Source: an archaeon (GTDB lineage Archaea; Iainarchaeota; Iainarchaeia; Iainarchaeales; 0-14-0-20-34-12). Taken from it: 52,038 nucleotides of DNA. The position numbers and the translations under genes are program-made. The DNA lies in the NCBI GenBank assembly GCA_038046645.1, contig JBBSVU010000017.1, forward strand, positions 1 through 52,038, in the 5' to 3' direction. The notes below the pieces were generated by a model, which had not been told where the DNA came from, did not search any database, and saw nothing but the letters and a program-made list of their open reading frames with translations. Position 1 is the stretch's first letter. Every line of letters begins with the position of its first letter. Positions 1 through 52,038 of the stretch are shown piece after piece.

Positions 1-3
1 TAA

Positions 4-984
4 TTATTCCCTGACTGCTTTTTTTGCTTTTTTGTCTTTATACATTTCGCTGTCAGCTTTTTCCATTAATGTTTCGTAAAGGTTGGTTACTGTTGATGGT
101 TCATAATCGCCCTTAAATGAAAACCCTATGGAAAATGTGGCAGTATGTGGGTCGGTTGGCGCCCTGTTCTGCTCCCATTTTCTTGCAAGCCTGTTTTCAA
201 GCTCCTGCTTTAACACAGCTGCTCCATGCCTTGCAGCGGAATTGGTTCCGCCTAATGGTAGGAGGATTGCAAATTCATCCCCACCTATTCTGCCGCATGT
301 AGCATGGTTTTTATTGGATAACTCCACAATTGTGTCTGCCGCGGCTTTAATTAAGCGGTCACCGGCATCATGGCCGTGCAAATCATTGGCTACTTTTAAA
401 TTGTTAAGGTCAATAAATACAAAAGCATAATTGCGATTTTCTGTGAGGTACATCCTTGCCCTTGCCTTAAAGCCGCCTTCGTTTAACAATCCTGTTTTAG
501 GGTCCCTTTCCCCGGCATTCACCACATCTATAATACTTCTGCCAATTAATCTTTCAGCAGCTTTTTTGGTTGTATCTAAAATAAATTTCCCATCACTTTC
601 ATTTGTCCTTGAATCCTTTTCTGCCCTTAATTTTCTTCTTTTAAATTTCTTGGGTTTTTTGCCTTCAGCAATTCGTCTTTCATTTATTTTTCTTAGCTGC
701 GTTTCCCTTTCTGCCCTTAATCTTTTTATGTATTCTGCATATGCCTCAGGGCTTTTGAAGCTGTCCTTGGCCCTTACAGGCGTGCTAAGCCTTTTTGTTT
801 TTCTTAATATATAATCAAGGACTTTATTTGAGGTATGCTGTGCAGCAACCCCTAAAGCCATTACCGACCCAGGCGGCAAATTAGCCCTTCTTCTATCTAC
901 TTCAGCTCTTTTTACTGCAGTATCCCCTATTACTATATGCCTTCTTTCCCCTAATCTTCTATTCATTGGCCGTTCTGGAGACAT
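4..984 (-). CDS. GGDEF-domain protein (putative diguanylate cyclase) with long basic N-terminal region
   Basis: D-x-x-TGLLN, FIDLNNLKVANDLHGHDAGD, GRIGGDEF, TFSIG and ADSEMYKDK motifs; about 155-aa Arg/Lys-rich N-terminus. Confidence 0.9.
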   Translation of the reverse strand: MSPERPMNRRLGERRHIVIGDTAVKRAEVDRRRANLPPGSVMALGVAAQHTSNKVLDYILRKTKRLSTPVRAKDSFKSPEAYAEYIKRLRAERETQLRKINERRIAEGKKPKKFKRRKLRAEKDSRTNESDGKFILDTTKKAAERLIGRSIIDVVNAGERDPKTGLLNEGGFKARARMYLTENRNYAFVFIDLNNLKVANDLHGHDAGDRLIKAAADTIVELSNKNHATCGRIGGDEFAILLPLGGTNSAARHGAAVLKQELENRLARKWEQNRAPTDPHTATFSIGFSFKGDYEPSTVTNLYETLMEKADSEMYKDKKAKKAVRE

Positions 985-1089
985 AATTAAATTAATAGGG
1001 AGAGCAAATTTAAATCTTTCTGTGGAAGATAACTTAGTTAATGCAGTTGAGAACAGCTGCCCATTTTAGTGTATTGTTAATTGATTATT

Positions 1090-1992
1090 ATGGACAAAAT
1101 AAGGGATATTTCAATTGAAGATGATTTGATTGACAACCTTTATACTACTGGTTTTCAAGCGACAAACCTTGCAGAAGCGATAGATATCATTGAGAGGATG
1201 AAAAAAGAAAACTGTAAAATTTTCTTTGGATTTACTGCCAATTTGGTTGCATCAGGCCTGCGCGGCTTGGTTAAGGATTTGTGCAGGAAGAAATTTATCG
1301 ATGCGATTGTTACAACAGCAGGAAGCATTGACCATGATATCATAAAATCATACAAACCTTATCTGCAGGGTTCTTTTTTTGTTGATGATGCCAAGTTGCA
1401 CGAGAAAGGAATCAACAGATTGGGCAATATTTTTATCCCAACTGACCGTTTTATCCTGCTTGAAAAGAAAATCCAGCCAATTTTTTCAAGGATTTACAAA
1501 GAGCAGAAAATTTGTTCCCCGAGTTTTTTGAACAAAAGGATTGGTGAAACCCTGAATAAAAGCAGTTTCTTGTACTGGTGTGCAAAAAATGATATTCCCG
1601 TATTTTGCCCAGGCATTACTGATGGCGCTATTGGCCTGCAGATGTATTTCTTCAAGCAGGGCCATAAGGATTTTGGCATTGATGTCACAAAAGATATGAA
1701 GGATCTGGCAGATTTGGTTTTAAATGCAGATAAAACCGCTGCAATAATCCTTGGCGGCGGAATTTCTAAGCATCACATAATAGGCGCTAATATAGTGAGA
1801 GATGGCTTAGATTATGCTGTTTATATTTCAACTGCCCAGGAGTTTGATGGCAGCCTAAGCGGGGCGCAAACCAGGGAAGCAAAGAGCTGGGGCAAGATAA
1901 AAGAAAAGGCAAAAAGCGTTACAGTAAATGCTGATGCCACAATTGCATTTCCCTTGGTTGTTTCTGCCCTGAATAAAAAGAAATTAATCTAA
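1090..1992 (+). CDS. dys: deoxyhypusine synthase
   Basis: TGFQATNL, GINRLGN, GGGISKH, DGSLSGA and EAKSWGKI motifs; ATG at 1090 (ORF track starts at 1081). Confidence 0.95.
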   Translation: MDKIRDISIEDDLIDNLYTTGFQATNLAEAIDIIERMKKENCKIFFGFTANLVASGLRGLVKDLCRKKFIDAIVTTAGSIDHDIIKSYKPYLQGSFFVDDAKLHEKGINRLGNIFIPTDRFILLEKKIQPIFSRIYKEQKICSPSFLNKRIGETLNKSSFLYWCAKNDIPVFCPGITDGAIGLQMYFFKQGHKDFGIDVTKDMKDLADLVLNADKTAAIILGGGISKHHIIGANIVRDGLDYAVYISTAQEFDGSLSGAQTREAKSWGKIKEKAKSVTVNADATIAFPLVVSALNKKKLI

Positions 1993-2010
1993 TGCGACTT
2001 TATTGATTAT

Positions 2011-2577
2011 TTGATTTCTATGTTGGAATTTATTATATTTAATCAGCAGGGTATTTTCTATCTTTTTCTTGCAATCCTGTCTGCATTTTTTGTAAAAATG
2101 ACTGATTTGCAGGTTGATGACAACAAGAAATTTTTCTTTAGGGAATTCAAATTCATCACAGCATTAGCTTATGGTTCGCTTTTTGGATATTTAATCCATG
2201 CAGATGCAAGGTTTGGGGCAATAATTATAGGAATAATTTTGGCTAATGCTATCGGAAAAAAATTTGATGACATCTCTCATTTATTGGCCATTGCCCCATT
2301 AATCCTGATGCCCTTTTTATTAGGCATGCCTAATCTAAATTTTATTATTTTGGCAGTATTCTTTATTTCGGCATTTTTTGATGAAAAAATGCACGATTCA
2401 ATTGAAAAGCCAAAAAAAAAGCACAAGCTTTTTATTATTTTGTCCAAATATAGGTTATTCAGCTGGATAATGGCCTTTTTTGTGTCTTTCCTGCTAAAGG
2501 ATTATATTTATATAATTGCCTTAGTTACTTTTGATATTGCTTATAAATTAACCGAATATATTTTTTCGAGGAATTGA
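2011..2577 (+). CDS. hypothetical multi-pass membrane protein
   Basis: Several hydrophobic segments; lies between dys and aIF5A. Confidence 0.7.
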   Translation: MISMLEFIIFNQQGIFYLFLAILSAFFVKMTDLQVDDNKKFFFREFKFITALAYGSLFGYLIHADARFGAIIIGIILANAIGKKFDDISHLLAIAPLILMPFLLGMPNLNFIILAVFFISAFFDEKMHDSIEKPKKKHKLFIILSKYRLFSWIMAFFVSFLLKDYIYIIALVTFDIAYKLTEYIFSRN

Positions 2578-2600
2578 TATTTTTTATTTGAGGTGAGATT

Positions 2601-2996
2601 GTGGATATGGAAAAGAAGTTTATTCAGGTAGGCCATCTTAAGGAAGGCAACTATGTTTTAATTGATGACTTTGTCTGCCAGGTAAAAAGTGTTGAAAAAT
2701 CAAAGCCAGGAAAGCACGGATCTGCAAAAGCAAGGATTACTGCAATTGGTGTTTTTGATGATCAAAAAAGAAATCTGCTTAAACCAGCTGATGCAGACAC
2801 AGACATGCCTATTGTTGAAAGGAGCAAAGGTGTGGCAATTGCCATCGTAGGGGATCAGGTGCATGTTATGGATGAAAAATCATATGAAACATTTACAGCA
2901 CTAAAACCTAAAGATGTTGATGTAAAGCAAGGCTTGCAAGTTGAATTCTTGAGATACGGGAAAAATGTAAGAATCATTAGGGCAGCTAAGGAGTAA
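2601..2996 (+). CDS. eif5a: translation factor aIF5A
   Basis: SKPGKHGSAK hypusination loop; GAGGTGA SD. Confidence 0.97.
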   Translation: MDMEKKFIQVGHLKEGNYVLIDDFVCQVKSVEKSKPGKHGSAKARITAIGVFDDQKRNLLKPADADTDMPIVERSKGVAIAIVGDQVHVMDEKSYETFTALKPKDVDVKQGLQVEFLRYGKNVRIIRAAKE

Positions 2997-3023
2997 TAAT
3001 AATTATTTCCTGAGCTAACAAAT

Positions 3024-3875
3024 ATGCAAAAAAAAGAATTTGTTTTGATTGAAGTTCCAAGCGCACAGGGCTGCTTGGGAAAAAATATGGGAACAGAGTT
3101 GTTCCCAGCCCGCCTCAGAGCCTTTTTTCAAAAGAATTATCCTAAAAATAAACTATTTTGTGCAGAAGTAATCCAATCTGATTTTGATTCTACCTCTAAG
3201 AATATTGAAGCTTGTGCATTTTCTATTTTTTCAAAAAAATTCGCCCTGCCGTTTTTTATTGGCGGGGACCATTCCATAACCTTTCCAATAGTCTCCGCAT
3301 ATTCAAGAGTTCAAAAAAATACCGTAAAAAAAGCAGAAAGAAAATACTGCAAAAAAAGCAGGAAAATTGGTCTGATTGTTTTTGATGCCCATGTTGATTG
3401 TACATCGGATTTTCTTGCGCCAAGCCATGAAGACATTATTCGGTCAATAGCAAAAGATAATTTAATCAAACCAGAAAACATCCTGCTTTTAGGTATTAGG
3501 AAAATTTATGCCATTGAAAATAAATTCCTGCAAAATGATAAAATCGGCAAGGAAATTAAACTAATTAGGGCATCAGAAATAAATAATTCAAAAAAATTCA
3601 AAAAAAGCCAAATGTTTTTGCATGATTTTATAAAAAATTTGAATTCAGTTTATGTTTCAATAGATATAGATGTTTTTGACCCGAAGATTGCGCCAGCAAC
3701 AGGCTATTTAGTCAAAAATGGCCTTTTTGAAAAGCAATTCTTTGCCTTGCTTGATATTATCCTTAAATCCGAGAAAGCAGTTGGCTTTGACTTGGTTGAA
3801 GTAAACCCTAAAAAAGACTTGAGAAACAGGACTTTTTTGCTGAGTAAAAAGATTATTAAACGAATCCTATGCTGA
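3024..3875 (+). CDS. speB: arginase/ureohydrolase family, probable agmatinase
   Basis: GGDHS, DAHVD, SIDIDVFDP and EVNP motifs; next to dys and aIF5A. Confidence 0.8.
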   Translation: MQKKEFVLIEVPSAQGCLGKNMGTELFPARLRAFFQKNYPKNKLFCAEVIQSDFDSTSKNIEACAFSIFSKKFALPFFIGGDHSITFPIVSAYSRVQKNTVKKAERKYCKKSRKIGLIVFDAHVDCTSDFLAPSHEDIIRSIAKDNLIKPENILLLGIRKIYAIENKFLQNDKIGKEIKLIRASEINNSKKFKKSQMFLHDFIKNLNSVYVSIDIDVFDPKIAPATGYLVKNGLFEKQFFALLDIILKSEKAVGFDLVEVNPKKDLRNRTFLLSKKIIKRILC

Positions 3876-3905
3876 TTATTTAATATCTAAAAATTTTTAG
3901 AATTT

Positions 3906-3978
3906 AGCCCCGTAGTGTAGCGGCTAAGCATTCTGGCCTCTGAAGCCGGAGACAGGAGTTCGAATCTCCTCGGGGCTA
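3906..3978 (+). tRNA. tRNA-Gln(CTG)
   Basis: AGCCCCG/CGGGGCT acceptor (A1-U72), anticodon arm ctggc-CTCTGAA-gccgg, GTTCGAATC T-loop. Confidence 0.95.
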
Positions 3979-3982
3979 AACC

Positions 3983-4115
3983 CTTTTCTTTCTTTTTAGA
4001 AAAAAGAAAGAAAAGCCTTTAATGGTTTAAAGAAAGAAAAAGAGATACGTTAACGAAAAAGAAAAGAAATAGGTTAACTAGAAAGAAAAGAGATACGTTA
4101 ACGAAAAAAAAAGAA
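3983..4115. repeat. 15-bp tri-loop pyrimidine/purine hairpin followed by short AAAAGAAA-GTTAAC tandem units
   Basis: cttttctttcttttt-aga-aaaaagaaagaaaag at 3983-4015; aaaagagatacgttaacgaaaaa occurs twice. Confidence 0.8.
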
Positions 4116-4157
4116 TTAATACAAGCCTTTAATCGTTAAACGAATATAGCTAATTTT

Positions 4158-5132
4158 TTATTCCTCAACCGTAAATTTCTTTATGTTGATTGGCCTTTTT
4201 GTCAAGAAGTAAAAACCAGTTATTGCTGGCGGCATATATCCCAAGGCATAATAAAGCAAGGAAAATGCAACGGCATTTTCCGGGCTGATGGAATAAAAGG
4301 ACAGCAGTAAGATTGCTACAGCTTCCCTAGTTCCTAGCCCTGAAATGCTCAAAGGGATTAAATCAACTAAACCTATTATAGGTACCAGCACAAAACAGTA
4401 GTAAATAGGCACATTCAGGTTTAATGCCTGAATTATCAAGTATGCAAAAACTATTGTGATTATCCAAGTTAATAATCCTATGATTGTTGCTTTTGCTACA
4501 AGAAGCTTTCGGCTTTTTAGCTTTTGTATGGAGCCATAAAATGCTGAAAAATTTAATTGCATTTTTTCTTTATGCTGTTCAGGAATTAACATATTGAAAA
4601 AAGGCTTAAGAATAATTTTTACGTATTTTTTCTTTAGGAAAAATATGACAAGCACAGCAAATATTGCAATTACTATGCCCAGAATTTGCAGGGATATTAT
4701 TTCCTTGCCAAAAACAAGCGCAAAAATAAGCACTGAAACAAAGCCCAGAAGCAAAATCAATGCAATATCAATAATCCTTTCAATTAAAACAGTTGAAAAT
4801 GCCTCGCCAAGCGCTATCTTTTTGTCTTTGCTCAAATAGAGGCTTCTTGCAAAGTCGCCAATTCTTGCCGGCGTGAATATGCTAATGAAAAAGCCTGAAG
4901 CCCAGCCACTGAAGCATTTTGAAAATTCATATTCCAGCCCATTGGCCTTTATGATGGTTTTCCATTTCAATGCCTTTAATGAAAGATTTGCTGCAAACAG
5001 TACAAGCGTTAGCGAAAGCAGAAAAGCATTGGCATTGCTGACAATCGCGATTAATTTGCCCAAATCTATTGAATATAATATGTAAGCCAGCAGGATAAAC
5101 CCAATTAATACAAAATATCTTTTGAATCCCAT
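4158..5132 (-). CDS. lysylphosphatidylglycerol synthase TM-domain / flippase-like membrane protein (UPF0104)
   Basis: TPARIGDFAR, TVLIERIID and PLSISGLGTRE motifs; probable start MGFKR at 5132. Confidence 0.85.
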   Translation of the reverse strand: MGFKRYFVLIGFILLAYILYSIDLGKLIAIVSNANAFLLSLTLVLFAANLSLKALKWKTIIKANGLEYEFSKCFSGWASGFFISIFTPARIGDFARSLYLSKDKKIALGEAFSTVLIERIIDIALILLLGFVSVLIFALVFGKEIISLQILGIVIAIFAVLVIFFLKKKYVKIILKPFFNMLIPEQHKEKMQLNFSAFYGSIQKLKSRKLLVAKATIIGLLTWIITIVFAYLIIQALNLNVPIYYCFVLVPIIGLVDLIPLSISGLGTREAVAILLLSFYSISPENAVAFSLLYYALGYMPPAITGFYFLTKRPINIKKFTVEE

Positions 5133-5148
5133 ATTATCGCAGCCTATT

Positions 5149-6078
5149 TTAATTTTCCATGAACCATTCAACTGTTTTTCCCAATCCGGCATCCAAAGAA
5201 ACTTTCGGTTTCCAATTAAGGACATTTTTCGCGAGTGAAATATCAGGATTTCTCCTTAATGGATCGTCTACCGGCATTTTTTTGAAGATTATTTTTGATT
5301 TTGAGCCTGATATGCCTTTTATTTTTTTAGCCAGGTTAAGCATGGTTATTTCATTCGGGTTGCCCAGATTCAAAGGTTTATTATAGCCTGAATTTATTAG
5401 CTTATATAAGCCTTCAACAATATCCGAAATATAACAAAGAGACCTTGTTTGATTGCCTTTGCCGTAAACAGTTATTGGCCTGTTCGCCAATGCTTGAGTT
5501 ATCATATTTGGAATTACTCTTCCATCATCCTTTCTCATTTTTGGCCCATATGTGTTGAAAAGCCTGACTATCTTTGCGTCCAGATGGAATTTTTCCTGGT
5601 AGGAAAAAACAAGCGCTTCGGAAAATCTTTTGCTTTCATCATAACAGGCTCTTGGGCCAAAGCAATTTACATTTCCCAAATAAGATTCTTTTTGAGGATG
5701 TTCCAAAGGATCGCCATAAATTTCAGATGTTGATGTCTCTAAAATAATAGATTTTTTCTCAACTGCCAGGTCCAAGACATTTTTTGTGCCTAATGCATTT
5801 ACCATCATTATCTCAATTGCATATTTCTCAAAGTCAACAGGCGATGCAGGAGATGCTAGATTATAAATAAAATCAATTTCTTTTTCTATTTCAATTGGTT
5901 TGCAAACATCATGCTTAATAAAAGAGAACTTTTGGTTTGGGATAAGGTGTTCTATGTTTTTTTTGTTTCCGCTAATAAAATTATCAATTGCAATAACATT
6001 ATGCCCTTTATTGATGAGATAATCGCAGAGATTTGAGCCGATAAACCCTGCTCCGCCTGTAACCAAATATGTTTTCAT
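5149..6078 (-). CDS. UDP-glucuronate decarboxylase (UDP-xylose synthase) family SDR
   Basis: TGGAGFIGS, LASPASP, STSEIYGDP, RACYDESKR, FNTYGP and DDPLRRNPDI motifs. Confidence 0.9.
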   Translation of the reverse strand: MKTYLVTGGAGFIGSNLCDYLINKGHNVIAIDNFISGNKKNIEHLIPNQKFSFIKHDVCKPIEIEKEIDFIYNLASPASPVDFEKYAIEIMMVNALGTKNVLDLAVEKKSIILETSTSEIYGDPLEHPQKESYLGNVNCFGPRACYDESKRFSEALVFSYQEKFHLDAKIVRLFNTYGPKMRKDDGRVIPNMITQALANRPITVYGKGNQTRSLCYISDIVEGLYKLINSGYNKPLNLGNPNEITMLNLAKKIKGISGSKSKIIFKKMPVDDPLRRNPDISLAKNVLNWKPKVSLDAGLGKTVEWFMEN

Positions 6079-6082
6079 AAAA

Positions 6083-6826
6083 TCACTTCGTTTTTGAAAA
6101 ATGTGCTTCAGCTTCTTTTAATGACTCTAATGAGCCTATATCAAACCAATCATTATTTTTATATAAAAAGCCATATGTGGGCATTTTCTGGAACAGCCAC
6201 TCAACAAAATAGCCGGATTTATCCGAATCTTTGCTTTCTGACAAAAATTCCTTAAATAATGGAACAGTATTTTTTGGAAAATAATAAATGCCTGTTGAGA
6301 TAAGCGTAGACTCTGGTTTTTTAGGCTTCTCTTTAAAATCAATTATTTTATTATTCCTGTCAGTTTTTATAACCCCATATAACTTTGCCATTTCTTTTGA
6401 TTTTACATCAAACAGGCAGATTGTCGGTGATTTTTTTTCAGCAAAATAGTCAAAACTGCCCTTTAGTGAGAATTCAAAAATATTGTCTGAATTTACCACG
6501 AGAATATCTTCATTAATTTTAAATTTTTCAATTGCCAGATTTATATCACCAATTGAACCGAGCCTTTCTTTTTCATTTCGTGTGCCGTCATTTATAATCT
6601 CAATACTTTTGCGGTTTTTAAAATCAGAAAGCCAATCCCTGAATTTTTCATAAAATAAATCATTGCTTATTATTACCACTTTAGTTATGCCCCGAAGTTC
6701 AGTTAGTTTTTCGATGATGTGTTCAAGTATTGGCTTATTGTTTATTTTAATTAACGCTTTTGGCATTTCTTTAGTCAGAGGGTATAGCCTTGTGCCATAC
6801 CCTGCTGCTGGTATTAATACATACAT
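6083..6826 (-). CDS. sugar-phosphate nucleotidyltransferase
   Basis: AAGYGTRLYPLT..PKAL, EKP and WFDIG motifs. Confidence 0.9.
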   Translation of the reverse strand: MYVLIPAAGYGTRLYPLTKEMPKALIKINNKPILEHIIEKLTELRGITKVVIISNDLFYEKFRDWLSDFKNRKSIEIINDGTRNEKERLGSIGDINLAIEKFKINEDILVVNSDNIFEFSLKGSFDYFAEKKSPTICLFDVKSKEMAKLYGVIKTDRNNKIIDFKEKPKKPESTLISTGIYYFPKNTVPLFKEFLSESKDSDKSGYFVEWLFQKMPTYGFLYKNNDWFDIGSLESLKEAEAHFSKTK

Positions 6827-6831
6827 TTGGA

Positions 6832-7950
6832 TTATTCCTCTATTTTCTTAAATCTGCCCTTTAATTTTTCCATAACCTGTGGCATTGTAGTATATTCTAA
6901 TTCTGCCTCGCTAACTCTATGTGGTTCAAAAGGCCCTTGTTCTCTTAGGATATCTGCAATCTCTAAAGCCTTTTTCCTTACTAAGTCAAAGCTTATGTCT
7001 GAGAACATATCTCTTGGGCCATAAAGTTTTCTATTTCCTACCTGAAATCCTAATGCTACAATTCTTGGTGGCCCATCAAATTTAGTGGGAGTAGCGTCCT
7101 TTACTGAAACAGGCAGTAAGGGACCTTTATGTGAGCCCCTCATCCAGCCTGAGACAATATGCGCATGGGTAAACCCCTCCATTATCTCACCAACCGCAGG
7201 AAAACCTGATTGTCCCCTTACAATTGCTACTGGATCATCCTTTCCAACATATTTTCCTGCAGAAACATTTAGTTTTTCCGTGCATATTTCAGCAGCAATT
7301 CTCTGTGTTGGCTTTGAATCACCTTTTTTAAATACCCTTTTTATTGCATACTTGCTTGTGGTTCCTATTAATGCTAATAATTCATAAATTTCTTCAGGGG
7401 TATTTAACATTATTGTCGTGTGCTCATAAAGGTCATATACCTCGAAAATAAACCCATCAATCATAGTAGGGTCTAATGTTAAGCCGGCAGTATTGAATGG
7501 GTCGGCAAATATTTTGTATATTGGCAGGTTGAATGCCTGCGGTTCTGTTTTATCGCAAGCAAATATAACAATCGGGTCGGATTTTCTTTCCTCAAAAACC
7601 ATTTCCGCTACTCCAGGCCCTTGGCCCTTTACATTTCCTGAAAACGCATCAGCCAAAAGGTCCTGCCCAGCCCCGTATAATTTATTTTTCTTTGCATATT
7701 CAGCAGCTTCTACAAAGCCATCCCATGCTAATTCATGTATCTTTTCATCATTAGCGCCTTTATTATGTGTCATTACTGTTTCTAAATCATCACCGACATT
7801 AAAAACATAAAAATCATCAATTATTCCTTTGTCCAGTGCATTCTTTTTGAGATGTTTTCTCATTATCTCAAGCATTGGCTCAGGCACAATCACATGCCCT
7901 GCCAAGCTTCCCACATCTGCCTTGATACAAGATATTGTAGTTTCGACCAT
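6832..7950 (-). CDS. fbp: bifunctional fructose-1,6-bisphosphate aldolase/phosphatase (class V FBPase)
   Basis: KADVGS, GAGQDLL, DKTEP, YVGKDDP, GWMRGSH, FDGPP and LEYTT motifs. Confidence 0.96.
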   Translation of the reverse strand: MVETTISCIKADVGSLAGHVIVPEPMLEIMRKHLKKNALDKGIIDDFYVFNVGDDLETVMTHNKGANDEKIHELAWDGFVEAAEYAKKNKLYGAGQDLLADAFSGNVKGQGPGVAEMVFEERKSDPIVIFACDKTEPQAFNLPIYKIFADPFNTAGLTLDPTMIDGFIFEVYDLYEHTTIMLNTPEEIYELLALIGTTSKYAIKRVFKKGDSKPTQRIAAEICTEKLNVSAGKYVGKDDPVAIVRGQSGFPAVGEIMEGFTHAHIVSGWMRGSHKGPLLPVSVKDATPTKFDGPPRIVALGFQVGNRKLYGPRDMFSDISFDLVRKKALEIADILREQGPFEPHRVSEAELEYTTMPQVMEKLKGRFKKIEE

Positions 7951-8000
7951 ATTTACCCCCTGCTTATTTAATTATGTTATTTAATATCAAAAGACATTAT

Positions 8001-9365
8001 TTATGGTATTTTTTTGAATGTCTTTTGATAGCTATCAAGGGACAAATTTATACCGTTATTTTTGTCCCTTGATATAACACCAATTCCAAAATATTTAAAA
8101 CCTAAAGCCCTGAGCTTTTTACCGTCATAAATATTTCTTCCATCAATTATTACTGGATTTTTCATTAACTTCTTCACTTTCTTGAAATCCAATTTCTTAA
8201 AATCATCCCATTCAGTTACTAATAACATGATGCCTGAATTGCTTAGCGCTTCATAGGCTGATTTGCAAAACTCAATGTTAGGATATATTTTTTTGACATT
8301 CTCTTCTGCAATTGGGTCATAGGCTTTTATTATTGCCCCTTTTCCGAGAAGTTCCTTTATTATTTCGAGAGATGATGCTTCCCTAATATCATCAGTATTC
8401 GGTTTGAATGCCAAGCCTAGCAAAGCAACTATTTTGCCATTTAAATTCCCAAGTTCTTTTTCAGCTTTCTCAACCACAAGTATCTTTTGCTTTTCATTTA
8501 TCTCTTCAGCTGCTTTTGCAATTTTTAAATCAAGACCATATTGTTTGCCTATGTGTATTAATGCCTTTACATCCTTTGGGAAGCAGCTTCCGCCATAGCC
8601 GCAGCCTGCGTGCAGGAAATATTTCCCAATCCTTTTGTCCAAACCCATGCCTGCAGAAACATTAGTTATATTTGCCCCACATCTGTCACATAAATTTGCC
8701 ATTTCATTTATGAAAGATATTTTTGCAGCAAGGAATGTATTGCTTGCATACTTAATCAGCTCAGCGCTTCTATTGTCAGTATTCAGTATTTTGCATTTCA
8801 GCTTTTTATAGATGGCATTCATCTTCTCTGCTGTTTTTTTTTCTTTTGCCCCGATAACCACGCGGTCAGGCTTCATAAAATCATAAATTGCTGTTCCTTC
8901 CCTCAAAAATTCCGGATTTGATGCAACGGAAAATTTAGCATCGCTTTTTTCTGAGACAATTTTTTCAATTTCCCCTGCAGTGCCTACAGGCACAGTGCTT
9001 TTTATCACAATTATTCTTTCCTTATCACTTGGATGCATATGCTTTGCAATATCTTCTGCAACATTTTTCACATATTTTAAGTCTGCAGAGCCATCATTAT
9101 CCTGCGGTGTTCCAACAGCTATAAAAATTATTTCATTTTCTTTTACTGCATTTTCCAAATCAGTTGAAAATGAGAGCCTTTTCGCTTTCATGTTTTCTTT
9201 AATTATTTTCTCCAATCCAGGTTCATATATCGGGCTTATTCCTTTGTTTAATTTAGTAATCTTTTCCCGATCTATGTCTATGCAAGTTACCTTGTGACCA
9301 ATATCGGATAGACAAGTTCCTGTCACTAGGCCAACATACCCTGTTCCTATCACTGCTATTTTCAT
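8001..9365 (-). CDS. ugd: UDP-glucose 6-dehydrogenase
   Basis: GTGYVG, NPEFLREG, GYGGSCFPKD, AFKPNTDD and DGRN motifs. Confidence 0.93.
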   Translation of the reverse strand: MKIAVIGTGYVGLVTGTCLSDIGHKVTCIDIDREKITKLNKGISPIYEPGLEKIIKENMKAKRLSFSTDLENAVKENEIIFIAVGTPQDNDGSADLKYVKNVAEDIAKHMHPSDKERIIVIKSTVPVGTAGEIEKIVSEKSDAKFSVASNPEFLREGTAIYDFMKPDRVVIGAKEKKTAEKMNAIYKKLKCKILNTDNRSAELIKYASNTFLAAKISFINEMANLCDRCGANITNVSAGMGLDKRIGKYFLHAGCGYGGSCFPKDVKALIHIGKQYGLDLKIAKAAEEINEKQKILVVEKAEKELGNLNGKIVALLGLAFKPNTDDIREASSLEIIKELLGKGAIIKAYDPIAEENVKKIYPNIEFCKSAYEALSNSGIMLLVTEWDDFKKLDFKKVKKLMKNPVIIDGRNIYDGKKLRALGFKYFGIGVISRDKNNGINLSLDSYQKTFKKIP

Positions 9366-9476
9366 TGTCTCACATTAATCAGATTGAATATTAATGAATA
9401 TTTTACTTAAATATAGGCAAGTACAAACCTCAAATATTTTAAGGTATTATGTGCTGTTGGCTTAAATATACTTTAG

Positions 9477-10196
9477 TTACCCCATGCGCTTTACTGCATT
9501 ATTTGCCTCTAGCAGCTCATCCACTGTACCGGCATCATACCATGCCTTTGCCAATTTGCTTGCCTTCAATGCTTTTTTTGATATGTAATAATTATGGACA
9601 TCACTTATTTCAAGCTCGCCCCTTGCAGATGGTTTCAGCCCTTTTATTACTGAAAAAACATCATTGGTGTACATATAAACACCTATTACTGCCCAAGTGC
9701 TTTTTGGTTCCTTCGGCTTTTCAATTACCCGCAAAACATTGTCTCCCTTTAACATTGCTACCCCTGATTTTTTTGCCTGCTCAATTGTTCCTTTGTACAG
9801 CAAAACCCTTGAAAGTTCTTTTCCTTTTTCGAATTCTTTTACAAAGGGCGATATTGATTCAAAAATTATATTATCTCCATTTATTGCCACAAATTTCTCA
9901 TTCCCCACAAAATCCTCTGCAAGGGATATTGCTTGGGGGATTCCGCCTGCTTCATCCTGTATCTTGTAAGTGAATTTTACCCCAAATTCCTTTCCTGAAC
10001 CCATTAATGCAAATACATCGCCTGCATGTTCTTTACCGCTAACAATTAATATATCCTTTATTCCTGCCTCCTTTAATGTTCCCAATGGATAATAAATCAT
10101 TGGTTTGTCGTAAATAGGCAATAAGTGCTTATTACTTACTAAAGTTAATGGTCTTAATCTGCTCCCCTTGCCGCCAGCTAAGATAATTCCCTTCAT
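9477..10196 (-). CDS. rfbA: glucose-1-phosphate thymidylyltransferase (short form)
   Basis: GIILAGGKGSRLRPLT, NKHLLPIYDKPM, PSARGELEI and WYDAGT motifs. Confidence 0.88.
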   Translation of the reverse strand: MKGIILAGGKGSRLRPLTLVSNKHLLPIYDKPMIYYPLGTLKEAGIKDILIVSGKEHAGDVFALMGSGKEFGVKFTYKIQDEAGGIPQAISLAEDFVGNEKFVAINGDNIIFESISPFVKEFEKGKELSRVLLYKGTIEQAKKSGVAMLKGDNVLRVIEKPKEPKSTWAVIGVYMYTNDVFSVIKGLKPSARGELEISDVHNYYISKKALKASKLAKAWYDAGTVDELLEANNAVKRMG

Positions 10197-11029
10197 TATT
10201 CAAGACACCTCTTTATAGTTAAATATGTATCATACTTACGTTTAAGATAATAACCTAGGTCTGAATAAAGCCAGTTAAAAATTTTAAGTGCTTGAATATT
10301 GCCCCTGTACCTTAAAGCAAAATGATTGCTAAGCAGTTTATTTTTTGTAAGTATTGTTCTATTCAATTTGAGATATTTAATTAGATAATTTTGTATTTCA
10401 GTTAGAAATTCCTTTGTTCCAACTATCTGGAACAACAGTGATTTTGGTTTTTTTGTAAATAAAATGCTTCCATCCCCCTCAAAAGCACCCCTGATAAAAG
10501 ATTTCATAATTGCCTCTTTATTAGCTCTTTTTATTGCATTAGGGAATTTTAAAGTAGTTGATTTATTAGGAATAATCCCAAAAGAAATAAGTTTATTTAC
10601 TATTTTTTTACTTTTTATCTTGAGATGTACTAGGTTATATTCTTTATTTGTTTTTTTTAAAATTGTTTTTTGACTATAAATAGGCCCACCATACCCCAAT
10701 AATTGTTTAATCTTAAAAGTGACATCACTATCTCTTTTATTTACTCTAAGCCCAAAAGAACCATCTTTTGTAACGTAACCATCTGTTGCAAGCCACCCTA
10801 AAACCCATGCCACATTCTCATCAATATTTTCAAAAAAATATTCATTAAGCGAATAGGTTCTTAAATGAATCTTCCATGTGCGTTCTCTTGATTTTAAATG
10901 ATACCTTAACATGCGTTGGCTTATTACCCACTGGGATACACCCAATGTTTTAGCAATTTCTTGCTGTGATTTAAGTTTATTAAAATATTCTTCCACAATG
11001 AGAGGTTTAGGAATGTCATATTGTTGCAT
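10196..11029 (-). CDS. free-standing HTH + LAGLIDADG endonuclease-like protein
   Basis: SQQEIAKTLGVSQWVI HTH; AWVLGWLATDG and SFIRGAFEGDG motifs; likely leaderless ATG at 11029 about 23 nt after a TTATATA box. Confidence 0.85.
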   Translation of the reverse strand: MQQYDIPKPLIVEEYFNKLKSQQEIAKTLGVSQWVISQRMLRYHLKSRERTWKIHLRTYSLNEYFFENIDENVAWVLGWLATDGYVTKDGSFGLRVNKRDSDVTFKIKQLLGYGGPIYSQKTILKKTNKEYNLVHLKIKSKKIVNKLISFGIIPNKSTTLKFPNAIKRANKEAIMKSFIRGAFEGDGSILFTKKPKSLLFQIVGTKEFLTEIQNYLIKYLKLNRTILTKNKLLSNHFALRYRGNIQALKIFNWLYSDLGYYLKRKYDTYLTIKRCLE

Positions 11030-11066
11030 AGGATAAAGATGATTTTTGTAATTATATAATCTTTCG

Positions 11067-11088
11067 GAAGAGTAGATTTCCCTTGAAT
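11067..11088 (-). repeat. 22-bp motif upstream of LAGLIDADG gene, copy 1
   Basis: ATTCAAGGGAAATCTACTCTTC, 21/22 identical to 26642-26663. Confidence 0.85.
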
Positions 11089-11090
11089 AA

Positions 11091-12083
11091 TCAATCAAAT
11101 AAATCCCCCTGCATAATGAGCGTTTTCCACCATTTTTCATTGTTTTTGTACCATTCCACTGTGTTGCGCAAGGCTTTTTTGAATTCATATATAGGTTTCC
11201 AGCCCAATTCATTCCTTATTTTCTCAGAACTCATCGAATATCTTTTATCATGCCCTAGCCTATCCTGCACAAATTGTATCATTTCTTCTCCGTGCCCAAA
11301 TTCTTCCAGAATCAGCTTTGTCAATTCAATATTGCTAAGCTCATTTCCGCCTGCTACATTGTAAACTTCCCCAATTTTGCCTTTCTTTAAGCATAATTCA
11401 ATAGCCTCGCAATTATCAAGCACAAACAACCAATCCCTTACATTTTTTCCATCGCCATAAAGTGGTACTTTTTTATTTCTCATCAAATTTGTGATAAATA
11501 AAGGGAGTATTTTCTCAGGATATTGGTATGGCCCAAAATTATTGCTAGGCCTTACAATCAAAGCAGGCACAGCATATGTGTTGAAATAGCTGCATACTAA
11601 GCGGTCAGCCCCTGCTTTACTTGCAGAATATGGGTTTCTTGGGTTTAAAACAGATTCTTCAGTGAAAGAACCTTCCAAGATGTGCCCATAAACTTCATCA
11701 GTGCTTATGTGGACAAATTTCTTAAGCTTGTGTTTCCTTGCTTCTTCAAGCAAAGTAGCCGTACCTATAACATCTGTTTGCAAAAAATGCATTGGATCCT
11801 TGATTGAGCGGTCAACATGCGTTTCAGCTGCAAAATGAACAACTGCATCACAATCTTTCATTGCCCTGCTTACAATTCTTTGGTTGCAAATATCGCCTTT
11901 TACGAATTTATACCTTTTTCCAATTTCTTTGTCTGCAGCAATGTCTGCAAGATTTTCCTTTCTTCCGCAGTAGGTTAATTTGTCAAGATTTACTATTTCG
12001 CCTTCTGGATTTTTTTTAAGGTAATTCCTTACAAAATTTGAGCCAATAAATCCGCATCCGCCAGTAACAAGTATTTTATCCAT
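11091..12083 (-). CDS. rfbB: dTDP-glucose 4,6-dehydratase
   Basis: TGGCGFIGS, HFAAETHVDRSI, STDEVYG, PYSASKA, RDWL and HDKRY motifs. Confidence 0.95.
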   Translation of the reverse strand: MDKILVTGGCGFIGSNFVRNYLKKNPEGEIVNLDKLTYCGRKENLADIAADKEIGKRYKFVKGDICNQRIVSRAMKDCDAVVHFAAETHVDRSIKDPMHFLQTDVIGTATLLEEARKHKLKKFVHISTDEVYGHILEGSFTEESVLNPRNPYSASKAGADRLVCSYFNTYAVPALIVRPSNNFGPYQYPEKILPLFITNLMRNKKVPLYGDGKNVRDWLFVLDNCEAIELCLKKGKIGEVYNVAGGNELSNIELTKLILEEFGHGEEMIQFVQDRLGHDKRYSMSSEKIRNELGWKPIYEFKKALRNTVEWYKNNEKWWKTLIMQGDLFD

Positions 12084-12100
12084 ATGATATGCCCTTTCTG

Positions 12101-13051
12101 TCAATTATTAATTGGTTTAGTACAAACATCTTTATAATTTGCCTTATACCAAGCAATCGTCTTTTTCAATCCTTTTTTTAACGATGTTTTTGGTCTCCAT
12201 TTTAGCAGCTTTTTTGCCTTTTTGTTGGATATGCTTGCTATTTTTTTGCCCATTGATGCTTTTTCTGCATTACATTTTCCTATCATTTGCATAATTAACT
12301 GCATTATGCCAGTAACAAGGTAATTGTTGTCTGAGGTTACATTCAATGTTTCTATCCGGCTGTGTTTTTCCATGTATTTTATCGATTTTGAATAAAAGTC
12401 TAAAATATCATCAACATACAACAGGTTTATCTCTGATAAAGGACTCGAAGTAATTTTAGGCTGCTCATTTCTTATTGCGCTTAAAATAGTTGCAGGGATT
12501 AAACGTTTAATATTTAGGTCAGCCCTGCCGTAGATATTTGTTTGCCTTGCAATTATTGCACTTAATCCGTTCTTTTTGCAGAAATCCCTTACCTCTTTTT
12601 CTGCCCTTATCTTTGTCTTGGCATAAATTGTTTTTCCATTAAGCATGCTTTTTTCATGTGCTGTTTTTTTGATTTTTCCATATACCTTATTTGTTGATGC
12701 AAAAATAATTCCCTTGCATTTTAATTTTGCGCATGCCTGCAAAATATTTTTTGTGCCTAAGACATTAACCTTCCTTGTCAACAGAGGGTTTTCTTCTGCA
12801 ATATTTACATCAGAAATCCCTGCCAGATGGATGCAAAAATCAAAATCTTCTGCGATTTTTTCCACCAATCCTTTTTTGGTAATATCTGCTTCAATTATTT
12901 TTATTCCCGGCATTTTTCCGGTGTGTGCAACATTGTTTTTATTCAACACAAGGGCAATAACGTAAAATCCTTCTTCTGAAAATTTTTCGCATAAAGCCTT
13001 TCCAATAAAGCCATCTGCCCCCGTAATTAAAATTTTTTTCATTATTCGCAC
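12101..13051 (-). CDS. NAD-dependent epimerase/dehydratase
   Basis: TGADGFIG, HLAG and YAKTK motifs (extended SDR). Confidence 0.88.
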   Translation of the reverse strand: MRIMKKILITGADGFIGKALCEKFSEEGFYVIALVLNKNNVAHTGKMPGIKIIEADITKKGLVEKIAEDFDFCIHLAGISDVNIAEENPLLTRKVNVLGTKNILQACAKLKCKGIIFASTNKVYGKIKKTAHEKSMLNGKTIYAKTKIRAEKEVRDFCKKNGLSAIIARQTNIYGRADLNIKRLIPATILSAIRNEQPKITSSPLSEINLLYVDDILDFYSKSIKYMEKHSRIETLNVTSDNNYLVTGIMQLIMQMIGKCNAEKASMGKKIASISNKKAKKLLKWRPKTSLKKGLKKTIAWYKANYKDVCTKPINN

Positions 13052-13060
13052 CAGTAATAA

Positions 13061-13945
13061 TCAGATAAGCAATTTTCCATATTTTATGCTTGCAACCAGC
13101 CTGAAAAATTTCAGGCCAATCATGTAAGTAATTCCAACCGAGAGTATTATTAACGTATGCAGCAGTGTTTTATTTTCAAGGAATACTATTCCGCGTGGCG
13201 AGCTTAGGCTTAATTTTCTGCCTTTCTCCCAAGTGCCTGTTGCAAGCGATATATCCTTCAAAGGGTTTACCAATATCCCGAATTTAATGTCCAAGAAATC
13301 CTTAGTTAATTTATTTGGGTGTTTTTTGTATAGCAGAACATCATTCATGTGGTATTTCCATCTTTTTAACACATATTTCAGCAACCCAAAAACTCCTGCT
13401 GGTTTAGTTTCTTCGTGGTCATGCACATATTCCGCTTTTACTTGCTTGAATTCATAGCATAATTCAATTATTTTAAATGTTAAATCAGTGTCTTCCCTGT
13501 AATATCTATATTCCTCATCATAACCCCCAACCTTGTCAAGCAGATGTTTCCTAAATGCAGTGCTTGTCCCGCCATAGCCGCCATAAGATGTTACTGTGCC
13601 TATTTTTTCAGAATCAAACCCTTTTATTAAGTCCATAAGCCATCCTTTTTCAGGAATGCAATCATGGTCCATGTTCACAACAATTTCATATTTTGCCTTT
13701 TTTATTGCAGCATTTCTTGCCTTGCAAACCCCTTGATTTTTTTCAAAATTAATTACAGTTATTCTTTTATTTCCCCCAAAATTCTTTGTAAGCATTTCTT
13801 TTGTTTTGTCTGTTGAACCGTCATTCACGATAATGATTTCATAATCAGCAGGATATTCAATTTTTAACATTGCATTAAGCGCTTTGTCCAATATTTTAGA
13901 ATTATTGTAAGTAGCAACAATGATGCTTGCTCCCGGAAAATTCAT
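13061..13945 (-). CDS. glycosyltransferase family 2
   Basis: VNDGSTD, ARN, DHD and EDTDL motifs. Confidence 0.9.
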   Translation of the reverse strand: MNFPGASIIVATYNNSKILDKALNAMLKIEYPADYEIIIVNDGSTDKTKEMLTKNFGGNKRITVINFEKNQGVCKARNAAIKKAKYEIVVNMDHDCIPEKGWLMDLIKGFDSEKIGTVTSYGGYGGTSTAFRKHLLDKVGGYDEEYRYYREDTDLTFKIIELCYEFKQVKAEYVHDHEETKPAGVFGLLKYVLKRWKYHMNDVLLYKKHPNKLTKDFLDIKFGILVNPLKDISLATGTWEKGRKLSLSSPRGIVFLENKTLLHTLIILSVGITYMIGLKFFRLVASIKYGKLLI

Positions 13946-14436
13946 TTTAGTTCCTCTTTACTGATAAATTCCTTAATCCTTTTTATCATGCCTTCTTTTT
14001 CTGATGCCATGCTGGCTTTTTTATTTAGAGATTTATCTATTGCTTTGCCCAAATCTTTAATATCCAATACTGCGATGCACTTTCCTTTTTCTTCCAAGGC
14101 TTTTGCAATATCAAGCTGATGGTCATCAGTATGCTCGCCGTATTTCTTCAATCTAGGTGCTACTATTAGTGGTTTGCAGTATGTTAATGCGTTTATTATT
14201 GTTCCTGCGCCTCCGTGCGATATTATGATGTCATTTTCCAAAAAGTTTTTGGCGTAATCTTTTTCTTCCAAAAATTTTGCTGATTTGAAATTTTTAGGCA
14301 CATATTTGGAATTCCCTATTTGTGCAAAAAATGCTATCTCTTCTCTTTTTTCTGCAATCCTGTCAGCCTCTGCAAGCAGGCGGTCAAATTGCTGAGTATG
14401 GGTTCCAACAGAAATAAATATTTTTATTTTTTGCAT
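13942..14436 (-). CDS. Alg13/PssE-like glycosyltransferase catalytic subunit (GT28 C-terminal)
   Basis: FISVGT..FDRL, ISHGGAGT and EHTDDHQ motifs. Confidence 0.9.
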   Translation of the reverse strand: MQKIKIFISVGTHTQQFDRLLAEADRIAEKREEIAFFAQIGNSKYVPKNFKSAKFLEEKDYAKNFLENDIIISHGGAGTIINALTYCKPLIVAPRLKKYGEHTDDHQLDIAKALEEKGKCIAVLDIKDLGKAIDKSLNKKASMASEKEGMIKRIKEFISKEELK

Positions 14437-14882
14437 CAGAAAACGCTCCCGCAGAATTCTGCATTTTTATATATTCTGAGATTTTCCTTCCATTGCACAA
14501 GGAATAGGTCTGCGTGCTTCTCCATTATCTTGCCGCTGAGAGATTTCTCTTTTATCCTGCAAAAGCTTTCTATAAAAATGATTTTGCTCCCGAAAATTTT
14601 TGCGATTATGCAGAAGGGTATTGCAGTGTCTGCCCCTGTGCTTATTACAAAATCTGGCCTTTCTTTTAGGTAAGCAGCTAGTGCCTGCCATAAATTTATG
14701 ATAAGGTTTAGGGGATTTCTTTTTGGGCATTTTAAAAAGTAAACCCTTTCTTTTTTTGCCAAACCCATTGCATTTAATCTTTTATCTGAAACAAAGAAGC
14801 ATTCTTTGCCCTGCCAAGCTTTTTCTAATTGCAATAATTCAGTTAGATGTCCGCCGGCAGAAGCAGCTAAACAAATTTTCAT
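14436..14882 (-). CDS. Alg14/PssD-like glycosyltransferase subunit
   Basis: SAGGHL, PDFVISTGA, FIESFCR and VQW motifs. Confidence 0.9.
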   Translation of the reverse strand: MKICLAASAGGHLTELLQLEKAWQGKECFFVSDKRLNAMGLAKKERVYFLKCPKRNPLNLIINLWQALAAYLKERPDFVISTGADTAIPFCIIAKIFGSKIIFIESFCRIKEKSLSGKIMEKHADLFLVQWKENLRIYKNAEFCGSVF

Positions 14883-14891
14883 AAAAATCTT

Positions 14892-15893
14892 TTAGATATA
14901 AATAATCTTCAATACTGATGCAGAAATAATTGCTAAGGAAATAATTAATTGTGCTCCAAGGAGTATTATAACAACCTGCTTTTCAGTGAAATTTCCAATT
15001 TTCATCACTAGGTGTGTCAAAGAACCTCCCTTCGGATTCGCTTTTAATGTTCCATTCTCCTGCGGGATGCCAAAACATTCTGACTTAAATCTGTGCTTTG
15101 CCTTTATTATCAATTCCAAGAAATAAATAAATAGCAATAATAAGCCTATTTTCTCCAAATCCCCAATGATTGAAGCAGCCCCGATTGTTGCGCCAATCAT
15201 TAGTGTTAAGGAGTCCCCGCCGAATATTTTTGCGGGATACCAATTAAATATTAAAAAAGCAAGCAATGCTGCAAGCATTAAAAAGCAGAGGATTGCTGCT
15301 TCAGGCCGCCCGTAACTTATTGCTATTGTTCCAAGGGTTAAGGTGATTATCACACCCAAACCTGCTTCCAATCCATTTAATCCGCCAAGCATGTTTGTTG
15401 CATTTGCTGCCCCGGTTATGCCTAAAGGAACCAAGATTGCAGAATAAACTATGCCAAAATCAACAAGGCCTAAAAAAGGCAATATTATTGCAGGGTTATC
15501 TATATTTATTGCCATTAACGGCAAGGCTGCAAACATCGGCAATAGCGCGTGCTGCCATTGCCTTATGCCTGTTTTCCATCCGATTAGATCATCAAATACC
15601 CCGATTAATGCAATCATTAAAATTGTTGAGAATGATGCCAATAATGAGATTAAATCAAGCTGAATTAACCCGACATAGGATGTCAGGAATATTAATGTAA
15701 TCATCCCAAAACAGAAACCAAACCAGACACCTATGCCGCCTAATTCAGGGATTTTCCTTTTGTCATATTTGTTCATGTCTGTGCCGACAATATTTCTATT
15801 GCCCATTGCACGTATTAGTAAAGGAGTGGTGTAAAATGTAAGTAGAAAAGATGATATCATCCCCAATACAATGTAAAATAGTAAGATTAGCAC
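14892..15893 (-). CDS. Alg7/AglH-like UDP-GlcNAc:lipid-phosphate GlcNAc-1-P transferase (MraY family)
   Basis: DMNK..IPELGG, GVFDD, NATNMLGGLNGLE and NWYPAKIFGGD motifs. Confidence 0.88.
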   Translation of the reverse strand: MLILLFYIVLGMISSFLLTFYTTPLLIRAMGNRNIVGTDMNKYDKRKIPELGGIGVWFGFCFGMITLIFLTSYVGLIQLDLISLLASFSTILMIALIGVFDDLIGWKTGIRQWQHALLPMFAALPLMAINIDNPAIILPFLGLVDFGIVYSAILVPLGITGAANATNMLGGLNGLEAGLGVIITLTLGTIAISYGRPEAAILCFLMLAALLAFLIFNWYPAKIFGGDSLTLMIGATIGAASIIGDLEKIGLLLLFIYFLELIIKAKHRFKSECFGIPQENGTLKANPKGGSLTHLVMKIGNFTEKQVVIILLGAQLIISLAIISASVLKIIYI

Positions 15894-16060
15894 AGAATTC
15901 CCTACTTATTACTTTATTATGTTATTAAATTGGTTTTATGGTACAAAATTTGAAACTTATTTTTGCGGTTATAGCAAAAGACATTAATTTATGAACTTTT
16001 ATTGTCTTTTGCTAGTCGTAAAGGACAATTATTTTGTTCCAATATTTTTGTCCTTTACTA

Positions 16061-18148
16061 TTAGTCTATCCCTAGGGCTTGTTTATTAACTTTGAATATC
16101 TTTGCCGCTTTGCTCTCATAAACCTCTTCGAAGTATTTCATTATTTCTGGTTCATTAAACCAAAGCCTAGCATGCATGGTGTAATTTAGCACAGGCCCTA
16201 TCACAAACAGCTTGTCATTGTTCTTGCTCTTGTAATACCATAATGGCAATTTTCCGTCTTGCACTGTTGATGGATTTGCAGTCCATTGAATAGGCAATGC
16301 TTCATATTGATTAACTGGAATGACGTTGCCGCTGCAGGAATATTTGTCACTTTCTTTGCTGCAATCTAAATCAAAGCCATAATATCCAGCTAATTTTCCC
16401 TGCAGTTCAGGTACGGTGCTAAGATCAACCGACCAATAAGCATAGATTAACATTGAGCTTTGTGATTGGAATAAATCAGTTCCCATTACTAAATAATCCG
16501 GGTTATATTTCTTTATGATTGCCAGCCCTTTATTTAGGTCAGTTGTGGTTACAAACATTCCATAATCCTTTTCTGCAGTAGTATCCATGTTTCTGTTATC
16601 TAATAATACTTGTTTCCCTGCAATAAATGTCAGCCAATGACCTTCATTCCACCAGTTGAATAATTTTGCTTTTTCCGGTAGGTTATCCTTCATCCAATAT
16701 AAGGTATCTTTCCAGCCTGGCCAGCTCTCAATGCTTGGCGGGTTTTGAGTTACAAAATAACTTCCCGCAGCAACGCTAGTTAGCAATAATAAAATAAATA
16801 CTGCTATGCCTAATTTTGCTTCAGGCATTTTTTTATCTTTCATGAACAAGAATAATTCGCTGAATATTACCCCTGCTGCTGCGGCAACAGGCAATCCGAA
16901 TGTGAATGTATATTGCAATTTGTAAAATGCCATGAATAAGGTTATCCAAACCCAAAAGTAAATCAATATTGGCAGATGCCCTTCCTTCTTTTTTATCAAC
17001 CTTAATGGAATTAATACGAGTGCCAATATTGGGAATAGTACCATTGCATTAAATTTATGGCCCCATGTCGGGAATCCGAAACTTTCTTCCCCTACTAATG
17101 AAGTAATAACAGGCGGCCTGAATTTATGCTCAAACATTTGGTTAGGGTCGGTTAGCAAAATTGCCAGCATAAGCACGAAGAAGAACATGATGATTGGAAT
17201 TGCCAAACCCAGAGTTCTATTCTCTTTTGCTGTGTCTTTTTTAGTAGCAATTAATGCAACGATTGCTATAAATGCCAGTACAATTAATCCAGTAACTATT
17301 GCTGAAGAATAATTCCCTAAGAAAACTAAAGAACTGGAAATCATTCCCAATCCCAAATTAATCCAGCTAAGCTTGTCTTGCGGATATGATATTATTGTGA
17401 ACAAGCCCATTACAATTAACCAAAGAATAAAAAATGATTTCAATTCCTCTTTCTTTGATGTTGTGTAAAGATGGAAGAACGCAAATATGAAATAAATTAA
17501 CAGAAGTATTGCTGCAACCAAAAAGAATGCCCATGACCAAGCCATTATTCCTAAGAAGATTCCTGCCAGCACTGCATTAATCAAATTTTGTTTTTTTAGT
17601 GCAGGTTCTTTTATAGCACGTATGAAAAACACAAATGCAATAATCATCCATAAAAAACCTAAGGAATCATCTTCGAAAAATCCAGCCATTGTCCTGTATA
17701 CATATGCAGGGACTGTTGCCGCAAATATTGCCATAGCATATCCTGCCCTTTTGCCATAAATTTCCTTCCCGAAGAAGAATAATGCTATTGCAGTCAATGC
17801 CCCAAATAATGCTGGCAGTATTTTCACAAATTCAATCCACAGTGCTTGGTTATATGGTGCGTTTAGCGTAAATACCTTGTAAAAAGTAGCAGTAAAATAC
17901 CAGAAAAAAGCACCTAATTGAGGTGGTGACGTATAACCTATTTGGTAATATGCTAAAGGGTCTTTTGCAGGCACAAACCCATCTTCTAGGATATATGATA
18001 CTTGCCTTGCGTGATAATAAGAATCGAATTCAAACATTAAGGGATACTTTAATAAATGCCCCCTTATTCCAAAGCCTAAAAGGAAAATAAGCAGTAAAAT
18101 AAACCACTGTTTTTTATCCAATGATTTTATTCTTTCAACAATGCCCAT
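16061..18148 (-). CDS. aglB: oligosaccharyltransferase AglB/STT3
   Basis: EFDSYYH, RTMAGFFEDD, SLVGEE and WWNEG (WWDYG-like) motifs; many TM helices. Confidence 0.88.
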   Translation of the reverse strand: MGIVERIKSLDKKQWFILLLIFLLGFGIRGHLLKYPLMFEFDSYYHARQVSYILEDGFVPAKDPLAYYQIGYTSPPQLGAFFWYFTATFYKVFTLNAPYNQALWIEFVKILPALFGALTAIALFFFGKEIYGKRAGYAMAIFAATVPAYVYRTMAGFFEDDSLGFLWMIIAFVFFIRAIKEPALKKQNLINAVLAGIFLGIMAWSWAFFLVAAILLLIYFIFAFFHLYTTSKKEELKSFFILWLIVMGLFTIISYPQDKLSWINLGLGMISSSLVFLGNYSSAIVTGLIVLAFIAIVALIATKKDTAKENRTLGLAIPIIMFFFVLMLAILLTDPNQMFEHKFRPPVITSLVGEESFGFPTWGHKFNAMVLFPILALVLIPLRLIKKKEGHLPILIYFWVWITLFMAFYKLQYTFTFGLPVAAAAGVIFSELFLFMKDKKMPEAKLGIAVFILLLLTSVAAGSYFVTQNPPSIESWPGWKDTLYWMKDNLPEKAKLFNWWNEGHWLTFIAGKQVLLDNRNMDTTAEKDYGMFVTTTDLNKGLAIIKKYNPDYLVMGTDLFQSQSSMLIYAYWSVDLSTVPELQGKLAGYYGFDLDCSKESDKYSCSGNVIPVNQYEALPIQWTANPSTVQDGKLPLWYYKSKNNDKLFVIGPVLNYTMHARLWFNEPEIMKYFEEVYESKAAKIFKVNKQALGID

Positions 18149-18271
18149 CAATTCACCTAGTTAACTGCTTGTTTGATTTATAGATAATGACCTATATTCA
18201 TTTATAAAGTGTTTTGAAATATTTATCCTGACTTTATACTTAATTTATTATCACAAAATTATTTGGCAAAA

Positions 18272-19558
18272 TTATTCAGTAAGCTTCCTTGCAAATTCCG
18301 GCAGAGTGAATGCTGCCTTATGAATATCAGCGGAATAATATTTGAATTTTTCATTAAATGCACTCGCTTTTGCAGCATTAAAATTCTTTAAGGGATGATA
18401 TTTCTTTGATGCGAATGCAAATCCTATTAGCCCTGTTGGGTACATGGGTGTGCTCACATAATAATAGTCTACTATTGGATAAATCTGCTTCATAGAATCC
18501 AGCGATTTCTTTATTATGTCAGCATGTATAAACATTGATTCGCACTGGTGCACAGCAATTCCATCCTTCTTTAATGAATTGTAAACCTTTTGGTAGAAAT
18601 TTTTCAGGAAAAGTGTTTTAGCAGGCCCTGCTGGGTCAGAAGAATCAACTATTATTAAGTCATAAGTATCTCTACGCTCATCTAAAAATCTGAATCCGTC
18701 CTCATTGTAAACATGCACCTTGTGGTTTGAAAGTGATTTTGCAATCTTTGGAAAATATTTCTTGGAAACCTCACAAACCTCTGCATCAATGTCACATAAA
18801 TCAATGCGCTTTATTCCGTTGTGCTTAAGGAGCTCTGTTGCAATTCCCCCATCTCCGCCTCCAATTATTAAAATATGCTCTGCCTTGGGGTGTGTGAACA
18901 TTGCAGGGTGGGAAAGCATTTCATGGTATGTGAATTCGTGTGCATCAGTGAATTGTACCATTCCGTCAAGCACCATCATATTCCCAAATCTAGGGGTTTC
19001 ATAAATATCCAATTGTTGGTATTTTGTTTTTTTGGAAAATATTCTCTTATTAACCCTAAAAAGATGCACTGGTTCCAAATGCCTCAAAAATTGCCCACCT
19101 TCGAAAAACCATTTGCTTGGATCATGCTGTATTACTTCCTCTGCAAGCTCATCTCTTGTGTAAGGTTCTATTCTCCTTACCATGTATTTGCTATTAACCC
19201 TTTTTGCACCAAAATGTTTCTTCGTAAATGCTTCCGCAACCTTTGGGTCATAAATCTTGCAGCTGAAAATGTCAATGTATGCTGAATTTGTGTCTTCAGC
19301 AAGATGCCCTGAAATAAGTGAAGTTTCAATAAGCTGTGTAAAAGAATATCCAGCAACCCTGGGTTCTGCACCGAATCTTACAGCAACAGTTTTCCTGAAG
19401 CGTTTCATTCCAATTAAGTCACAAAGCTTGTGGGCATATTGCACAATTGCCGTCCTGTCTTTTATTTTTTTTGGGTTGCAGCCAAAGAGATCAATGCTTG
19501 TTAGCAAGCCCCATGCCTTGCCCTTGAAAAATTGCTTTTTAATTTGTTTATCAACCAT
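18272..19558 (-). CDS. speE: fusion of SpeD-like pyruvoyl decarboxylase and aminopropyltransferase (spermidine synthase)
   Basis: N-terminal QLIETSLISGH..IDIFSC; C-terminal LDG.VQ, YHEM, IIGGGDGG and DSSDP. Confidence 0.9.
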   Translation of the reverse strand: MVDKQIKKQFFKGKAWGLLTSIDLFGCNPKKIKDRTAIVQYAHKLCDLIGMKRFRKTVAVRFGAEPRVAGYSFTQLIETSLISGHLAEDTNSAYIDIFSCKIYDPKVAEAFTKKHFGAKRVNSKYMVRRIEPYTRDELAEEVIQHDPSKWFFEGGQFLRHLEPVHLFRVNKRIFSKKTKYQQLDIYETPRFGNMMVLDGMVQFTDAHEFTYHEMLSHPAMFTHPKAEHILIIGGGDGGIATELLKHNGIKRIDLCDIDAEVCEVSKKYFPKIAKSLSNHKVHVYNEDGFRFLDERRDTYDLIIVDSSDPAGPAKTLFLKNFYQKVYNSLKKDGIAVHQCESMFIHADIIKKSLDSMKQIYPIVDYYYVSTPMYPTGLIGFAFASKKYHPLKNFNAAKASAFNEKFKYYSADIHKAAFTLPEFARKLTE

Positions 19559-19670
19559 CCATCCACCCATTAAAATTTAAAACATCAAAAAAATTATTGA
19601 AGCCTAATTTGATTGTGGGAGCTCAACAGTTAGGGCTTCGCATAATAAGATGCTTGCTGTTTTTGTTTGG

Positions 19671-20030
19671 TTACCTGAACCTTAACACTTCTTTTACATC
19701 GAATTTTTTAGACTTGAATCTTTTTACGCATAAATCCAATGCTTTTTTTGCCCTTTCTACCCCGCCACATGAATAAATGTCTAATGCAACGTAATTGAAC
19801 TCTGGCCAAGTATGTGCAGAGATATGGGAAGCGGATAACACTACTACCCCAGTAGCCCCTGCAGGCTCAAATTGGTAGAATGCGTCATTAACGACATCAA
19901 AACCAGCATCTTTGGCAGAGCCCATTAATATTTCCTTTAATTTCTCCGCCTTTTCCAATAATTCTTTTGGACAACCGTGCAATTCAGCAATAAGGTGATA
20001 ACCTCCTGCTGGATCGTTTGAATTTTTCAT
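19671..20030 (-). CDS. speD: S-adenosylmethionine decarboxylase proenzyme family
   Basis: HLIAELHGC, FEPAGATG, LSASHISAHTWPE and DIYSCG motifs. Confidence 0.88.
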   Translation of the reverse strand: MKNSNDPAGGYHLIAELHGCPKELLEKAEKLKEILMGSAKDAGFDVVNDAFYQFEPAGATGVVVLSASHISAHTWPEFNYVALDIYSCGGVERAKKALDLCVKRFKSKKFDVKEVLRFR

Positions 20031-20590
20031 GTCTTTATTTCCCTCGAATCCTTTATGTGTGTAGGATTTTGACTATTATTTTTATAAATTGTCAACCAAA
20101 AAATATTTAAATACTCGTTTTGCGAAAATGCATTAAATGCCTTGATTTTTGATGCCCTAAGGTATAATCAGGGGATACTTGCCCTAAGCTAGTATTAATC
20201 AGCTGTTTTGAAAGTTATCTGGTTTAATGCATTCTAATTTGTTTCCCTGCTGTAATACTGGGATTCATTCGATAAGAAGAGAAAAATCCTTGCCTTATTT
20301 GTTTAAAATGGATTAAATTGAGCCTTTTTTGATTAAAATCGACAAAATTAGTCATTATCGCCCAAATATGGTTTAAATTATGCGTAATTAGAAACCACCT
20401 GAAAAAGCAAACTATTTTCTAACAGAATTTTGTTTATTTTTGCATAACTGAATTTTAGGCATTTTAATAAATTTTACGAGCAAAAATTTTCATAAATTAG
20501 GACACTCCATTATTAGTGCTTATTCAACACCCCTCCCGGATAGAAAAATATTATAATCCCTAAAACAATAATATTCAAGGTGATATTTTT

Positions 20591-20866
20591 ATGTGCCATA
20601 AGAATAAGGGAATTAAGTTAGGTATTTTGCTTGCTGCAATTGATGTTGTGTGCGGAATAATTGTATATGGTGCGCCAGATTTAGCGCATAAACTTTTAGG
20701 ATATTTAACGCATAGCACTTGGCAGTTCACAATTAATGCTTTTGACCCACTAACTTTTGTAATTGGTGCAATATTGTGGTTTGCAATAGGTTTCGTAATA
20801 GGGTTTGCTCTTGAGAAATGCTGCTGCAAAGGCAAGGATTGTTGCTGCACTGAAGAAAAAAAGTGA
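20591..20866 (+). CDS. small two-TM membrane protein with Cys-rich C-terminus
   Basis: AGGTGA SD; two hydrophobic helices; KCCCKGKDCCC tail. Confidence 0.7.
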   Translation: MCHKNKGIKLGILLAAIDVVCGIIVYGAPDLAHKLLGYLTHSTWQFTINAFDPLTFVIGAILWFAIGFVIGFALEKCCCKGKDCCCTEEKK

Positions 20867-20954
20867 ATTATAAAATATTTTAAATGCTGATGTGCATTTG
20901 GAATATTTTAGTTTTATTTATAAAAAATAAATTAAAATCAGAAATTAAAAAGTA

Positions 20955-21070
20955 ATTAGCAGCGTTCGAGAAGCTCCACCCAAGAAGGCAGTGCTATCCC
21001 AATCCCTGCAGAGCTTAACTTCTGGGTTCGAGAAGAGACCAGGTGTTTCCTCTGCGGTATGGCCGCTAAT
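20955..21070 (-). rRNA. rrf: 5S rRNA (unlinked from the 16S-23S operon)
   Basis: Minus strand reads TAGCGGCCATA...CGAACCCAGAAGTTAAGC...GCTGCTA with paired ends. Confidence 0.93.
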
Positions 21071-21160
21071 CATAGTAATAACCTCCCTAAGCATTTAAAA
21101 ATCTAACTCTGTATTAGTTCATAATATTCTTCTATAGGTAATCTATTTTAATGTGATTTT

Positions 21161-21436
21161 ATGAATGTTCCGAAGAGTGCAATGGATTATTGTAGAAAAT
21201 GCAATATCCATACTGATCACAAGCTGAAATTGTACAAATCAGGGGCGGCCCGTGCATTATCTAGCGGGCAGAGAAGAAATGTTGCAAAGAAAAAAGGCTA
21301 TAAAGGAAAATACCAATTTCCGGCAGTAGTAAAAAAGGTAAACAAAAGACCTACATTTGTCCTTGAATGCTCAGTATGCCACGCAAAACACTATTTAGTA
21401 TATCATAAGCGAATGAAGAAGACAGAATTCGTGTAA
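21161..21436 (+). CDS. rpl44e: 50S ribosomal protein eL42 (L44e)
   Basis: YCRKCNIHTDH, GYKG and LECSVC zinc ribbon. Confidence 0.93.
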   Translation: MNVPKSAMDYCRKCNIHTDHKLKLYKSGAARALSSGQRRNVAKKKGYKGKYQFPAVVKKVNKRPTFVLECSVCHAKHYLVYHKRMKKTEFV

Positions 21437-21502
21437 TTCTATATTTCTTTTTTGATTTACTTTTTTTAAAATTATTTATCTATTCCGGAATAAAAGAAAA
21501 AA

Positions 21503-22168
21503 TTAACTTAACAATTCTTTTTTCCATCTTTCAATTTCACTTTTATCCCTGACACTTTCTGTTTGTTCCCCTGTTGTAATGTTGAACTTTGTTAATCCTT
21601 CAGCTGAAAATTTGCTTTCAAAATCTGATTTTAGTTTGTAAAACCTGAACACATGCGTAGGCATCTGGTCCTTTGGCCCTATAACATAGGTTACTATTGT
21701 GCCATTAGGCTCTTCTGTTTTAATTTTTTCTTCAATCCCTAAATGATTAATTAATTCCCTGGGCAATTTCTTGTCCAAGAATTCACCCATTAAACTGAAT
21801 CTCTGGATTTTGGTTGTTTTCGGGTCAAATTTGTAAATTAATCCGATTTTTTCATCTGCCTGATAAATATTGCCCTCAAATTCCACATTTCCTTTTTCCC
21901 TGACCATATCTACAAAGTCAGCAGACAATGGTTTTGGTTTTTCAATATTCTCATGCCTAAAATCATTTCCTAATCCCCGGCTTCTATTATCATATCTGCG
22001 AAATTCTGGCTTATGTAATCCCGTTTTTTGGAATCTTGGTTTAGGATAATTGGATTTGTGCACTTCTGCTGTGTGAAATCCGCTGCTTTTTGGTTTATCT
22101 TCATATCTCTTTTTTTTAAATGTTCCTGAGTCTCTGCCATATCTGGTTCCTTCACTTTCATAAAACAT
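21503..22168 (-). CDS. hypothetical protein with disordered N-terminus
   Basis: 221-aa ORF with GGTGA SD; no recognised motif. Confidence 0.65.
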   Translation of the reverse strand: MFYESEGTRYGRDSGTFKKKRYEDKPKSSGFHTAEVHKSNYPKPRFQKTGLHKPEFRRYDNRSRGLGNDFRHENIEKPKPLSADFVDMVREKGNVEFEGNIYQADEKIGLIYKFDPKTTKIQRFSLMGEFLDKKLPRELINHLGIEEKIKTEEPNGTIVTYVIGPKDQMPTHVFRFYKLKSDFESKFSAEGLTKFNITTGEQTESVRDKSEIERWKKELLS

Positions 22169-22273
22169 AATAATCAGTCACCAACCAATCTTCGATTTAA
22201 TCCTTTACAATTTGAATGAATAAGGTTTTATAAAAGAAGCATGTTATATTAGAGTAGTACTTTTAGCATTAAC

Positions 22274-23101
22274 ATGACCTCCAAAAACTCTGTTTTGTTA
22301 ACAATCAAGCAATATAATAGCATAACGCCAAATGAACTCTTTGCAAGGATTGTGGGAAATTACTCAAATAGCAACTCAGCACGTGCTGCTTTAAGCCGCA
22401 CATTAAAGAACCTTGCTGCCTTAGGCTTTATCCGAAAACACGAAGGTTTTCTTCAGTTGACTGATAAAGGATTAGCGGAATTGCACAAGGAGATGAAAAA
22501 TAAACTGATTCTGAAATTAAATGAAACTATTGTTGATGAACATAATCGCGATTTGGATTCAATTGTAAAGCTTCTTACCACCTTAATTGAAAGAGGTAAA
22601 ACCGATGCAGATTTATTGAAGGTTTCTAAGGATAGCTGCACATTCTATGTTTCAGACTTAGAGGAAATGATTGCAAAACTCTCTACTGATATGGAGCATA
22701 TGGCCCATCTTTCCTCAGTCCTGACAAAACATATTGCAGCATTGAAAGAATTGGATTTCCCGCACGAAATTATGATGCAGATGACTGAAGAAAGCCTGAA
22801 TAAATTATCCCGATTTTTCGAAAAAGAAAATGCCCAAGAGCTTTTGGTTGAATGCGATGAGATGATTAAGCCAATTCTGCAGGAAGAATTTAGGGCTGAA
22901 TTGAAAAACCAGCAGCTTTTTGTCTCAAAACAGAATTTCTCCAAATTGATAAATTTTTTCAGGGGGCTGATTGCACAGAACATTAAAAGCAAGGAGAAAA
23001 TAAAAATAATTTTTTCCGGGATTTCTGTTTACATCATTGAAAACACAATTGTTTTCACAGGCCCTTATGGCAAGCTTGGGTTTTTAACCGTGCGGGCTTG
23101 A
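22274..23101 (+). CDS. hypothetical protein with N-terminal winged helix
   Basis: ALSRTLKNLAALGFI..LQLTDKG wHTH pattern. Confidence 0.65.
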   Translation: MTSKNSVLLTIKQYNSITPNELFARIVGNYSNSNSARAALSRTLKNLAALGFIRKHEGFLQLTDKGLAELHKEMKNKLILKLNETIVDEHNRDLDSIVKLLTTLIERGKTDADLLKVSKDSCTFYVSDLEEMIAKLSTDMEHMAHLSSVLTKHIAALKELDFPHEIMMQMTEESLNKLSRFFEKENAQELLVECDEMIKPILQEEFRAELKNQQLFVSKQNFSKLINFFRGLIAQNIKSKEKIKIIFSGISVYIIENTIVFTGPYGKLGFLTVRA

Positions 23102-23193
23102 GATGTTGTGGGTTATAGTAAGAGACATATATAATTAAACAAAAATTGTCCCTTACTATAAGATTTAATAAACTCTGCCCCAAGCTAATTAGT

Positions 23194-24372
23194 ATGCCTG
23201 CTGTTAGTTCAAGTCCGCGGTTGAGAAGAGTTTCTGCAGTGAAGGATAGAGTTATCAGAAGATGCAGGCAAGTACCGCAGACTATTGCGCAAAAAGTTAA
23301 TGCTACCTGGGAAAAAACCAAACAGCACTACCGGTTTAGAATGCTAGTAAGAGAATTAAAAGCAAGAAAAGCATTTTTCGAAGAACATTCGTTTCCTTTT
23401 GGGGAATATTTTTCTTTAGCTAAGTCTTCTTCAGCCAGATTCAAACTTGGCCTTAATTTTTTTGAAAATGTTTGGCCGCACGCTGCATTTAATGGAATGG
23501 AAAATCAATTTCTTCTAGAAGCCTCTTTTCGTTCTGCAGAATTTTTTAAGGATAGTGCTGATGCAAAACAAAAAGCCGGGAAATTTGTAGCTGTCTTAAA
23601 ACAGTTAAGGCGAGACAGAAAGCATGTTAGTATTATAACTCTTTTAGACTTGTTTCGTAGGGTAAAGGGAGATTTTGGAGTTTTTGAAAAAAAGGGATCT
23701 TACCATAGATTGGTGAATATATTAAATGAACCCTTTCCATTTCAAAGGATTGAGGATTATCTAGCATCAATGGCAGAACATAAAACAGCGAGGCCTGAGC
23801 GCATAATTAAAGAAAAGGATAATCTTGGTTTAATTGGAAAGGAAATGGTTGGAATAGCAAGGCAAGATAATGTTGTTTTAAGGGTAATTGATAAGGAACA
23901 GTATGCTATCTGGAAGCAATTGTATGAAGAAGGGTTAAATGTAGAACCTATTTTGCCAGCGTCTTCAGACATAGCTGCTGAAACCAAGCTTAAGCCTAGG
24001 AGAAACCAAGTTTTTGTTAAGTCAAAGGTTGTTGGCAGGACGTTGGCTGATTTAATTCATAGCCGGAATTTAGATAGAACTCAGGTAAGGGCGATTGCAA
24101 GGCAAATGATGTCTACCATGGTAAAAGTATGGAAGCATGGTTATGTCCATAAACATCCTCATTTGTTTAATTGGTGTGTTGAATTCGAAGGCGCGCATCC
24201 AAAAGTAACCTTAATTGATTTCTCATTGGTAAAACAAGCCAGCGGTAGAGGCGAAATAATGAAAGATATTGAAAACTTTTCTTCAAAACTTAGTGAATTC
24301 CAAAGGATGTGCAACCAATTTGTTTTTAATCATCCTCAAAATGAAAAGTTAGAAAGAATGGCTTTTGGGTAA
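23194..24372 (+). CDS. orphan protein with basic leader and C-terminal RIO/Kdo-like kinase fold (atypical)
   Basis: GYVHKHPHLFN and TLIDF correspond to HxDxxxxN and DFG; ATG at 23194 after a TTTAATAA box. Confidence 0.65.
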   Translation: MPAVSSSPRLRRVSAVKDRVIRRCRQVPQTIAQKVNATWEKTKQHYRFRMLVRELKARKAFFEEHSFPFGEYFSLAKSSSARFKLGLNFFENVWPHAAFNGMENQFLLEASFRSAEFFKDSADAKQKAGKFVAVLKQLRRDRKHVSIITLLDLFRRVKGDFGVFEKKGSYHRLVNILNEPFPFQRIEDYLASMAEHKTARPERIIKEKDNLGLIGKEMVGIARQDNVVLRVIDKEQYAIWKQLYEEGLNVEPILPASSDIAAETKLKPRRNQVFVKSKVVGRTLADLIHSRNLDRTQVRAIARQMMSTMVKVWKHGYVHKHPHLFNWCVEFEGAHPKVTLIDFSLVKQASGRGEIMKDIENFSSKLSEFQRMCNQFVFNHPQNEKLERMAFG

Positions 24373-24469
24373 TAGTTTTATTTTTCCAACGTTTATTGAT
24401 GTAGTCCGGACTGGCATTTGGACCTGTTATTTATTCGAAATAAGGTTTTTATAAAGGTTCAGTTAATGT

Positions 24470-25567
24470 ATGTTTATGCGATTTATTCTCATAGTTACTT
24501 TGCTGGCGTTGGTAATTCTCGTTAGTGGCTGTACCGAAAAACAAATCAAATTTGACAAAGAACCATCAAACGGACCTGAAACTGAAACTCAGAATTCTTA
24601 TGATAAAAACAAAATTCCTGTGGGACCCCCCAAAGAAAATAAAGCGGAACTTCCTGAAGAAGATAAAAAAGATGCTCAAAACCCGCCTGAAGCGAAAGGG
24701 AAATTAATTCCTGCCGTTGTGCCTAAACAGATTGAAATCAAGCTCGCGGAATGGGCCAAAGAGGATGGAATAAGGATCGGTGGCGTCAGTTCCTCTACCC
24801 TGGTCAAAAACAAGGAGTATTGGATGTATTATACTGGCAATGGCATAGAATTGGCGAAGTCTTCTGACGGTTTAAACTTTGTTTACTATGGGAAATTAAT
24901 TGATGTAAAAGATGTTGAGGGAATAGACATGGTCACTAACCCTGCTGTTTTTGAAATGACTGATGGGAACTACAGAATGCTTTTCGAAGGCAGCAAAATG
25001 TTTGATAACAAAAATGACAGAAAACTCTATAGCGCAATTTCCTCAGATGGTTTGATTTGGAAAATAGAAGATGGTGTGAGGTTTCAGGATGTTGGCGATG
25101 GAAAGCCCGGGGAAATATTTACCTCAGTACCAGACATTATTAGATTGACTGATGGAAAATTGAGGATGTACTTTGCAAGAGGATTAACCTCTGCAACCGC
25201 AGTATCAAACGATGACGGCTTGACATGGACAAAAGAAACCAACCTTGAACTAGGGAAGATTGCACTAGACCCGGAGATTGTATTGCTGGAAGATGGCAAC
25301 TACAAACTTTTCTTCACGGCTTTTGAAGATGAGTTTGGAGTGGGCGAGCAATGGATTATGAGTGCTAGTTCATCTGACGGGATTGAATTTGTATTGGGCG
25401 AAGGAAAATTAATTGGGCCAAGCACTCCCGGTGGTTTGATTACCGATCCAGACATAGTAAAAGTTGACAATGGTTACAGAATGTACTACGGCGAATTCGA
25501 AAAGGGCGAACAGGGGATATATGGAAACGAGCCGCAGATAAAGAGTGCTTTTAGTTTTGGTAGTTGA
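24470..25567 (+). CDS. lipoprotein with repeated beta-propeller blades (glycoside hydrolase-like)
   Basis: VSGC lipobox; repeated P.(V/I)...DG.YRM(Y/F)..S.DG..W/F blades. Confidence 0.8.
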   Translation: MFMRFILIVTLLALVILVSGCTEKQIKFDKEPSNGPETETQNSYDKNKIPVGPPKENKAELPEEDKKDAQNPPEAKGKLIPAVVPKQIEIKLAEWAKEDGIRIGGVSSSTLVKNKEYWMYYTGNGIELAKSSDGLNFVYYGKLIDVKDVEGIDMVTNPAVFEMTDGNYRMLFEGSKMFDNKNDRKLYSAISSDGLIWKIEDGVRFQDVGDGKPGEIFTSVPDIIRLTDGKLRMYFARGLTSATAVSNDDGLTWTKETNLELGKIALDPEIVLLEDGNYKLFFTAFEDEFGVGEQWIMSASSSDGIEFVLGEGKLIGPSTPGGLITDPDIVKVDNGYRMYYGEFEKGEQGIYGNEPQIKSAFSFGS

Positions 25568-25596
25568 TATATCCAATAGGGCATATTGAGTTTGTA

Positions 25597-25669
25597 TGCA
25601 GCCGCCGGGATTCGAACCCGGATCAGAGCCTTGGGAAGGCCCGATGCTAGCCATTAACACCACGACTGC
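25597..25669 (-). tRNA. tRNA-Gly(CCC)
   Basis: GCAGTCG/CGGCTGC acceptor, gggcc-TTCCCAA-ggctc anticodon arm, GTTCGAATC T-loop. Confidence 0.95.
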
Positions 25670-25689
25670 ATTACAGATGATAAGCCATG

Positions 25690-26604
25690 CTATGTTTTAA
25701 AAAAATCTATGTTAGCGTACTCAATATCCTTATGCCTTGGAACCTGACCAGTTTCTTTATATTTGAAATATTTATATAAATGTTTTGGGTTATGTGGTCT
25801 GACTACTCTGAAAAATTCATCGATTTTTGATTTTGCAATAACATAAACTTGTTTTTGCAGCATAAATGGCTGCAACTTTAGTTCTTTTAGTACCTCAAAT
25901 ATTTCTTTAAGAAACTTCCTGCTATGGCTAGTTATTTCAATTTTGGCTGATTTTGGGTTATGCCTATGAAATCCACCGTCTGTGTCAAATACTCCTCTAA
26001 TAAATCCAATTTTCAATGCTTTCTTTTCAATTATTTTCTTAGGAATAGTTATCTTATTTTTCTTCTTGCCTATTGGAAACCCGAAGTTATTCACTAAAAA
26101 TTCTTGTAGTTCTTTAGAATAAACCATAGCTAAAATTTGTGATTTATTTTTTCCAGTAAATCTTATGCTTGGATTAACATTAAACAGGCTTTTGAATAGT
26201 GGGCAAATTACTGTAAGAATATATTTTTTATCTGAAATAGCGTTACTGCCTATTGCAATAGCATAATTAGTAGTTATACAACCATCCCCATATAAAGCAC
26301 CTAAAAATTCAGCTAATTTTTCATTGCATTTTGGAATCTTAATATGTTTTAGTTTATTTCTTATTTCAAGCAAAGGTAATTTTGAGTATTTAGATGTTGG
26401 TATTTCTGCTAGGTTGCACAAAATAAAAAATTTCACTAAAGGAATTTTGTGCATTCCGTTAACATATTTTATAACCATGCCTCTAGTTACTTTTAGTTTT
26501 TTAGCTAATGTTGCATATGACTTTTTGGTACGTATTTTAATGTCCCTTAGAATTAGTTTCTGAACATTTTTATTTAAGTTTAGATAATAATTGATAGTAG
26601 CCAT
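25690..26604 (-). CDS. free-standing HTH + LAGLIDADG endonuclease-like protein
   Basis: SYATLAKKLKVTRGMV HTH; AEFLGALYGDG and GFIRGVFDTDG motifs; TTTATATA box about 22 nt upstream. Confidence 0.85.
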   Translation of the reverse strand: MATINYYLNLNKNVQKLILRDIKIRTKKSYATLAKKLKVTRGMVIKYVNGMHKIPLVKFFILCNLAEIPTSKYSKLPLLEIRNKLKHIKIPKCNEKLAEFLGALYGDGCITTNYAIAIGSNAISDKKYILTVICPLFKSLFNVNPSIRFTGKNKSQILAMVYSKELQEFLVNNFGFPIGKKKNKITIPKKIIEKKALKIGFIRGVFDTDGGFHRHNPKSAKIEITSHSRKFLKEIFEVLKELKLQPFMLQKQVYVIAKSKIDEFFRVVRPHNPKHLYKYFKYKETGQVPRHKDIEYANIDFFKT

Positions 26605-26641
26605 TTACTGGATTAGTCTCTCTTAATATATAAACAATTTC

Positions 26642-26663
26642 GAAGAGTAGATTTCCCCTGAAT
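26642..26663 (-). repeat. 22-bp motif upstream of LAGLIDADG gene, copy 2
   Basis: ATTCAGGGGAAATCTACTCTTC. Confidence 0.85.
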
Positions 26664-26665
26664 GG

Positions 26666-26718
26666 CCCCTTTCTTTTCTTCATAAGAAAAGAAAGGCCCC
26701 AGGGTTCAAAGAAAAGAA
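26666..26718. repeat. 53-bp hairpin-containing dispersed repeat
   Basis: 47/53 identical to the reverse complement of 37526-37578. Confidence 0.85.
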
Positions 26719-26752
26719 AGAAAATCAGTTGCAATTAAAATCCAAAAGAAAA

Positions 26753-26878
26753 TTAAGTTGGTTTAATTTTTAATTTTGAAAATTGCTTTTCAGGGAGTGT
26801 GCAGAAGACAAAATTATCTTTTACTAATGCAGGCTTCATTGATTTAATTAATTTGTTCAAATCCTTTATTCCGCCCAT
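26753..26878 (-). pseudogene. truncated N-terminus of a DUF2241/ACT-domain protein
   Basis: MGGIKDLNKLIKSMKPALVKDNFVFCTL resembles the M.G..DL..L..SM.P.L....VFCT family start; stops after 41 aa at the repeat tract. Confidence 0.6.
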
Positions 26879-26887
26879 AAAACCCAA

Positions 26888-27871
26888 CTATTTTGATTTT
26901 TTATTCAAAAAGCCCAAACCAAAGCCATAAACCATTGCCAAATCCCGCAAAAATAGGATTGGCAGGCTGATGAATCCTATTTCCTGATTTCTGTCAATTA
27001 TGAATTTCACGGTTTTCAGCATCAGGACAATTGAAACAATAAATGCGCTAACTGCAAGGTGTGCAAACATTAAATGTGCTGGAGAAAGCACAGTAGAAAC
27101 CAAAAAAAGTGATATGGCTGCTAATTGTAATTTCAATTCCTGCGGAGTATATGAATCTTTCATCATCTTCTGCCTGTGTTTGCTGTATAAGGTAACACGC
27201 CAGTATGCATGCCCGAATTTTTTCTTCAAATATTTCTCTAAAGATTCAACATGCTTATGATATACAATTGCCTTTGGATTAAACATCAAGCGATATCCTT
27301 TTTCTGACAACCTATAGGATAAATCAGGGTCTTCACCTGATGCAATTTCAAAGCATGTATCAAAGCCGCCTTCTTTCAGGTAAATATCTTTTTTATATGC
27401 AGCAGAATAACTCCCAATCCAGTCCAAATGGTCTGCATTTTTCATTCGTTCATATCTTTCTTCTATTTCTAATTGAATAAACTTTGCGATTTTGGATTTT
27501 TGTTTTGTTTTATATGCGCCTTGAACTGCCACAACTTTTGTATCCGAGAAAGGTTTTACCATTTCTTCTAACCAATTTTTTTCTGCTTCACAGTCAGAAT
27601 CAGTAAAAACAATAATTTCATATTTTGCATTCTTAGCACCTAAATTCCTTGCAACAGCCGGCCCAGCATGTTGCTGTTCAAGCAATCTTATTTTTATATT
27701 TTTGGATTTGTTTTGGAATTCTTTTACAATTTCTTTTGTTTTGTCTGTTGAACCATCATCCACAAAAATAATTTCATAATCTTCTTTAAATGTTTGGTTT
27801 AGCAAAGACTCCAAACAAAGTTCAATTGTTTTTTCTGCATTGTAACAGGGGATAACGGCCGAAATTTTCAT
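26888..27871 (-). CDS. glycosyltransferase family 2
   Basis: IPCYN, VDDGSTD, ARNLG, FTDSD and GEDPDL motifs; C-terminal TM helices. Confidence 0.9.
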   Translation of the reverse strand: MKISAVIPCYNAEKTIELCLESLLNQTFKEDYEIIFVDDGSTDKTKEIVKEFQNKSKNIKIRLLEQQHAGPAVARNLGAKNAKYEIIVFTDSDCEAEKNWLEEMVKPFSDTKVVAVQGAYKTKQKSKIAKFIQLEIEERYERMKNADHLDWIGSYSAAYKKDIYLKEGGFDTCFEIASGEDPDLSYRLSEKGYRLMFNPKAIVYHKHVESLEKYLKKKFGHAYWRVTLYSKHRQKMMKDSYTPQELKLQLAAISLFLVSTVLSPAHLMFAHLAVSAFIVSIVLMLKTVKFIIDRNQEIGFISLPILFLRDLAMVYGFGLGFLNKKSK

Positions 27872-27878
27872 GATTATT

Positions 27879-28193
27879 TCACTTTTTTAAATTTCCGGCA
27901 TTTATTTTTTTTGCCCATTGCCTGTTTCTTTCAGCAGCATTACCTAATCTGTCCGCTTTTTTAGATAATTTTCCAGCTTTCCTTTCTTTGCTTTCGGCTC
28001 TTTTTTCAAGTGCTTTTGCATAGCTAGTATCGCCAATTATTTGCACTCTGGCCAAAGCTGCTTTGCGGGCATACTCCTTGCTGGCAGAAGCCACGGCATT
28101 AGAATCGGCACTTACTAAATTTCTTTTAAACTCAAGCTTTTTTGCCCGCCATTTCAACGCTTTGCTAATTGTTGACCTTAGTCTTGGTGACAT
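27879..28193 (-). CDS. small basic orphan protein
   Basis: MSPRLRS.. start; Lys/Arg/Ala-rich, probably helical. Confidence 0.6.
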   Translation of the reverse strand: MSPRLRSTISKALKWRAKKLEFKRNLVSADSNAVASASKEYARKAALARVQIIGDTSYAKALEKRAESKERKAGKLSKKADRLGNAAERNRQWAKKINAGNLKK

Positions 28194-28233
28194 TTTTATC
28201 ATCTCACAGTTTAGGATATTAACCTTTGATATA

Positions 28234-28989
28234 CTAATTATCAGAATCCTTCTCTTTATATCTTTTATCCAAAACCTCGCGAATCTTTTTTGCCTTTATT
28301 TTTCCCACACCTTCACACTCTGCCAATTCTTTTTCAGTTGCATTCATGAATCTGGTTACGTTGCCAAAATGTTTCAAAATATTTTTTGCTGTTTGCGGCC
28401 CAATCATTGGCAGCGATTCAACAACATACTGCTGTTCTTGTGCAATTGAGAATTTTGGCTTCTTTCCGTGCAGGCTGATCTCGCGATCTTTCCCTAATTG
28501 AAATCTTTTTGCAATCACATAAATGAATTCTGCTGTCTCAAATTCATCTGCAGCAAACAGCAGCGGAGTTTTATATTCCAAGCAGACTGCAGATAACGCA
28601 CCGATAATTGCATTCCTGTGAATATTTGATTCATAAAAAAGCATTTCAGGATTTCCTTCAAGAATAATTAGTGGCATTTCATAATTTTTGTTCATTGCCA
28701 TTATCTGGTTAAACAATCTTCTGTCAAGTAGGCTGCTTATAAAATCAGAAACAGTTTTCCTTTCAATCACAACGTCATTTGAAATAATATAATCCCCGAT
28801 TTCCAATTGTTTGATATTTACTTTACATTTAAAACGTTCTTCAAGGATTTTTACAATATTACAATTTCTTTCCCTTGTATCGGCATAGATTTCAATAACT
28901 TCAGGCTCGTCAGATTTCTTTACTGCCTGTTTTTTTGGTTTCGCCTTTTTTTCAATCTGAATTCTTGTTTGCACTTCTTCAATTTCCAT
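28234..28989 (-). CDS. ERCC4/XPF nuclease with HhH2 (Hef nuclease half)
   Basis: ADTRE, GDY..ERKT..DF, LPMIG and GVGKIKA motifs. Confidence 0.92.
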   Translation of the reverse strand: MEIEEVQTRIQIEKKAKPKKQAVKKSDEPEVIEIYADTRERNCNIVKILEERFKCKVNIKQLEIGDYIISNDVVIERKTVSDFISSLLDRRLFNQIMAMNKNYEMPLIILEGNPEMLFYESNIHRNAIIGALSAVCLEYKTPLLFAADEFETAEFIYVIAKRFQLGKDREISLHGKKPKFSIAQEQQYVVESLPMIGPQTAKNILKHFGNVTRFMNATEKELAECEGVGKIKAKKIREVLDKRYKEKDSDN

Positions 28990-29020
28990 AATCTCACACA
29001 GGATAATATATATTCTGTTT

Positions 29021-30649
29021 TTATTTAAATTCGAACAATTTTGTCTGCTTGTCTTTTGCTGCTTTCGGTTTTATTTCAGATTCTTCATCAAAAGCAGCAT
29101 CTTTTTGCATGCCTGAAAGTATTTTGTGCATTTTTTTCTCTTTATGGTGCGCAATCCAGTAATATGCCTCATCCCTAGTTCCTTTTGCCATCAATATAAT
29201 TACTTTCCCTTCATCTAACCTGCCTGTCCTTCCTCTTCTTTGTATTGTCCTTATTTCGCTTGGCACAGGCTCGAATAAAATAACCAGATCACAGCTTGGA
29301 ATATCCAAACCTTCTTCAGCGACCGATGTCGCTAAGAGAACATTGTATTCTCCTTGCCGGAATTTTAAAATTGTTTCTGATTGTTCATTTTGGGTCATTC
29401 CTTTTACAGTTCCTTTGTCTGCCTGCCCTACAAATTCCCTTGCCTTTATGATTTTTGAATCTTTCAAATGCAAATAAACATTCGTAATGGAATCACGGTA
29501 ATGGTTGAACACTAAAACCCTTGAATTTGGATTGTTTGCTAAATAATCTTCAAGAATATCCTTAAGTTTCTGGATTTTCGGGTGTTCAATCCCTTCTCTT
29601 TTCAATTTTTCAGTCAGCTGAACCGCTTTTTTTATTCTGTCATCATTCATTAGGCCTTTTACTGCCTTAGTCGCTTCCTTGTTCAGTATTTTCTGTTCAA
29701 GCCTGAAAAAATATTTATTCAAGGAATCAATTCCTTGGGTTTCAATTAAAATTAAGGAATGCATTACATTCATCATTGCCGCAATCTTGCTTGCTGCAGC
29801 AAATAAGCTTGGCTGTCTTCTACCCCGTATTGCCAAATTCCTTGAAACCTTCTTTTGCAGCACAAGAAGATTTTTTCTTGAGAAAAAATTCAGGTTATCT
29901 GTGTGTGAAACGCCCATTCTGTGCAATTCTGCAGCTTTTTCTGCCAGATACTGCTTGAAAAGCAAAATTATTTCATTAAATTCTTTTGGCAAATCAACCG
30001 GAACATATTCAACATTGATTTCTTTCACATATTCTCTTACATCCTCATCCTTATGTGTCCTTACCTCAATGTTTTTGATGAAAAGATTGTCCGCAATCTT
30101 CTGAATCTTCTCCTTTTCCCAGCCTGGCGAGGCTGTCAGGGCAACAACAAGTGGATTTTTAGCTGTTTCTGAATAATTCTTTGAAACAAACACATAACTG
30201 TAATTGCCAATAGCCCTATGTGCCTCATCAAAAACACAAAGCGAAACATTTTCTAGGGAAATTAATCCTTTTTTTACATCATTTGCGATGCATTGAGGTG
30301 TTGAACAGATTATTTTTGAATTTTCAAACATTTTTTGCCTTTCTTTTGGCTTTATTGTTCCAGTAATGCAGCAAATCTCTTCTTCTTTTACTTTTGTGAA
30401 TCTAAAAAATGATTTTTGATGCTGCAAAGCTAATGGCCTGGTAGGGGCTAGTATCAAAATTTTGGATTCTGGGAATTTTTCAATCCTTTTTACTCCGATT
30501 ACTACTGCCAAAATTGTTTTTCCCAAAGCTGTTGGGGCTACAACCAGTGAATTGCCTTTTTCCAGAACACTTGAAACAATATCTTCCTGATATTGTCTTG
30601 ATTCTATTGTATTTTCCTTTATTAACGCGTGATTAACAAAATTTTCCAT
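29021..30649 (-). CDS. Hef/FANCM-like SF2 helicase (helicase half)
   Basis: PTALGKT, DEAH, TASPG, TSVAEEGLDIP and QRRGRTGR motifs; C-terminal QTKLFEF PIP-like box. Confidence 0.93.
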   Translation of the reverse strand: MENFVNHALIKENTIESRQYQEDIVSSVLEKGNSLVVAPTALGKTILAVVIGVKRIEKFPESKILILAPTRPLALQHQKSFFRFTKVKEEEICCITGTIKPKERQKMFENSKIICSTPQCIANDVKKGLISLENVSLCVFDEAHRAIGNYSYVFVSKNYSETAKNPLVVALTASPGWEKEKIQKIADNLFIKNIEVRTHKDEDVREYVKEINVEYVPVDLPKEFNEIILLFKQYLAEKAAELHRMGVSHTDNLNFFSRKNLLVLQKKVSRNLAIRGRRQPSLFAAASKIAAMMNVMHSLILIETQGIDSLNKYFFRLEQKILNKEATKAVKGLMNDDRIKKAVQLTEKLKREGIEHPKIQKLKDILEDYLANNPNSRVLVFNHYRDSITNVYLHLKDSKIIKAREFVGQADKGTVKGMTQNEQSETILKFRQGEYNVLLATSVAEEGLDIPSCDLVILFEPVPSEIRTIQRRGRTGRLDEGKVIILMAKGTRDEAYYWIAHHKEKKMHKILSGMQKDAAFDEESEIKPKAAKDKQTKLFEFK

Positions 30650-30769
30650 ATACAACCAGTTTTCTGCCTTATTTTAAGGAATAGCAAACTATTTAAATTC
30701 CTTTTATCAATATAAACCTATAATAAACTTATTCAATGTGTTTTTACACATTGTTATCGGAGGAATAAT

Positions 30770-30982
30770 ATGGTAGAATTGCCAACAGCCGCAGTTGATA
30801 GGGTAATTAGAAAAGGCGGTGCTGTCAGAGTAAGCGAAGGGGCAGCAAGAGCCTTGGCTGAACATTTGGAAGAGGAAGGAATCAAGGTAGCACAAAAAGC
30901 AGTCAGCTTTGCCACTCATGCAAAGAGAAGGACTGTTACAGAAGAAGATATCCGCTTAGCGGTAAAAACAAAGGAAGTTTAA
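30770..30982 (+). CDS. archaeal histone
   Basis: ELPTAAVDRVIRK.GA.RVS and HAKRRTV..EDI motifs; GGAGG SD. Confidence 0.95.
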   Translation: MVELPTAAVDRVIRKGGAVRVSEGAARALAEHLEEEGIKVAQKAVSFATHAKRRTVTEEDIRLAVKTKEV

Positions 30983-31026
30983 ACTTCCTTCTTTTATCCT
31001 ATTTTAGGATTAATTTGGGTATTATA

Positions 31027-31614
31027 TTAATTTCTAATTAATTTCTGGATTCTTTTATCCACTTCTTTAAACACTTCATCTTCACCCAGCTTGTCTGTAT
31101 TCAAGACAACATCAAATGGATTAAAATCCCTGCCAAAGTCAATGCCATAAAGCTTTTTGTAGATCTTTTTATCTGTCTCAAGCCTTTCTTTCATCTGCTT
31201 GAGCAAAGGTTTCCAATTTTTCTTGTCTCTGCCTGCAGCCCTTTTTGCCCTTGCTGTTGGGGAAGCATCAATCCAAACCTTAATCAGGCCTTTTTTCTTA
31301 GCAAGCCATGGCATGGTTCTTGAATCCACAATCAAATTATCCTGTTTTCTGATAGTTTCAAGCAGTTTCTTATCCAGCAGCTTATCAAGCTTCATATCCT
31401 TCAATCTTTCCTGATTGTATTTTTTGCCGGCAGCAGATTCCCACCAGCCTTCCCCCTTTTTTGTTTTAGTTACATCAATCCTATCTGCATTTTTATCTTT
31501 CAAATCCTTCAGGATGCTGGAAGCAAAAACAGTTTTCAATTTATACTTAGCAGCAAGCTTCTCCACAAGCGTGCTTTTACCAGAACCCGGCAAACCGCAG
31601 ATAATGAGAATCAT
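31027..31614 (-). CDS. cmk: cytidylate kinase (archaeal type)
   Basis: GLPGSGKST and YKKLYGID motifs. Confidence 0.85.
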   Translation of the reverse strand: MILIICGLPGSGKSTLVEKLAAKYKLKTVFASSILKDLKDKNADRIDVTKTKKGEGWWESAAGKKYNQERLKDMKLDKLLDKKLLETIRKQDNLIVDSRTMPWLAKKKGLIKVWIDASPTARAKRAAGRDKKNWKPLLKQMKERLETDKKIYKKLYGIDFGRDFNPFDVVLNTDKLGEDEVFKEVDKRIQKLIRN

Positions 31615-31649
31615 AGTATTATCATAACTCTTTTGTTTTTAATATTTCC

Positions 31650-31928
31650 TCACCTTCTATAAATATCGTCATGATGCTGCAAATCCTCAAACCTTATTTT
31701 CTGGCTTTTTTTGTCAAACTTGAATATCATGACAAAATGGGAATCTATGTGAACCCTTTTGAATTCTTTTAAATCATGTGAAAGGTTCTTGTAATGTTCA
31801 ATATCTTCGCTTGAGCAGATCTCATCAATCTTTTTTAGGGTTATTTCAAATCTAGTCTTGTCTTTTTTGGAAAGTTTTTTTAGGATCTTTTGCAGTTTAT
31901 TGCTGATCTCAAAATTATGCCCTTTCAA
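31650..31928 (-). CDS. RelE/YafQ-family toxin
   Basis: HYKNL..KRVHI..HHDDIY pattern; overlaps the upstream antitoxin. Confidence 0.8.
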   Translation of the reverse strand: MKGHNFEISNKLQKILKKLSKKDKTRFEITLKKIDEICSSEDIEHYKNLSHDLKEFKRVHIDSHFVMIFKFDKKSQKIRFEDLQHHDDIYRR

Positions 31929-32157
31929 GCTCTTTCCTCAATTCTTCAACATTTGAAAAAGCCTTGAACTTTCCTTTGTCCACTTTTAGGAGTTTTTCCT
32001 TGTATTCAGGCCTTAATTCTGGTTCTAAGAGGGTTTGTTCATATTTTTGTATGACTAAGTTAATGGCTTCTGATTTATTTTTCAAGCCATACTTACCTTT
32101 TACGATGTTTAATATCCTATCTTGTTCTTCTTGGATAGTTATTACTGCTTGGACCAT
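31915..32157 (-). CDS. DUF2683-like antitoxin
   Basis: MVQA..ILNIVK.KYGLK.KSEAI..LEPELRPEY pattern. Confidence 0.8.
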   Translation of the reverse strand: MVQAVITIQEEQDRILNIVKGKYGLKNKSEAINLVIQKYEQTLLEPELRPEYKEKLLKVDKGKFKAFSNVEELRKELERA

Positions 32158-32233
32158 TAAGATCACCTATTATTATTAGTAATGAAATATAATAAAAAGT
32201 TATGTTTTGTAATGTTTATGAAATAATGTACAT

Positions 32234-33067
32234 TCAGAATTCAATATGGTCAGCATCTCCAACAACAATTCTGCCTAAATTTGTATTCGGGTTAACTACA
32301 ACAAAAAAGCATTTTTTTATTTCTTCATTTAAATCTGCCTTTTTACTGTGTCTGCCCAATTCGCTCATCTTAACGCCAGCCCGCACTAATGTAAAATAAT
32401 GTTTCTTGAATTGTTTTTGCAAAGATATGCCATTTTTTACTTGACTCATATCAAATCCGGAAAATTCTTTAACCTTAAATTTGCCATTTTGAGAAAGATC
32501 TTCAACCACGATTCCATCCATGCCCCCCTCGAATCGCATGGTTCTTGCAAATCCCACAGCAGGAATCCCTAAAGAAGCAATTCTTTGCATTGCTTTCTGC
32601 TCATTTTCCAAAAATTTAAATCTGCCAGGTTTTAAGAAAATAGTGCCATCAAAAAATTCAGCATTTTGCCCATGCCTTGATAGTTCGATAACTGGAGATT
32701 TTGCTTTTTTTGACAAAGCTAGTTTATGAAGATTGACCATTAAGTCAGGCAATCTATATACTTTTAATGCAAGCATCATTTTTTTACCTGTTTTTGGATC
32801 TCTAACAGGGTTCAATGAGAGCACTACCCTTCCTTGCCCAATGCCTAAAATCCGGCTATCTGCTTTCGTGAAGTAGCCCTTGCGCATATCTGAAAAAATC
32901 TGGCCATTCCCCGCTAAAATAGCAGCATCTGAAATAGAATTTAATGCAGTTGACCCTCTTCTCGCAGCTTCTTTTGCAATCCTTCTCCTTGGCCTACTTG
33001 ATTTAATCCTGTGCCTTTGCTTTTTTGGCAAAGTTGAAAGATTAACCCTTCGTGGAATTTTCGGCAT
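32234..33067 (-). CDS. orphan protein with basic leader and degenerate kinase-like fold
   Basis: LGIGQGRVV Gly-loop, LALKV, helix-C Glu (ENE), VVEDL hinge and terminal VGDAD. Confidence 0.55.
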   Translation of the reverse strand: MPKIPRRVNLSTLPKKQRHRIKSSRPRRRIAKEAARRGSTALNSISDAAILAGNGQIFSDMRKGYFTKADSRILGIGQGRVVLSLNPVRDPKTGKKMMLALKVYRLPDLMVNLHKLALSKKAKSPVIELSRHGQNAEFFDGTIFLKPGRFKFLENEQKAMQRIASLGIPAVGFARTMRFEGGMDGIVVEDLSQNGKFKVKEFSGFDMSQVKNGISLQKQFKKHYFTLVRAGVKMSELGRHSKKADLNEEIKKCFFVVVNPNTNLGRIVVGDADHIEF

Positions 33068-33214
33068 ATTACTTATTATTAATCAAAATCTATTTATAAT
33101 ACTTAAATCTACCTTCTATGAGTAATCAAAAACAATTCAATCAGTGTGTTGCATGATATTTATCAAATATGCAATATATTTGTTTTATATGCGCAACACA
33201 CCGCTGGTGATTCT

Positions 33215-34435
33215 ATGAAGTATGAGGATTTTATTGATGAACATTACAAACCAAAAAAGACCGATTTAATTTGTAAATTCAGGTTGAAAGCAAAAGGCTT
33301 TACATTTGAAAAAGCTGCTGGCGGGGTTTCTGCAGAATCAACAATTGGAACATGGACAGAATTGACAACAGAAAAAGAATATATGAGAAAGCTAGCAGGA
33401 ATTGTTTTTGAATTGAAAAACCCTTATTTTTCAGTGGCATATCCAATTGAATTGTTTGAAGAAGGAAATATGCCAAATATGCTTTCAGGCATTGCAGGCA
33501 ATTTATTTGGCTTGAAAGAGATTGATAAGGTAAGGTTAGAGGATATTATTTTCCCAAAAAAATTGGCAAAAAGTTTCAAAGGCCCAAAATATGGGATTAA
33601 TGGGGTAAGAAAAATCACAAGGGTAAAGAACAGGCCGCTTGTCGGAACAATTGTAAAACCAAAATTAGGGCTGAATTTTAAAGATCATGCTAAGGTAGCA
33701 TATGACGCATGGTTTGGGGGCTGTGATGTTGTAAAGGATGATGAAAATCTTTCCTCACAATCATTCAACAGGTTTGAGCCGAGGTTGAAAGAAACCTTGC
33801 GGTTGAAAAGAAAAGCAGAAAAGGAAACTGGTGAATTTAAGGCATATATGATTAATGTTACTGCATCTGGAAATGAGATGATTAGAAGGGCAAGGCTTGT
33901 TGAAGATTCAGGCAATGAATATATGATGGTTGATATTCTGACAGTTGGATGGGCAGCATTGCAGGATTTGCGGGATTTAAATGTTAATTTAGTAATGCAT
34001 GCACATAGGGCGGGGCATGCAGCTTTAACAAAAGATAAAGAACACGGAATTTCAATGCCTGTGCTTGCAAAATGTTCTCGCCTGATTGGGGTTGACCAAT
34101 TGCACGTAGGTACAGCTGTTGGAAAAATGTCAGAAGGAAAATCTGATGTTCTTGAAAATATTAAAGCCTGCAAGGAAGAGCTTTATGGAATAAAAAAAGT
34201 GATGCCTGTTGCTTCTGGTGGTCTGCACCCAGGGCATGTTGAAGATTTATACAAAATATTTGGAAAAGATTTCATTGCACAGGCAGGCGGAGGAATCCAT
34301 GGGCATCCGCAAGGTACAGTAAAAGGCGCTATGGCTATGAGGCAGGCTATGGATGCAGTTGTTCAAGGTTACACATTGAAAGAATATGCTAAAAAGCATA
34401 AAGAATTAGCAATTGCTTTGGAGAAATGGAAATAA
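33215..34435 (+). CDS. rbcL: form III ribulose-1,5-bisphosphate carboxylase
   Basis: AESTIGTW, GTIVKPKLG, KDDENL, HAHRAGH, GKM, SGGLHP and GGGIHGHP motifs; GGTGA SD before ATG 33215. Confidence 0.95.
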   Translation: MKYEDFIDEHYKPKKTDLICKFRLKAKGFTFEKAAGGVSAESTIGTWTELTTEKEYMRKLAGIVFELKNPYFSVAYPIELFEEGNMPNMLSGIAGNLFGLKEIDKVRLEDIIFPKKLAKSFKGPKYGINGVRKITRVKNRPLVGTIVKPKLGLNFKDHAKVAYDAWFGGCDVVKDDENLSSQSFNRFEPRLKETLRLKRKAEKETGEFKAYMINVTASGNEMIRRARLVEDSGNEYMMVDILTVGWAALQDLRDLNVNLVMHAHRAGHAALTKDKEHGISMPVLAKCSRLIGVDQLHVGTAVGKMSEGKSDVLENIKACKEELYGIKKVMPVASGGLHPGHVEDLYKIFGKDFIAQAGGGIHGHPQGTVKGAMAMRQAMDAVVQGYTLKEYAKKHKELAIALEKWK

Positions 34436-34453
34436 TTTCCATTTCAAATCCTT

Positions 34454-34762
34454 TTATTTGTTTTTTACTGAAAGTATCTTTAATCCATCAAGTTCTGGTT
34501 TAATTAAAACCTCTTCTTTTTCCTTAAATGAGTATAATTTTGCAATGTCGTTCGGGAATCTTATTCCAATTCCTGTTCCAATCCTAATTATTTTTACTTC
34601 TTTGTTCATATTTTCCCTTAATTTACTTAAACCATCATCTAATTTTTTGTTGTCAGTAATGTTAAATCCGCATTTTTCACAGGTATGTGATTCTATCTCA
34701 ACCCCATAACCAACATCAAATTTTATTGGCTTCATTTTATTTTTACATTGTGTACATTTCAT
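34454..34762 (-). CDS. zinc-ribbon + AbrB-like protein (putative antitoxin)
   Basis: CTQC...CEKC; KIIRIGTGIGIRFP AbrB-type motif. Confidence 0.7.
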   Translation of the reverse strand: MKCTQCKNKMKPIKFDVGYGVEIESHTCEKCGFNITDNKKLDDGLSKLRENMNKEVKIIRIGTGIGIRFPNDIAKLYSFKEKEEVLIKPELDGLKILSVKNK

Positions 34763-34764
34763 AA

Positions 34765-35004
34765 TTATCTTCTCATCCTGAATGCATTTATAACCCAAAT
34801 AAAGTTCTCGTCTTTTTTAATATGGACTTCTGTGGCAAAATCTCCAAATATTTTAACAAAAGTAAACCTGTTCTTGCCATATTGGCTGTTTAATCTTATT
34901 TTGTTTGGACTCAGTATGGTTACAACTACTAGATCCCAGGGAACATTATCGTGGAATGCCAAATAATGTTGAGTAGGCCTTATAGTTACTTTTGATACAA
35001 TCAA
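34765..35004 (-). CDS. small putative toxin (DUF4258/BrnT-like)
   Basis: T.H...VPW...WVINAF pattern; directly upstream of the zinc-ribbon/AbrB gene. Confidence 0.5.
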   Translation of the reverse strand: MIVSKVTIRPTQHYLAFHDNVPWDLVVVTILSPNKIRLNSQYGKNRFTFVKIFGDFATEVHIKKDENFIWVINAFRMRR

Positions 35005-35040
35005 AACACCACGAATCCATATAGTATATTTTTGAGTATA

Positions 35041-35370
35041 TTAATTAATATACTTTTTGCAGAACCCATTTCTCCTTATTTCATACCTTGCATAATTCCT
35101 TTTGACCCCTGTAATCCGTTTTCTCATTCCATCTAGCCATCCAGGATTTATTTTGTAATAAAAAGACTCTCTTAGCAGCACATTTTCATTAAGCATCATG
35201 CGGGAATATTTCTGCACGGCTTGGTATGTTACCCGCATTCCATGTTTTTGTGTCAGCCTTTGGTGCATCCCTTTTGCGGATAATGGCCATTCCCAGCATA
35301 ATAAAAAAACAATCCAGTCAGCAACAGACCTTTTGCCCCTTTTTGGCGATTGAACAAAAGCAAGATCCAT
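35041..35370 (-). CDS. small winged-helix protein
   Basis: EWPLSAK..VTYQAV..Y.IN..W wHTH pattern. Confidence 0.6.
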   Translation of the reverse strand: MDLAFVQSPKRGKRSVADWIVFLLCWEWPLSAKGMHQRLTQKHGMRVTYQAVQKYSRMMLNENVLLRESFYYKINPGWLDGMRKRITGVKRNYARYEIRRNGFCKKYIN

Positions 35371-35489
35371 ACCTAACTCTTGTTTCTGATTTATTTAAAC
35401 CAGATTCAGGAAAAATTTGGAAAAATATAAAGAAAGCAGGTAGAAACGTAAAATATTTATATTACTTTGCCCTAAATAGCTTTGGTAAC

Positions 35490-35948
35490 ATGCCATTAAC
35501 CTCGATTGATGTAAGAATCCTGAATTGCCTGGTTGAAAATCCGGATGCCAATTATAAGGATATTTCAAAGAAATTAAGCATTTCTTCCCAAACTGTTTAT
35601 AATCGTTTGAATTCAATGAAAACAGAAAAAATCCTTGAAGGCCTTATCCCAAAAATTAATCTTGAGAAAGCAGGCTATCTGACAAAGGCAATAATACTTT
35701 TCAATACTGATTTGAAGGAAAAGTCCTCGCTGATAAAGACTCTTTCAAACAGGCACAATATTGTAAGCATCCTTGAAGTTTCCGGGCCATTTAATGTGGC
35801 ATTAATTGCCTGCCTGAAATCAACAAAAGAATTGCATTCATTGGTGAAAGAACTGAGTGAAAATGATATGGTTTCAGAGGTTGAAACCCATATTGTTTAC
35901 AATACTTTTAAGGATAGTGTAATCCCATTCCCTCTGGCTGAAAAATAA
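35490..35948 (+). CDS. Lrp/AsnC family transcriptional regulator
   Basis: D.RIL..L, ISKKLSISSQTVYNRL HTH and VSGPFN; ATG at 35490. Confidence 0.88.
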   Translation: MPLTSIDVRILNCLVENPDANYKDISKKLSISSQTVYNRLNSMKTEKILEGLIPKINLEKAGYLTKAIILFNTDLKEKSSLIKTLSNRHNIVSILEVSGPFNVALIACLKSTKELHSLVKELSENDMVSEVETHIVYNTFKDSVIPFPLAEK

Positions 35949-36033
35949 GTATAAACAGTAGTGCTATTATACTACGAGAAAATAATCCTATTTTTATTAT
36001 TATGACCACAATGTTTATTAGAAAGGTAAGAAT

Positions 36034-36717
36034 ATGCGAAGAATTCCATCAAATAAAAAAAGAAATCTTGCTAGGAAAAAGTATGCTAAGCCAGAAGTAA
36101 TTACTGCAACAGGCCATAAAGCACGAACCTACTCTTCAGCAATCAGGTATGGGTTAAGAAGAGGCAGAAAAAACCTTGAGTTTTATTCAAGGGAAAATGT
36201 TGACCCAGATAGATTAGCGATGCAGTGGGAATTGCTCGAATCCGGAATCCCAGTCGAAGAACCATTTGAAAGAAAGCCAAAAGGCCCAAATCGCCTGATG
36301 GGTTATTTTTCTATGGGTGATGCCACAGTAGAAGATGTTCTGGAGAGATTAAGTCCAAAAGAAAAGCGCAGCGTTGCCAAGCAGATGATCAGCCTAATTT
36401 CAAGAATTCATAATAAGGGCATGATATTTAAACATCCGCACTTGCAGAATATTGCAATTCAAAAAGGACGGGTTAGAATAGGGCTATTTGACTTCAAATT
36501 AATTAGCAGAGTAAATGTAGACTGGCATAATCCAAAAAGCATTTTTGATTCATTTCGTGTTGAATATGGCACTTTAAGGAATAATATGATTAAGTTAGGA
36601 TTGAGTTTAGCTGAACAAGAAAGCCTATTTGAAGCGCTTATCTCAAGGTATGCTAGGTTACCAAATACTGAGAAAAGTAATTTATATCAATTAGTGAGAA
36701 CAAGAGTGTTGCTTTAA
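36034..36717 (+). CDS. orphan protein with basic leader and RIO/Kdo-like kinase fold (atypical)
   Basis: GIPVEEP, IHNKGMIFKHPHLQNI and LFDF motifs. Confidence 0.65.
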   Translation: MRRIPSNKKRNLARKKYAKPEVITATGHKARTYSSAIRYGLRRGRKNLEFYSRENVDPDRLAMQWELLESGIPVEEPFERKPKGPNRLMGYFSMGDATVEDVLERLSPKEKRSVAKQMISLISRIHNKGMIFKHPHLQNIAIQKGRVRIGLFDFKLISRVNVDWHNPKSIFDSFRVEYGTLRNNMIKLGLSLAEQESLFEALISRYARLPNTEKSNLYQLVRTRVLL

Positions 36718-36734
36718 TGCAACAATAAATGTGA

Positions 36735-37004
36735 TTATTGAACATTGGCAGCCCTTGCCCTTCTTATTGATTCATCCAATTCCCCGAAATATAATTCATC
36801 GGCCTTCCTTTTGTCAATTCTTCCAGAATCCAAATCAGACCTTATCAATCGAACATTCATTCTGAATTTAGGATCATGCCGCATCCTTTCCTGCCCAAAT
36901 TCCCAAAATGCGCTTTTCATCTTCCACAATTGTGGTTTCCAAATCAAGCGCTCAACATCCCTTCTTCGGTATCTTGGCCTTAATATTTTTACTTTAGGAA
37001 TCAT
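36735..37004 (-). CDS. small basic orphan protein
   Basis: MIPKVKILRPRYRRR start; TTTATA box about 25 nt upstream. Confidence 0.55.
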   Translation of the reverse strand: MIPKVKILRPRYRRRDVERLIWKPQLWKMKSAFWEFGQERMRHDPKFRMNVRLIRSDLDSGRIDKRKADELYFGELDESIRRARAANVQ

Positions 37005-37069
37005 CAATTAAAATACGCTTTTGTTCTATAAATAGGTTTCTTACCCTTAAATCAACTAAGCAGATTATT

Positions 37070-37438
37070 TTAAAGCAACCTTACTTTGTCCCCAATCTTC
37101 AACTTCAGCAATTTAGTAATATTCACATAGGAAATAATTTCAATTACATTTTTCGCATGCTTGCTTTTCTTGGGGAAAATAATCGCAGCAGGAATATTCC
37201 CTATTTTTATTTTATAACAGACAACAGAACCAAACTTTTTGCCATTCTTTTCAAAATCTTCAATAATTCGTTTTTCCTTTTCCAGCAAGAATTCGTTCAA
37301 TTCCTTTTCATCAACCTTGAGGTTTAATGTCCCAGGAAAAGGGCCGAAATTTAATTTATCAAGAAACTGTTTTTTGTATTCTGGCATCTCCAAAAACTGC
37401 TTTGCCCTGCCCAATCCTAAAATAACTTCACCAAACAT
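37070..37438 (-). CDS. ribK: CTP-dependent riboflavin kinase
   Basis: G.V..GLG.A..F, PFPGTLN, H..NVIEII and GDKV motifs. Confidence 0.88.
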   Translation of the reverse strand: MFGEVILGLGRAKQFLEMPEYKKQFLDKLNFGPFPGTLNLKVDEKELNEFLLEKEKRIIEDFEKNGKKFGSVVCYKIKIGNIPAAIIFPKKSKHAKNVIEIISYVNITKLLKLKIGDKVRLL

Positions 37439-37525
37439 AAGGATTTGGACTTAAGCAATCCTTTTAATATTATTCAGCCATTGTTTTTTGATCCTAGGTT
37501 CATTTTCATTACATTATTTTAAGGA

Positions 37526-37578
37526 TTCTTTTCTTTGAACCTCAAGGCCTTTCTTTTCTTGTAAAGAAAAGAAAGGGG
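37526..37578. repeat. 53-bp hairpin-containing dispersed repeat just upstream of tRNA-Ser
   Basis: Reverse-complement match (47/53) to 26666-26718. Confidence 0.85.
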
Positions 37579-37583
37579 TTGTT

Positions 37584-37764
37584 GGTGGGATGGCGGAGCC
37601 CGGTTTAACGCGCCAGCCTGGAAACCCATCTTTCTTTTTTCTTGCGAAGAAAAAAGAAAGCTAGGTGCCCCAAAGAAAAAAGAAAAATTTAAAGTAATCT
37701 TTGGCATATTTGACGGATAGCTGGTATCCTCACGGATGCACGAGTTCAAATCTCGTTCCCACCG
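37584..37764 (+). tRNA. tRNA-Ser(GGA) with 95-nt intron at position 37/38 (37624-37718)
   Basis: GGTGGGA/TCCCACC acceptor, ccagc-CTGGAA|A-gctgg anticodon arm, long variable arm, GTTCAAATC T-loop, G discriminator. Confidence 0.88.
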
Positions 37765-37770
37765 TCTGCC

Positions 37771-38070
37771 TTCTCTTTCTTTTCTTGAGAAGAAAAGAAA
37801 GAGAACAACATAAAATCCTTTGGATTTTATGTGTCCAACAAACTTTGTTTGTTGACCCTTTCAAACCTTTGTTTGAAAAGGTCCAATAAAATTTCATAGA
37901 AATTTTATTTGGATGTAAGTTGCCAAGAGAAAGAAAAGAAACTTAGTTGGCCTAAAGAAAAGTCTTAGGCTTATTCCAAAAGAAAATAGGTTTGTAAGAG
38001 AAAGAAAAAAGAGAATCTAGGTTTATCAGAGAAAAGAAAACTATGCGCTCAAAAAGAAAATAAAATTTTC
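37771..38070. repeat. 16-bp tri-loop hairpin plus degenerate AAAGAAAA-spaced units
   Basis: ttctctttcttttctt-gag-aagaaaagaaagagaa; about six (T)AG(G/T)T-N-AAAGAAAA units at 37915-38070. Confidence 0.7.
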
Positions 38071-38084
38071 AAAATAAAGAGAAT

Positions 38085-38960
38085 ATGAACCCAATCTTGT
38101 TTTTTGCAAATAAGGATCATTCGGAAAAAGCGGCAATAATTTTGTTATTTGCAAATCTGCTGCTTTTCATCGTGAAAATTTCAATTGGATTGCTGTCAGG
38201 CAGTATTGCTGTTTTGGCAGATTCTTTTAATTCACTGACTGATAGCATTGTGTCAATTGTTATATATTTCAGTGTAAAGCTTGGTAGGAAAAAAGCTGAT
38301 TTAGACCATCCTTATGGGCACCAAAGGGCAGAGCCGATTGCAGCATTTATGGTTGCGATCTTTACTGTGATTGTTGGTTTTGAAATATTCAAATTTGCTG
38401 CAGAAAAAATTATCTCAAATGAATTTAACCAAATTGGCCGAATAGCTTTGCTTGCGGTTGCAATTACTTTTATAGTAAAATTGTTTTTGTATTTCTATCT
38501 GATAAAAACAGGGAAAAAGAATAATAGCCCGGCTTTGCTTGCTTCCGCAATTGATGCAAGAAATGATGTCCTGATTTCAATAACAATTTTCTTAGGAATA
38601 GTTGGTTCTTTATCAGGCTTCTTAATCCTTGATGCATTGGCTGCAATTGTTGTTAGCATTTATATTTTAAAATCAGGATATTCTATAGCTAGGGAAAATG
38701 TTACCTATTTGATGGGGGAATCACCAAAAAAAGAAATCTTGGATAAGATAAATCAGATTGCTTCGTCTGTCCCCGGAGTAATATCCATACCTGATATAAA
38801 AGCGCATTACATAGGGAATACTTTACAGGTAGAAATTCATATTGAACTTGACAAAAATCTAACATTAAAACAAGCGCACGATATTGGGGATAAGGTAAAA
38901 AAAGCAGTGCAGGAATTAAAAGAAGTGTCATCTTGCTTTGTGCATATTGACCCTATTTGA
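38085..38960 (+). CDS. cation diffusion facilitator transporter
   Basis: SGSIAVLADS, ADLDHPYGHQRAE, DARND and VHIDP motifs. Confidence 0.93.
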   Translation: MNPILFFANKDHSEKAAIILLFANLLLFIVKISIGLLSGSIAVLADSFNSLTDSIVSIVIYFSVKLGRKKADLDHPYGHQRAEPIAAFMVAIFTVIVGFEIFKFAAEKIISNEFNQIGRIALLAVAITFIVKLFLYFYLIKTGKKNNSPALLASAIDARNDVLISITIFLGIVGSLSGFLILDALAAIVVSIYILKSGYSIARENVTYLMGESPKKEILDKINQIASSVPGVISIPDIKAHYIGNTLQVEIHIELDKNLTLKQAHDIGDKVKKAVQELKEVSSCFVHIDPI

Positions 38961-39028
38961 AAATAATATTATTGCTTTCTAGCAATGCGCTAAATCCCTA
39001 AATTTGCTAAATATTTCAAATTATTAAT

Positions 39029-40693
39029 CTAATACAATTCAGTTAAAGAGAAATTAACTGGTTTGACAGCATTTCTCTCAACAAATATTTCTTTTAATAA
39101 ATCAAAGCAGACTTTTTTTGCTGGGTTGTTTTTGAAATATATGTCATATTTTCCCTGCTTGCTGCCTTTTACCAATTTTTCACAATAACTTTCAAATTCA
39201 GGCATTGATTTTGGGCTGGTGTTTGCCAATCCCGCAGCTACTTTCTTTCTTGAAATAATTGCTTTTGGCAAACCCAGACCAGAAAACGCCTTTCTAAGCA
39301 TATATTTCTCTTCACCATTCCTGATTTTCAATGCAGGGTCTATCTTATTTGCATAATCCACAATTTTCCTGTGCATAAAAGGAACCCTTACCTCAACCCC
39401 AAAAGCCATTGATAAGCGGTCAACAAATGCCAGCTGGAAATTGCTCAGCTGCCCTCGTGTCTGCTCAAATTGCAGAAGATCGACTTCTTTCTTTATGGAA
39501 TTAATCATTTCCAAATATCTTTCAGGGTCATCAACCTGTGCAATCTTCACTTTTTCAAGCAGCTGTTTTTTATATTCTTCAATTTTTTGGAATATTTCAT
39601 AGCCACAAAAGAGTTCATCAGCTCCTTGCCCTGACAATGCTACAGTAGCATATTTTTTTGTGCCTTTATTCAAAAAATATGGGTAAACAATGCCATATCT
39701 TATATCTTCCAGATGGTAAACAAATGAAGGCAGCTCTTTTACTATGTCTTCGGCTCCAAATTCAAATTCGTGGTGAATGCTGTTTATTTCATTCGCTACT
39801 AGCTTAGCCATCCTGCTTTCTTCAGATTCAATTGTATCAATAGCAGTAAATGTGTGTATTTCTGCATCCTTCCCAAGTATTTGCCTGTGCAACGCAGCAA
39901 TAATGCTTGAATCTATGCCTCCGGAAAGCTGGGTTCCAAGTGTAACATCACTTATCAGCATAGAGTCAACACTTTCAGACATCAAGGAACGTAATTTTTC
40001 CTTGATGTGATTTTCGTTTCTTTCAGTTATTGAATAATCCTTTTTTATGAATTGCTTAAAGGATAGCTTGCCTGTTGAATCCGTAATTAACATTGTGCCC
40101 GGCAGCAATGATTTTATCCCTTTGAAAAAAGTTCTGTCATCTAAAATATATTTATCAAAAATAAAGTTTTCCTTTATTGCCTGCTCATCAAATTCTGCTT
40201 TAATAAGACCAGAAGCAAACAAAGCTTTCATCTCAGAGGCAAAAAGCAATGTTTCTTTTGTTTGGCAATAGAATAATGGCTTTTCTCCGACATAATCCCT
40301 TGCCAAAATCAACTTCTTTTTTGGGATATCATAAATTGCGAAAGCAAACATGCCTTCAAGATAGGTTACAAAATCCAAGCCAAATTCTTCATAAAGATGG
40401 ACTATTGCCTCAGTATCTGTTTTCGTGCGGAATTCATGCCCCTTTAGCATTTCTCTTAATGCCTTAAAATTATATATTTCTCCGTTGAATACAATTACGA
40501 TGCTGTTGTTCTCATTGAAGATTGGCTGCTTGCCGGTTTTCAAATCTATTACAGATAATCTCCTGCTGCCCAAAGAAATATTTTCACCAAAGAAATAACC
40601 ATAATCATCAGGCCCTCTGTGCTTAATTGAATCATTCATTTTGCTGATTACTGCCTTATCATTTATCCCAAATAATCCAGTAATGCCGCACAT
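39029..40693 (-). CDS. asnB: asparagine synthetase (glutamine-hydrolysing) family
   Basis: MCGI, HRGPD, FNGEIYN, LSGGIDSS, SGQGADE and EVRVPF motifs. Confidence 0.9.
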   Translation of the reverse strand: MCGITGLFGINDKAVISKMNDSIKHRGPDDYGYFFGENISLGSRRLSVIDLKTGKQPIFNENNSIVIVFNGEIYNFKALREMLKGHEFRTKTDTEAIVHLYEEFGLDFVTYLEGMFAFAIYDIPKKKLILARDYVGEKPLFYCQTKETLLFASEMKALFASGLIKAEFDEQAIKENFIFDKYILDDRTFFKGIKSLLPGTMLITDSTGKLSFKQFIKKDYSITERNENHIKEKLRSLMSESVDSMLISDVTLGTQLSGGIDSSIIAALHRQILGKDAEIHTFTAIDTIESEESRMAKLVANEINSIHHEFEFGAEDIVKELPSFVYHLEDIRYGIVYPYFLNKGTKKYATVALSGQGADELFCGYEIFQKIEEYKKQLLEKVKIAQVDDPERYLEMINSIKKEVDLLQFEQTRGQLSNFQLAFVDRLSMAFGVEVRVPFMHRKIVDYANKIDPALKIRNGEEKYMLRKAFSGLGLPKAIISRKKVAAGLANTSPKSMPEFESYCEKLVKGSKQGKYDIYFKNNPAKKVCFDLLKEIFVERNAVKPVNFSLTELY

Positions 40694-40721
40694 TCTAAAT
40701 CATTTTATGTGAAAATTAGAA

Positions 40722-41198
40722 TCATTCATTTTTTAGCTCTTTCACCATGAAAAAATGCGGGATTCCAGGCGCACATTTTGTGGAAATAGTTTCAGGTATA
40801 TTCTCCTTGATTTCCTTCCAACCTAAACCTAAATAATATTGTTTCATATATACTCTGGCATGCCCATAGATTTTGCTGAAATTATCCTTTGCAGCTAATT
40901 TCTCAATCTCTTCAAGCAGCAGTTTTCCTATGCCTTTTTTTCTGAATTCATCAGCTAATACAAACTGATGCAACTGGCAGAAATCATTTCCTCTTGGGAT
41001 TATAAAGGCTCCGCCAATAAGCTTTGAATCATAAAAAGCACCAACATATTGTGCATTTTCCTCGCCATTACATACCTCGCTGCCTAATCCAAGCCCATGC
41101 GGTTTCCTGAAAACTTCCCACCTGAGTTTTGTAAAATCTTCAAAATATTTTTCTTTTTTACCTAATTGCCTAATAATTAATTTAGCTGGATCAAACAT
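40722..41198 (-). CDS. GNAT family acetyltransferase
   Basis: LR.EVFR.P, FRKKGIGK.L, HAR and GIPHFFM motifs. Confidence 0.85.
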   Translation of the reverse strand: MFDPAKLIIRQLGKKEKYFEDFTKLRWEVFRKPHGLGLGSEVCNGEENAQYVGAFYDSKLIGGAFIIPRGNDFCQLHQFVLADEFRKKGIGKLLLEEIEKLAAKDNFSKIYGHARVYMKQYYLGLGWKEIKENIPETISTKCAPGIPHFFMVKELKNE

Positions 41199-41199
41199 T

Positions 41200-42297
41200 T
41201 TAATCCTTCCATTTTCTGAACAATTCTGAGAAAACTTTTCTTCCTTGTTCCAACTCTTTCAGTGTAATGTATTCGTTTGCTACATGCGCTTGCGATAATT
41301 CTCCTGTCCCGAAAATTATCCCTTGGATTCCACGCAAACTTATTTCAGAGCATTCTGACGTTGCCCTAAACCCTTCCAAAGCAGGATCCATATTTAATTT
41401 TTGCAGAATAGCTTGCATCTCTTTTACAATTTTAGCATTTTTTTCGGTTTCGCAGGCTTCAGTCCTTTTAATGAAATTAGTTTTGAATGGTGCAGTTAAA
41501 GCCCTAAATTCTTTCTCAACTTCTTTAGGATTTTCGTTTGGAAGAACCCTTCTGTCAACCTCAATTCTTGCAAAATCAGGAACAGAATTTACTGCATTTC
41601 CTCCCTGAATTATCCCAACATTTGTAGAGGCTTTTCCAAATAAATCATATTTTCTCTTACTTAGTTCTTTATTATATTTTTCTAATTTCCCAACAATTTT
41701 TGCTAATCTATAAATAGCATTTTCCCCTTTTTCAGGAACGCTTGCATGTGCAGCCTTTCCCTCAGCAATAACCTCTAAAGTATACTGTCCCTTGTTACCA
41801 ATCATTATCTTTCCATTTGTAGGTTCAAGTGAAATTGAGTATTTTACATTCTTAAATCTGCTTTCCCTCAATTCCATTACCTTCTTTATTCCTTCTAAAG
41901 AGTTTTCTTCTTCAACATTGAATACATAGGCAATATTTTCATTGAAATGTTCTTTCATTGCAGCAAGTACGCAGGCAATGTTGCCTTTTGTATCAGATGA
42001 GCCTCGGCCATATACTTTTCCATCAACAATTTCCCCAAATTGGTTATATTTCCAGCCTTGCCCCGCAGGCACAGTATCCATATGCCCGTTAACCAGCAAA
42101 GAAGCATTCTGGCTTTCACAAACAATTACGTTAAACCTATTCTTTTCCTTGTCAAAAATCTGCTTTTCTGATTTTATGCCAATATCTTTCAAGTAGTTGA
42201 AAATGTATTCCCCAACATTTCCTTCAAAATTATTTGGGGTGTCTGATCTTATGGAAACAAGGTCTTTTGCTAATTTAACAACTAAATCGTTCGACAT
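41200..42297 (-). CDS. M20 family metallopeptidase (ArgE/DapE-like)
   Basis: NGHMDTVP, GRGSSDTKG, EE, EPT, AHAS and AHVANE motifs. Confidence 0.88.
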   Translation of the reverse strand: MSNDLVVKLAKDLVSIRSDTPNNFEGNVGEYIFNYLKDIGIKSEKQIFDKEKNRFNVIVCESQNASLLVNGHMDTVPAGQGWKYNQFGEIVDGKVYGRGSSDTKGNIACVLAAMKEHFNENIAYVFNVEEENSLEGIKKVMELRESRFKNVKYSISLEPTNGKIMIGNKGQYTLEVIAEGKAAHASVPEKGENAIYRLAKIVGKLEKYNKELSKRKYDLFGKASTNVGIIQGGNAVNSVPDFARIEVDRRVLPNENPKEVEKEFRALTAPFKTNFIKRTEACETEKNAKIVKEMQAILQKLNMDPALEGFRATSECSEISLRGIQGIIFGTGELSQAHVANEYITLKELEQGRKVFSELFRKWKD

Positions 42298-42349
42298 TTT
42301 TCCCAAGAAAGAAATTTATTTCACTTTTGCTGTTGCTTTTAACTGCAAC

Positions 42350-42754
42350 TTATTTTAATTTTGTCAGTTTTACCGCAGCTTCAACAGCCCTTTTTGCATA
42401 TCCTTCTGCCCTTGTTACTGCTTGTGCCCTAGTCATTTTTGGGCCTGAGATTCCGTTTGTCACAGGCTTATTATATTTCATTGAAAGATCCATAATTTCC
42501 CTTGCTGCAGTCAATGCAACAATGTTATCATGGTCTGTCTCGCCTTCAATTACCGCTCCCAATGTAACAACTGCATCAATTTTCTTGTCTTCAAGAAGTT
42601 TTTTTGTTGCATAAGGAATATCAAAGGTTCCTGGAACTTCATAAACCTTCTCAACTTTCACCCCTAAAAATTCAGCATGGTCCTTAGCTTTCTGAACCAT
42701 GATATTTGTAATATCATGGTTATATTTTGCCACCACAATTCCAATTGCTACCAT
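42350..42754 (-). CDS. ribH: 6,7-dimethyl-8-ribityllumazine synthase
   Basis: [20 protein letters not shown] and [10 protein letters not shown] motifs. Confidence 0.93.
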
Positions 42755-42792
42755 AATAACCCTCCAATTATTATATATTGAACATTAAATAT

Positions 42793-43269
<477 letters not shown>

Positions 43270-43580
43270 TTAATAGCAGAATTGATTTTTAAAGATATTT
43301 GAGTTAACACAATTGGATTTTGGTTGATTTAAAAGCAATTCATAAGTTGCTTTTTCATAAAATTAAATTTAAATTAATTTCTACCAGCAATTTATTTGCT
43401 AAAGGGTTGGCATGGTGATTGTTAAAAACCTAGCCATGGCAGCAAAAAATAAAATCAAAAAATTAATTAAAATTAAATCTTATCTTTTTAAATAATTTAA
43501 AAATTAGAATTAGTTTTTTTCTTGATTAAAAAAATAGAAATTAAAGTTATACACAGGAGATTAGTCTTTGTTCCCTATTT

Positions 43581-43598
43581 AGTTTCTAGGCCTGAGTC
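43581..43598 (-). other. 3' strand of the 23S pre-rRNA bulge-helix-bulge processing stem
   Basis: GACUCAG GCCU AGA AACU pairs with GGUU AGGU AAA CUGAGUC (46627-46644), giving a 3-4-3 BHB. Confidence 0.8.
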
Positions 43599-43633
43599 AA
43601 TGACTTAATGCATTATTTGAAGTATTATTAATG

Positions 43634-46590
43634 CAACTCGGGCTTTTAGTATCAATAGGCTGAACTGCTCGCCGAAGCTTGCAGCTTACACCCTTGACCT
43701 ATCAAAACAGTCTTCTACTGTTGCCCTTGTCCCTACGCAAATTGTCCAAGACATTTGCTACAGGAATGATTGCCTATTTTTAGGGATGGCTTCATGCTTA
43801 GATGCTTTCAGCTTTTATCCATTATAGCGTGGCTACCCAGCAGTGCCTTGTCAGACAACTGGTAAACTATAGGCTACGATCCCCTGTTCCTCTCGTACTA
43901 GGGGGTTCTTCTCTTCAGGCAATCTACACTCCAAGCAGATAGTATCCAAACTGGCTCGCACCGTTCTCAACCCAACTAACGTACGGCTTTAATGAGTTAA
44001 CACCTCCACCCTTGGCTGCTTATGCACAGCCAGGATGCCATGAGACGACGGCGAAGTCCCAAACCGCGGGGTCGATGTGAACTCTCACCCGCGACTAGTC
44101 CATTACCCCCAAGGTAAGTTCACTATCAGAGTAGGGTCCCTTTAATAGACACACTACCGTTCTCTAGACCTTTCTTTCGAACCTGCATCCCTCGTTGTGT
44201 AAGATGCAGTTAAGCCTGCTTTTACTCTTGTATTCTACGTCGAATTTCTGACTCGACTGAGCAGACCTTTGGATACCCCTGATACTATTTCAGGGGTGTA
44301 CCGTCCCAGTCCAACCATCCACCTAATGGTGTCCTCTTCCGAGTAAGCAATATAATTTTCAAAGGATGGTGTTTCACTTTTGCCTCCATGATCCCTAGCG
44401 AGACCATTTCTGTGGCTCCCATCTACGCTGCACTTTCAAAATCATATCACAACATTAGGCTATGGTAAACCTCTGTGGGGTCTTCTCTTCCCGCTTGGAG
44501 TCCGCGGCGTTTTCACCGCGCGGCGAGTTCATCGGCTGAAAGTTGGGGACAGTGGGGATCTCATTATCTCATTGGTGCAAGCCGGCATTAAACCGGCAAG
44601 GTATTACGCTACCGTGAGAGCCTCAGAGTTAGGCCCGCTCTTCACCAGCGCTTATATCCCTTGAAAAGGATTTTCACGTACTGGCAGTGAGCAGAGATCG
44701 GCCTCTATACACATCTTTGCAGACTGGCAGAGACCTACGTTTTTAATAAACAGTTGGACCCCCCTAGTGATTGCAACCTGCTTCCTACGAAGCAGGCACC
44801 CCTTCTACCGAAGTCACAGGGCTAATTTGCCGAATTCCCTCAACTCTATTACGCCGTTACCCCTTAGCCTTCTAAGCCAGAGCACCTATTCCAGATCTAG
44901 GTACGATTACACAACATTCTTTATGTATCCTTTTTCATGGATTCCTAGTATTGGTTGAACATTGCTGCCTTTTCAATTTTAATCCCTTTCTCATCATTAC
45001 GATTCTCCAGGGATTTACTTTGCTTAGATTCTCAGACAAGAGAACTCAACCTAACTTGAAATGTCGGAATACATACTATCGTTACCGAAAACGTAGTTGT
45101 ATAGTACAGGAATATGAACCTGTTTCCCTTTCTCCCAGTTGTTTGAAGACTGGGATTAGGATCGACTAACCCTTAGCTAACCATTAGCGCTAAGGAACCC
45201 TTGCTCTTGCGGGGGAGAGGATTCTCACCTCTCTATCGTTACTACTAGCACAAGGATCCATACATCTGACAGATCCACAAGATCTTACAATCATGCTTCT
45301 ACTCTACCAGATTACCTTCCTACAAAATAATCTCGTTAAGAGATTTTCCTAGGTGTCGGCAGCTGATTTTAGCCCAGATTATTTTCAAGGCTCTTATCCT
45401 AGGTAGGTGAGCTGTTACGCACTCTTTGAAGGATAGCTGCTTCTAAGCCAACCTCCCTACTGTTTTAGGATATGAACTCTTTTCTATTTGCACTTAATCA
45501 GCATTTGTGGGCCTTAACCTAAGTCTGGTTTGTTCCCCTCTCCGGTTAGGGGCTTACCCCCCAACCGCTACTCCAACCTTCAACGATGATAAAAACTTCG
45601 GAGTTTGACAAGAAAGCCGGACCTTTCGGACCAATACTTTCTAATCAGTATCTCTACGCTTTTACCTATCTCCAGTCAGGCTCGCCTATGGGCTATTTCG
45701 GAAGGAACCCGCTATTGCCAGGTTCGAATCGCCTATTACGCCTACTCCAAAATCATCACGACAGATAGACTAGTTCGTGTTCAGGCCTCCATGCTGCAGA
45801 TGCAGCATTTCACCTTGTTCTGAAGTAGATCACCTGGTTTCAGGTCTTATCGCTGTGACTAAAGGCGCTTTAACACCCTTCCTCTCACTTCTTGCGAAGT
45901 TGCAGGAATTTGCTTTCGCTTTGGCTTCTTCCTTTACAGAATTAACCTTGCCACAACAATAAACTCCCTTGCTCGTGGTTCAAGACGAACGATACAACTC
46001 TGATACAGTCTCCTCGTAAAAATCTTTACAAATTTTCACTTCAGAAACCTTTCTCTTTCAAGCTGTACCTGCCTATCGCTAACTAGTTTCAGACGCTTTT
46101 CAACCCCTGTTAAGGGTACTTTTCAACCTTCCTTCACAGTACTAGTTCGCTATCGGTCTCAAGTAGTGTTTAGAATTTGAGGTTAAATCCCCAGTGTTCA
46201 TGCGCCGTATCAAGGGCACATTACTCTTGAAATTAGGACTCATCCTTCAGAAAAATATCTACCGGGCTTTCACCGTCTATGGCATCCCTTTCCAGGGAAC
46301 TTCGACTTATTCTGTTAGGATGTACCCAATCCAGCCCACATCTACCTTACATTACTGTAAGGCATTCGGTTTGTCCACATACCGTTTTCTCTCGCTGATA
46401 ATAACGGCATCTCAATTGATTCCTTTTCTTGCAGTTACTAAGATGCTTCAATTTACTGCATTGTCATTCCTTGCGGAAATAAGGGCATTCTTGGTTCAAC
46501 GTCTGCATGCGACTAACCAAGACTTATCGCAGCTTGCCACGCCCATTATCGACTCTTGAGCCTAGTCATCCTCTAGTTAGCTTACCATGC
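43634..46590 (-). rRNA. rrl: 23S rRNA (ends approximate)
   Basis: Sarcin-ricin loop AGTACGAGAGGAAC, GAATTCGGCAAA, GGCAAGCTGCGATAAG; flanked by complementary processing stems. Confidence 0.95.
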
Positions 46591-46922
46591 TAATAATAAT
46601 ACTTACTCGCTTTGCGTTAAGTCACGGACTCAGTTTACCTAACCATAATATCTTGCGATATTATATTTAGTAAACAAAATTTTGTGACTAATCTCCTATG
46701 TACAACCTCAACGGTTAACATAATAAAATATTAACCTCAGTTTATCATTGAAAACAATTTCCAATGAATTCATAAAATTCCAAATGGAATCTTAAGCATA
46801 AATGATTTTTTAAATTATTTGATGAACAATTCACCAAATATTTTTTGCAAAAAACTAAATAAAACAAATTTAGTTTTCTTTGATATACCTAAACTTTCTT
46901 TTTCTAAAAGAAAGTTCGGTCA

Positions 46923-47106
46923 TGGACCCAACGGGTCTCGAACCCGTGGCCTCTGCCTGATTCGAATTTTTTAAATATCTCGATCATTTTATTTTTGAAA
47001 TATTTCAAAATTTTTCTTTTTTTGAGACATCTAACTTTTTTTCTTTTTCTAAAAGAAAAAAAGTTGATTTGCAAAGGCAGCGCTCTACCAACTGAGCTAT
47101 GGGCCC
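46923..47106 (-). tRNA. tRNA-Ala(TGC) in the 16S-23S spacer with 111-nt intron at position 37/38 (46959-47069)
   Basis: GGGCCCA/TGGGTCC acceptor with G3-U70; ctgcc-TTTGCA|A-ggcag anticodon arm; UUUG/CGAA central splice helix. Confidence 0.9.
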
Positions 47107-47328
47107 AATGACCTCTTCGGGTTTTTTCAAATAAATGATTCTTTGAATCAAATATTTTTAAATATTTTTTAGAACCCTAGAAAATAATTTTTTAACATTT
47201 CATTTTTCAAAAAAATTTTCTTTTTGGGTCCTAACTCTCTGATAAAATTTTTATCAAAAGGATAAAAATATTATTAGAGATATTTTTGGTTTAAGGAATT
47301 ATAGGCCTGTACAACACATTTTAAATAA

Positions 47329-48814
47329 AGGAGGTGATCCGTCCGCAGGTTCCCCTACGGACACCTTGTTACAACTTAGCCCCCTTTGCAAAACCTAGAA
47401 TCGTTGCTTTCAAAGAAAGCAACTCATCAAAGCTTCACTCAGCTGGCTTGATGGGCAGTGTGTGCAAGGCGCAGGGACGTATTCACCGTGTGATAATGAC
47501 GCACGATTACTGGGGATTCCAGGCATTCATGAGGGCGAGTTGCAGCCCTCAATCCGAACTGAGACTAAATTTATGGGATTACCTCACCCTTTCGGGGTCG
47601 AAACCCTTTGGTTTAGCCATTGTATGCCGCGTGTAGCCCAAAGCATTCGGGCCATACAGATCTACCGTCGCCCATTCCTTCCTCTTGCTTACGCAAGCTG
47701 TCTTATTAGAGTGCTTTTCCATTAATCTGAAAATTGGCAACTAATAACATGGGTCTCGCTCGTTACCTGAGTTAACAGGACGTTTCACAATACGAGCTGA
47801 CGATGACCATACAACACCTCTCAGCGTGTCAGGTAAGCCCTTTAGACTGACCATCATACTGCTGTCGGCTTTGGTGAGCTGTCTGGCGTTGAGTCCAATT
47901 GAACCGCAGCATCCACCCCTTGTAGTGCACCCCCGCCAATTCCATTAAGTTTCGCTCTTGCGAGTTTACTCCCCAGGCAGTAGACTTAATGCCTTCGCTT
48001 CAGCACCTCAATACATTTCTGTATTGAGACACTAAGTCTACATCGTTTACGGCTGGGACTAACCGGGTATCTAATCCGGGTCGCTCCCCCAGCTTTCGTT
48101 TCTCACCGTCAGACTCGTACTGGTTGAACGCCTTCGCTACTGGTGGTCCTTCAAGGATCATAACATTTCACCGTTACCCTTGAAATTCCTTCAACCTCTT
48201 CCGATCTCGAGTTAGTTAGTTTCCTTAGCAATTCAACTAGTTAAGCTAGCAGATTTCACCAAGGACACAACAAACAGGCTACAAACGTTTTAGGCCCAAT
48301 ATAAGAGAGCACCACTTGTGGAGTACGTTTTACCGCGGCGGCTGGCACGTATCTTACCCCCCACTTATTCGTCAAGCCTTTTGAGCTTAACAAAAGCTAG
48401 CATAGCTAGCACTTAGGATTCCCCTATCACACTTTCGTGCATTGTAAAGTTTTCGCGACTGCTGCACTCCGTAGAGCTAGGGACCTTATCTCAGTTCCCT
48501 TCTCCGGGCCACTTCTCTCAAAGCCCGTACGGATCTTAGGTTTGGTGAGCAGTTACCTCACCAACTGCCTAGTCCGACGCAGACCCATCCTTTAGTAAAA
48601 TTGGTGCATGAACCAAATTCTTTCAATAAGAACACATTCCAGTAGCTCTTATCTATGGGATATTAGCCCCAGTTTCCCGGGATTAATCCCTCTAAAGGGT
48701 AGGTTATCCACGCGTTGCTGAGCCGTTCGCCAGAGTCATCATAGCTAGACTCTCAGACTTGCATGTCTTATTCGAATCCTAATAGCAGTGCCCGCCAGCA
48801 GGATCAGCTGGAAT
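47329..48814 (-). rRNA. rrs: 16S rRNA
   Basis: 5' ATTCCAGCTGATCCTGC, GTGCCAGCCGCCGCGGTAA and 3' GGATCACCTCCT. Confidence 0.97.
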
Positions 48815-49038
48815 TATATTTTAACTTAATGGACACTTCATCACATTGAAAATAAAAATAAACAAAAATATTTCTATTTCCGCCGTTTATTTTTATGGTT
48901 TCAAAATGATGTATGCAAATTTCAAATCAAATGATGGGAATGAAATTTGCAAGTCAATAAAATTGACGTTTGTTTATTTGCCAATATATTACACACATCT
49001 CAAATAAATTTGATTTATGTGCAACACATTGAATGGGC

Positions 49039-49070
49039 TGTACAGGTTTCCTATACCTTAAACCAATATC
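49039..49070 (-). other. 5' strand of the 16S pre-rRNA processing stem (BHB-like), pairs with 47279-47313
   Basis: GGUUUAAGG UAUAGG AAA CCUGUACA versus UGUACAGG CCUA UAA UUCCUUAAACC. Confidence 0.75.
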
Positions 49071-49365
49071 ACATTCAAAAATTCTTGAATGCTCATCTTT
49101 TCCAATGTGCGATATGCACATTGACCCTGCGTGAAAACAACGCACGGTTTTATCTATTACAGATAAATATGAAAACAAAATGCATTTTTGTTAACAGTGT
49201 CGTTGATATTCAGAATAACCTTTTTATGAAAAGGTTATGATATTTGTGTGAGTTGATATTCCTAAAAGCGGAATTCCAGATTTCAACAATTAATTGAAAT
49301 CCCCTCAACGATTGAATACTAATGCATTTAGAATACTTTATTATTCCTATATATTACCTTATAGG

Positions 49366-49384
49366 GGTATTTAAAAACCTTTGC
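49366..49384 (-). promoter_or_regulatory. candidate BRE/TATA promoter of the rRNA operon
   Basis: Minus strand CAAAGGTTTTTAAATA, about 550 nt upstream of 16S. Confidence 0.45.
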
Positions 49385-49486
49385 CCGATTCTTTAAAATT
49401 CAAGCATCTGACATTTGTTTGAGAAATTTGAACAAAAATCCAATAAATCTGGATTTTCTAAATTTATATTTTAAAAAATAGAATAA

Positions 49487-49602
49487 TTTTTGGGCATTCC
49501 ACTTTTTCAGGACAGGGTGTCGAATAAGTAGCAATAACTGAATAATTTAATGATTTGAAAATATATATTTATAGATGTTCGACACCCTGTGGAAGCCCAA
49601 AA
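49487..49602. repeat. long imperfect inverted repeat
   Basis: acagggtgtcgaa / ttcgacaccctgt plus outer ttttgggc(a)ttccac / gtggaagcccaaaa. Confidence 0.75.
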
Positions 49603-49653
49603 TGAAAATTTTTCTTTATTTTTTTGCGGAAACCAATTTTAATGATTTCCTAT

Positions 49654-49782
49654 TCACTTCGCCCTCTCCTTGAGATGTTTCTTCTTTCTTTTTTTTCTGC
49701 GCATTTTTTTCTTGTGCCATTTCCATCTCTGTTGGGCCTTGGTTTTTTTAAATCTTGAACTGTCTTTTGCCCTTGTACTCAT
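49654..49782 (-). CDS. rpl41e: ribosomal protein eL41/eS32-like (42 aa; absent from the ORF track)
   Basis: MSTRAKDSSRFKKTKAQQRWKWHKKKMRRKKRKKKHLKERAK with RWKW signature; GGTGA SD. Confidence 0.8.
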   Translation of the reverse strand: MSTRAKDSSRFKKTKAQQRWKWHKKKMRRKKRKKKHLKERAK

Positions 49783-49907
49783 TAAATCACCAAAAAATAT
49801 TACTTAATAGAATGCAATTGTATTTTTAAATCAATTGCGTGCGCTTTTGATTTTTGATTAATAAAATAAAAAAGAATTAGAAATTAAAAATAAAAAAGAA
49901 AAAGTGG

Positions 49908-50309
49908 TTAAGAGAAGCACCAGTATGATGTGCAGTACATTGGTGCTGGTGTGTAAACATAGTATTGATACATATAAGGCTCAATTATTGGCCTTCCGTA
50001 ATAATATGGTGTTGCAATCCCTGCAAATCCCCCATAAGTGTAGTAATTTGCCCCGTAATATGTTGGGTAATATCCGCCATAACCATATGCTGGCAATGTT
50101 GGATACATGTAAGGGCTTCCGGTATATGCGTATGAGCTTGAATTATACCCTACTGTCAAATAATCAGCATAGTATATATCGTTTCCAGGGCTTGGGCTCC
50201 ATCCGCCAGTACTGACAACGAAACTGTATGCTGTCGCATTCAAACTTAAAAAAACAAAAGACATCAAAACCAATAAAATTTTTGTCATCTTCATATTATA
50301 ATACTGCAC
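49908..50309 (-). CDS. secreted Tyr/Gly/Pro-rich low-complexity protein
   Basis: Signal peptide MTKILLVLMSFVFLSLNATA followed by a Tyr-rich mature part; true start may be an internal ATG. Confidence 0.65.
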   Translation of the reverse strand: MQYYNMKMTKILLVLMSFVFLSLNATAYSFVVSTGGWSPSPGNDIYYADYLTVGYNSSSYAYTGSPYMYPTLPAYGYGGYYPTYYGANYYTYGGFAGIATPYYYGRPIIEPYMYQYYVYTPAPMYCTSYWCFS

Positions 50310-50449
50310 AAGGTTCTATTTAAATGTTTCTTTTTCACGTTATAAAGTTAAATATGGATAATTTAGCCCAAAAAGGCATTTTGCTGAAGATTTAACCTGC
50401 TTTTATAAGATATAAAAGAAATAGTATTAGGAAGAAGTCTTTAATTGTT

Positions 50450-50572
50450 TTACTTCTTCTCTAATAATTGTTTTATGTCTACCAACAACTGAATTTCTTT
50501 CTCAGATGTTTCATTCAATCTTTTCATTTGCCTTTGCAGCATCTCCATCTGCATTGTATCCTGTAAGGACAT
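50450..50572 (-). CDS. 40-aa small protein, coiled-coil-like (absent from the ORF track)
   Basis: MSLQDTMQMEMLQRQMKRLNETSEKEIQLLVDIKQLLEKK; GGGGTGA SD 6 nt upstream; TTTTAAATA box upstream. Confidence 0.55.
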   Translation of the reverse strand: MSLQDTMQMEMLQRQMKRLNETSEKEIQLLVDIKQLLEKK

Positions 50573-50731
50573 TTAGTTATCACCCCTAAAAAAGAAAAAC
50601 TGCCCTTTGAAATTTGAATTTTCTCGAATTTTTTTTGCTTTACTATATTATTCCTGATGTATTTAAAAACCAATTACTTTTTATGTAAAAATCTTTTTGG
50701 AATTTTGGATAAAACCCAATTTTGCCCGTGT

Positions 50732-51433
50732 TCAGAAGAATATTCTTATCAGCAGCAAAAGAATTACCATATTCCCAAAATCTGCAACCGATGTGGCAAT
50801 TGGAATCAAAAAATTATTGGGGTCTTCTCCCTTCTTGTAAAAATACATTCCGGCAATGATTGCAACAATGAATAAAATGCATACGAGCAGCACGACATCC
50901 AGCAGAGTTATGGCTAGAATTTTTATGGCAATTTGCATGCTTGTGGCATAATTTGAAAAATTTGAAATTATTAACGCTGCACCTGCACTCAGGATGGCCA
51001 TTGTTATTGCTACGGCAATAATTTGGACAAATAACTCTTGCACATCCTTGTCTTTCCACGGATTTTTGCCAACCTTTCCTTCATGCAGCATTGTTGAAAA
51101 CCTTGAGGATATGATTGTCCCATAGTCACCAATCATGTCATTTAATGTTGGAAGTAAAATCACCAGGGGAATGATTGAAACAAAAACAGTTTTTATGTTT
51201 TCAATTGCAAAACCCCCAAAAGAACTTATGATTGATGCAAAAACCAGTATCTTTATGCTTTCTTTAATTATGGTTTTTGTTGCATTTGAATGCGGTCCAT
51301 ATTCTTTTACATAGAAAAGCGTTTTTCTCGAAATTTTATGTTCTTTGTGAATTTGATGCAATAAGGGATGGTGTTTATATCTCTTTATTTTTTGAATCTG
51401 CTCAAGATGTTCCTGCTTTATGGTATGAGTCAT
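50732..51433 (-). CDS. MgtE/SLC41 integral-membrane domain protein (second half)
   Basis: LLP.LNDMIG.YG.IISSR and DPNNFLIPIATSVAD motifs. Confidence 0.85.
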   Translation of the reverse strand: MTHTIKQEHLEQIQKIKRYKHHPLLHQIHKEHKISRKTLFYVKEYGPHSNATKTIIKESIKILVFASIISSFGGFAIENIKTVFVSIIPLVILLPTLNDMIGDYGTIISSRFSTMLHEGKVGKNPWKDKDVQELFVQIIAVAITMAILSAGAALIISNFSNYATSMQIAIKILAITLLDVVLLVCILFIVAIIAGMYFYKKGEDPNNFLIPIATSVADFGNMVILLLLIRIFF

Positions 51434-51972
51434 ATTAACACCAACGCTATTAGTAATGCCAAAACACTAGTAACATCCCCGGTTGATGTAACAAAAGGCC
51501 CCATTATATTATCTGGATCATGCCCTTTTCTGAAAAAATAAAATGTGCTGAAGATTGTCAATGGAATTTCAATTGCATTTGCAATTATCCCCGCAATGAC
51601 CGGTATCCAAATTATTTTTGGCAGAAAAATTCCCATTGCAAAATAATTAAATCCAAAAGCAACTATCCCTAAAACAAGAGAAATAAAAATTGCCAGTAAA
51701 AAGGAAGCCCAGATATTTTGCCTAATTATTCTTGTATTTATTTTATTTTGGTCAATTACTTTCAGGAATAATCCCGAAGTAATTCTTGATGCTAATGTGC
51801 CAGAAATATTTCCACGCATTTCTAAGAAACCCGGCAATAAGATTAACATGCCCGGAATAAGAAGAATTTTATCAGTATAAATTGCCAGGATTGTCCCTGC
51901 AATCAAGCCGCCGAAAATTGAGATTAATTGCGCTGAAAATATTTCCTTGAATTTTGAATTGAAAATTGGCAT
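51430..51972 (-). CDS. MgtE/SLC41 integral-membrane domain protein (first half)
   Basis: PGFLEMRGNISGTLASR and DPDNIMGPFVTSTGD motifs. Confidence 0.87.
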   Translation of the reverse strand: MPIFNSKFKEIFSAQLISIFGGLIAGTILAIYTDKILLIPGMLILLPGFLEMRGNISGTLASRITSGLFLKVIDQNKINTRIIRQNIWASFLLAIFISLVLGIVAFGFNYFAMGIFLPKIIWIPVIAGIIANAIEIPLTIFSTFYFFRKGHDPDNIMGPFVTSTGDVTSVLALLIALVLI

Positions 51973-52038
51973 ATTTAGTTAAATAATGTCGTTGAAGGAT
52001 AAAAAGGTTTCTGGAAACAGAAAATTGTGCCCCGAACG

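Follow-up and report, generated by a model that had tools for sequence, protein, structure and literature searches.

Why should two LAGLIDADG genes that have little coding sequence in common be preceded by almost the same 22 nucleotides? The window analyzed here, a stretch of 52,038 nucleotides from an archaeal contig, carries two such genes, and an initial annotation had placed the 22-mer at 11067-11088 and 26642-26663, with one difference between the copies and with a TATA box and then an ATG following each. Both observations were confirmed: no match was obtained in 100 shuffles, and the spacing from 22-mer to start codon is the same at the two copies. The motif had been read as a cassette end or recombination site, or alternatively as a shared operator, of one undescribed family of intron-less LAGLIDADG elements. 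Sequence comparisons point instead to the 22-mer being, in all likelihood, a promoter box of host repair and replication genes and the putative operator of one transcription factor. We consider it probable that this host box, which precedes recombination and replication genes, is carried by two separate predicted homing-endonuclease genes that would be transcribed together with the host genes for homologous recombination. The features at copy 1 are the following.

9477..10196, minus strand: rfbA/rmlA-like glucose-1-phosphate thymidylyltransferase gene, the predicted target (rmlA_long and rmlA are the best families)
10125..10196, minus strand: first ~24 codons of rfbA, a putative replacement 5' end (from stranded starts in loci L167, L173, and L169)
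10196..11029, minus strand: gene 1, predicted free-standing double-motif LAGLIDADG endonuclease, 277 amino acids (Pfam, fold)
10206..10211, minus strand: Shine-Dalgarno-like GAGGTG, positioned to serve the rfbA start codon, within the 3' end of gene 1
11052..11059, minus strand: TATA box of gene 1, TTATATAA, 7 nt after the box, with the ATG (11029) 22 nt further on
11060..11066, minus strand: heptamer at the BRE position, between box and TATA box (from the sequence)
11067..11088, minus strand: promoter box copy 1, the 22-mer; further copies of the box lie 5' of radA, nurA, herA, mcm, and nre
11091..12083, minus strand: rfbB, dTDP-glucose 4,6-dehydratase gene (TIGR01181, over cut-off)
11095..11114, minus strand: possible decayed trace of the former rfbA start (weak local match), read as the last rfbB codons

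The rfbB stop codon occupies 11091-11093 and box copy 1 begins 2 nt after it, as the initial annotation had it. At the opposite end, the gene 1 stop codon overlaps the rfbA ATG within TAATG (10194-10198), and this overlap together with GAGGTG at 10206-10211 bears out the earlier claim that the 3' end of gene 1 provides the Shine-Dalgarno sequence and start of rfbA. The rfbA matches to rmlA_long and rmlA lie below the curated cut-offs. Because its ATG is only 22 nt 3' of the TATA box, the gene 1 mRNA is likely leaderless, judging from archaeal promoter geometry. The last codons of rfbB differ from those of a same-genus relative, G001, which has an empty allele for gene 1 with a gap of 56 nt; the segment 11095..11114 resembles two empty-allele rfbA starts to a degree that 2.6% of shuffles also reach, in a post hoc comparison. 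Identity of rfbA to that of G001 shows no clear drop at the start (50/66 nt in codons 1 to 22 and 49 to 59/66 in later blocks).

Gene 1 passes the Pfam LAGLIDADG_3 cut-off and has two motifs with both acidic residues intact, and its N terminus is HTH-like, with a match to HTH_50 (E 3e-4) that remains below cut-off. In a Foldseek search the predicted fold matched I-Tsp061I best (E 4e-7) and also I-DmoI (E 6e-5), bI3, I-AniI, and I-SceI, with a WhiA structure at rank 16. The gene 1 family is tied to one neighbor. In all 21 nonredundant loci, which come from several phyla, rfbA lies directly downstream at a gap of -13 to +14 nt, and in every locus the 3' end of the nuclease gene overlaps or nearly overlaps the rfbA start. 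At three of these loci (L167, L173, and L169, all distant ones outside this order) the original rfbA start, of 18, 22, and 23 codons, is stranded upstream of the nuclease gene with 61 to 70% DNA identity to the new start, so that a stranded original end and a diverged functional copy occur together in 3/21. On this sequence evidence, rfbA is the likely insertion site of gene 1, which probably supplies a replacement start.

Mobility is suggested by several further observations. The gene 1 family was found in 11 of the 196 genomes of the order, close orthologues of gene 1 itself in 5 of the 195 other genomes, and an rfbA start in 112/196; decayed copies are present in G093 and G109. Eight element-bearing rfbA alleles need eight changes on an rfbA tree of 47 rows, at least seven of them forced by strong branches, although repeated loss of an ancient insertion could give the same scatter. 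Site-specific docking, the coexistence of occupied and empty alleles, and a patchy spread, as expected of LAGLIDADG homing endonucleases, were all found. A VT-codon bias (0/6 versus 58/113, p 0.016), noticed post hoc and confounded by kinship, is a mere hint that empty alleles are cleaved. No strain-level empty allele was found in four sequencing runs, in which runs with a partial share represented the same allele at low depth, with no joint across the gene; in G107, possibly an empty twin of L162, the contig ends at the rfbA start. In a metagenome scan, an alignment query recovered relatives and a single protein query none. All six gene 1 family copies of this order carry the box, 71 to 82 nt upstream; elsewhere it was seen in 1 of 11, which is the chance level. 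This difference indicates acquisition of the promoter box by the element once it was already in the order.

Copy 2 lies in different surroundings, as follows.

25596..25670, minus strand: tRNA-Gly(CCC) gene, likely target, 19 nt 3' of gene 2, possibly with a replaced 5' part
25690..26604, minus strand: gene 2, predicted free-standing double-motif LAGLIDADG endonuclease, 304 amino acids, of a tRNA-Gly-docking family
26627..26634, minus strand: TATA box of gene 2, TTTATATA, with the ATG (26604) 22 nt further on, spaced as at copy 1
26642..26663, minus strand: promoter box copy 2, the 22-mer
26664..26757, minus strand: purine/pyrimidine hairpin repeat 5' of box copy 2 (from the sequence)
26758..26878, minus strand: remaining 5' end, about 40 codons, of an ACT-domain gene found whole in the empty allele of G001; left junction of the copy-2 insertion

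Gene 2 also has two motifs and passes the LAGLIDADG_3 cut-off, and it aligns with gene 1 at 28% identity over 163 amino acids in the LAGLIDADG part only, in agreement with the earlier description of two proteins with little else alike. The HTH that both had been said to share was detected, below cut-off, in gene 1; gene 2 has no HTH match in Pfam, and the N termini do not align. An intein or intron origin was rejected for both genes, as the initial annotation had anticipated: Pfam gave no Hint or intein match in either, Rfam gave no intron family in the window, and each gene has its own promoter, start, and stop. Family members of gene 2 were found in 19 of the 196 genomes, again patchily. A tRNA gene lies within 120 nt of the stop codon at 19 of 21 loci, and 17 of these were called tRNA-Gly. 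G001 is an empty site for gene 2 as well, and homology with its empty allele breaks off some 95 nt 5' of box copy 2. Comparison of the tRNA-Gly gene with this allele gave 7 differences in 31 positions of the 5' part and 2 in 43 of the 3' part (p 0.025, a post hoc test on one pair). A search of 19 loci for a stranded tRNA fragment upstream of gene 2 gave nothing significant, apart from three loci with a whole second tRNA-Gly. The box core precedes 14 of 20 members of the gene 2 family (mean of 0.9 in shuffles), one of the 14 being misplaced. The acidic catalytic residues are retained in nearly all members of both families. Thus, genes 1 and 2 are, by sequence, separate families of predicted homing endonucleases, each with its own docking gene; the earlier view of undescribed intron-less LAGLIDADG elements stands as regards mobility, with empty alleles in relatives, and fails as regards a single family.

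To what, then, does the box belong? The box spans about 18 to 22 nt, and a genome-wide scan at a threshold of at least 14 bits located 27 sites in the host genome (25 besides the two in the window), compared with 0 to 1 in each of three shuffled genomes. Downstream genes include radA, nurA, herA, mcm, nre, and a PolB-like gene (one site each), three unknown ORFs, eight tnpB genes, two tnpB-type remnants, and seven free LAGLIDADG genes; one further site is likely a chance occurrence. A TATA box follows at 7 to 9 nt in 23 of the 27 cases, and archaeal activators typically bind just 5' of the BRE. The box-bearing host genes are nearly all genes of DNA metabolism, and none of the sites is a ribosomal-protein or rRNA promoter. 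The motif proved common upstream of unrelated genes, a finding that the initial annotation had named as refuting its reading: 20 of the 27 copies precede non-LAGLIDADG genes or remnants, and two of the seven free LAGLIDADG genes that Pfam detects in the host genome have no box. One boxed ORF of 87 amino acids, possibly SSB/PC4-like, has no family match in Pfam, NCBIfam, or the Atlas. Hairpins resembling the one 5' of copy 2 also occur 5' of the box at radA, at mcm, and at two small genes.

The box is retained across related genomes. G001 has 17 exact copies, and the box is orthologous between it and the host genome at mcm, radA, nurA, herA, the PolB-like gene, and a 56-amino-acid ORF. A degenerate form of the box with a TATA box lies 5' of radA in 24 of 30 genomes of the order (mean of 0.3 in shuffles), and the degenerate box lies 5' of nurA in 19 of 28; the pattern is absent from 6/30 and 9/28 of these upstream regions, respectively. 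The controls gave 0/30 for the second orc1/cdc6 gene and 0/27 for rfbA. At radA and nurA, most families of the order keep a box at fixed spacing, in variants specific to the lineage. The earlier suggestion of a shared operator therefore holds for the likely role of the motif and not for its owner, which appears to be the host. Our literature search returned no published operator for repair control in this uncultured DPANN lineage and no published account of the box or of the rfbA insertion. The second Orc1/Cdc6 was considered as an autoregulated regulator and rejected in that role, although it may still be the protein that binds the box: in none of the 30 genomes does the coding strand carry a box within 700 nt of its gene, and the gene is present in genomes whose radA has no box, such as G028 and G035. 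In G000, a box near this gene faces a divergent 56-amino-acid ORF. A replication origin was also rejected, with no cluster of boxes near either orc1/cdc6 gene in the genome, as was an origin recognition box, whose cores the sequence may resemble; such boxes would form clustered inverted copies around an AT-rich unwinding element next to orc1/cdc6, whereas here each copy stands alone, scattered over the genome and facing a TATA box.

The same data bear on other accounts of the motif. A role as terminus or recombination site of a single family of mobile cassettes with LAGLIDADG genes now seems hardly tenable. The start of copy 1 directly behind the rfbB stop and the seven box-bearing LAGLIDADG genes would suit such a cassette, and promoter modules have been copied within the genome, the boxes of radA and of the 87-amino-acid gene having 119 nt of upstream sequence in common; however, most copies precede other genes, including core single-copy genes with a box conserved throughout the order, and their position is tied to the TATA box and not to insertion junctions, that of copy 2 being distant. 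Additionally, no matching motif is present at the 3' ends, and of the 11 homologues found outside the order, 10 occupy the same rfbA site and lack the box. A portable promoter from the left end of IS200/IS605-group tnpB elements, captured by host genes and endonucleases with no need of a regulon, is improbable too. The tnpB genes and remnants with the box, which often sits behind a common hairpin segment of 50 to 58 nt, and its presence before tnpB in G001 and G023 favor that origin, but the fixed spacing at radA and nurA, the nearly exclusive link to DNA metabolism, and the failure to find a Y1 transposase for the tnpB elements in the host genome (89% complete) argue against it.

Very unlikely, too, is a domesticated role for the LAGLIDADG proteins, as WhiA-like transcription factors with the box as their own binding site. 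Autoregulation has a precedent in I-TevI, which, in the part of PMC2988022 that deals with it, represses its own expression by binding an operator over its own promoter, and the HTH-like N terminus of gene 1, the rank of WhiA among its fold matches, and weak, below-cut-off WhiA-family matches of gene 2 are in line with such a role. However, the WhiA/DUF199 match reaches 27.8 bits against a cut-off of 44.1, both families are patchy whereas the box is order-wide, catalytic residues are kept, docking genes differ between families, and decayed copies exist. Somewhat better placed, and still unlikely, is a host operator of S-phase or growth-phase genes, or a repressor site, that would tie the nucleases to replication timing and not to a damage response. 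Four of the box-bearing genes, radA, nurA, herA, and nre, are break-repair genes, and the activator-like position 5' of the BRE also argues against this account, while mcm would be compatible with control by the cell cycle no less than by damage. The box is also unlike the DDRE hexamer of Sulfolobales, as far as PMC6061795 and PMC9738581 describe it.

Under the preferred reading, a host box adopted by two endonuclease families, a putative activator would bind the box 5' of host recombination and replication genes, and genes 1 and 2 would be transcribed when the homologous-recombination genes are on; the nuclease genes would be switched on alongside the host repair machinery because they carry the same box. 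The gene 1 protein would cut empty rfbA alleles near codons 18 to 24, and repair of the break would copy in gene 1 with a recoded rfbA start (ribosome-binding site, start codon, and about 22 codons); the old start, now stranded upstream, would decay and give way to the promoter box. Gene 2 probably acts likewise at tRNA-Gly genes. Whether all this amounts to an undescribed SOS-like regulon of homologous recombination, perhaps induced by damage, is a tentative idea to which we give slightly less than an even chance; selfish nucleases of three or more unrelated kinds would then repeatedly have taken the lineage's version of the operator on entry, cutting only when break repair is induced. The kinds concerned would be the rfbA-invading LAGLIDADG with its replacement start, the tRNA-docking LAGLIDADG, and TnpB.

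Bacterial mobile elements (prophages, colicins, and integrons) capture LexA boxes, and by analogy selfish genes here would come under a host repair regulon through a common operator. The present case differs in its archaeal TATA/BRE promoters, its likely activator site, and its passengers, which are homing endonucleases and TnpB; the contrast of 6/6 with 1/11 makes it a clear-cut example of host regulation taken over by selfish genes. A defined operator with its set of genes also becomes available for the control of repair in this uncultured DPANN lineage, with a regulator that could be found by DNA pull-down. Like Orc1-2/DDRE of Sulfolobales, the system has a short promoter motif and one proposed regulator, and in the portions of PMC6061795 and PMC9738581 on that system the motif, found in promoters of DNA-damage genes, is drawn beside BRE and TATA box. 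The DDRE is the hexamer ANTTTC, which the box does not match, its reverse strand reading GATTTC there, and the gene sets differ (ups, ced, and tfb3 in those portions; radA, nurA, herA, mcm, and nre here). Unlike the DDRE, an element also of the promoter of the regulator's own orc1 gene, the box was found in 0/30 cases before the order's second orc1/cdc6 and is also carried by selfish nucleases.

For the insertion itself, the closest parallels in the part of PMC4019555 on such cases are Allomyces macrogynus atp6, Phlebia atp6/cox2, and Ophiostoma rps3, in which endonuclease insertions bring a foreign gene end; there too, an endonuclease sits in a host gene with a diverged replacement end and the original end stranded. 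Those are mitochondrial 3' ends, whereas gene 1 replaces a 5' end in prokaryotic chromosomes of several phyla. The carried start would give intron-less homing endonucleases a route into a prokaryotic protein-coding gene that stays unbroken. Intronless homing is described for SegB, SegF, SegG, and MobE of T4-like phages in the relevant parts of PMC2988022, PMC3984707, and PMC2330249, and these free-standing enzymes resemble genes 1 and 2 in lacking an intron or intein, in having conserved targets that include tRNA genes (SegB), in embedding host expression signals within the element, and in adopting host promoter classes. According to the same parts, the T4 enzymes are phage GIY-YIG or HNH proteins that cut hundreds to thousands of bases from their own gene; genes 1 and 2, unlike them, encode double-motif LAGLIDADG proteins of cellular chromosomes and lie in or against the target. 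For two compact meganuclease families, targets can thus be predicted, rfbA codons about 18 to 24 and tRNA-Gly. In its fold and its two acidic motifs, gene 1 is like I-Tsp061I and I-DmoI, monomeric enzymes of archaeal introns, from which it differs by an identity of 15 to 17%, an added N-terminal HTH-like region, and its intron-free setting.

The 22-nt box occurs twice in the window and was absent from 100 shuffles, and at both copies it is followed after 7 nt by a TATA box, with an ATG 22 nt further on, in line with the initial annotation. The features concerned are as follows.

11067-11088, minus strand: box copy 1, a match to the 22-mer
26642-26663, minus strand: box copy 2, a match to the 22-mer
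10196-11029, minus strand: gene 1, 277 aa, LAGLIDADG_3 (Pfam)
25690-26604, minus strand: gene 2, 304 aa, LAGLIDADG_3 (Pfam)
26758-26878: ACT-domain gene stump with about 40 codons kept, found by comparison with G001, a genome of the same genus

Both proteins reached the Pfam cut-off for LAGLIDADG_3, and Pfam found no intein domain in either, in agreement with the earlier view that no intein is evident. Their similarity was confined to the nuclease part (28% over 163 aa), which also upholds the claim that they are otherwise dissimilar. The 3' end of gene 1 overlaps the rfbA start as TAATG, and a GAGGTG within gene 1 is positioned for that start, while tRNA-Gly(CCC) begins 19 nt past the end of gene 2.

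We scanned the genome under study (G000, 1.17 Mb), of which the window is contig C17, with a matrix built from 19 seed sites. At a threshold of ≥14 bits, 27 sites were found, three shuffled versions of the genome gave 0, 1, and 1, and a TATA-like box began 7 to 9 nt downstream at 23 of the 27. The motif had been proposed to be a cassette end, recombination site, or shared operator of LAGLIDADG elements, but the scan placed it also before radA, nurA, herA, mcm, and nre (identified by Pfam and NCBIfam). Additionally, it preceded a 504-aa PolB-like gene (a weak NCBIfam match with an Atlas score of 0.90), and the other box-led genes were three ORFs of unknown function, eight tnpB genes, two tnpB-type remnants, and seven free LAGLIDADG genes. 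The box stood in front of five of the seven free-standing LAGLIDADG genes that Pfam detected independently in G000. One of the 27 sites scored low, had no TATA box, and is likely a chance match; no site was at the promoter of a ribosomal-protein gene or an rRNA gene.

An 18-nt box pattern searched in 41 genomes matched exactly at 24 sites in G000 and at 17 in G001; G012 and G023 had 5 matches apiece, five more genomes had one, and the other 32 had none. The reversed pattern, used as a control, matched in none of the 41. In G001, the boxes before mcm, radA, nurA, herA, the PolB-like gene, and a 56-aa ORF were orthologous to those of G000. In a degenerate test (box core 23 to 28 nt before a TATA box), core and TATA were found upstream of radA in 24 of 30 loci (30 retrieved of 34 matches; shuffles, mean of 0.3 and maximum of 2) with a pattern tuned on these same regions. 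The unchanged pattern was found upstream of nurA, the independent test, in 19 of 28 loci (two were dropped for lack of flank), and in none of 27 regions before rfbA. This distribution would fit an operator of a recombination and replication gene set. Archaeal activator sites typically lie just upstream of the BRE, and from this placement we infer that the box binds a putative activator.

The box lay 71 to 82 nt upstream in all six gene 1 copies assigned to the order (five genomes, plus the single locus L162, assigned by an rfbA start identical to that of G107). It was found in only 1 of 11 distant copies, there 171 nt away, which is the chance level. It follows that the gene 1 element moves without the box, and the reading of the box as a cassette end was rejected; the left junction of copy 2 likewise lies about 95 nt from the box, since a hairpin repeat stands between the ACT-domain stump and the box. 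Judging from these sequence comparisons, gene 1 likely acquired the box rather than carrying it in. Overall, the feature noticed in the initial annotation is real, and its interpretation was partly wrong: the box is a host repair-gene promoter element that two independent families of predicted homing endonucleases carry.

Gene 1 itself is, by prediction, an rfbA-invading element. In G001, the rfbB-rfbA junction is empty, with a gap of 56 nt and no insert, and of 27 other rfbA loci that could be scored, only 2 had a gene 1 copy upstream. The rfbA start was matched in 112 of 196 genomes of the order, and close gene 1 orthologues (52 to 59%) were present in 5 of the 195 other genomes. A further 14 metagenome loci and 8 genome loci came from an alignment search; Pacearchaeota, Woesearchaeota, and a Planctomycetia bin were among their labels. 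After removal of 7 duplicates, rfbA was directly downstream in all 21 loci (gap of -13 to +14 nt), and the upstream neighbor was variable. Three loci had the original rfbA 5' end stranded upstream of the nuclease gene (L167, 18 codons; L173, 22; L169, 23), with DNA identities to the working start of 70, 61, and 67%, respectively; this divergence marks the working start as a replacement and not a target duplication. A decayed stranded start was recognized by eye at L182, and decayed nuclease remnants were found at the rfbA site in 2 of 20 loci examined (G093 and G109, the latter with the box kept). A tree was built from the rfbA body, starting at residue 25, with 47 rows after exclusion of short or truncated ones. 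On it, the 8 alleles bearing the element required 8 changes, at least 7 of them forced by strong branches. These alleles were interspersed with empty ones, and several were neighbors of alleles from the same genus or family. The gene 1 model (pLDDT of 83) resembled double-motif LAGLIDADG enzymes, best I-Tsp061I, and of 20 full-length members, 19 had an intact first motif (one had Asn in place of Asp) and 18 gave a match to the second. At the window locus, divergence from G001 was not clearly higher over the first 22 rfbA codons than over the remainder, positions 11095-11114 hold a weakly matching candidate stranded remnant, and four sequencing runs examined contained no empty allele. VT preceded NKH in rfbA at 58 of 113 sites without the element versus 0 of 6 with it (P = 0.016; counts by eye, post hoc, and confounded by kinship), and was present in 3 of 15 additional element-bearing loci.

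Gene 2 belongs to a separate family that docks at tRNA-Gly, with 21 loci in 19 of 196 genomes. A tRNA lay within 120 nt of the stop in 19 loci (17 called tRNA-Gly and 2 intron-containing, labeled Phe), in sense or antisense orientation, and the remaining two had tRNA-Gly upstream. An empty site for gene 2 is present in G001, as a tRNA-Gly(CCC) beside an intact ACT-domain gene; in the window, the ACT-domain stump is followed by the hairpin repeat, the box, and gene 2. In 14 of 20 loci, the box core stood no more than 120 nt upstream (misplaced in one of them; shuffle mean, 0.9), and in 6 to 7 of 20 it was combined with a strict TATA box. Compared with the empty allele, the tRNA-Gly differed in 7 of 31 columns in the 5' part and in 2 of 43 in the 3' part, a hint that the 5' part may have been replaced; no significant stranded tRNA fragment was found at gene 2 loci.

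The comparisons show distribution and docking, empty alleles and stranded ends, decayed copies, and the fold; the steps that we infer are box binding, induction, cleavage, and conversion. In the most likely course, a host factor would bind the box and raise transcription of recombination and replication genes, and the nuclease genes and tnpB, with the same box, would be expressed simultaneously. Each nuclease would cut the empty allele of its own docking gene, and repair by RadA, NurA, and HerA would copy the element into the cut allele. For gene 1, the copied unit would carry the ribosome-binding site of rfbA along with its first codons, which is why rfbA could survive insertion.

This working resembles the Sulfolobales DNA-damage-responsive element (DDRE) regulon as outlined in the available text of PMC6061795, whose DDRE sequence and autoregulation features the box does not share. 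In the available portion of PMC9738581, the Sulfolobales orc1-2 promoter contains a DDRE, whereas the second orc1/cdc6 here, a candidate autoregulated regulator, has no box before it on its own strand, and the degenerate core was absent from all 30 regions. T4 free-standing endonucleases, in the accessible parts of PMC2988022, PMC3984707, and PMC2330249, adopt host promoters, and SegB targets tRNA genes; the host-type promoter and the likely tRNA target here are parallels. Gene 1 also resembles insertions known from mitochondria that supply a gene with a foreign end, as excerpted from PMC4019555. Titles and abstract openings, with few subscription journals and without the supplements where such motifs may reside, held nothing that described the box, an rfbA insertion, or DPANN archaea with free-standing LAGLIDADG genes.

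Several further observations were made. The radA and 87-aa ORF promoters (G000:C6:8318 and C6:27725) share 119 nt upstream of the box, 34 nt of which recur at a third site, and the box core is GGG in G000 versus GCG in G001 at radA, herA, and the 56-aa ORF; this suggests promoter modules that are copied or evolve concertedly. Eight near-identical tnpB genes lie on contigs C9, C11, C14, C16, C20, C23, and C25, several at contig ends, and no Y1 transposase for them was found in the G000 assembly, which is 89% complete. A short tnpB-derived element in the G000:C1:61174 region (L010) consists of box, TATA, tnpB 3' fragment, and hairpin right end, with no intact ORF. Four further free LAGLIDADG genes (G000:C1:70941-72143, C1:76448, C6:55870, and C24:11895) terminate at or within genes for tRNAs (Arg, Thr, Gly, and Ala), the one at tRNA-Arg without a box. 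An intron-bearing tRNA with a TCA anticodon, labeled SeC by ARAGORN (G000:C6:80008-80093), may be a miscalled intron-containing tRNA. In other families (L042 to L044 and L051 to L054), an exact box precedes PIN-like, DNA methyltransferase-like, restriction-like, and small unknown ORFs (labeled by eye). In three genomes (L147, L149, and L150), two tRNA-Gly genes (CCC and GCC) flank the gene 2 homologue, which is on the strand opposite to them, and the family occurs in either orientation with all three Gly anticodons, several of the tRNAs having introns. An intein (Pfam Intein_splicing) interrupts the rfbB of G001 (L126:2915-4981) immediately ahead of the conserved TDEVYG motif, and the window rfbB lacks this intein; within one genus, the rfbB-rfbA pair has thus received two different invading elements. 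A sister clade of gene 1 (31 to 37% identity) stands directly upstream of pth2 (peptidyl-tRNA hydrolase 2) in four genomes (L136, L137, L138, and L140), with the pth2 start overlapping or nearly overlapping the nuclease gene, and pth2 may be a further target of this strategy. In the window, which includes archaeal rRNA genes, three ORFs with very basic N termini and kinase-like motifs seen by eye (23146-24372, 32234-33067, and 36034-36717) had no Pfam match, positions 4-984 encode an archaeal GGDEF (diguanylate cyclase) domain protein with an arginine-rich N terminus, and a 429-aa ORF at 33146-34435 is RuBisCO large-subunit-like by its translation.

Follow-up and report, generated by a model that had tools for sequence, protein, structure and literature searches.

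Arginine-rich proteins with a basic N-terminal tail form a genome-wide class in an Iainarchaeota archaeon and may include effectors delivered to bacteria

Type III effectors carry a disordered N-terminal signal that is defined by composition and has no motif; their cargo is unrelated and enzymatic, includes minimal kinases and turns over rapidly. These signals are rich in Ser/Thr, not in Arg. Substrates of type IV secretion have basic tails that are read by VirD4/TrwB coupling proteins, and mitochondrial presequences and Arg-rich cell-penetrating peptides consist of an Arg-rich, acid-poor, motif-free N-terminal stretch. In DPANN archaea, sigma-70 genes (fam00359) and large murein transglycosylases were described, bacterial hosts were suggested for some, and the question was raised of whether any archaeon parasitises bacteria (PMC8204110). 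Short GGDEF proteins without a sensor were reported from DPANN MAGs, and 3 of the 7 tested were positive in a riboswitch assay in E. coli (PMC13725321). Secreted archaeal peptidoglycan hydrolases are also documented, 68% of them without a known signal peptide (PMC12352652). Iainarchaeota were described as putatively free-living (PMC12892359). DPANN sigma factors, GGDEF proteins and murein enzymes have been published singly; neither a class defined by a shared leader nor an injection route from an archaeon to a bacterium was found in the literature searched.

The window analysed here is a stretch of 52,038 nucleotides from a Diapherotrites/Iainarchaeota genome (G000, 89% complete). A first-pass annotation had attributed it to a DPANN archaeon, in agreement with its 79%-identical relative, a Ca. 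Diapherotrites, and had singled out six open reading frames with similar basic leaders. All six are present with the starts and N-termini that it quoted (Table 1), and they are members of a genome-wide class of proteins that are Arg-rich, evolve fast and have an N-terminal tail that is basic, poor in acidic residues and often begins with Pro. The net charge of residues 2–26 was +4 for the GGDEF gene (4-984), +7 for 23194, +8 for 28193 (for which scoring began three codons further upstream, at the ATG 28202), +9 for 33067, +8 for 36034 and +7 for 37004; these leaders rank in the 82nd to 98th percentile of the proteome. The start at 28193 was backed by the orthologue in a congener. The 37004 gene shares its start with an orthologue of 69% identity, and the 23194 gene has a 79%-identical one in which leader and start are both the same. 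No family match was found for the 28193 gene in Pfam, NCBIfam or PHROG, and the domain search assigned no family to 37004. The six had been called unrelated singletons, which did not hold for all of them: 23194, 36034 and a further gene on contig C7 are paralogues of one another, and contig C6 contains two paralogues of 33067. A TATA box proved not to mark the class, since a strictly matched TATA word between −28 and −32 preceded 3 of the 6 window genes, and 28/73 class genes versus 86/262 conserved first-in-operon genes. The depletion of Shine–Dalgarno (SD) sequences was real but modest (9/73 versus 84/262, respectively), and the 36034 gene has an AAGG word.

Table 1. Positions of the class genes and associated features in the window.
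Feature	Coordinates	Strand	Description
GGDEF gene, class member	4..984	(-)	326 aa
GGDEF-gene leader	907..984	(-)	codons 1-26, net +4
TATA-like box, leaderless-type promoter, 30 nt 5' of GGDEF ATG	1009..1014	(-)	not class-specific
23194 gene, class member	23194..24372	(+)	392 aa; leader + N-terminal extension + Bud32/RIO-like kinase domain
28193 gene, class member, basic protein	27879..28193	(-)	104 aa
33067 gene, class member	32234..33067	(-)	277 aa; basic leader + predicted truncated kinase-like fold
TATAAA, 31 nt 5' of 33067 ATG	33093..33098	(-)	
36034 gene, class member	36034..36717	(+)	227 aa; kinase fold
37004 gene, class member, Arg-rich protein	36735..37004	(-)	89 aa
TTTATA, 28 nt 5' of 37004 ATG	37027..37032	(-)	

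About 70 of the 1,170 genes in G000 belong to the class, as do 66 genes in G017, a genome from another family; the class rule was fixed after data inspection and lets in housekeeping false positives (at least 1/73 in G000 and 4/53 scanned in G017). BLAST comparison sorted the 73 class genes into 61 families; hence, the tail sits on unrelated cargo. A non-circular test was based on non-conserved proteins selected solely by a body Arg content of at least 7%. For the 105 proteins thus selected in G000, the N-terminal net charge was 4.6 versus 1.7 per 25 body residues, and the median percentile of the N-terminus was 0.95 (p = 4e-10), whereas neither the conserved Arg-rich controls (n = 27; 0.46, p = 0.51) nor the Arg-poor soluble non-conserved proteins (n = 328; 0.53) of this genome had an N-terminal excess. 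The result was replicated in G017 (n = 97; 0.79, p = 4e-8) and, for the congener G001, in 572 kb of sequence (n = 35; 0.91, p = 2e-4). The leader pattern reported in the first-pass annotation therefore stands above chance, and the N-terminal composition differs strongly from the proteome background. The bias was not limited to the leader: body Arg content was 9.3% in the class versus 3.8% in conserved proteins, the C-termini were likewise basic, and the charge over the full chain was +6 to +7 per 100 residues. Because body and C-terminus are basic, the leader may not be a separate signal; the larger basic bias and Pro mark the N-terminal end in G000. No sequence motif beyond composition was found in the tail. 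An amphipathic-helix signal was considered and rejected, as it was weak in G000 (z = 2.7) and not replicated in G017 (z = 1.0).

A compositional by-product, in which an Arg-rich and basic make-up simply goes with genes being young or foreign and the leader is a functionless end of this bias or a wrong start, would suit the poor conservation of the class genes, the motif-free tail and gene starts that came from our own gene calling. The evidence largely refutes this explanation, which is very improbable. GC3 was lower in the class than in conserved genes (0.29 versus 0.33) and the Arg codons were AGA/AGG, as the genome's own; a foreign origin from a high-GC donor was therefore rejected. The other non-conserved genes are Arg-poor (3.1–3.4%), and a phage origin was discarded with PHROG matches in 0/40 class members. 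Leader dN/dS was 0.29 (CI 0.18–0.41; 216 codons), based on 9 of 11 pairs; the two doubtful ones left out were a wrong match involving a tRNA synthetase and a coiled-coil protein with no leader in its orthologue. The leaders are coding and the tail is under selection. Moreover, the leader was retained in homologues of 20–30% identity and across loci spanning 31–55% GC, so that the loss in homologues that would have counted against the first-pass proposal was not seen. Wrong starts, including the objection that downstream starts are used, were rejected by the orthologue starts, the leader dN/dS and the TATA-anchored ATGs, which are independent of gene calling. Orthologues were found for 11/73 class genes versus 222/438 conserved genes, median orthologue identity was 63% versus 85%, and body dN/dS was 0.26 versus 0.09, values that suggest effector-like evolution.

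The cargo in the window was examined in turn. The 4-984 product consists of the basic leader, a helical linker and a sensor-less GGDEF domain at residues 160–322, and the earlier GGDEF assignment was confirmed by Pfam (E = 4e-22; 79 bits, cut-off 23.8) and TIGR00254 (75 bits, cut-off 37.4). The catalytic motifs DLNNLK and RIGGDEF are intact, and no RxxD I-site was seen before the GGDEF motif. By sequence this is a GGDEF diguanylate cyclase, and its activity is predicted. Three kinase-like folds had been proposed as well. The fold of 36034 was confirmed by an AlphaFold model that Foldseek placed nearest Bud32/PRPK, the best match being a KEOPS chain of Bud32/PRPK size (E = 3e-6, TM 0.55); residues 1–47 had pLDDT below 50 and are likely disordered. 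That of 23194 (kinase-domain motif HKHPHLFN..IDF) follows by paralogy, and 33067 is a lead only, with TM values of 0.43–0.47 in an ESM Atlas fold search, under the naming threshold, and a predicted fold that stops just past the DFG-like position. The catalytic Asp of HxDxxxxN is replaced by His in 8/9 aligned kinase-like members, 36034 among them, which may denote pseudokinases or altered chemistry in the 36034 and 23194 proteins. The kinase profile had only 5 matches in a protein database; its matches in 56/81 genomes were set aside because the weak ones of about 200 aa probably include housekeeping Bud32.

Across the class, 57 of 72 scanned proteins had no Pfam match at E ≤ 1e-3. The recognisable cargo comprised three sigma-70 factors, GGDEF, HD-GYP-like, His-kinase-like, RelA-like and lytic-transglycosylase proteins, kinases and methyltransferases. 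Pfam supplied sigma70 r2/r4, SLT, RelA_SpoT, HD, HATPase_c and methyltransferases, and NCBIfam-type profiles supplied a FliA/WhiG-like sigma, a third sigma, a c-di-GMP phosphodiesterase-like protein and an MltC-like protein. An aminotransferase was also present, and many members have HTH or basic repeats. Some of these domains work in archaea, for example those of the long RelA/SpoT type and the published archaeal GGDEF (PMC13725321). The FliA-like sigma (C7:13597-14313) reached 43 bits with TIGR02937 (cut-off 42.9), had FliA/WhiG-like as its best match and contained regions 2 and 4; the two further copies matched weakly, under the cut-off. It had zero matches among PDB sequences. The single-sequence model of this sigma had low confidence (pLDDT 56, with most of residues 1–31 below 50), and the Foldseek matches to this model were weak and mostly sigma factors (best E = 5e-3). 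Region 2 was predicted to sit on the E. coli beta-prime clamp helices with a score of 0.81 (best control 0.00), a contact agreement of at least 81% and a partner pLDDT of at least 79; the score mark was attained by 116/157 solved and 2/215 mismatched pairs, and the prediction may reflect likeness only because like complexes have already been solved.

A partner scan of G000 detected no RpoA-CTD, FtsW/RodA, receiver domain, PilZ or MshEN, which are not proven absent because the genome is 89% complete; RpoA-CTD was found in 0/5 other near-complete genomes. Internal controls were available: the two long RelA/SpoT proteins and the signal-peptide-type SLT of G000 are Arg-poor and have no leader, whereas the short RelA-like protein and the class SLT carry it. 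Part of the class cargo is bacteria-specific and thus suggests a bacterial target, a central point that the first-pass annotation did not raise; this reading rests on 8 G000 proteins because 57/72 have no Pfam match. Sigma-70 factors require bacterial core RNA polymerase and SLT requires peptidoglycan. Both bear the leader, which argues against an archaeal (or mixed) host, that is, export with another archaeon as the target. Kinases, methyltransferases and HTH proteins could work in archaea, and the known hosts of cultured DPANN are all archaea (10.1101/2023.02.24.529834); this alternative is given the lowest probability of all.

Known export routes were searched. As noted in the first pass, none of the six window genes has a Sec/Tat hydrophobic core (best 11-residue hydropathy ≤0.85); a Sec-type hydrophobic N-terminus was found in 2/82 non-conserved leader proteins, the six lack a Tat h-region, and TatC occurred in 0/6 genomes. 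Two class members of G017 look Tat-like. A pattern scan for class III (pilin) signals gave 17 pilin-like genes in G000, none of them class members. The class resembles type III effectors in its unrelated enzymatic cargo and rapid turnover, its motif-free N-terminal stretch may likewise act as a disordered signal, and an OspG-family cluster is a lead for 33067. It differs in being Arg-rich, in the result for the T3SS gate FlhA/SctV (PF00771; 0/5 genomes), and in having an archaeal producer and an inferred bacterial target. Like type IV substrates, the class may use positive charge as a signal and has basic C-termini, and HerA/FtsK/TrwB-clade and VirB11-type ATPases are present; in contrast, its larger bias and Pro mark the N-terminal end in G000, and the VirB4-type CagE_TrbE (PF03135) was found in 0/5 genomes, in a search that divergent forms could escape. 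Two extra HerA/FtsK/TrwB-clade proteins were identified, one single-copy in 41/41 genomes; these candidate ATPases are tied to the class by plausibility alone. The tail is Arg-rich, acid-poor and motif-free, as are presequences and cell-penetrating peptides, but it is weakly amphipathic, has no evidence of cleavage and belongs to an entirely basic protein. The archaeal hydrolases of PMC12352652 are likewise directed at bacteria; as presented in the available text, they serve to kill and carry Sec/Tat signals or might travel by contractile injection, whereas the class cargo is mostly cytoplasmic and regulatory, and the contractile sheath protein (PF04984) was found in 0/5 genomes.

These searches of 5–6 genomes, in which Tat, FlhA/SctV, CagE_TrbE and the sheath were not found, would fit self-penetrating weapons that are released by lysis, vesicles or a simple pore and enter neighbouring bacteria unaided as Arg-rich cell-penetrating proteins, with neither an injection machine nor a fixed host. 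The chain is Arg-rich throughout with both ends basic, and antibacterial peptidoglycan hydrolases of archaea are published (PMC12352652). Nevertheless, proteins such as sigma factors, methyltransferases and c-di-GMP enzymes manipulate a cell rather than kill it, and no Sec/Tat signal would serve release (2/82). Moreover, the unaided crossing of a cell wall by folded proteins of 30–60 kDa is inefficient. Such weapons are considered improbable.

The class could instead consist of in-house regulators, bacterial domains repurposed and tethered by the tail and Arg-rich body to DNA, RNA or polyphosphate of the archaeon itself. The HTH and basic repeats would accord with this, nucleic-acid-binding proteins typically have basic tails, and the phylum retains its own long RelA/SpoT proteins. 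DPANN sigma factors and GGDEF proteins were also read as own regulation in the available texts of PMC8204110 and PMC13725321. However, the conserved Arg-rich proteins of G000 have no N-terminal excess; the transglycosylase, the receiver-less His-kinase-like protein, the kinases and the aminotransferase share no need for DNA tethering; searches for RpoA-CTD and for two families of c-di-GMP receptor (PilZ, MshEN) found none; and rapid gene turnover suits conflict better than core regulation. In-house regulation is thus considered unlikely.

The reading somewhat favoured here is that the basic tail is the likely export signal of a putative contact-dependent machine that would deliver effectors to the cytoplasm of a host, which is likely a bacterium. 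The effector proposal of the first-pass annotation gained from cargo whose partners were not found in G000; from sequence alone, we infer that the class is exported and that the leader is the signal. The archaeon would attach through type IV pili together with giant surface proteins. The disordered basic tail would be recognised by an ATPase of the FtsK/HerA/TrwB clade or of the VirB11 type, which would thread the chain starting from its N-terminus; entry into a negative-inside cell would be favoured by the positive charge of the whole chain. Inside the host, sigma factors would redirect RNA polymerase, GGDEF and HD-GYP-like proteins would reset c-di-GMP, the RelA-like protein would change (p)ppGpp, kinases and methyltransferases would modify host molecules, and the transglycosylase with leader and membrane anchor would remodel the host wall. 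There is about an even chance that Iainarchaeota are parasites or predators of bacteria that inject 50–100 effectors, sigma factors and second-messenger enzymes of their own among them, via a new pilus/HerA-type machine reading the tail. If so, protein delivery from an archaeon to a bacterium would use a signal unlike every archaeal export route tested here, and the tail would allow effector sets, and through them host types, to be predicted from DPANN genomes. The class, which covers an otherwise hypothetical 6% or so of the proteome, is one way to explain why sigma factors, murein enzymes and GGDEF proteins turn up here and there in Iainarchaeota/DPANN genomes. Sigma factors and murein enzymes of bacterial type are described for DPANN in PMC8204110 as well; there, sigma is a possible own regulator, mainly in Woesearchaeota, the transglycosylases are giant and extracellular, and the available text has no shared leader, Arg-rich class or idea of delivery.

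The leader is spread across Iainarchaeota. GGDEF occurred in 45/151 phylum genomes, with a basic leader at 26/30 loci with TATA-anchored starts; under a stricter first-ATG rule it was present on 20/29 phylum GGDEF versus 16/122 long outside GGDEF proteins. Sigma70_r2 was found in 28/121 phylum genomes, and the leader in 17/24 phylum sigma factors versus 2/95 outside sigma matches. Long RelA/SpoT-type proteins occurred in 93/121 phylum genomes. The sensor-less short GGDEF proteins of PMC13725321 are like those of this phylum, but they were presented as native archaeal c-di-GMP signalling, in an available text without Iainarchaeota/Diapherotrites or positive charge. In a quick GGDEF tree, whose outgroup was biased toward the window's protein, 24/29 phylum sequences formed one long-branch clade with the window protein apart, which is at most a hint of two acquisitions.

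Genes were called with our own hexamer model, which gave 1,170 genes for G000 (the genome of the window) and 1,172 genes in 1.20 of 1.24 Mb for G017 (a genome of another family), where genes cut by tile edges were lost. Conserved and no-hit proteins were separated by BLAST between the two genomes. A basic leader (at least three Arg, net charge at least +4) was carried by 74/499 no-hit versus 22/421 conserved proteins in G000 (p = 1e-6) and by 66/472 versus 27/422 in G017 (p = 3e-4). Because circularity was to be avoided, proteins were then selected by body composition alone. The N-terminal charge of non-conserved G000 proteins with at least 7% Arg in the body (n = 105) lay at a median percentile of 0.95 of their own windows (p = 4e-10), whereas the values for conserved Arg-rich (n = 27) and non-conserved Arg-poor soluble (n = 328) controls were 0.46 and 0.53. 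The excess was repeated in G017 (0.79, p = 4e-8, n = 97) and in 572 kb of the congener G001 (0.91, p = 2e-4, n = 35). The N-termini of the non-conserved Arg-rich proteins thus stood apart from the proteome background, and the leader proposed in the first-pass annotation is real and a bigger feature than was stated there.

A working class rule, fixed after inspection of the data, yielded 73 genes in G000, which formed 61 families, and 66 in G017. The G000 genes were dispersed across the genome, as had been supposed, with mild clustering (13 adjacent pairs versus 4.6 expected); they led their unit in 51/73 cases, and SD words were scarce before them (9/73). A TATA box, previously taken as a mark of these genes, sat at about -30 and was no commoner in the class (28/73) than in conserved stand-alone genes (86/262). 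Position 2 was Pro in 30% of the class versus 8%, acidic residues were scarce in approximately the first 15 residues, and no sequence motif was seen in the class leaders. Moreover, the bias was not confined to the leader: the whole protein was affected (Arg 9.3% versus 3.8%), and the C-termini were likewise basic. That the leader is a by-product of this composition is very improbable.

By its rRNA matches the window is archaeal. All six ORFs and their N-termini were found in the window. The leaders were basic and had no hydrophobic core, with net charges of +4 to +9 over residues 2-26 (82nd-98th percentile). The ORFs had been described as singletons, which did not hold for three of them: 23194 and 36034 are paralogues of each other, and 33067 has two paralogues. 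A relative of the 23194 protein at 79% identity was found in Ca. Diapherotrites. The proposed cargoes were retained in part. The GGDEF assignment of 4-984 was sound, and the 36034 product has a predicted Bud32/PRPK-like kinase fold preceded by 47 low-confidence residues; the kinase assignment of 33067 is a lead only, and no family match was found for the two small proteins. Among ESM Atlas feature clusters, the nearest to 33067 was a hypothetical family; few of its members are classified, and most of those belong to Minisyncoccota (Patescibacteria), a hint that this group carries similar minimal kinases.

The leader is genuine protein sequence. Its dN/dS was 0.29 (CI 0.18-0.41) and that of the body 0.26 across 9 orthologue pairs; the value for conserved genes was 0.09. 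Retention of the leader in homologues was largely borne out for the 36034 kinase, for which 10 non-self loci (23-35% identity) were retrieved: their N-termini looked Lys/Arg-rich when inspected, and at two of the loci this held only if translation began at a later ATG. With starts set by the upstream TATA box, 26/30 GGDEF loci of the phylum, including the window gene, had a net charge of at least +4; the four exceptions were poorer in Arg, and a quick tree placed them apart from both groups that bear the leader. Under a stricter rule, the leader was present in 20/29 phylum GGDEF proteins versus 16/122 long outside GGDEF proteins and in 17/24 sigma proteins (one identical copy dropped) versus 2/95 outside sigma matches; these counts include kin and are not independent (one genus makes up 17/45 GGDEF genomes), and the outside sets are mostly without taxonomic names. 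The 4-984 product and the short stand-alone GGDEF proteins P0003, P0010, P0034, P0041, P0050 and P0104 shared an ERR...DRR segment near the N-terminus, and their sequences often began with Pro/His. Judged from this shared sequence, the class may extend into other lineages.

In G000, 15/72 class proteins scanned had a Pfam match at E<=1e-3, with one housekeeping false positive among the matched members. The domains were sigma70 regions 2 and 4, SLT (lytic transglycosylase), RelA_SpoT, HD, HATPase_c, GGDEF, two methyltransferases, aminotransferase, HEAT, HTH and LAGLIDADG-HTH. NCBIfam added a third sigma; by its models the HD protein is c-di-GMP-phosphodiesterase-like, and the SLT is MltC-like. 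The cargo of G017 was alike (sigma, weak GGDEF, four methyltransferases, transglutaminase and HTH proteins), with four housekeeping false positives among 53 class members scanned. Across the phylum, Sigma70_r2 occurred in 28/121 genomes and SLT in 32/121. In the aligned sigma proteins (mean identity 16%), the best-kept column was the Gln of the D-x-x-Q segment, the core-binding patch; the proteins had themselves been chosen with this profile. Region 2 of the FliA-like sigma was predicted to contact residues 259-298 of E. coli beta-prime with a score of 0.81, against 0.00 for the best control, and this modelled contact may reflect likeness to solved complexes only. The partners required by the cargo (RpoA-CTD, FtsW/RodA, receiver domain, PilZ and MshEN) were not found in G000, which is 89% complete, nor was RpoA-CTD found in five further genomes. 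Set against this cargo and these partners, a role as in-house regulators tethered to nucleic acid is unlikely, although it keeps some weight.

Two long RelA/SpoT-type proteins and the signal-peptide-type SLT of G000 were Arg-poor and leaderless; the short RelA-like protein and the class SLT had the leader. Therefore, a bacterial-type domain alone does not confer it. The long RelA/SpoT type was present in 93/121 Iainarchaeota genomes, which is unusual for archaea.

Features of the window, G000 and G017 with their coordinates
Sequence	Coordinates	Feature
Window	4-984	GGDEF protein, sensor-less, motifs intact
Window	18272-19570	Apparent AdoMet-decarboxylase/spermidine-synthase fusion (by translation)
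Window	23194-24372; 36034-36717	Kinase family; catalytic Asp replaced by His (HxHPHxxN) in 8/9 members
Window	25596-26604	LAGLIDADG/HTH gene whose end lies 20 nt before tRNA-Gly
Window	32234-33067	Product resembling a truncated kinase (lead only)
Window	33146-34435	Apparent RuBisCO-like gene (by translation)
G000	C6:19864-21732; C7:27775-29526	Long RelA/SpoT-type proteins
G000	C7:13597-14313	FliA-like sigma
G000	C1:650-66790; C19:995-7170	Counterpart of the G017 ATPase/surface-protein locus, same parts; includes acidic Zn-ribbon protein (C1:3593-4546), HerA-like protein (C1:65303-66790) and VirB11-type ATPase (C19:3349-7170)
G000	C11:22943-24241	Second extra HerA/FtsK-clade ATPase besides canonical HerA; Walker A intact; G017 copy 67% identical
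G017	L046-L049 (~60 kb)	ATPase/surface-protein locus
G017	L026:11277-11960 (-); L062:1994-2692 (+)	Related pair, Tat-like TRRKFI motif and hydrophobic stretch

The class exists, is under selection, is spread beyond a single genome and carries recognizable cargo domains; on balance, its members are probably effectors exported into a bacterial host. An export machine would read the tail, and the proteins would take effect inside the host. The leader class failed membership of every export class tested and is therefore rated a new category, provided that the export reading holds. TatC was found in 0/6 genomes, and the sheath, VirB4-type and FlhA/SctV families in 0/5 each. G000 had four VirB11/PilB-type ATPases and at least 17 pilin-like genes. 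At the G017 locus, a VirB11-type ATPase was accompanied by a large TadC-like partner, by pilins and by an acidic Zn-ribbon protein. Several Ig/carboxypeptidase-regulatory surface proteins of 2,200-2,950 aa, small membrane proteins and a HerA/TrwB-clade protein that lacks Walker A also lay there, the last of these single-copy in 41/41 genomes. This locus is only a candidate attachment or delivery apparatus. Release of proteins that penetrate bacteria by themselves is distinctly improbable. In PMC8204110, sigma-70 genes and murein transglycosylases are given for DPANN and bacterial hosts are raised as a question. Export of effectors into an archaeal host, weighed beside the SLT and sigma cargo, is the least probable reading. 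Archaeal GGDEF proteins are described in PMC13725321. Neither the leader nor the class was described in any title or abstract of the full texts searched, which held few subscription papers and excluded supplements. The Tat-like pair of G017, where TatC was not found, could use a host's Tat system.
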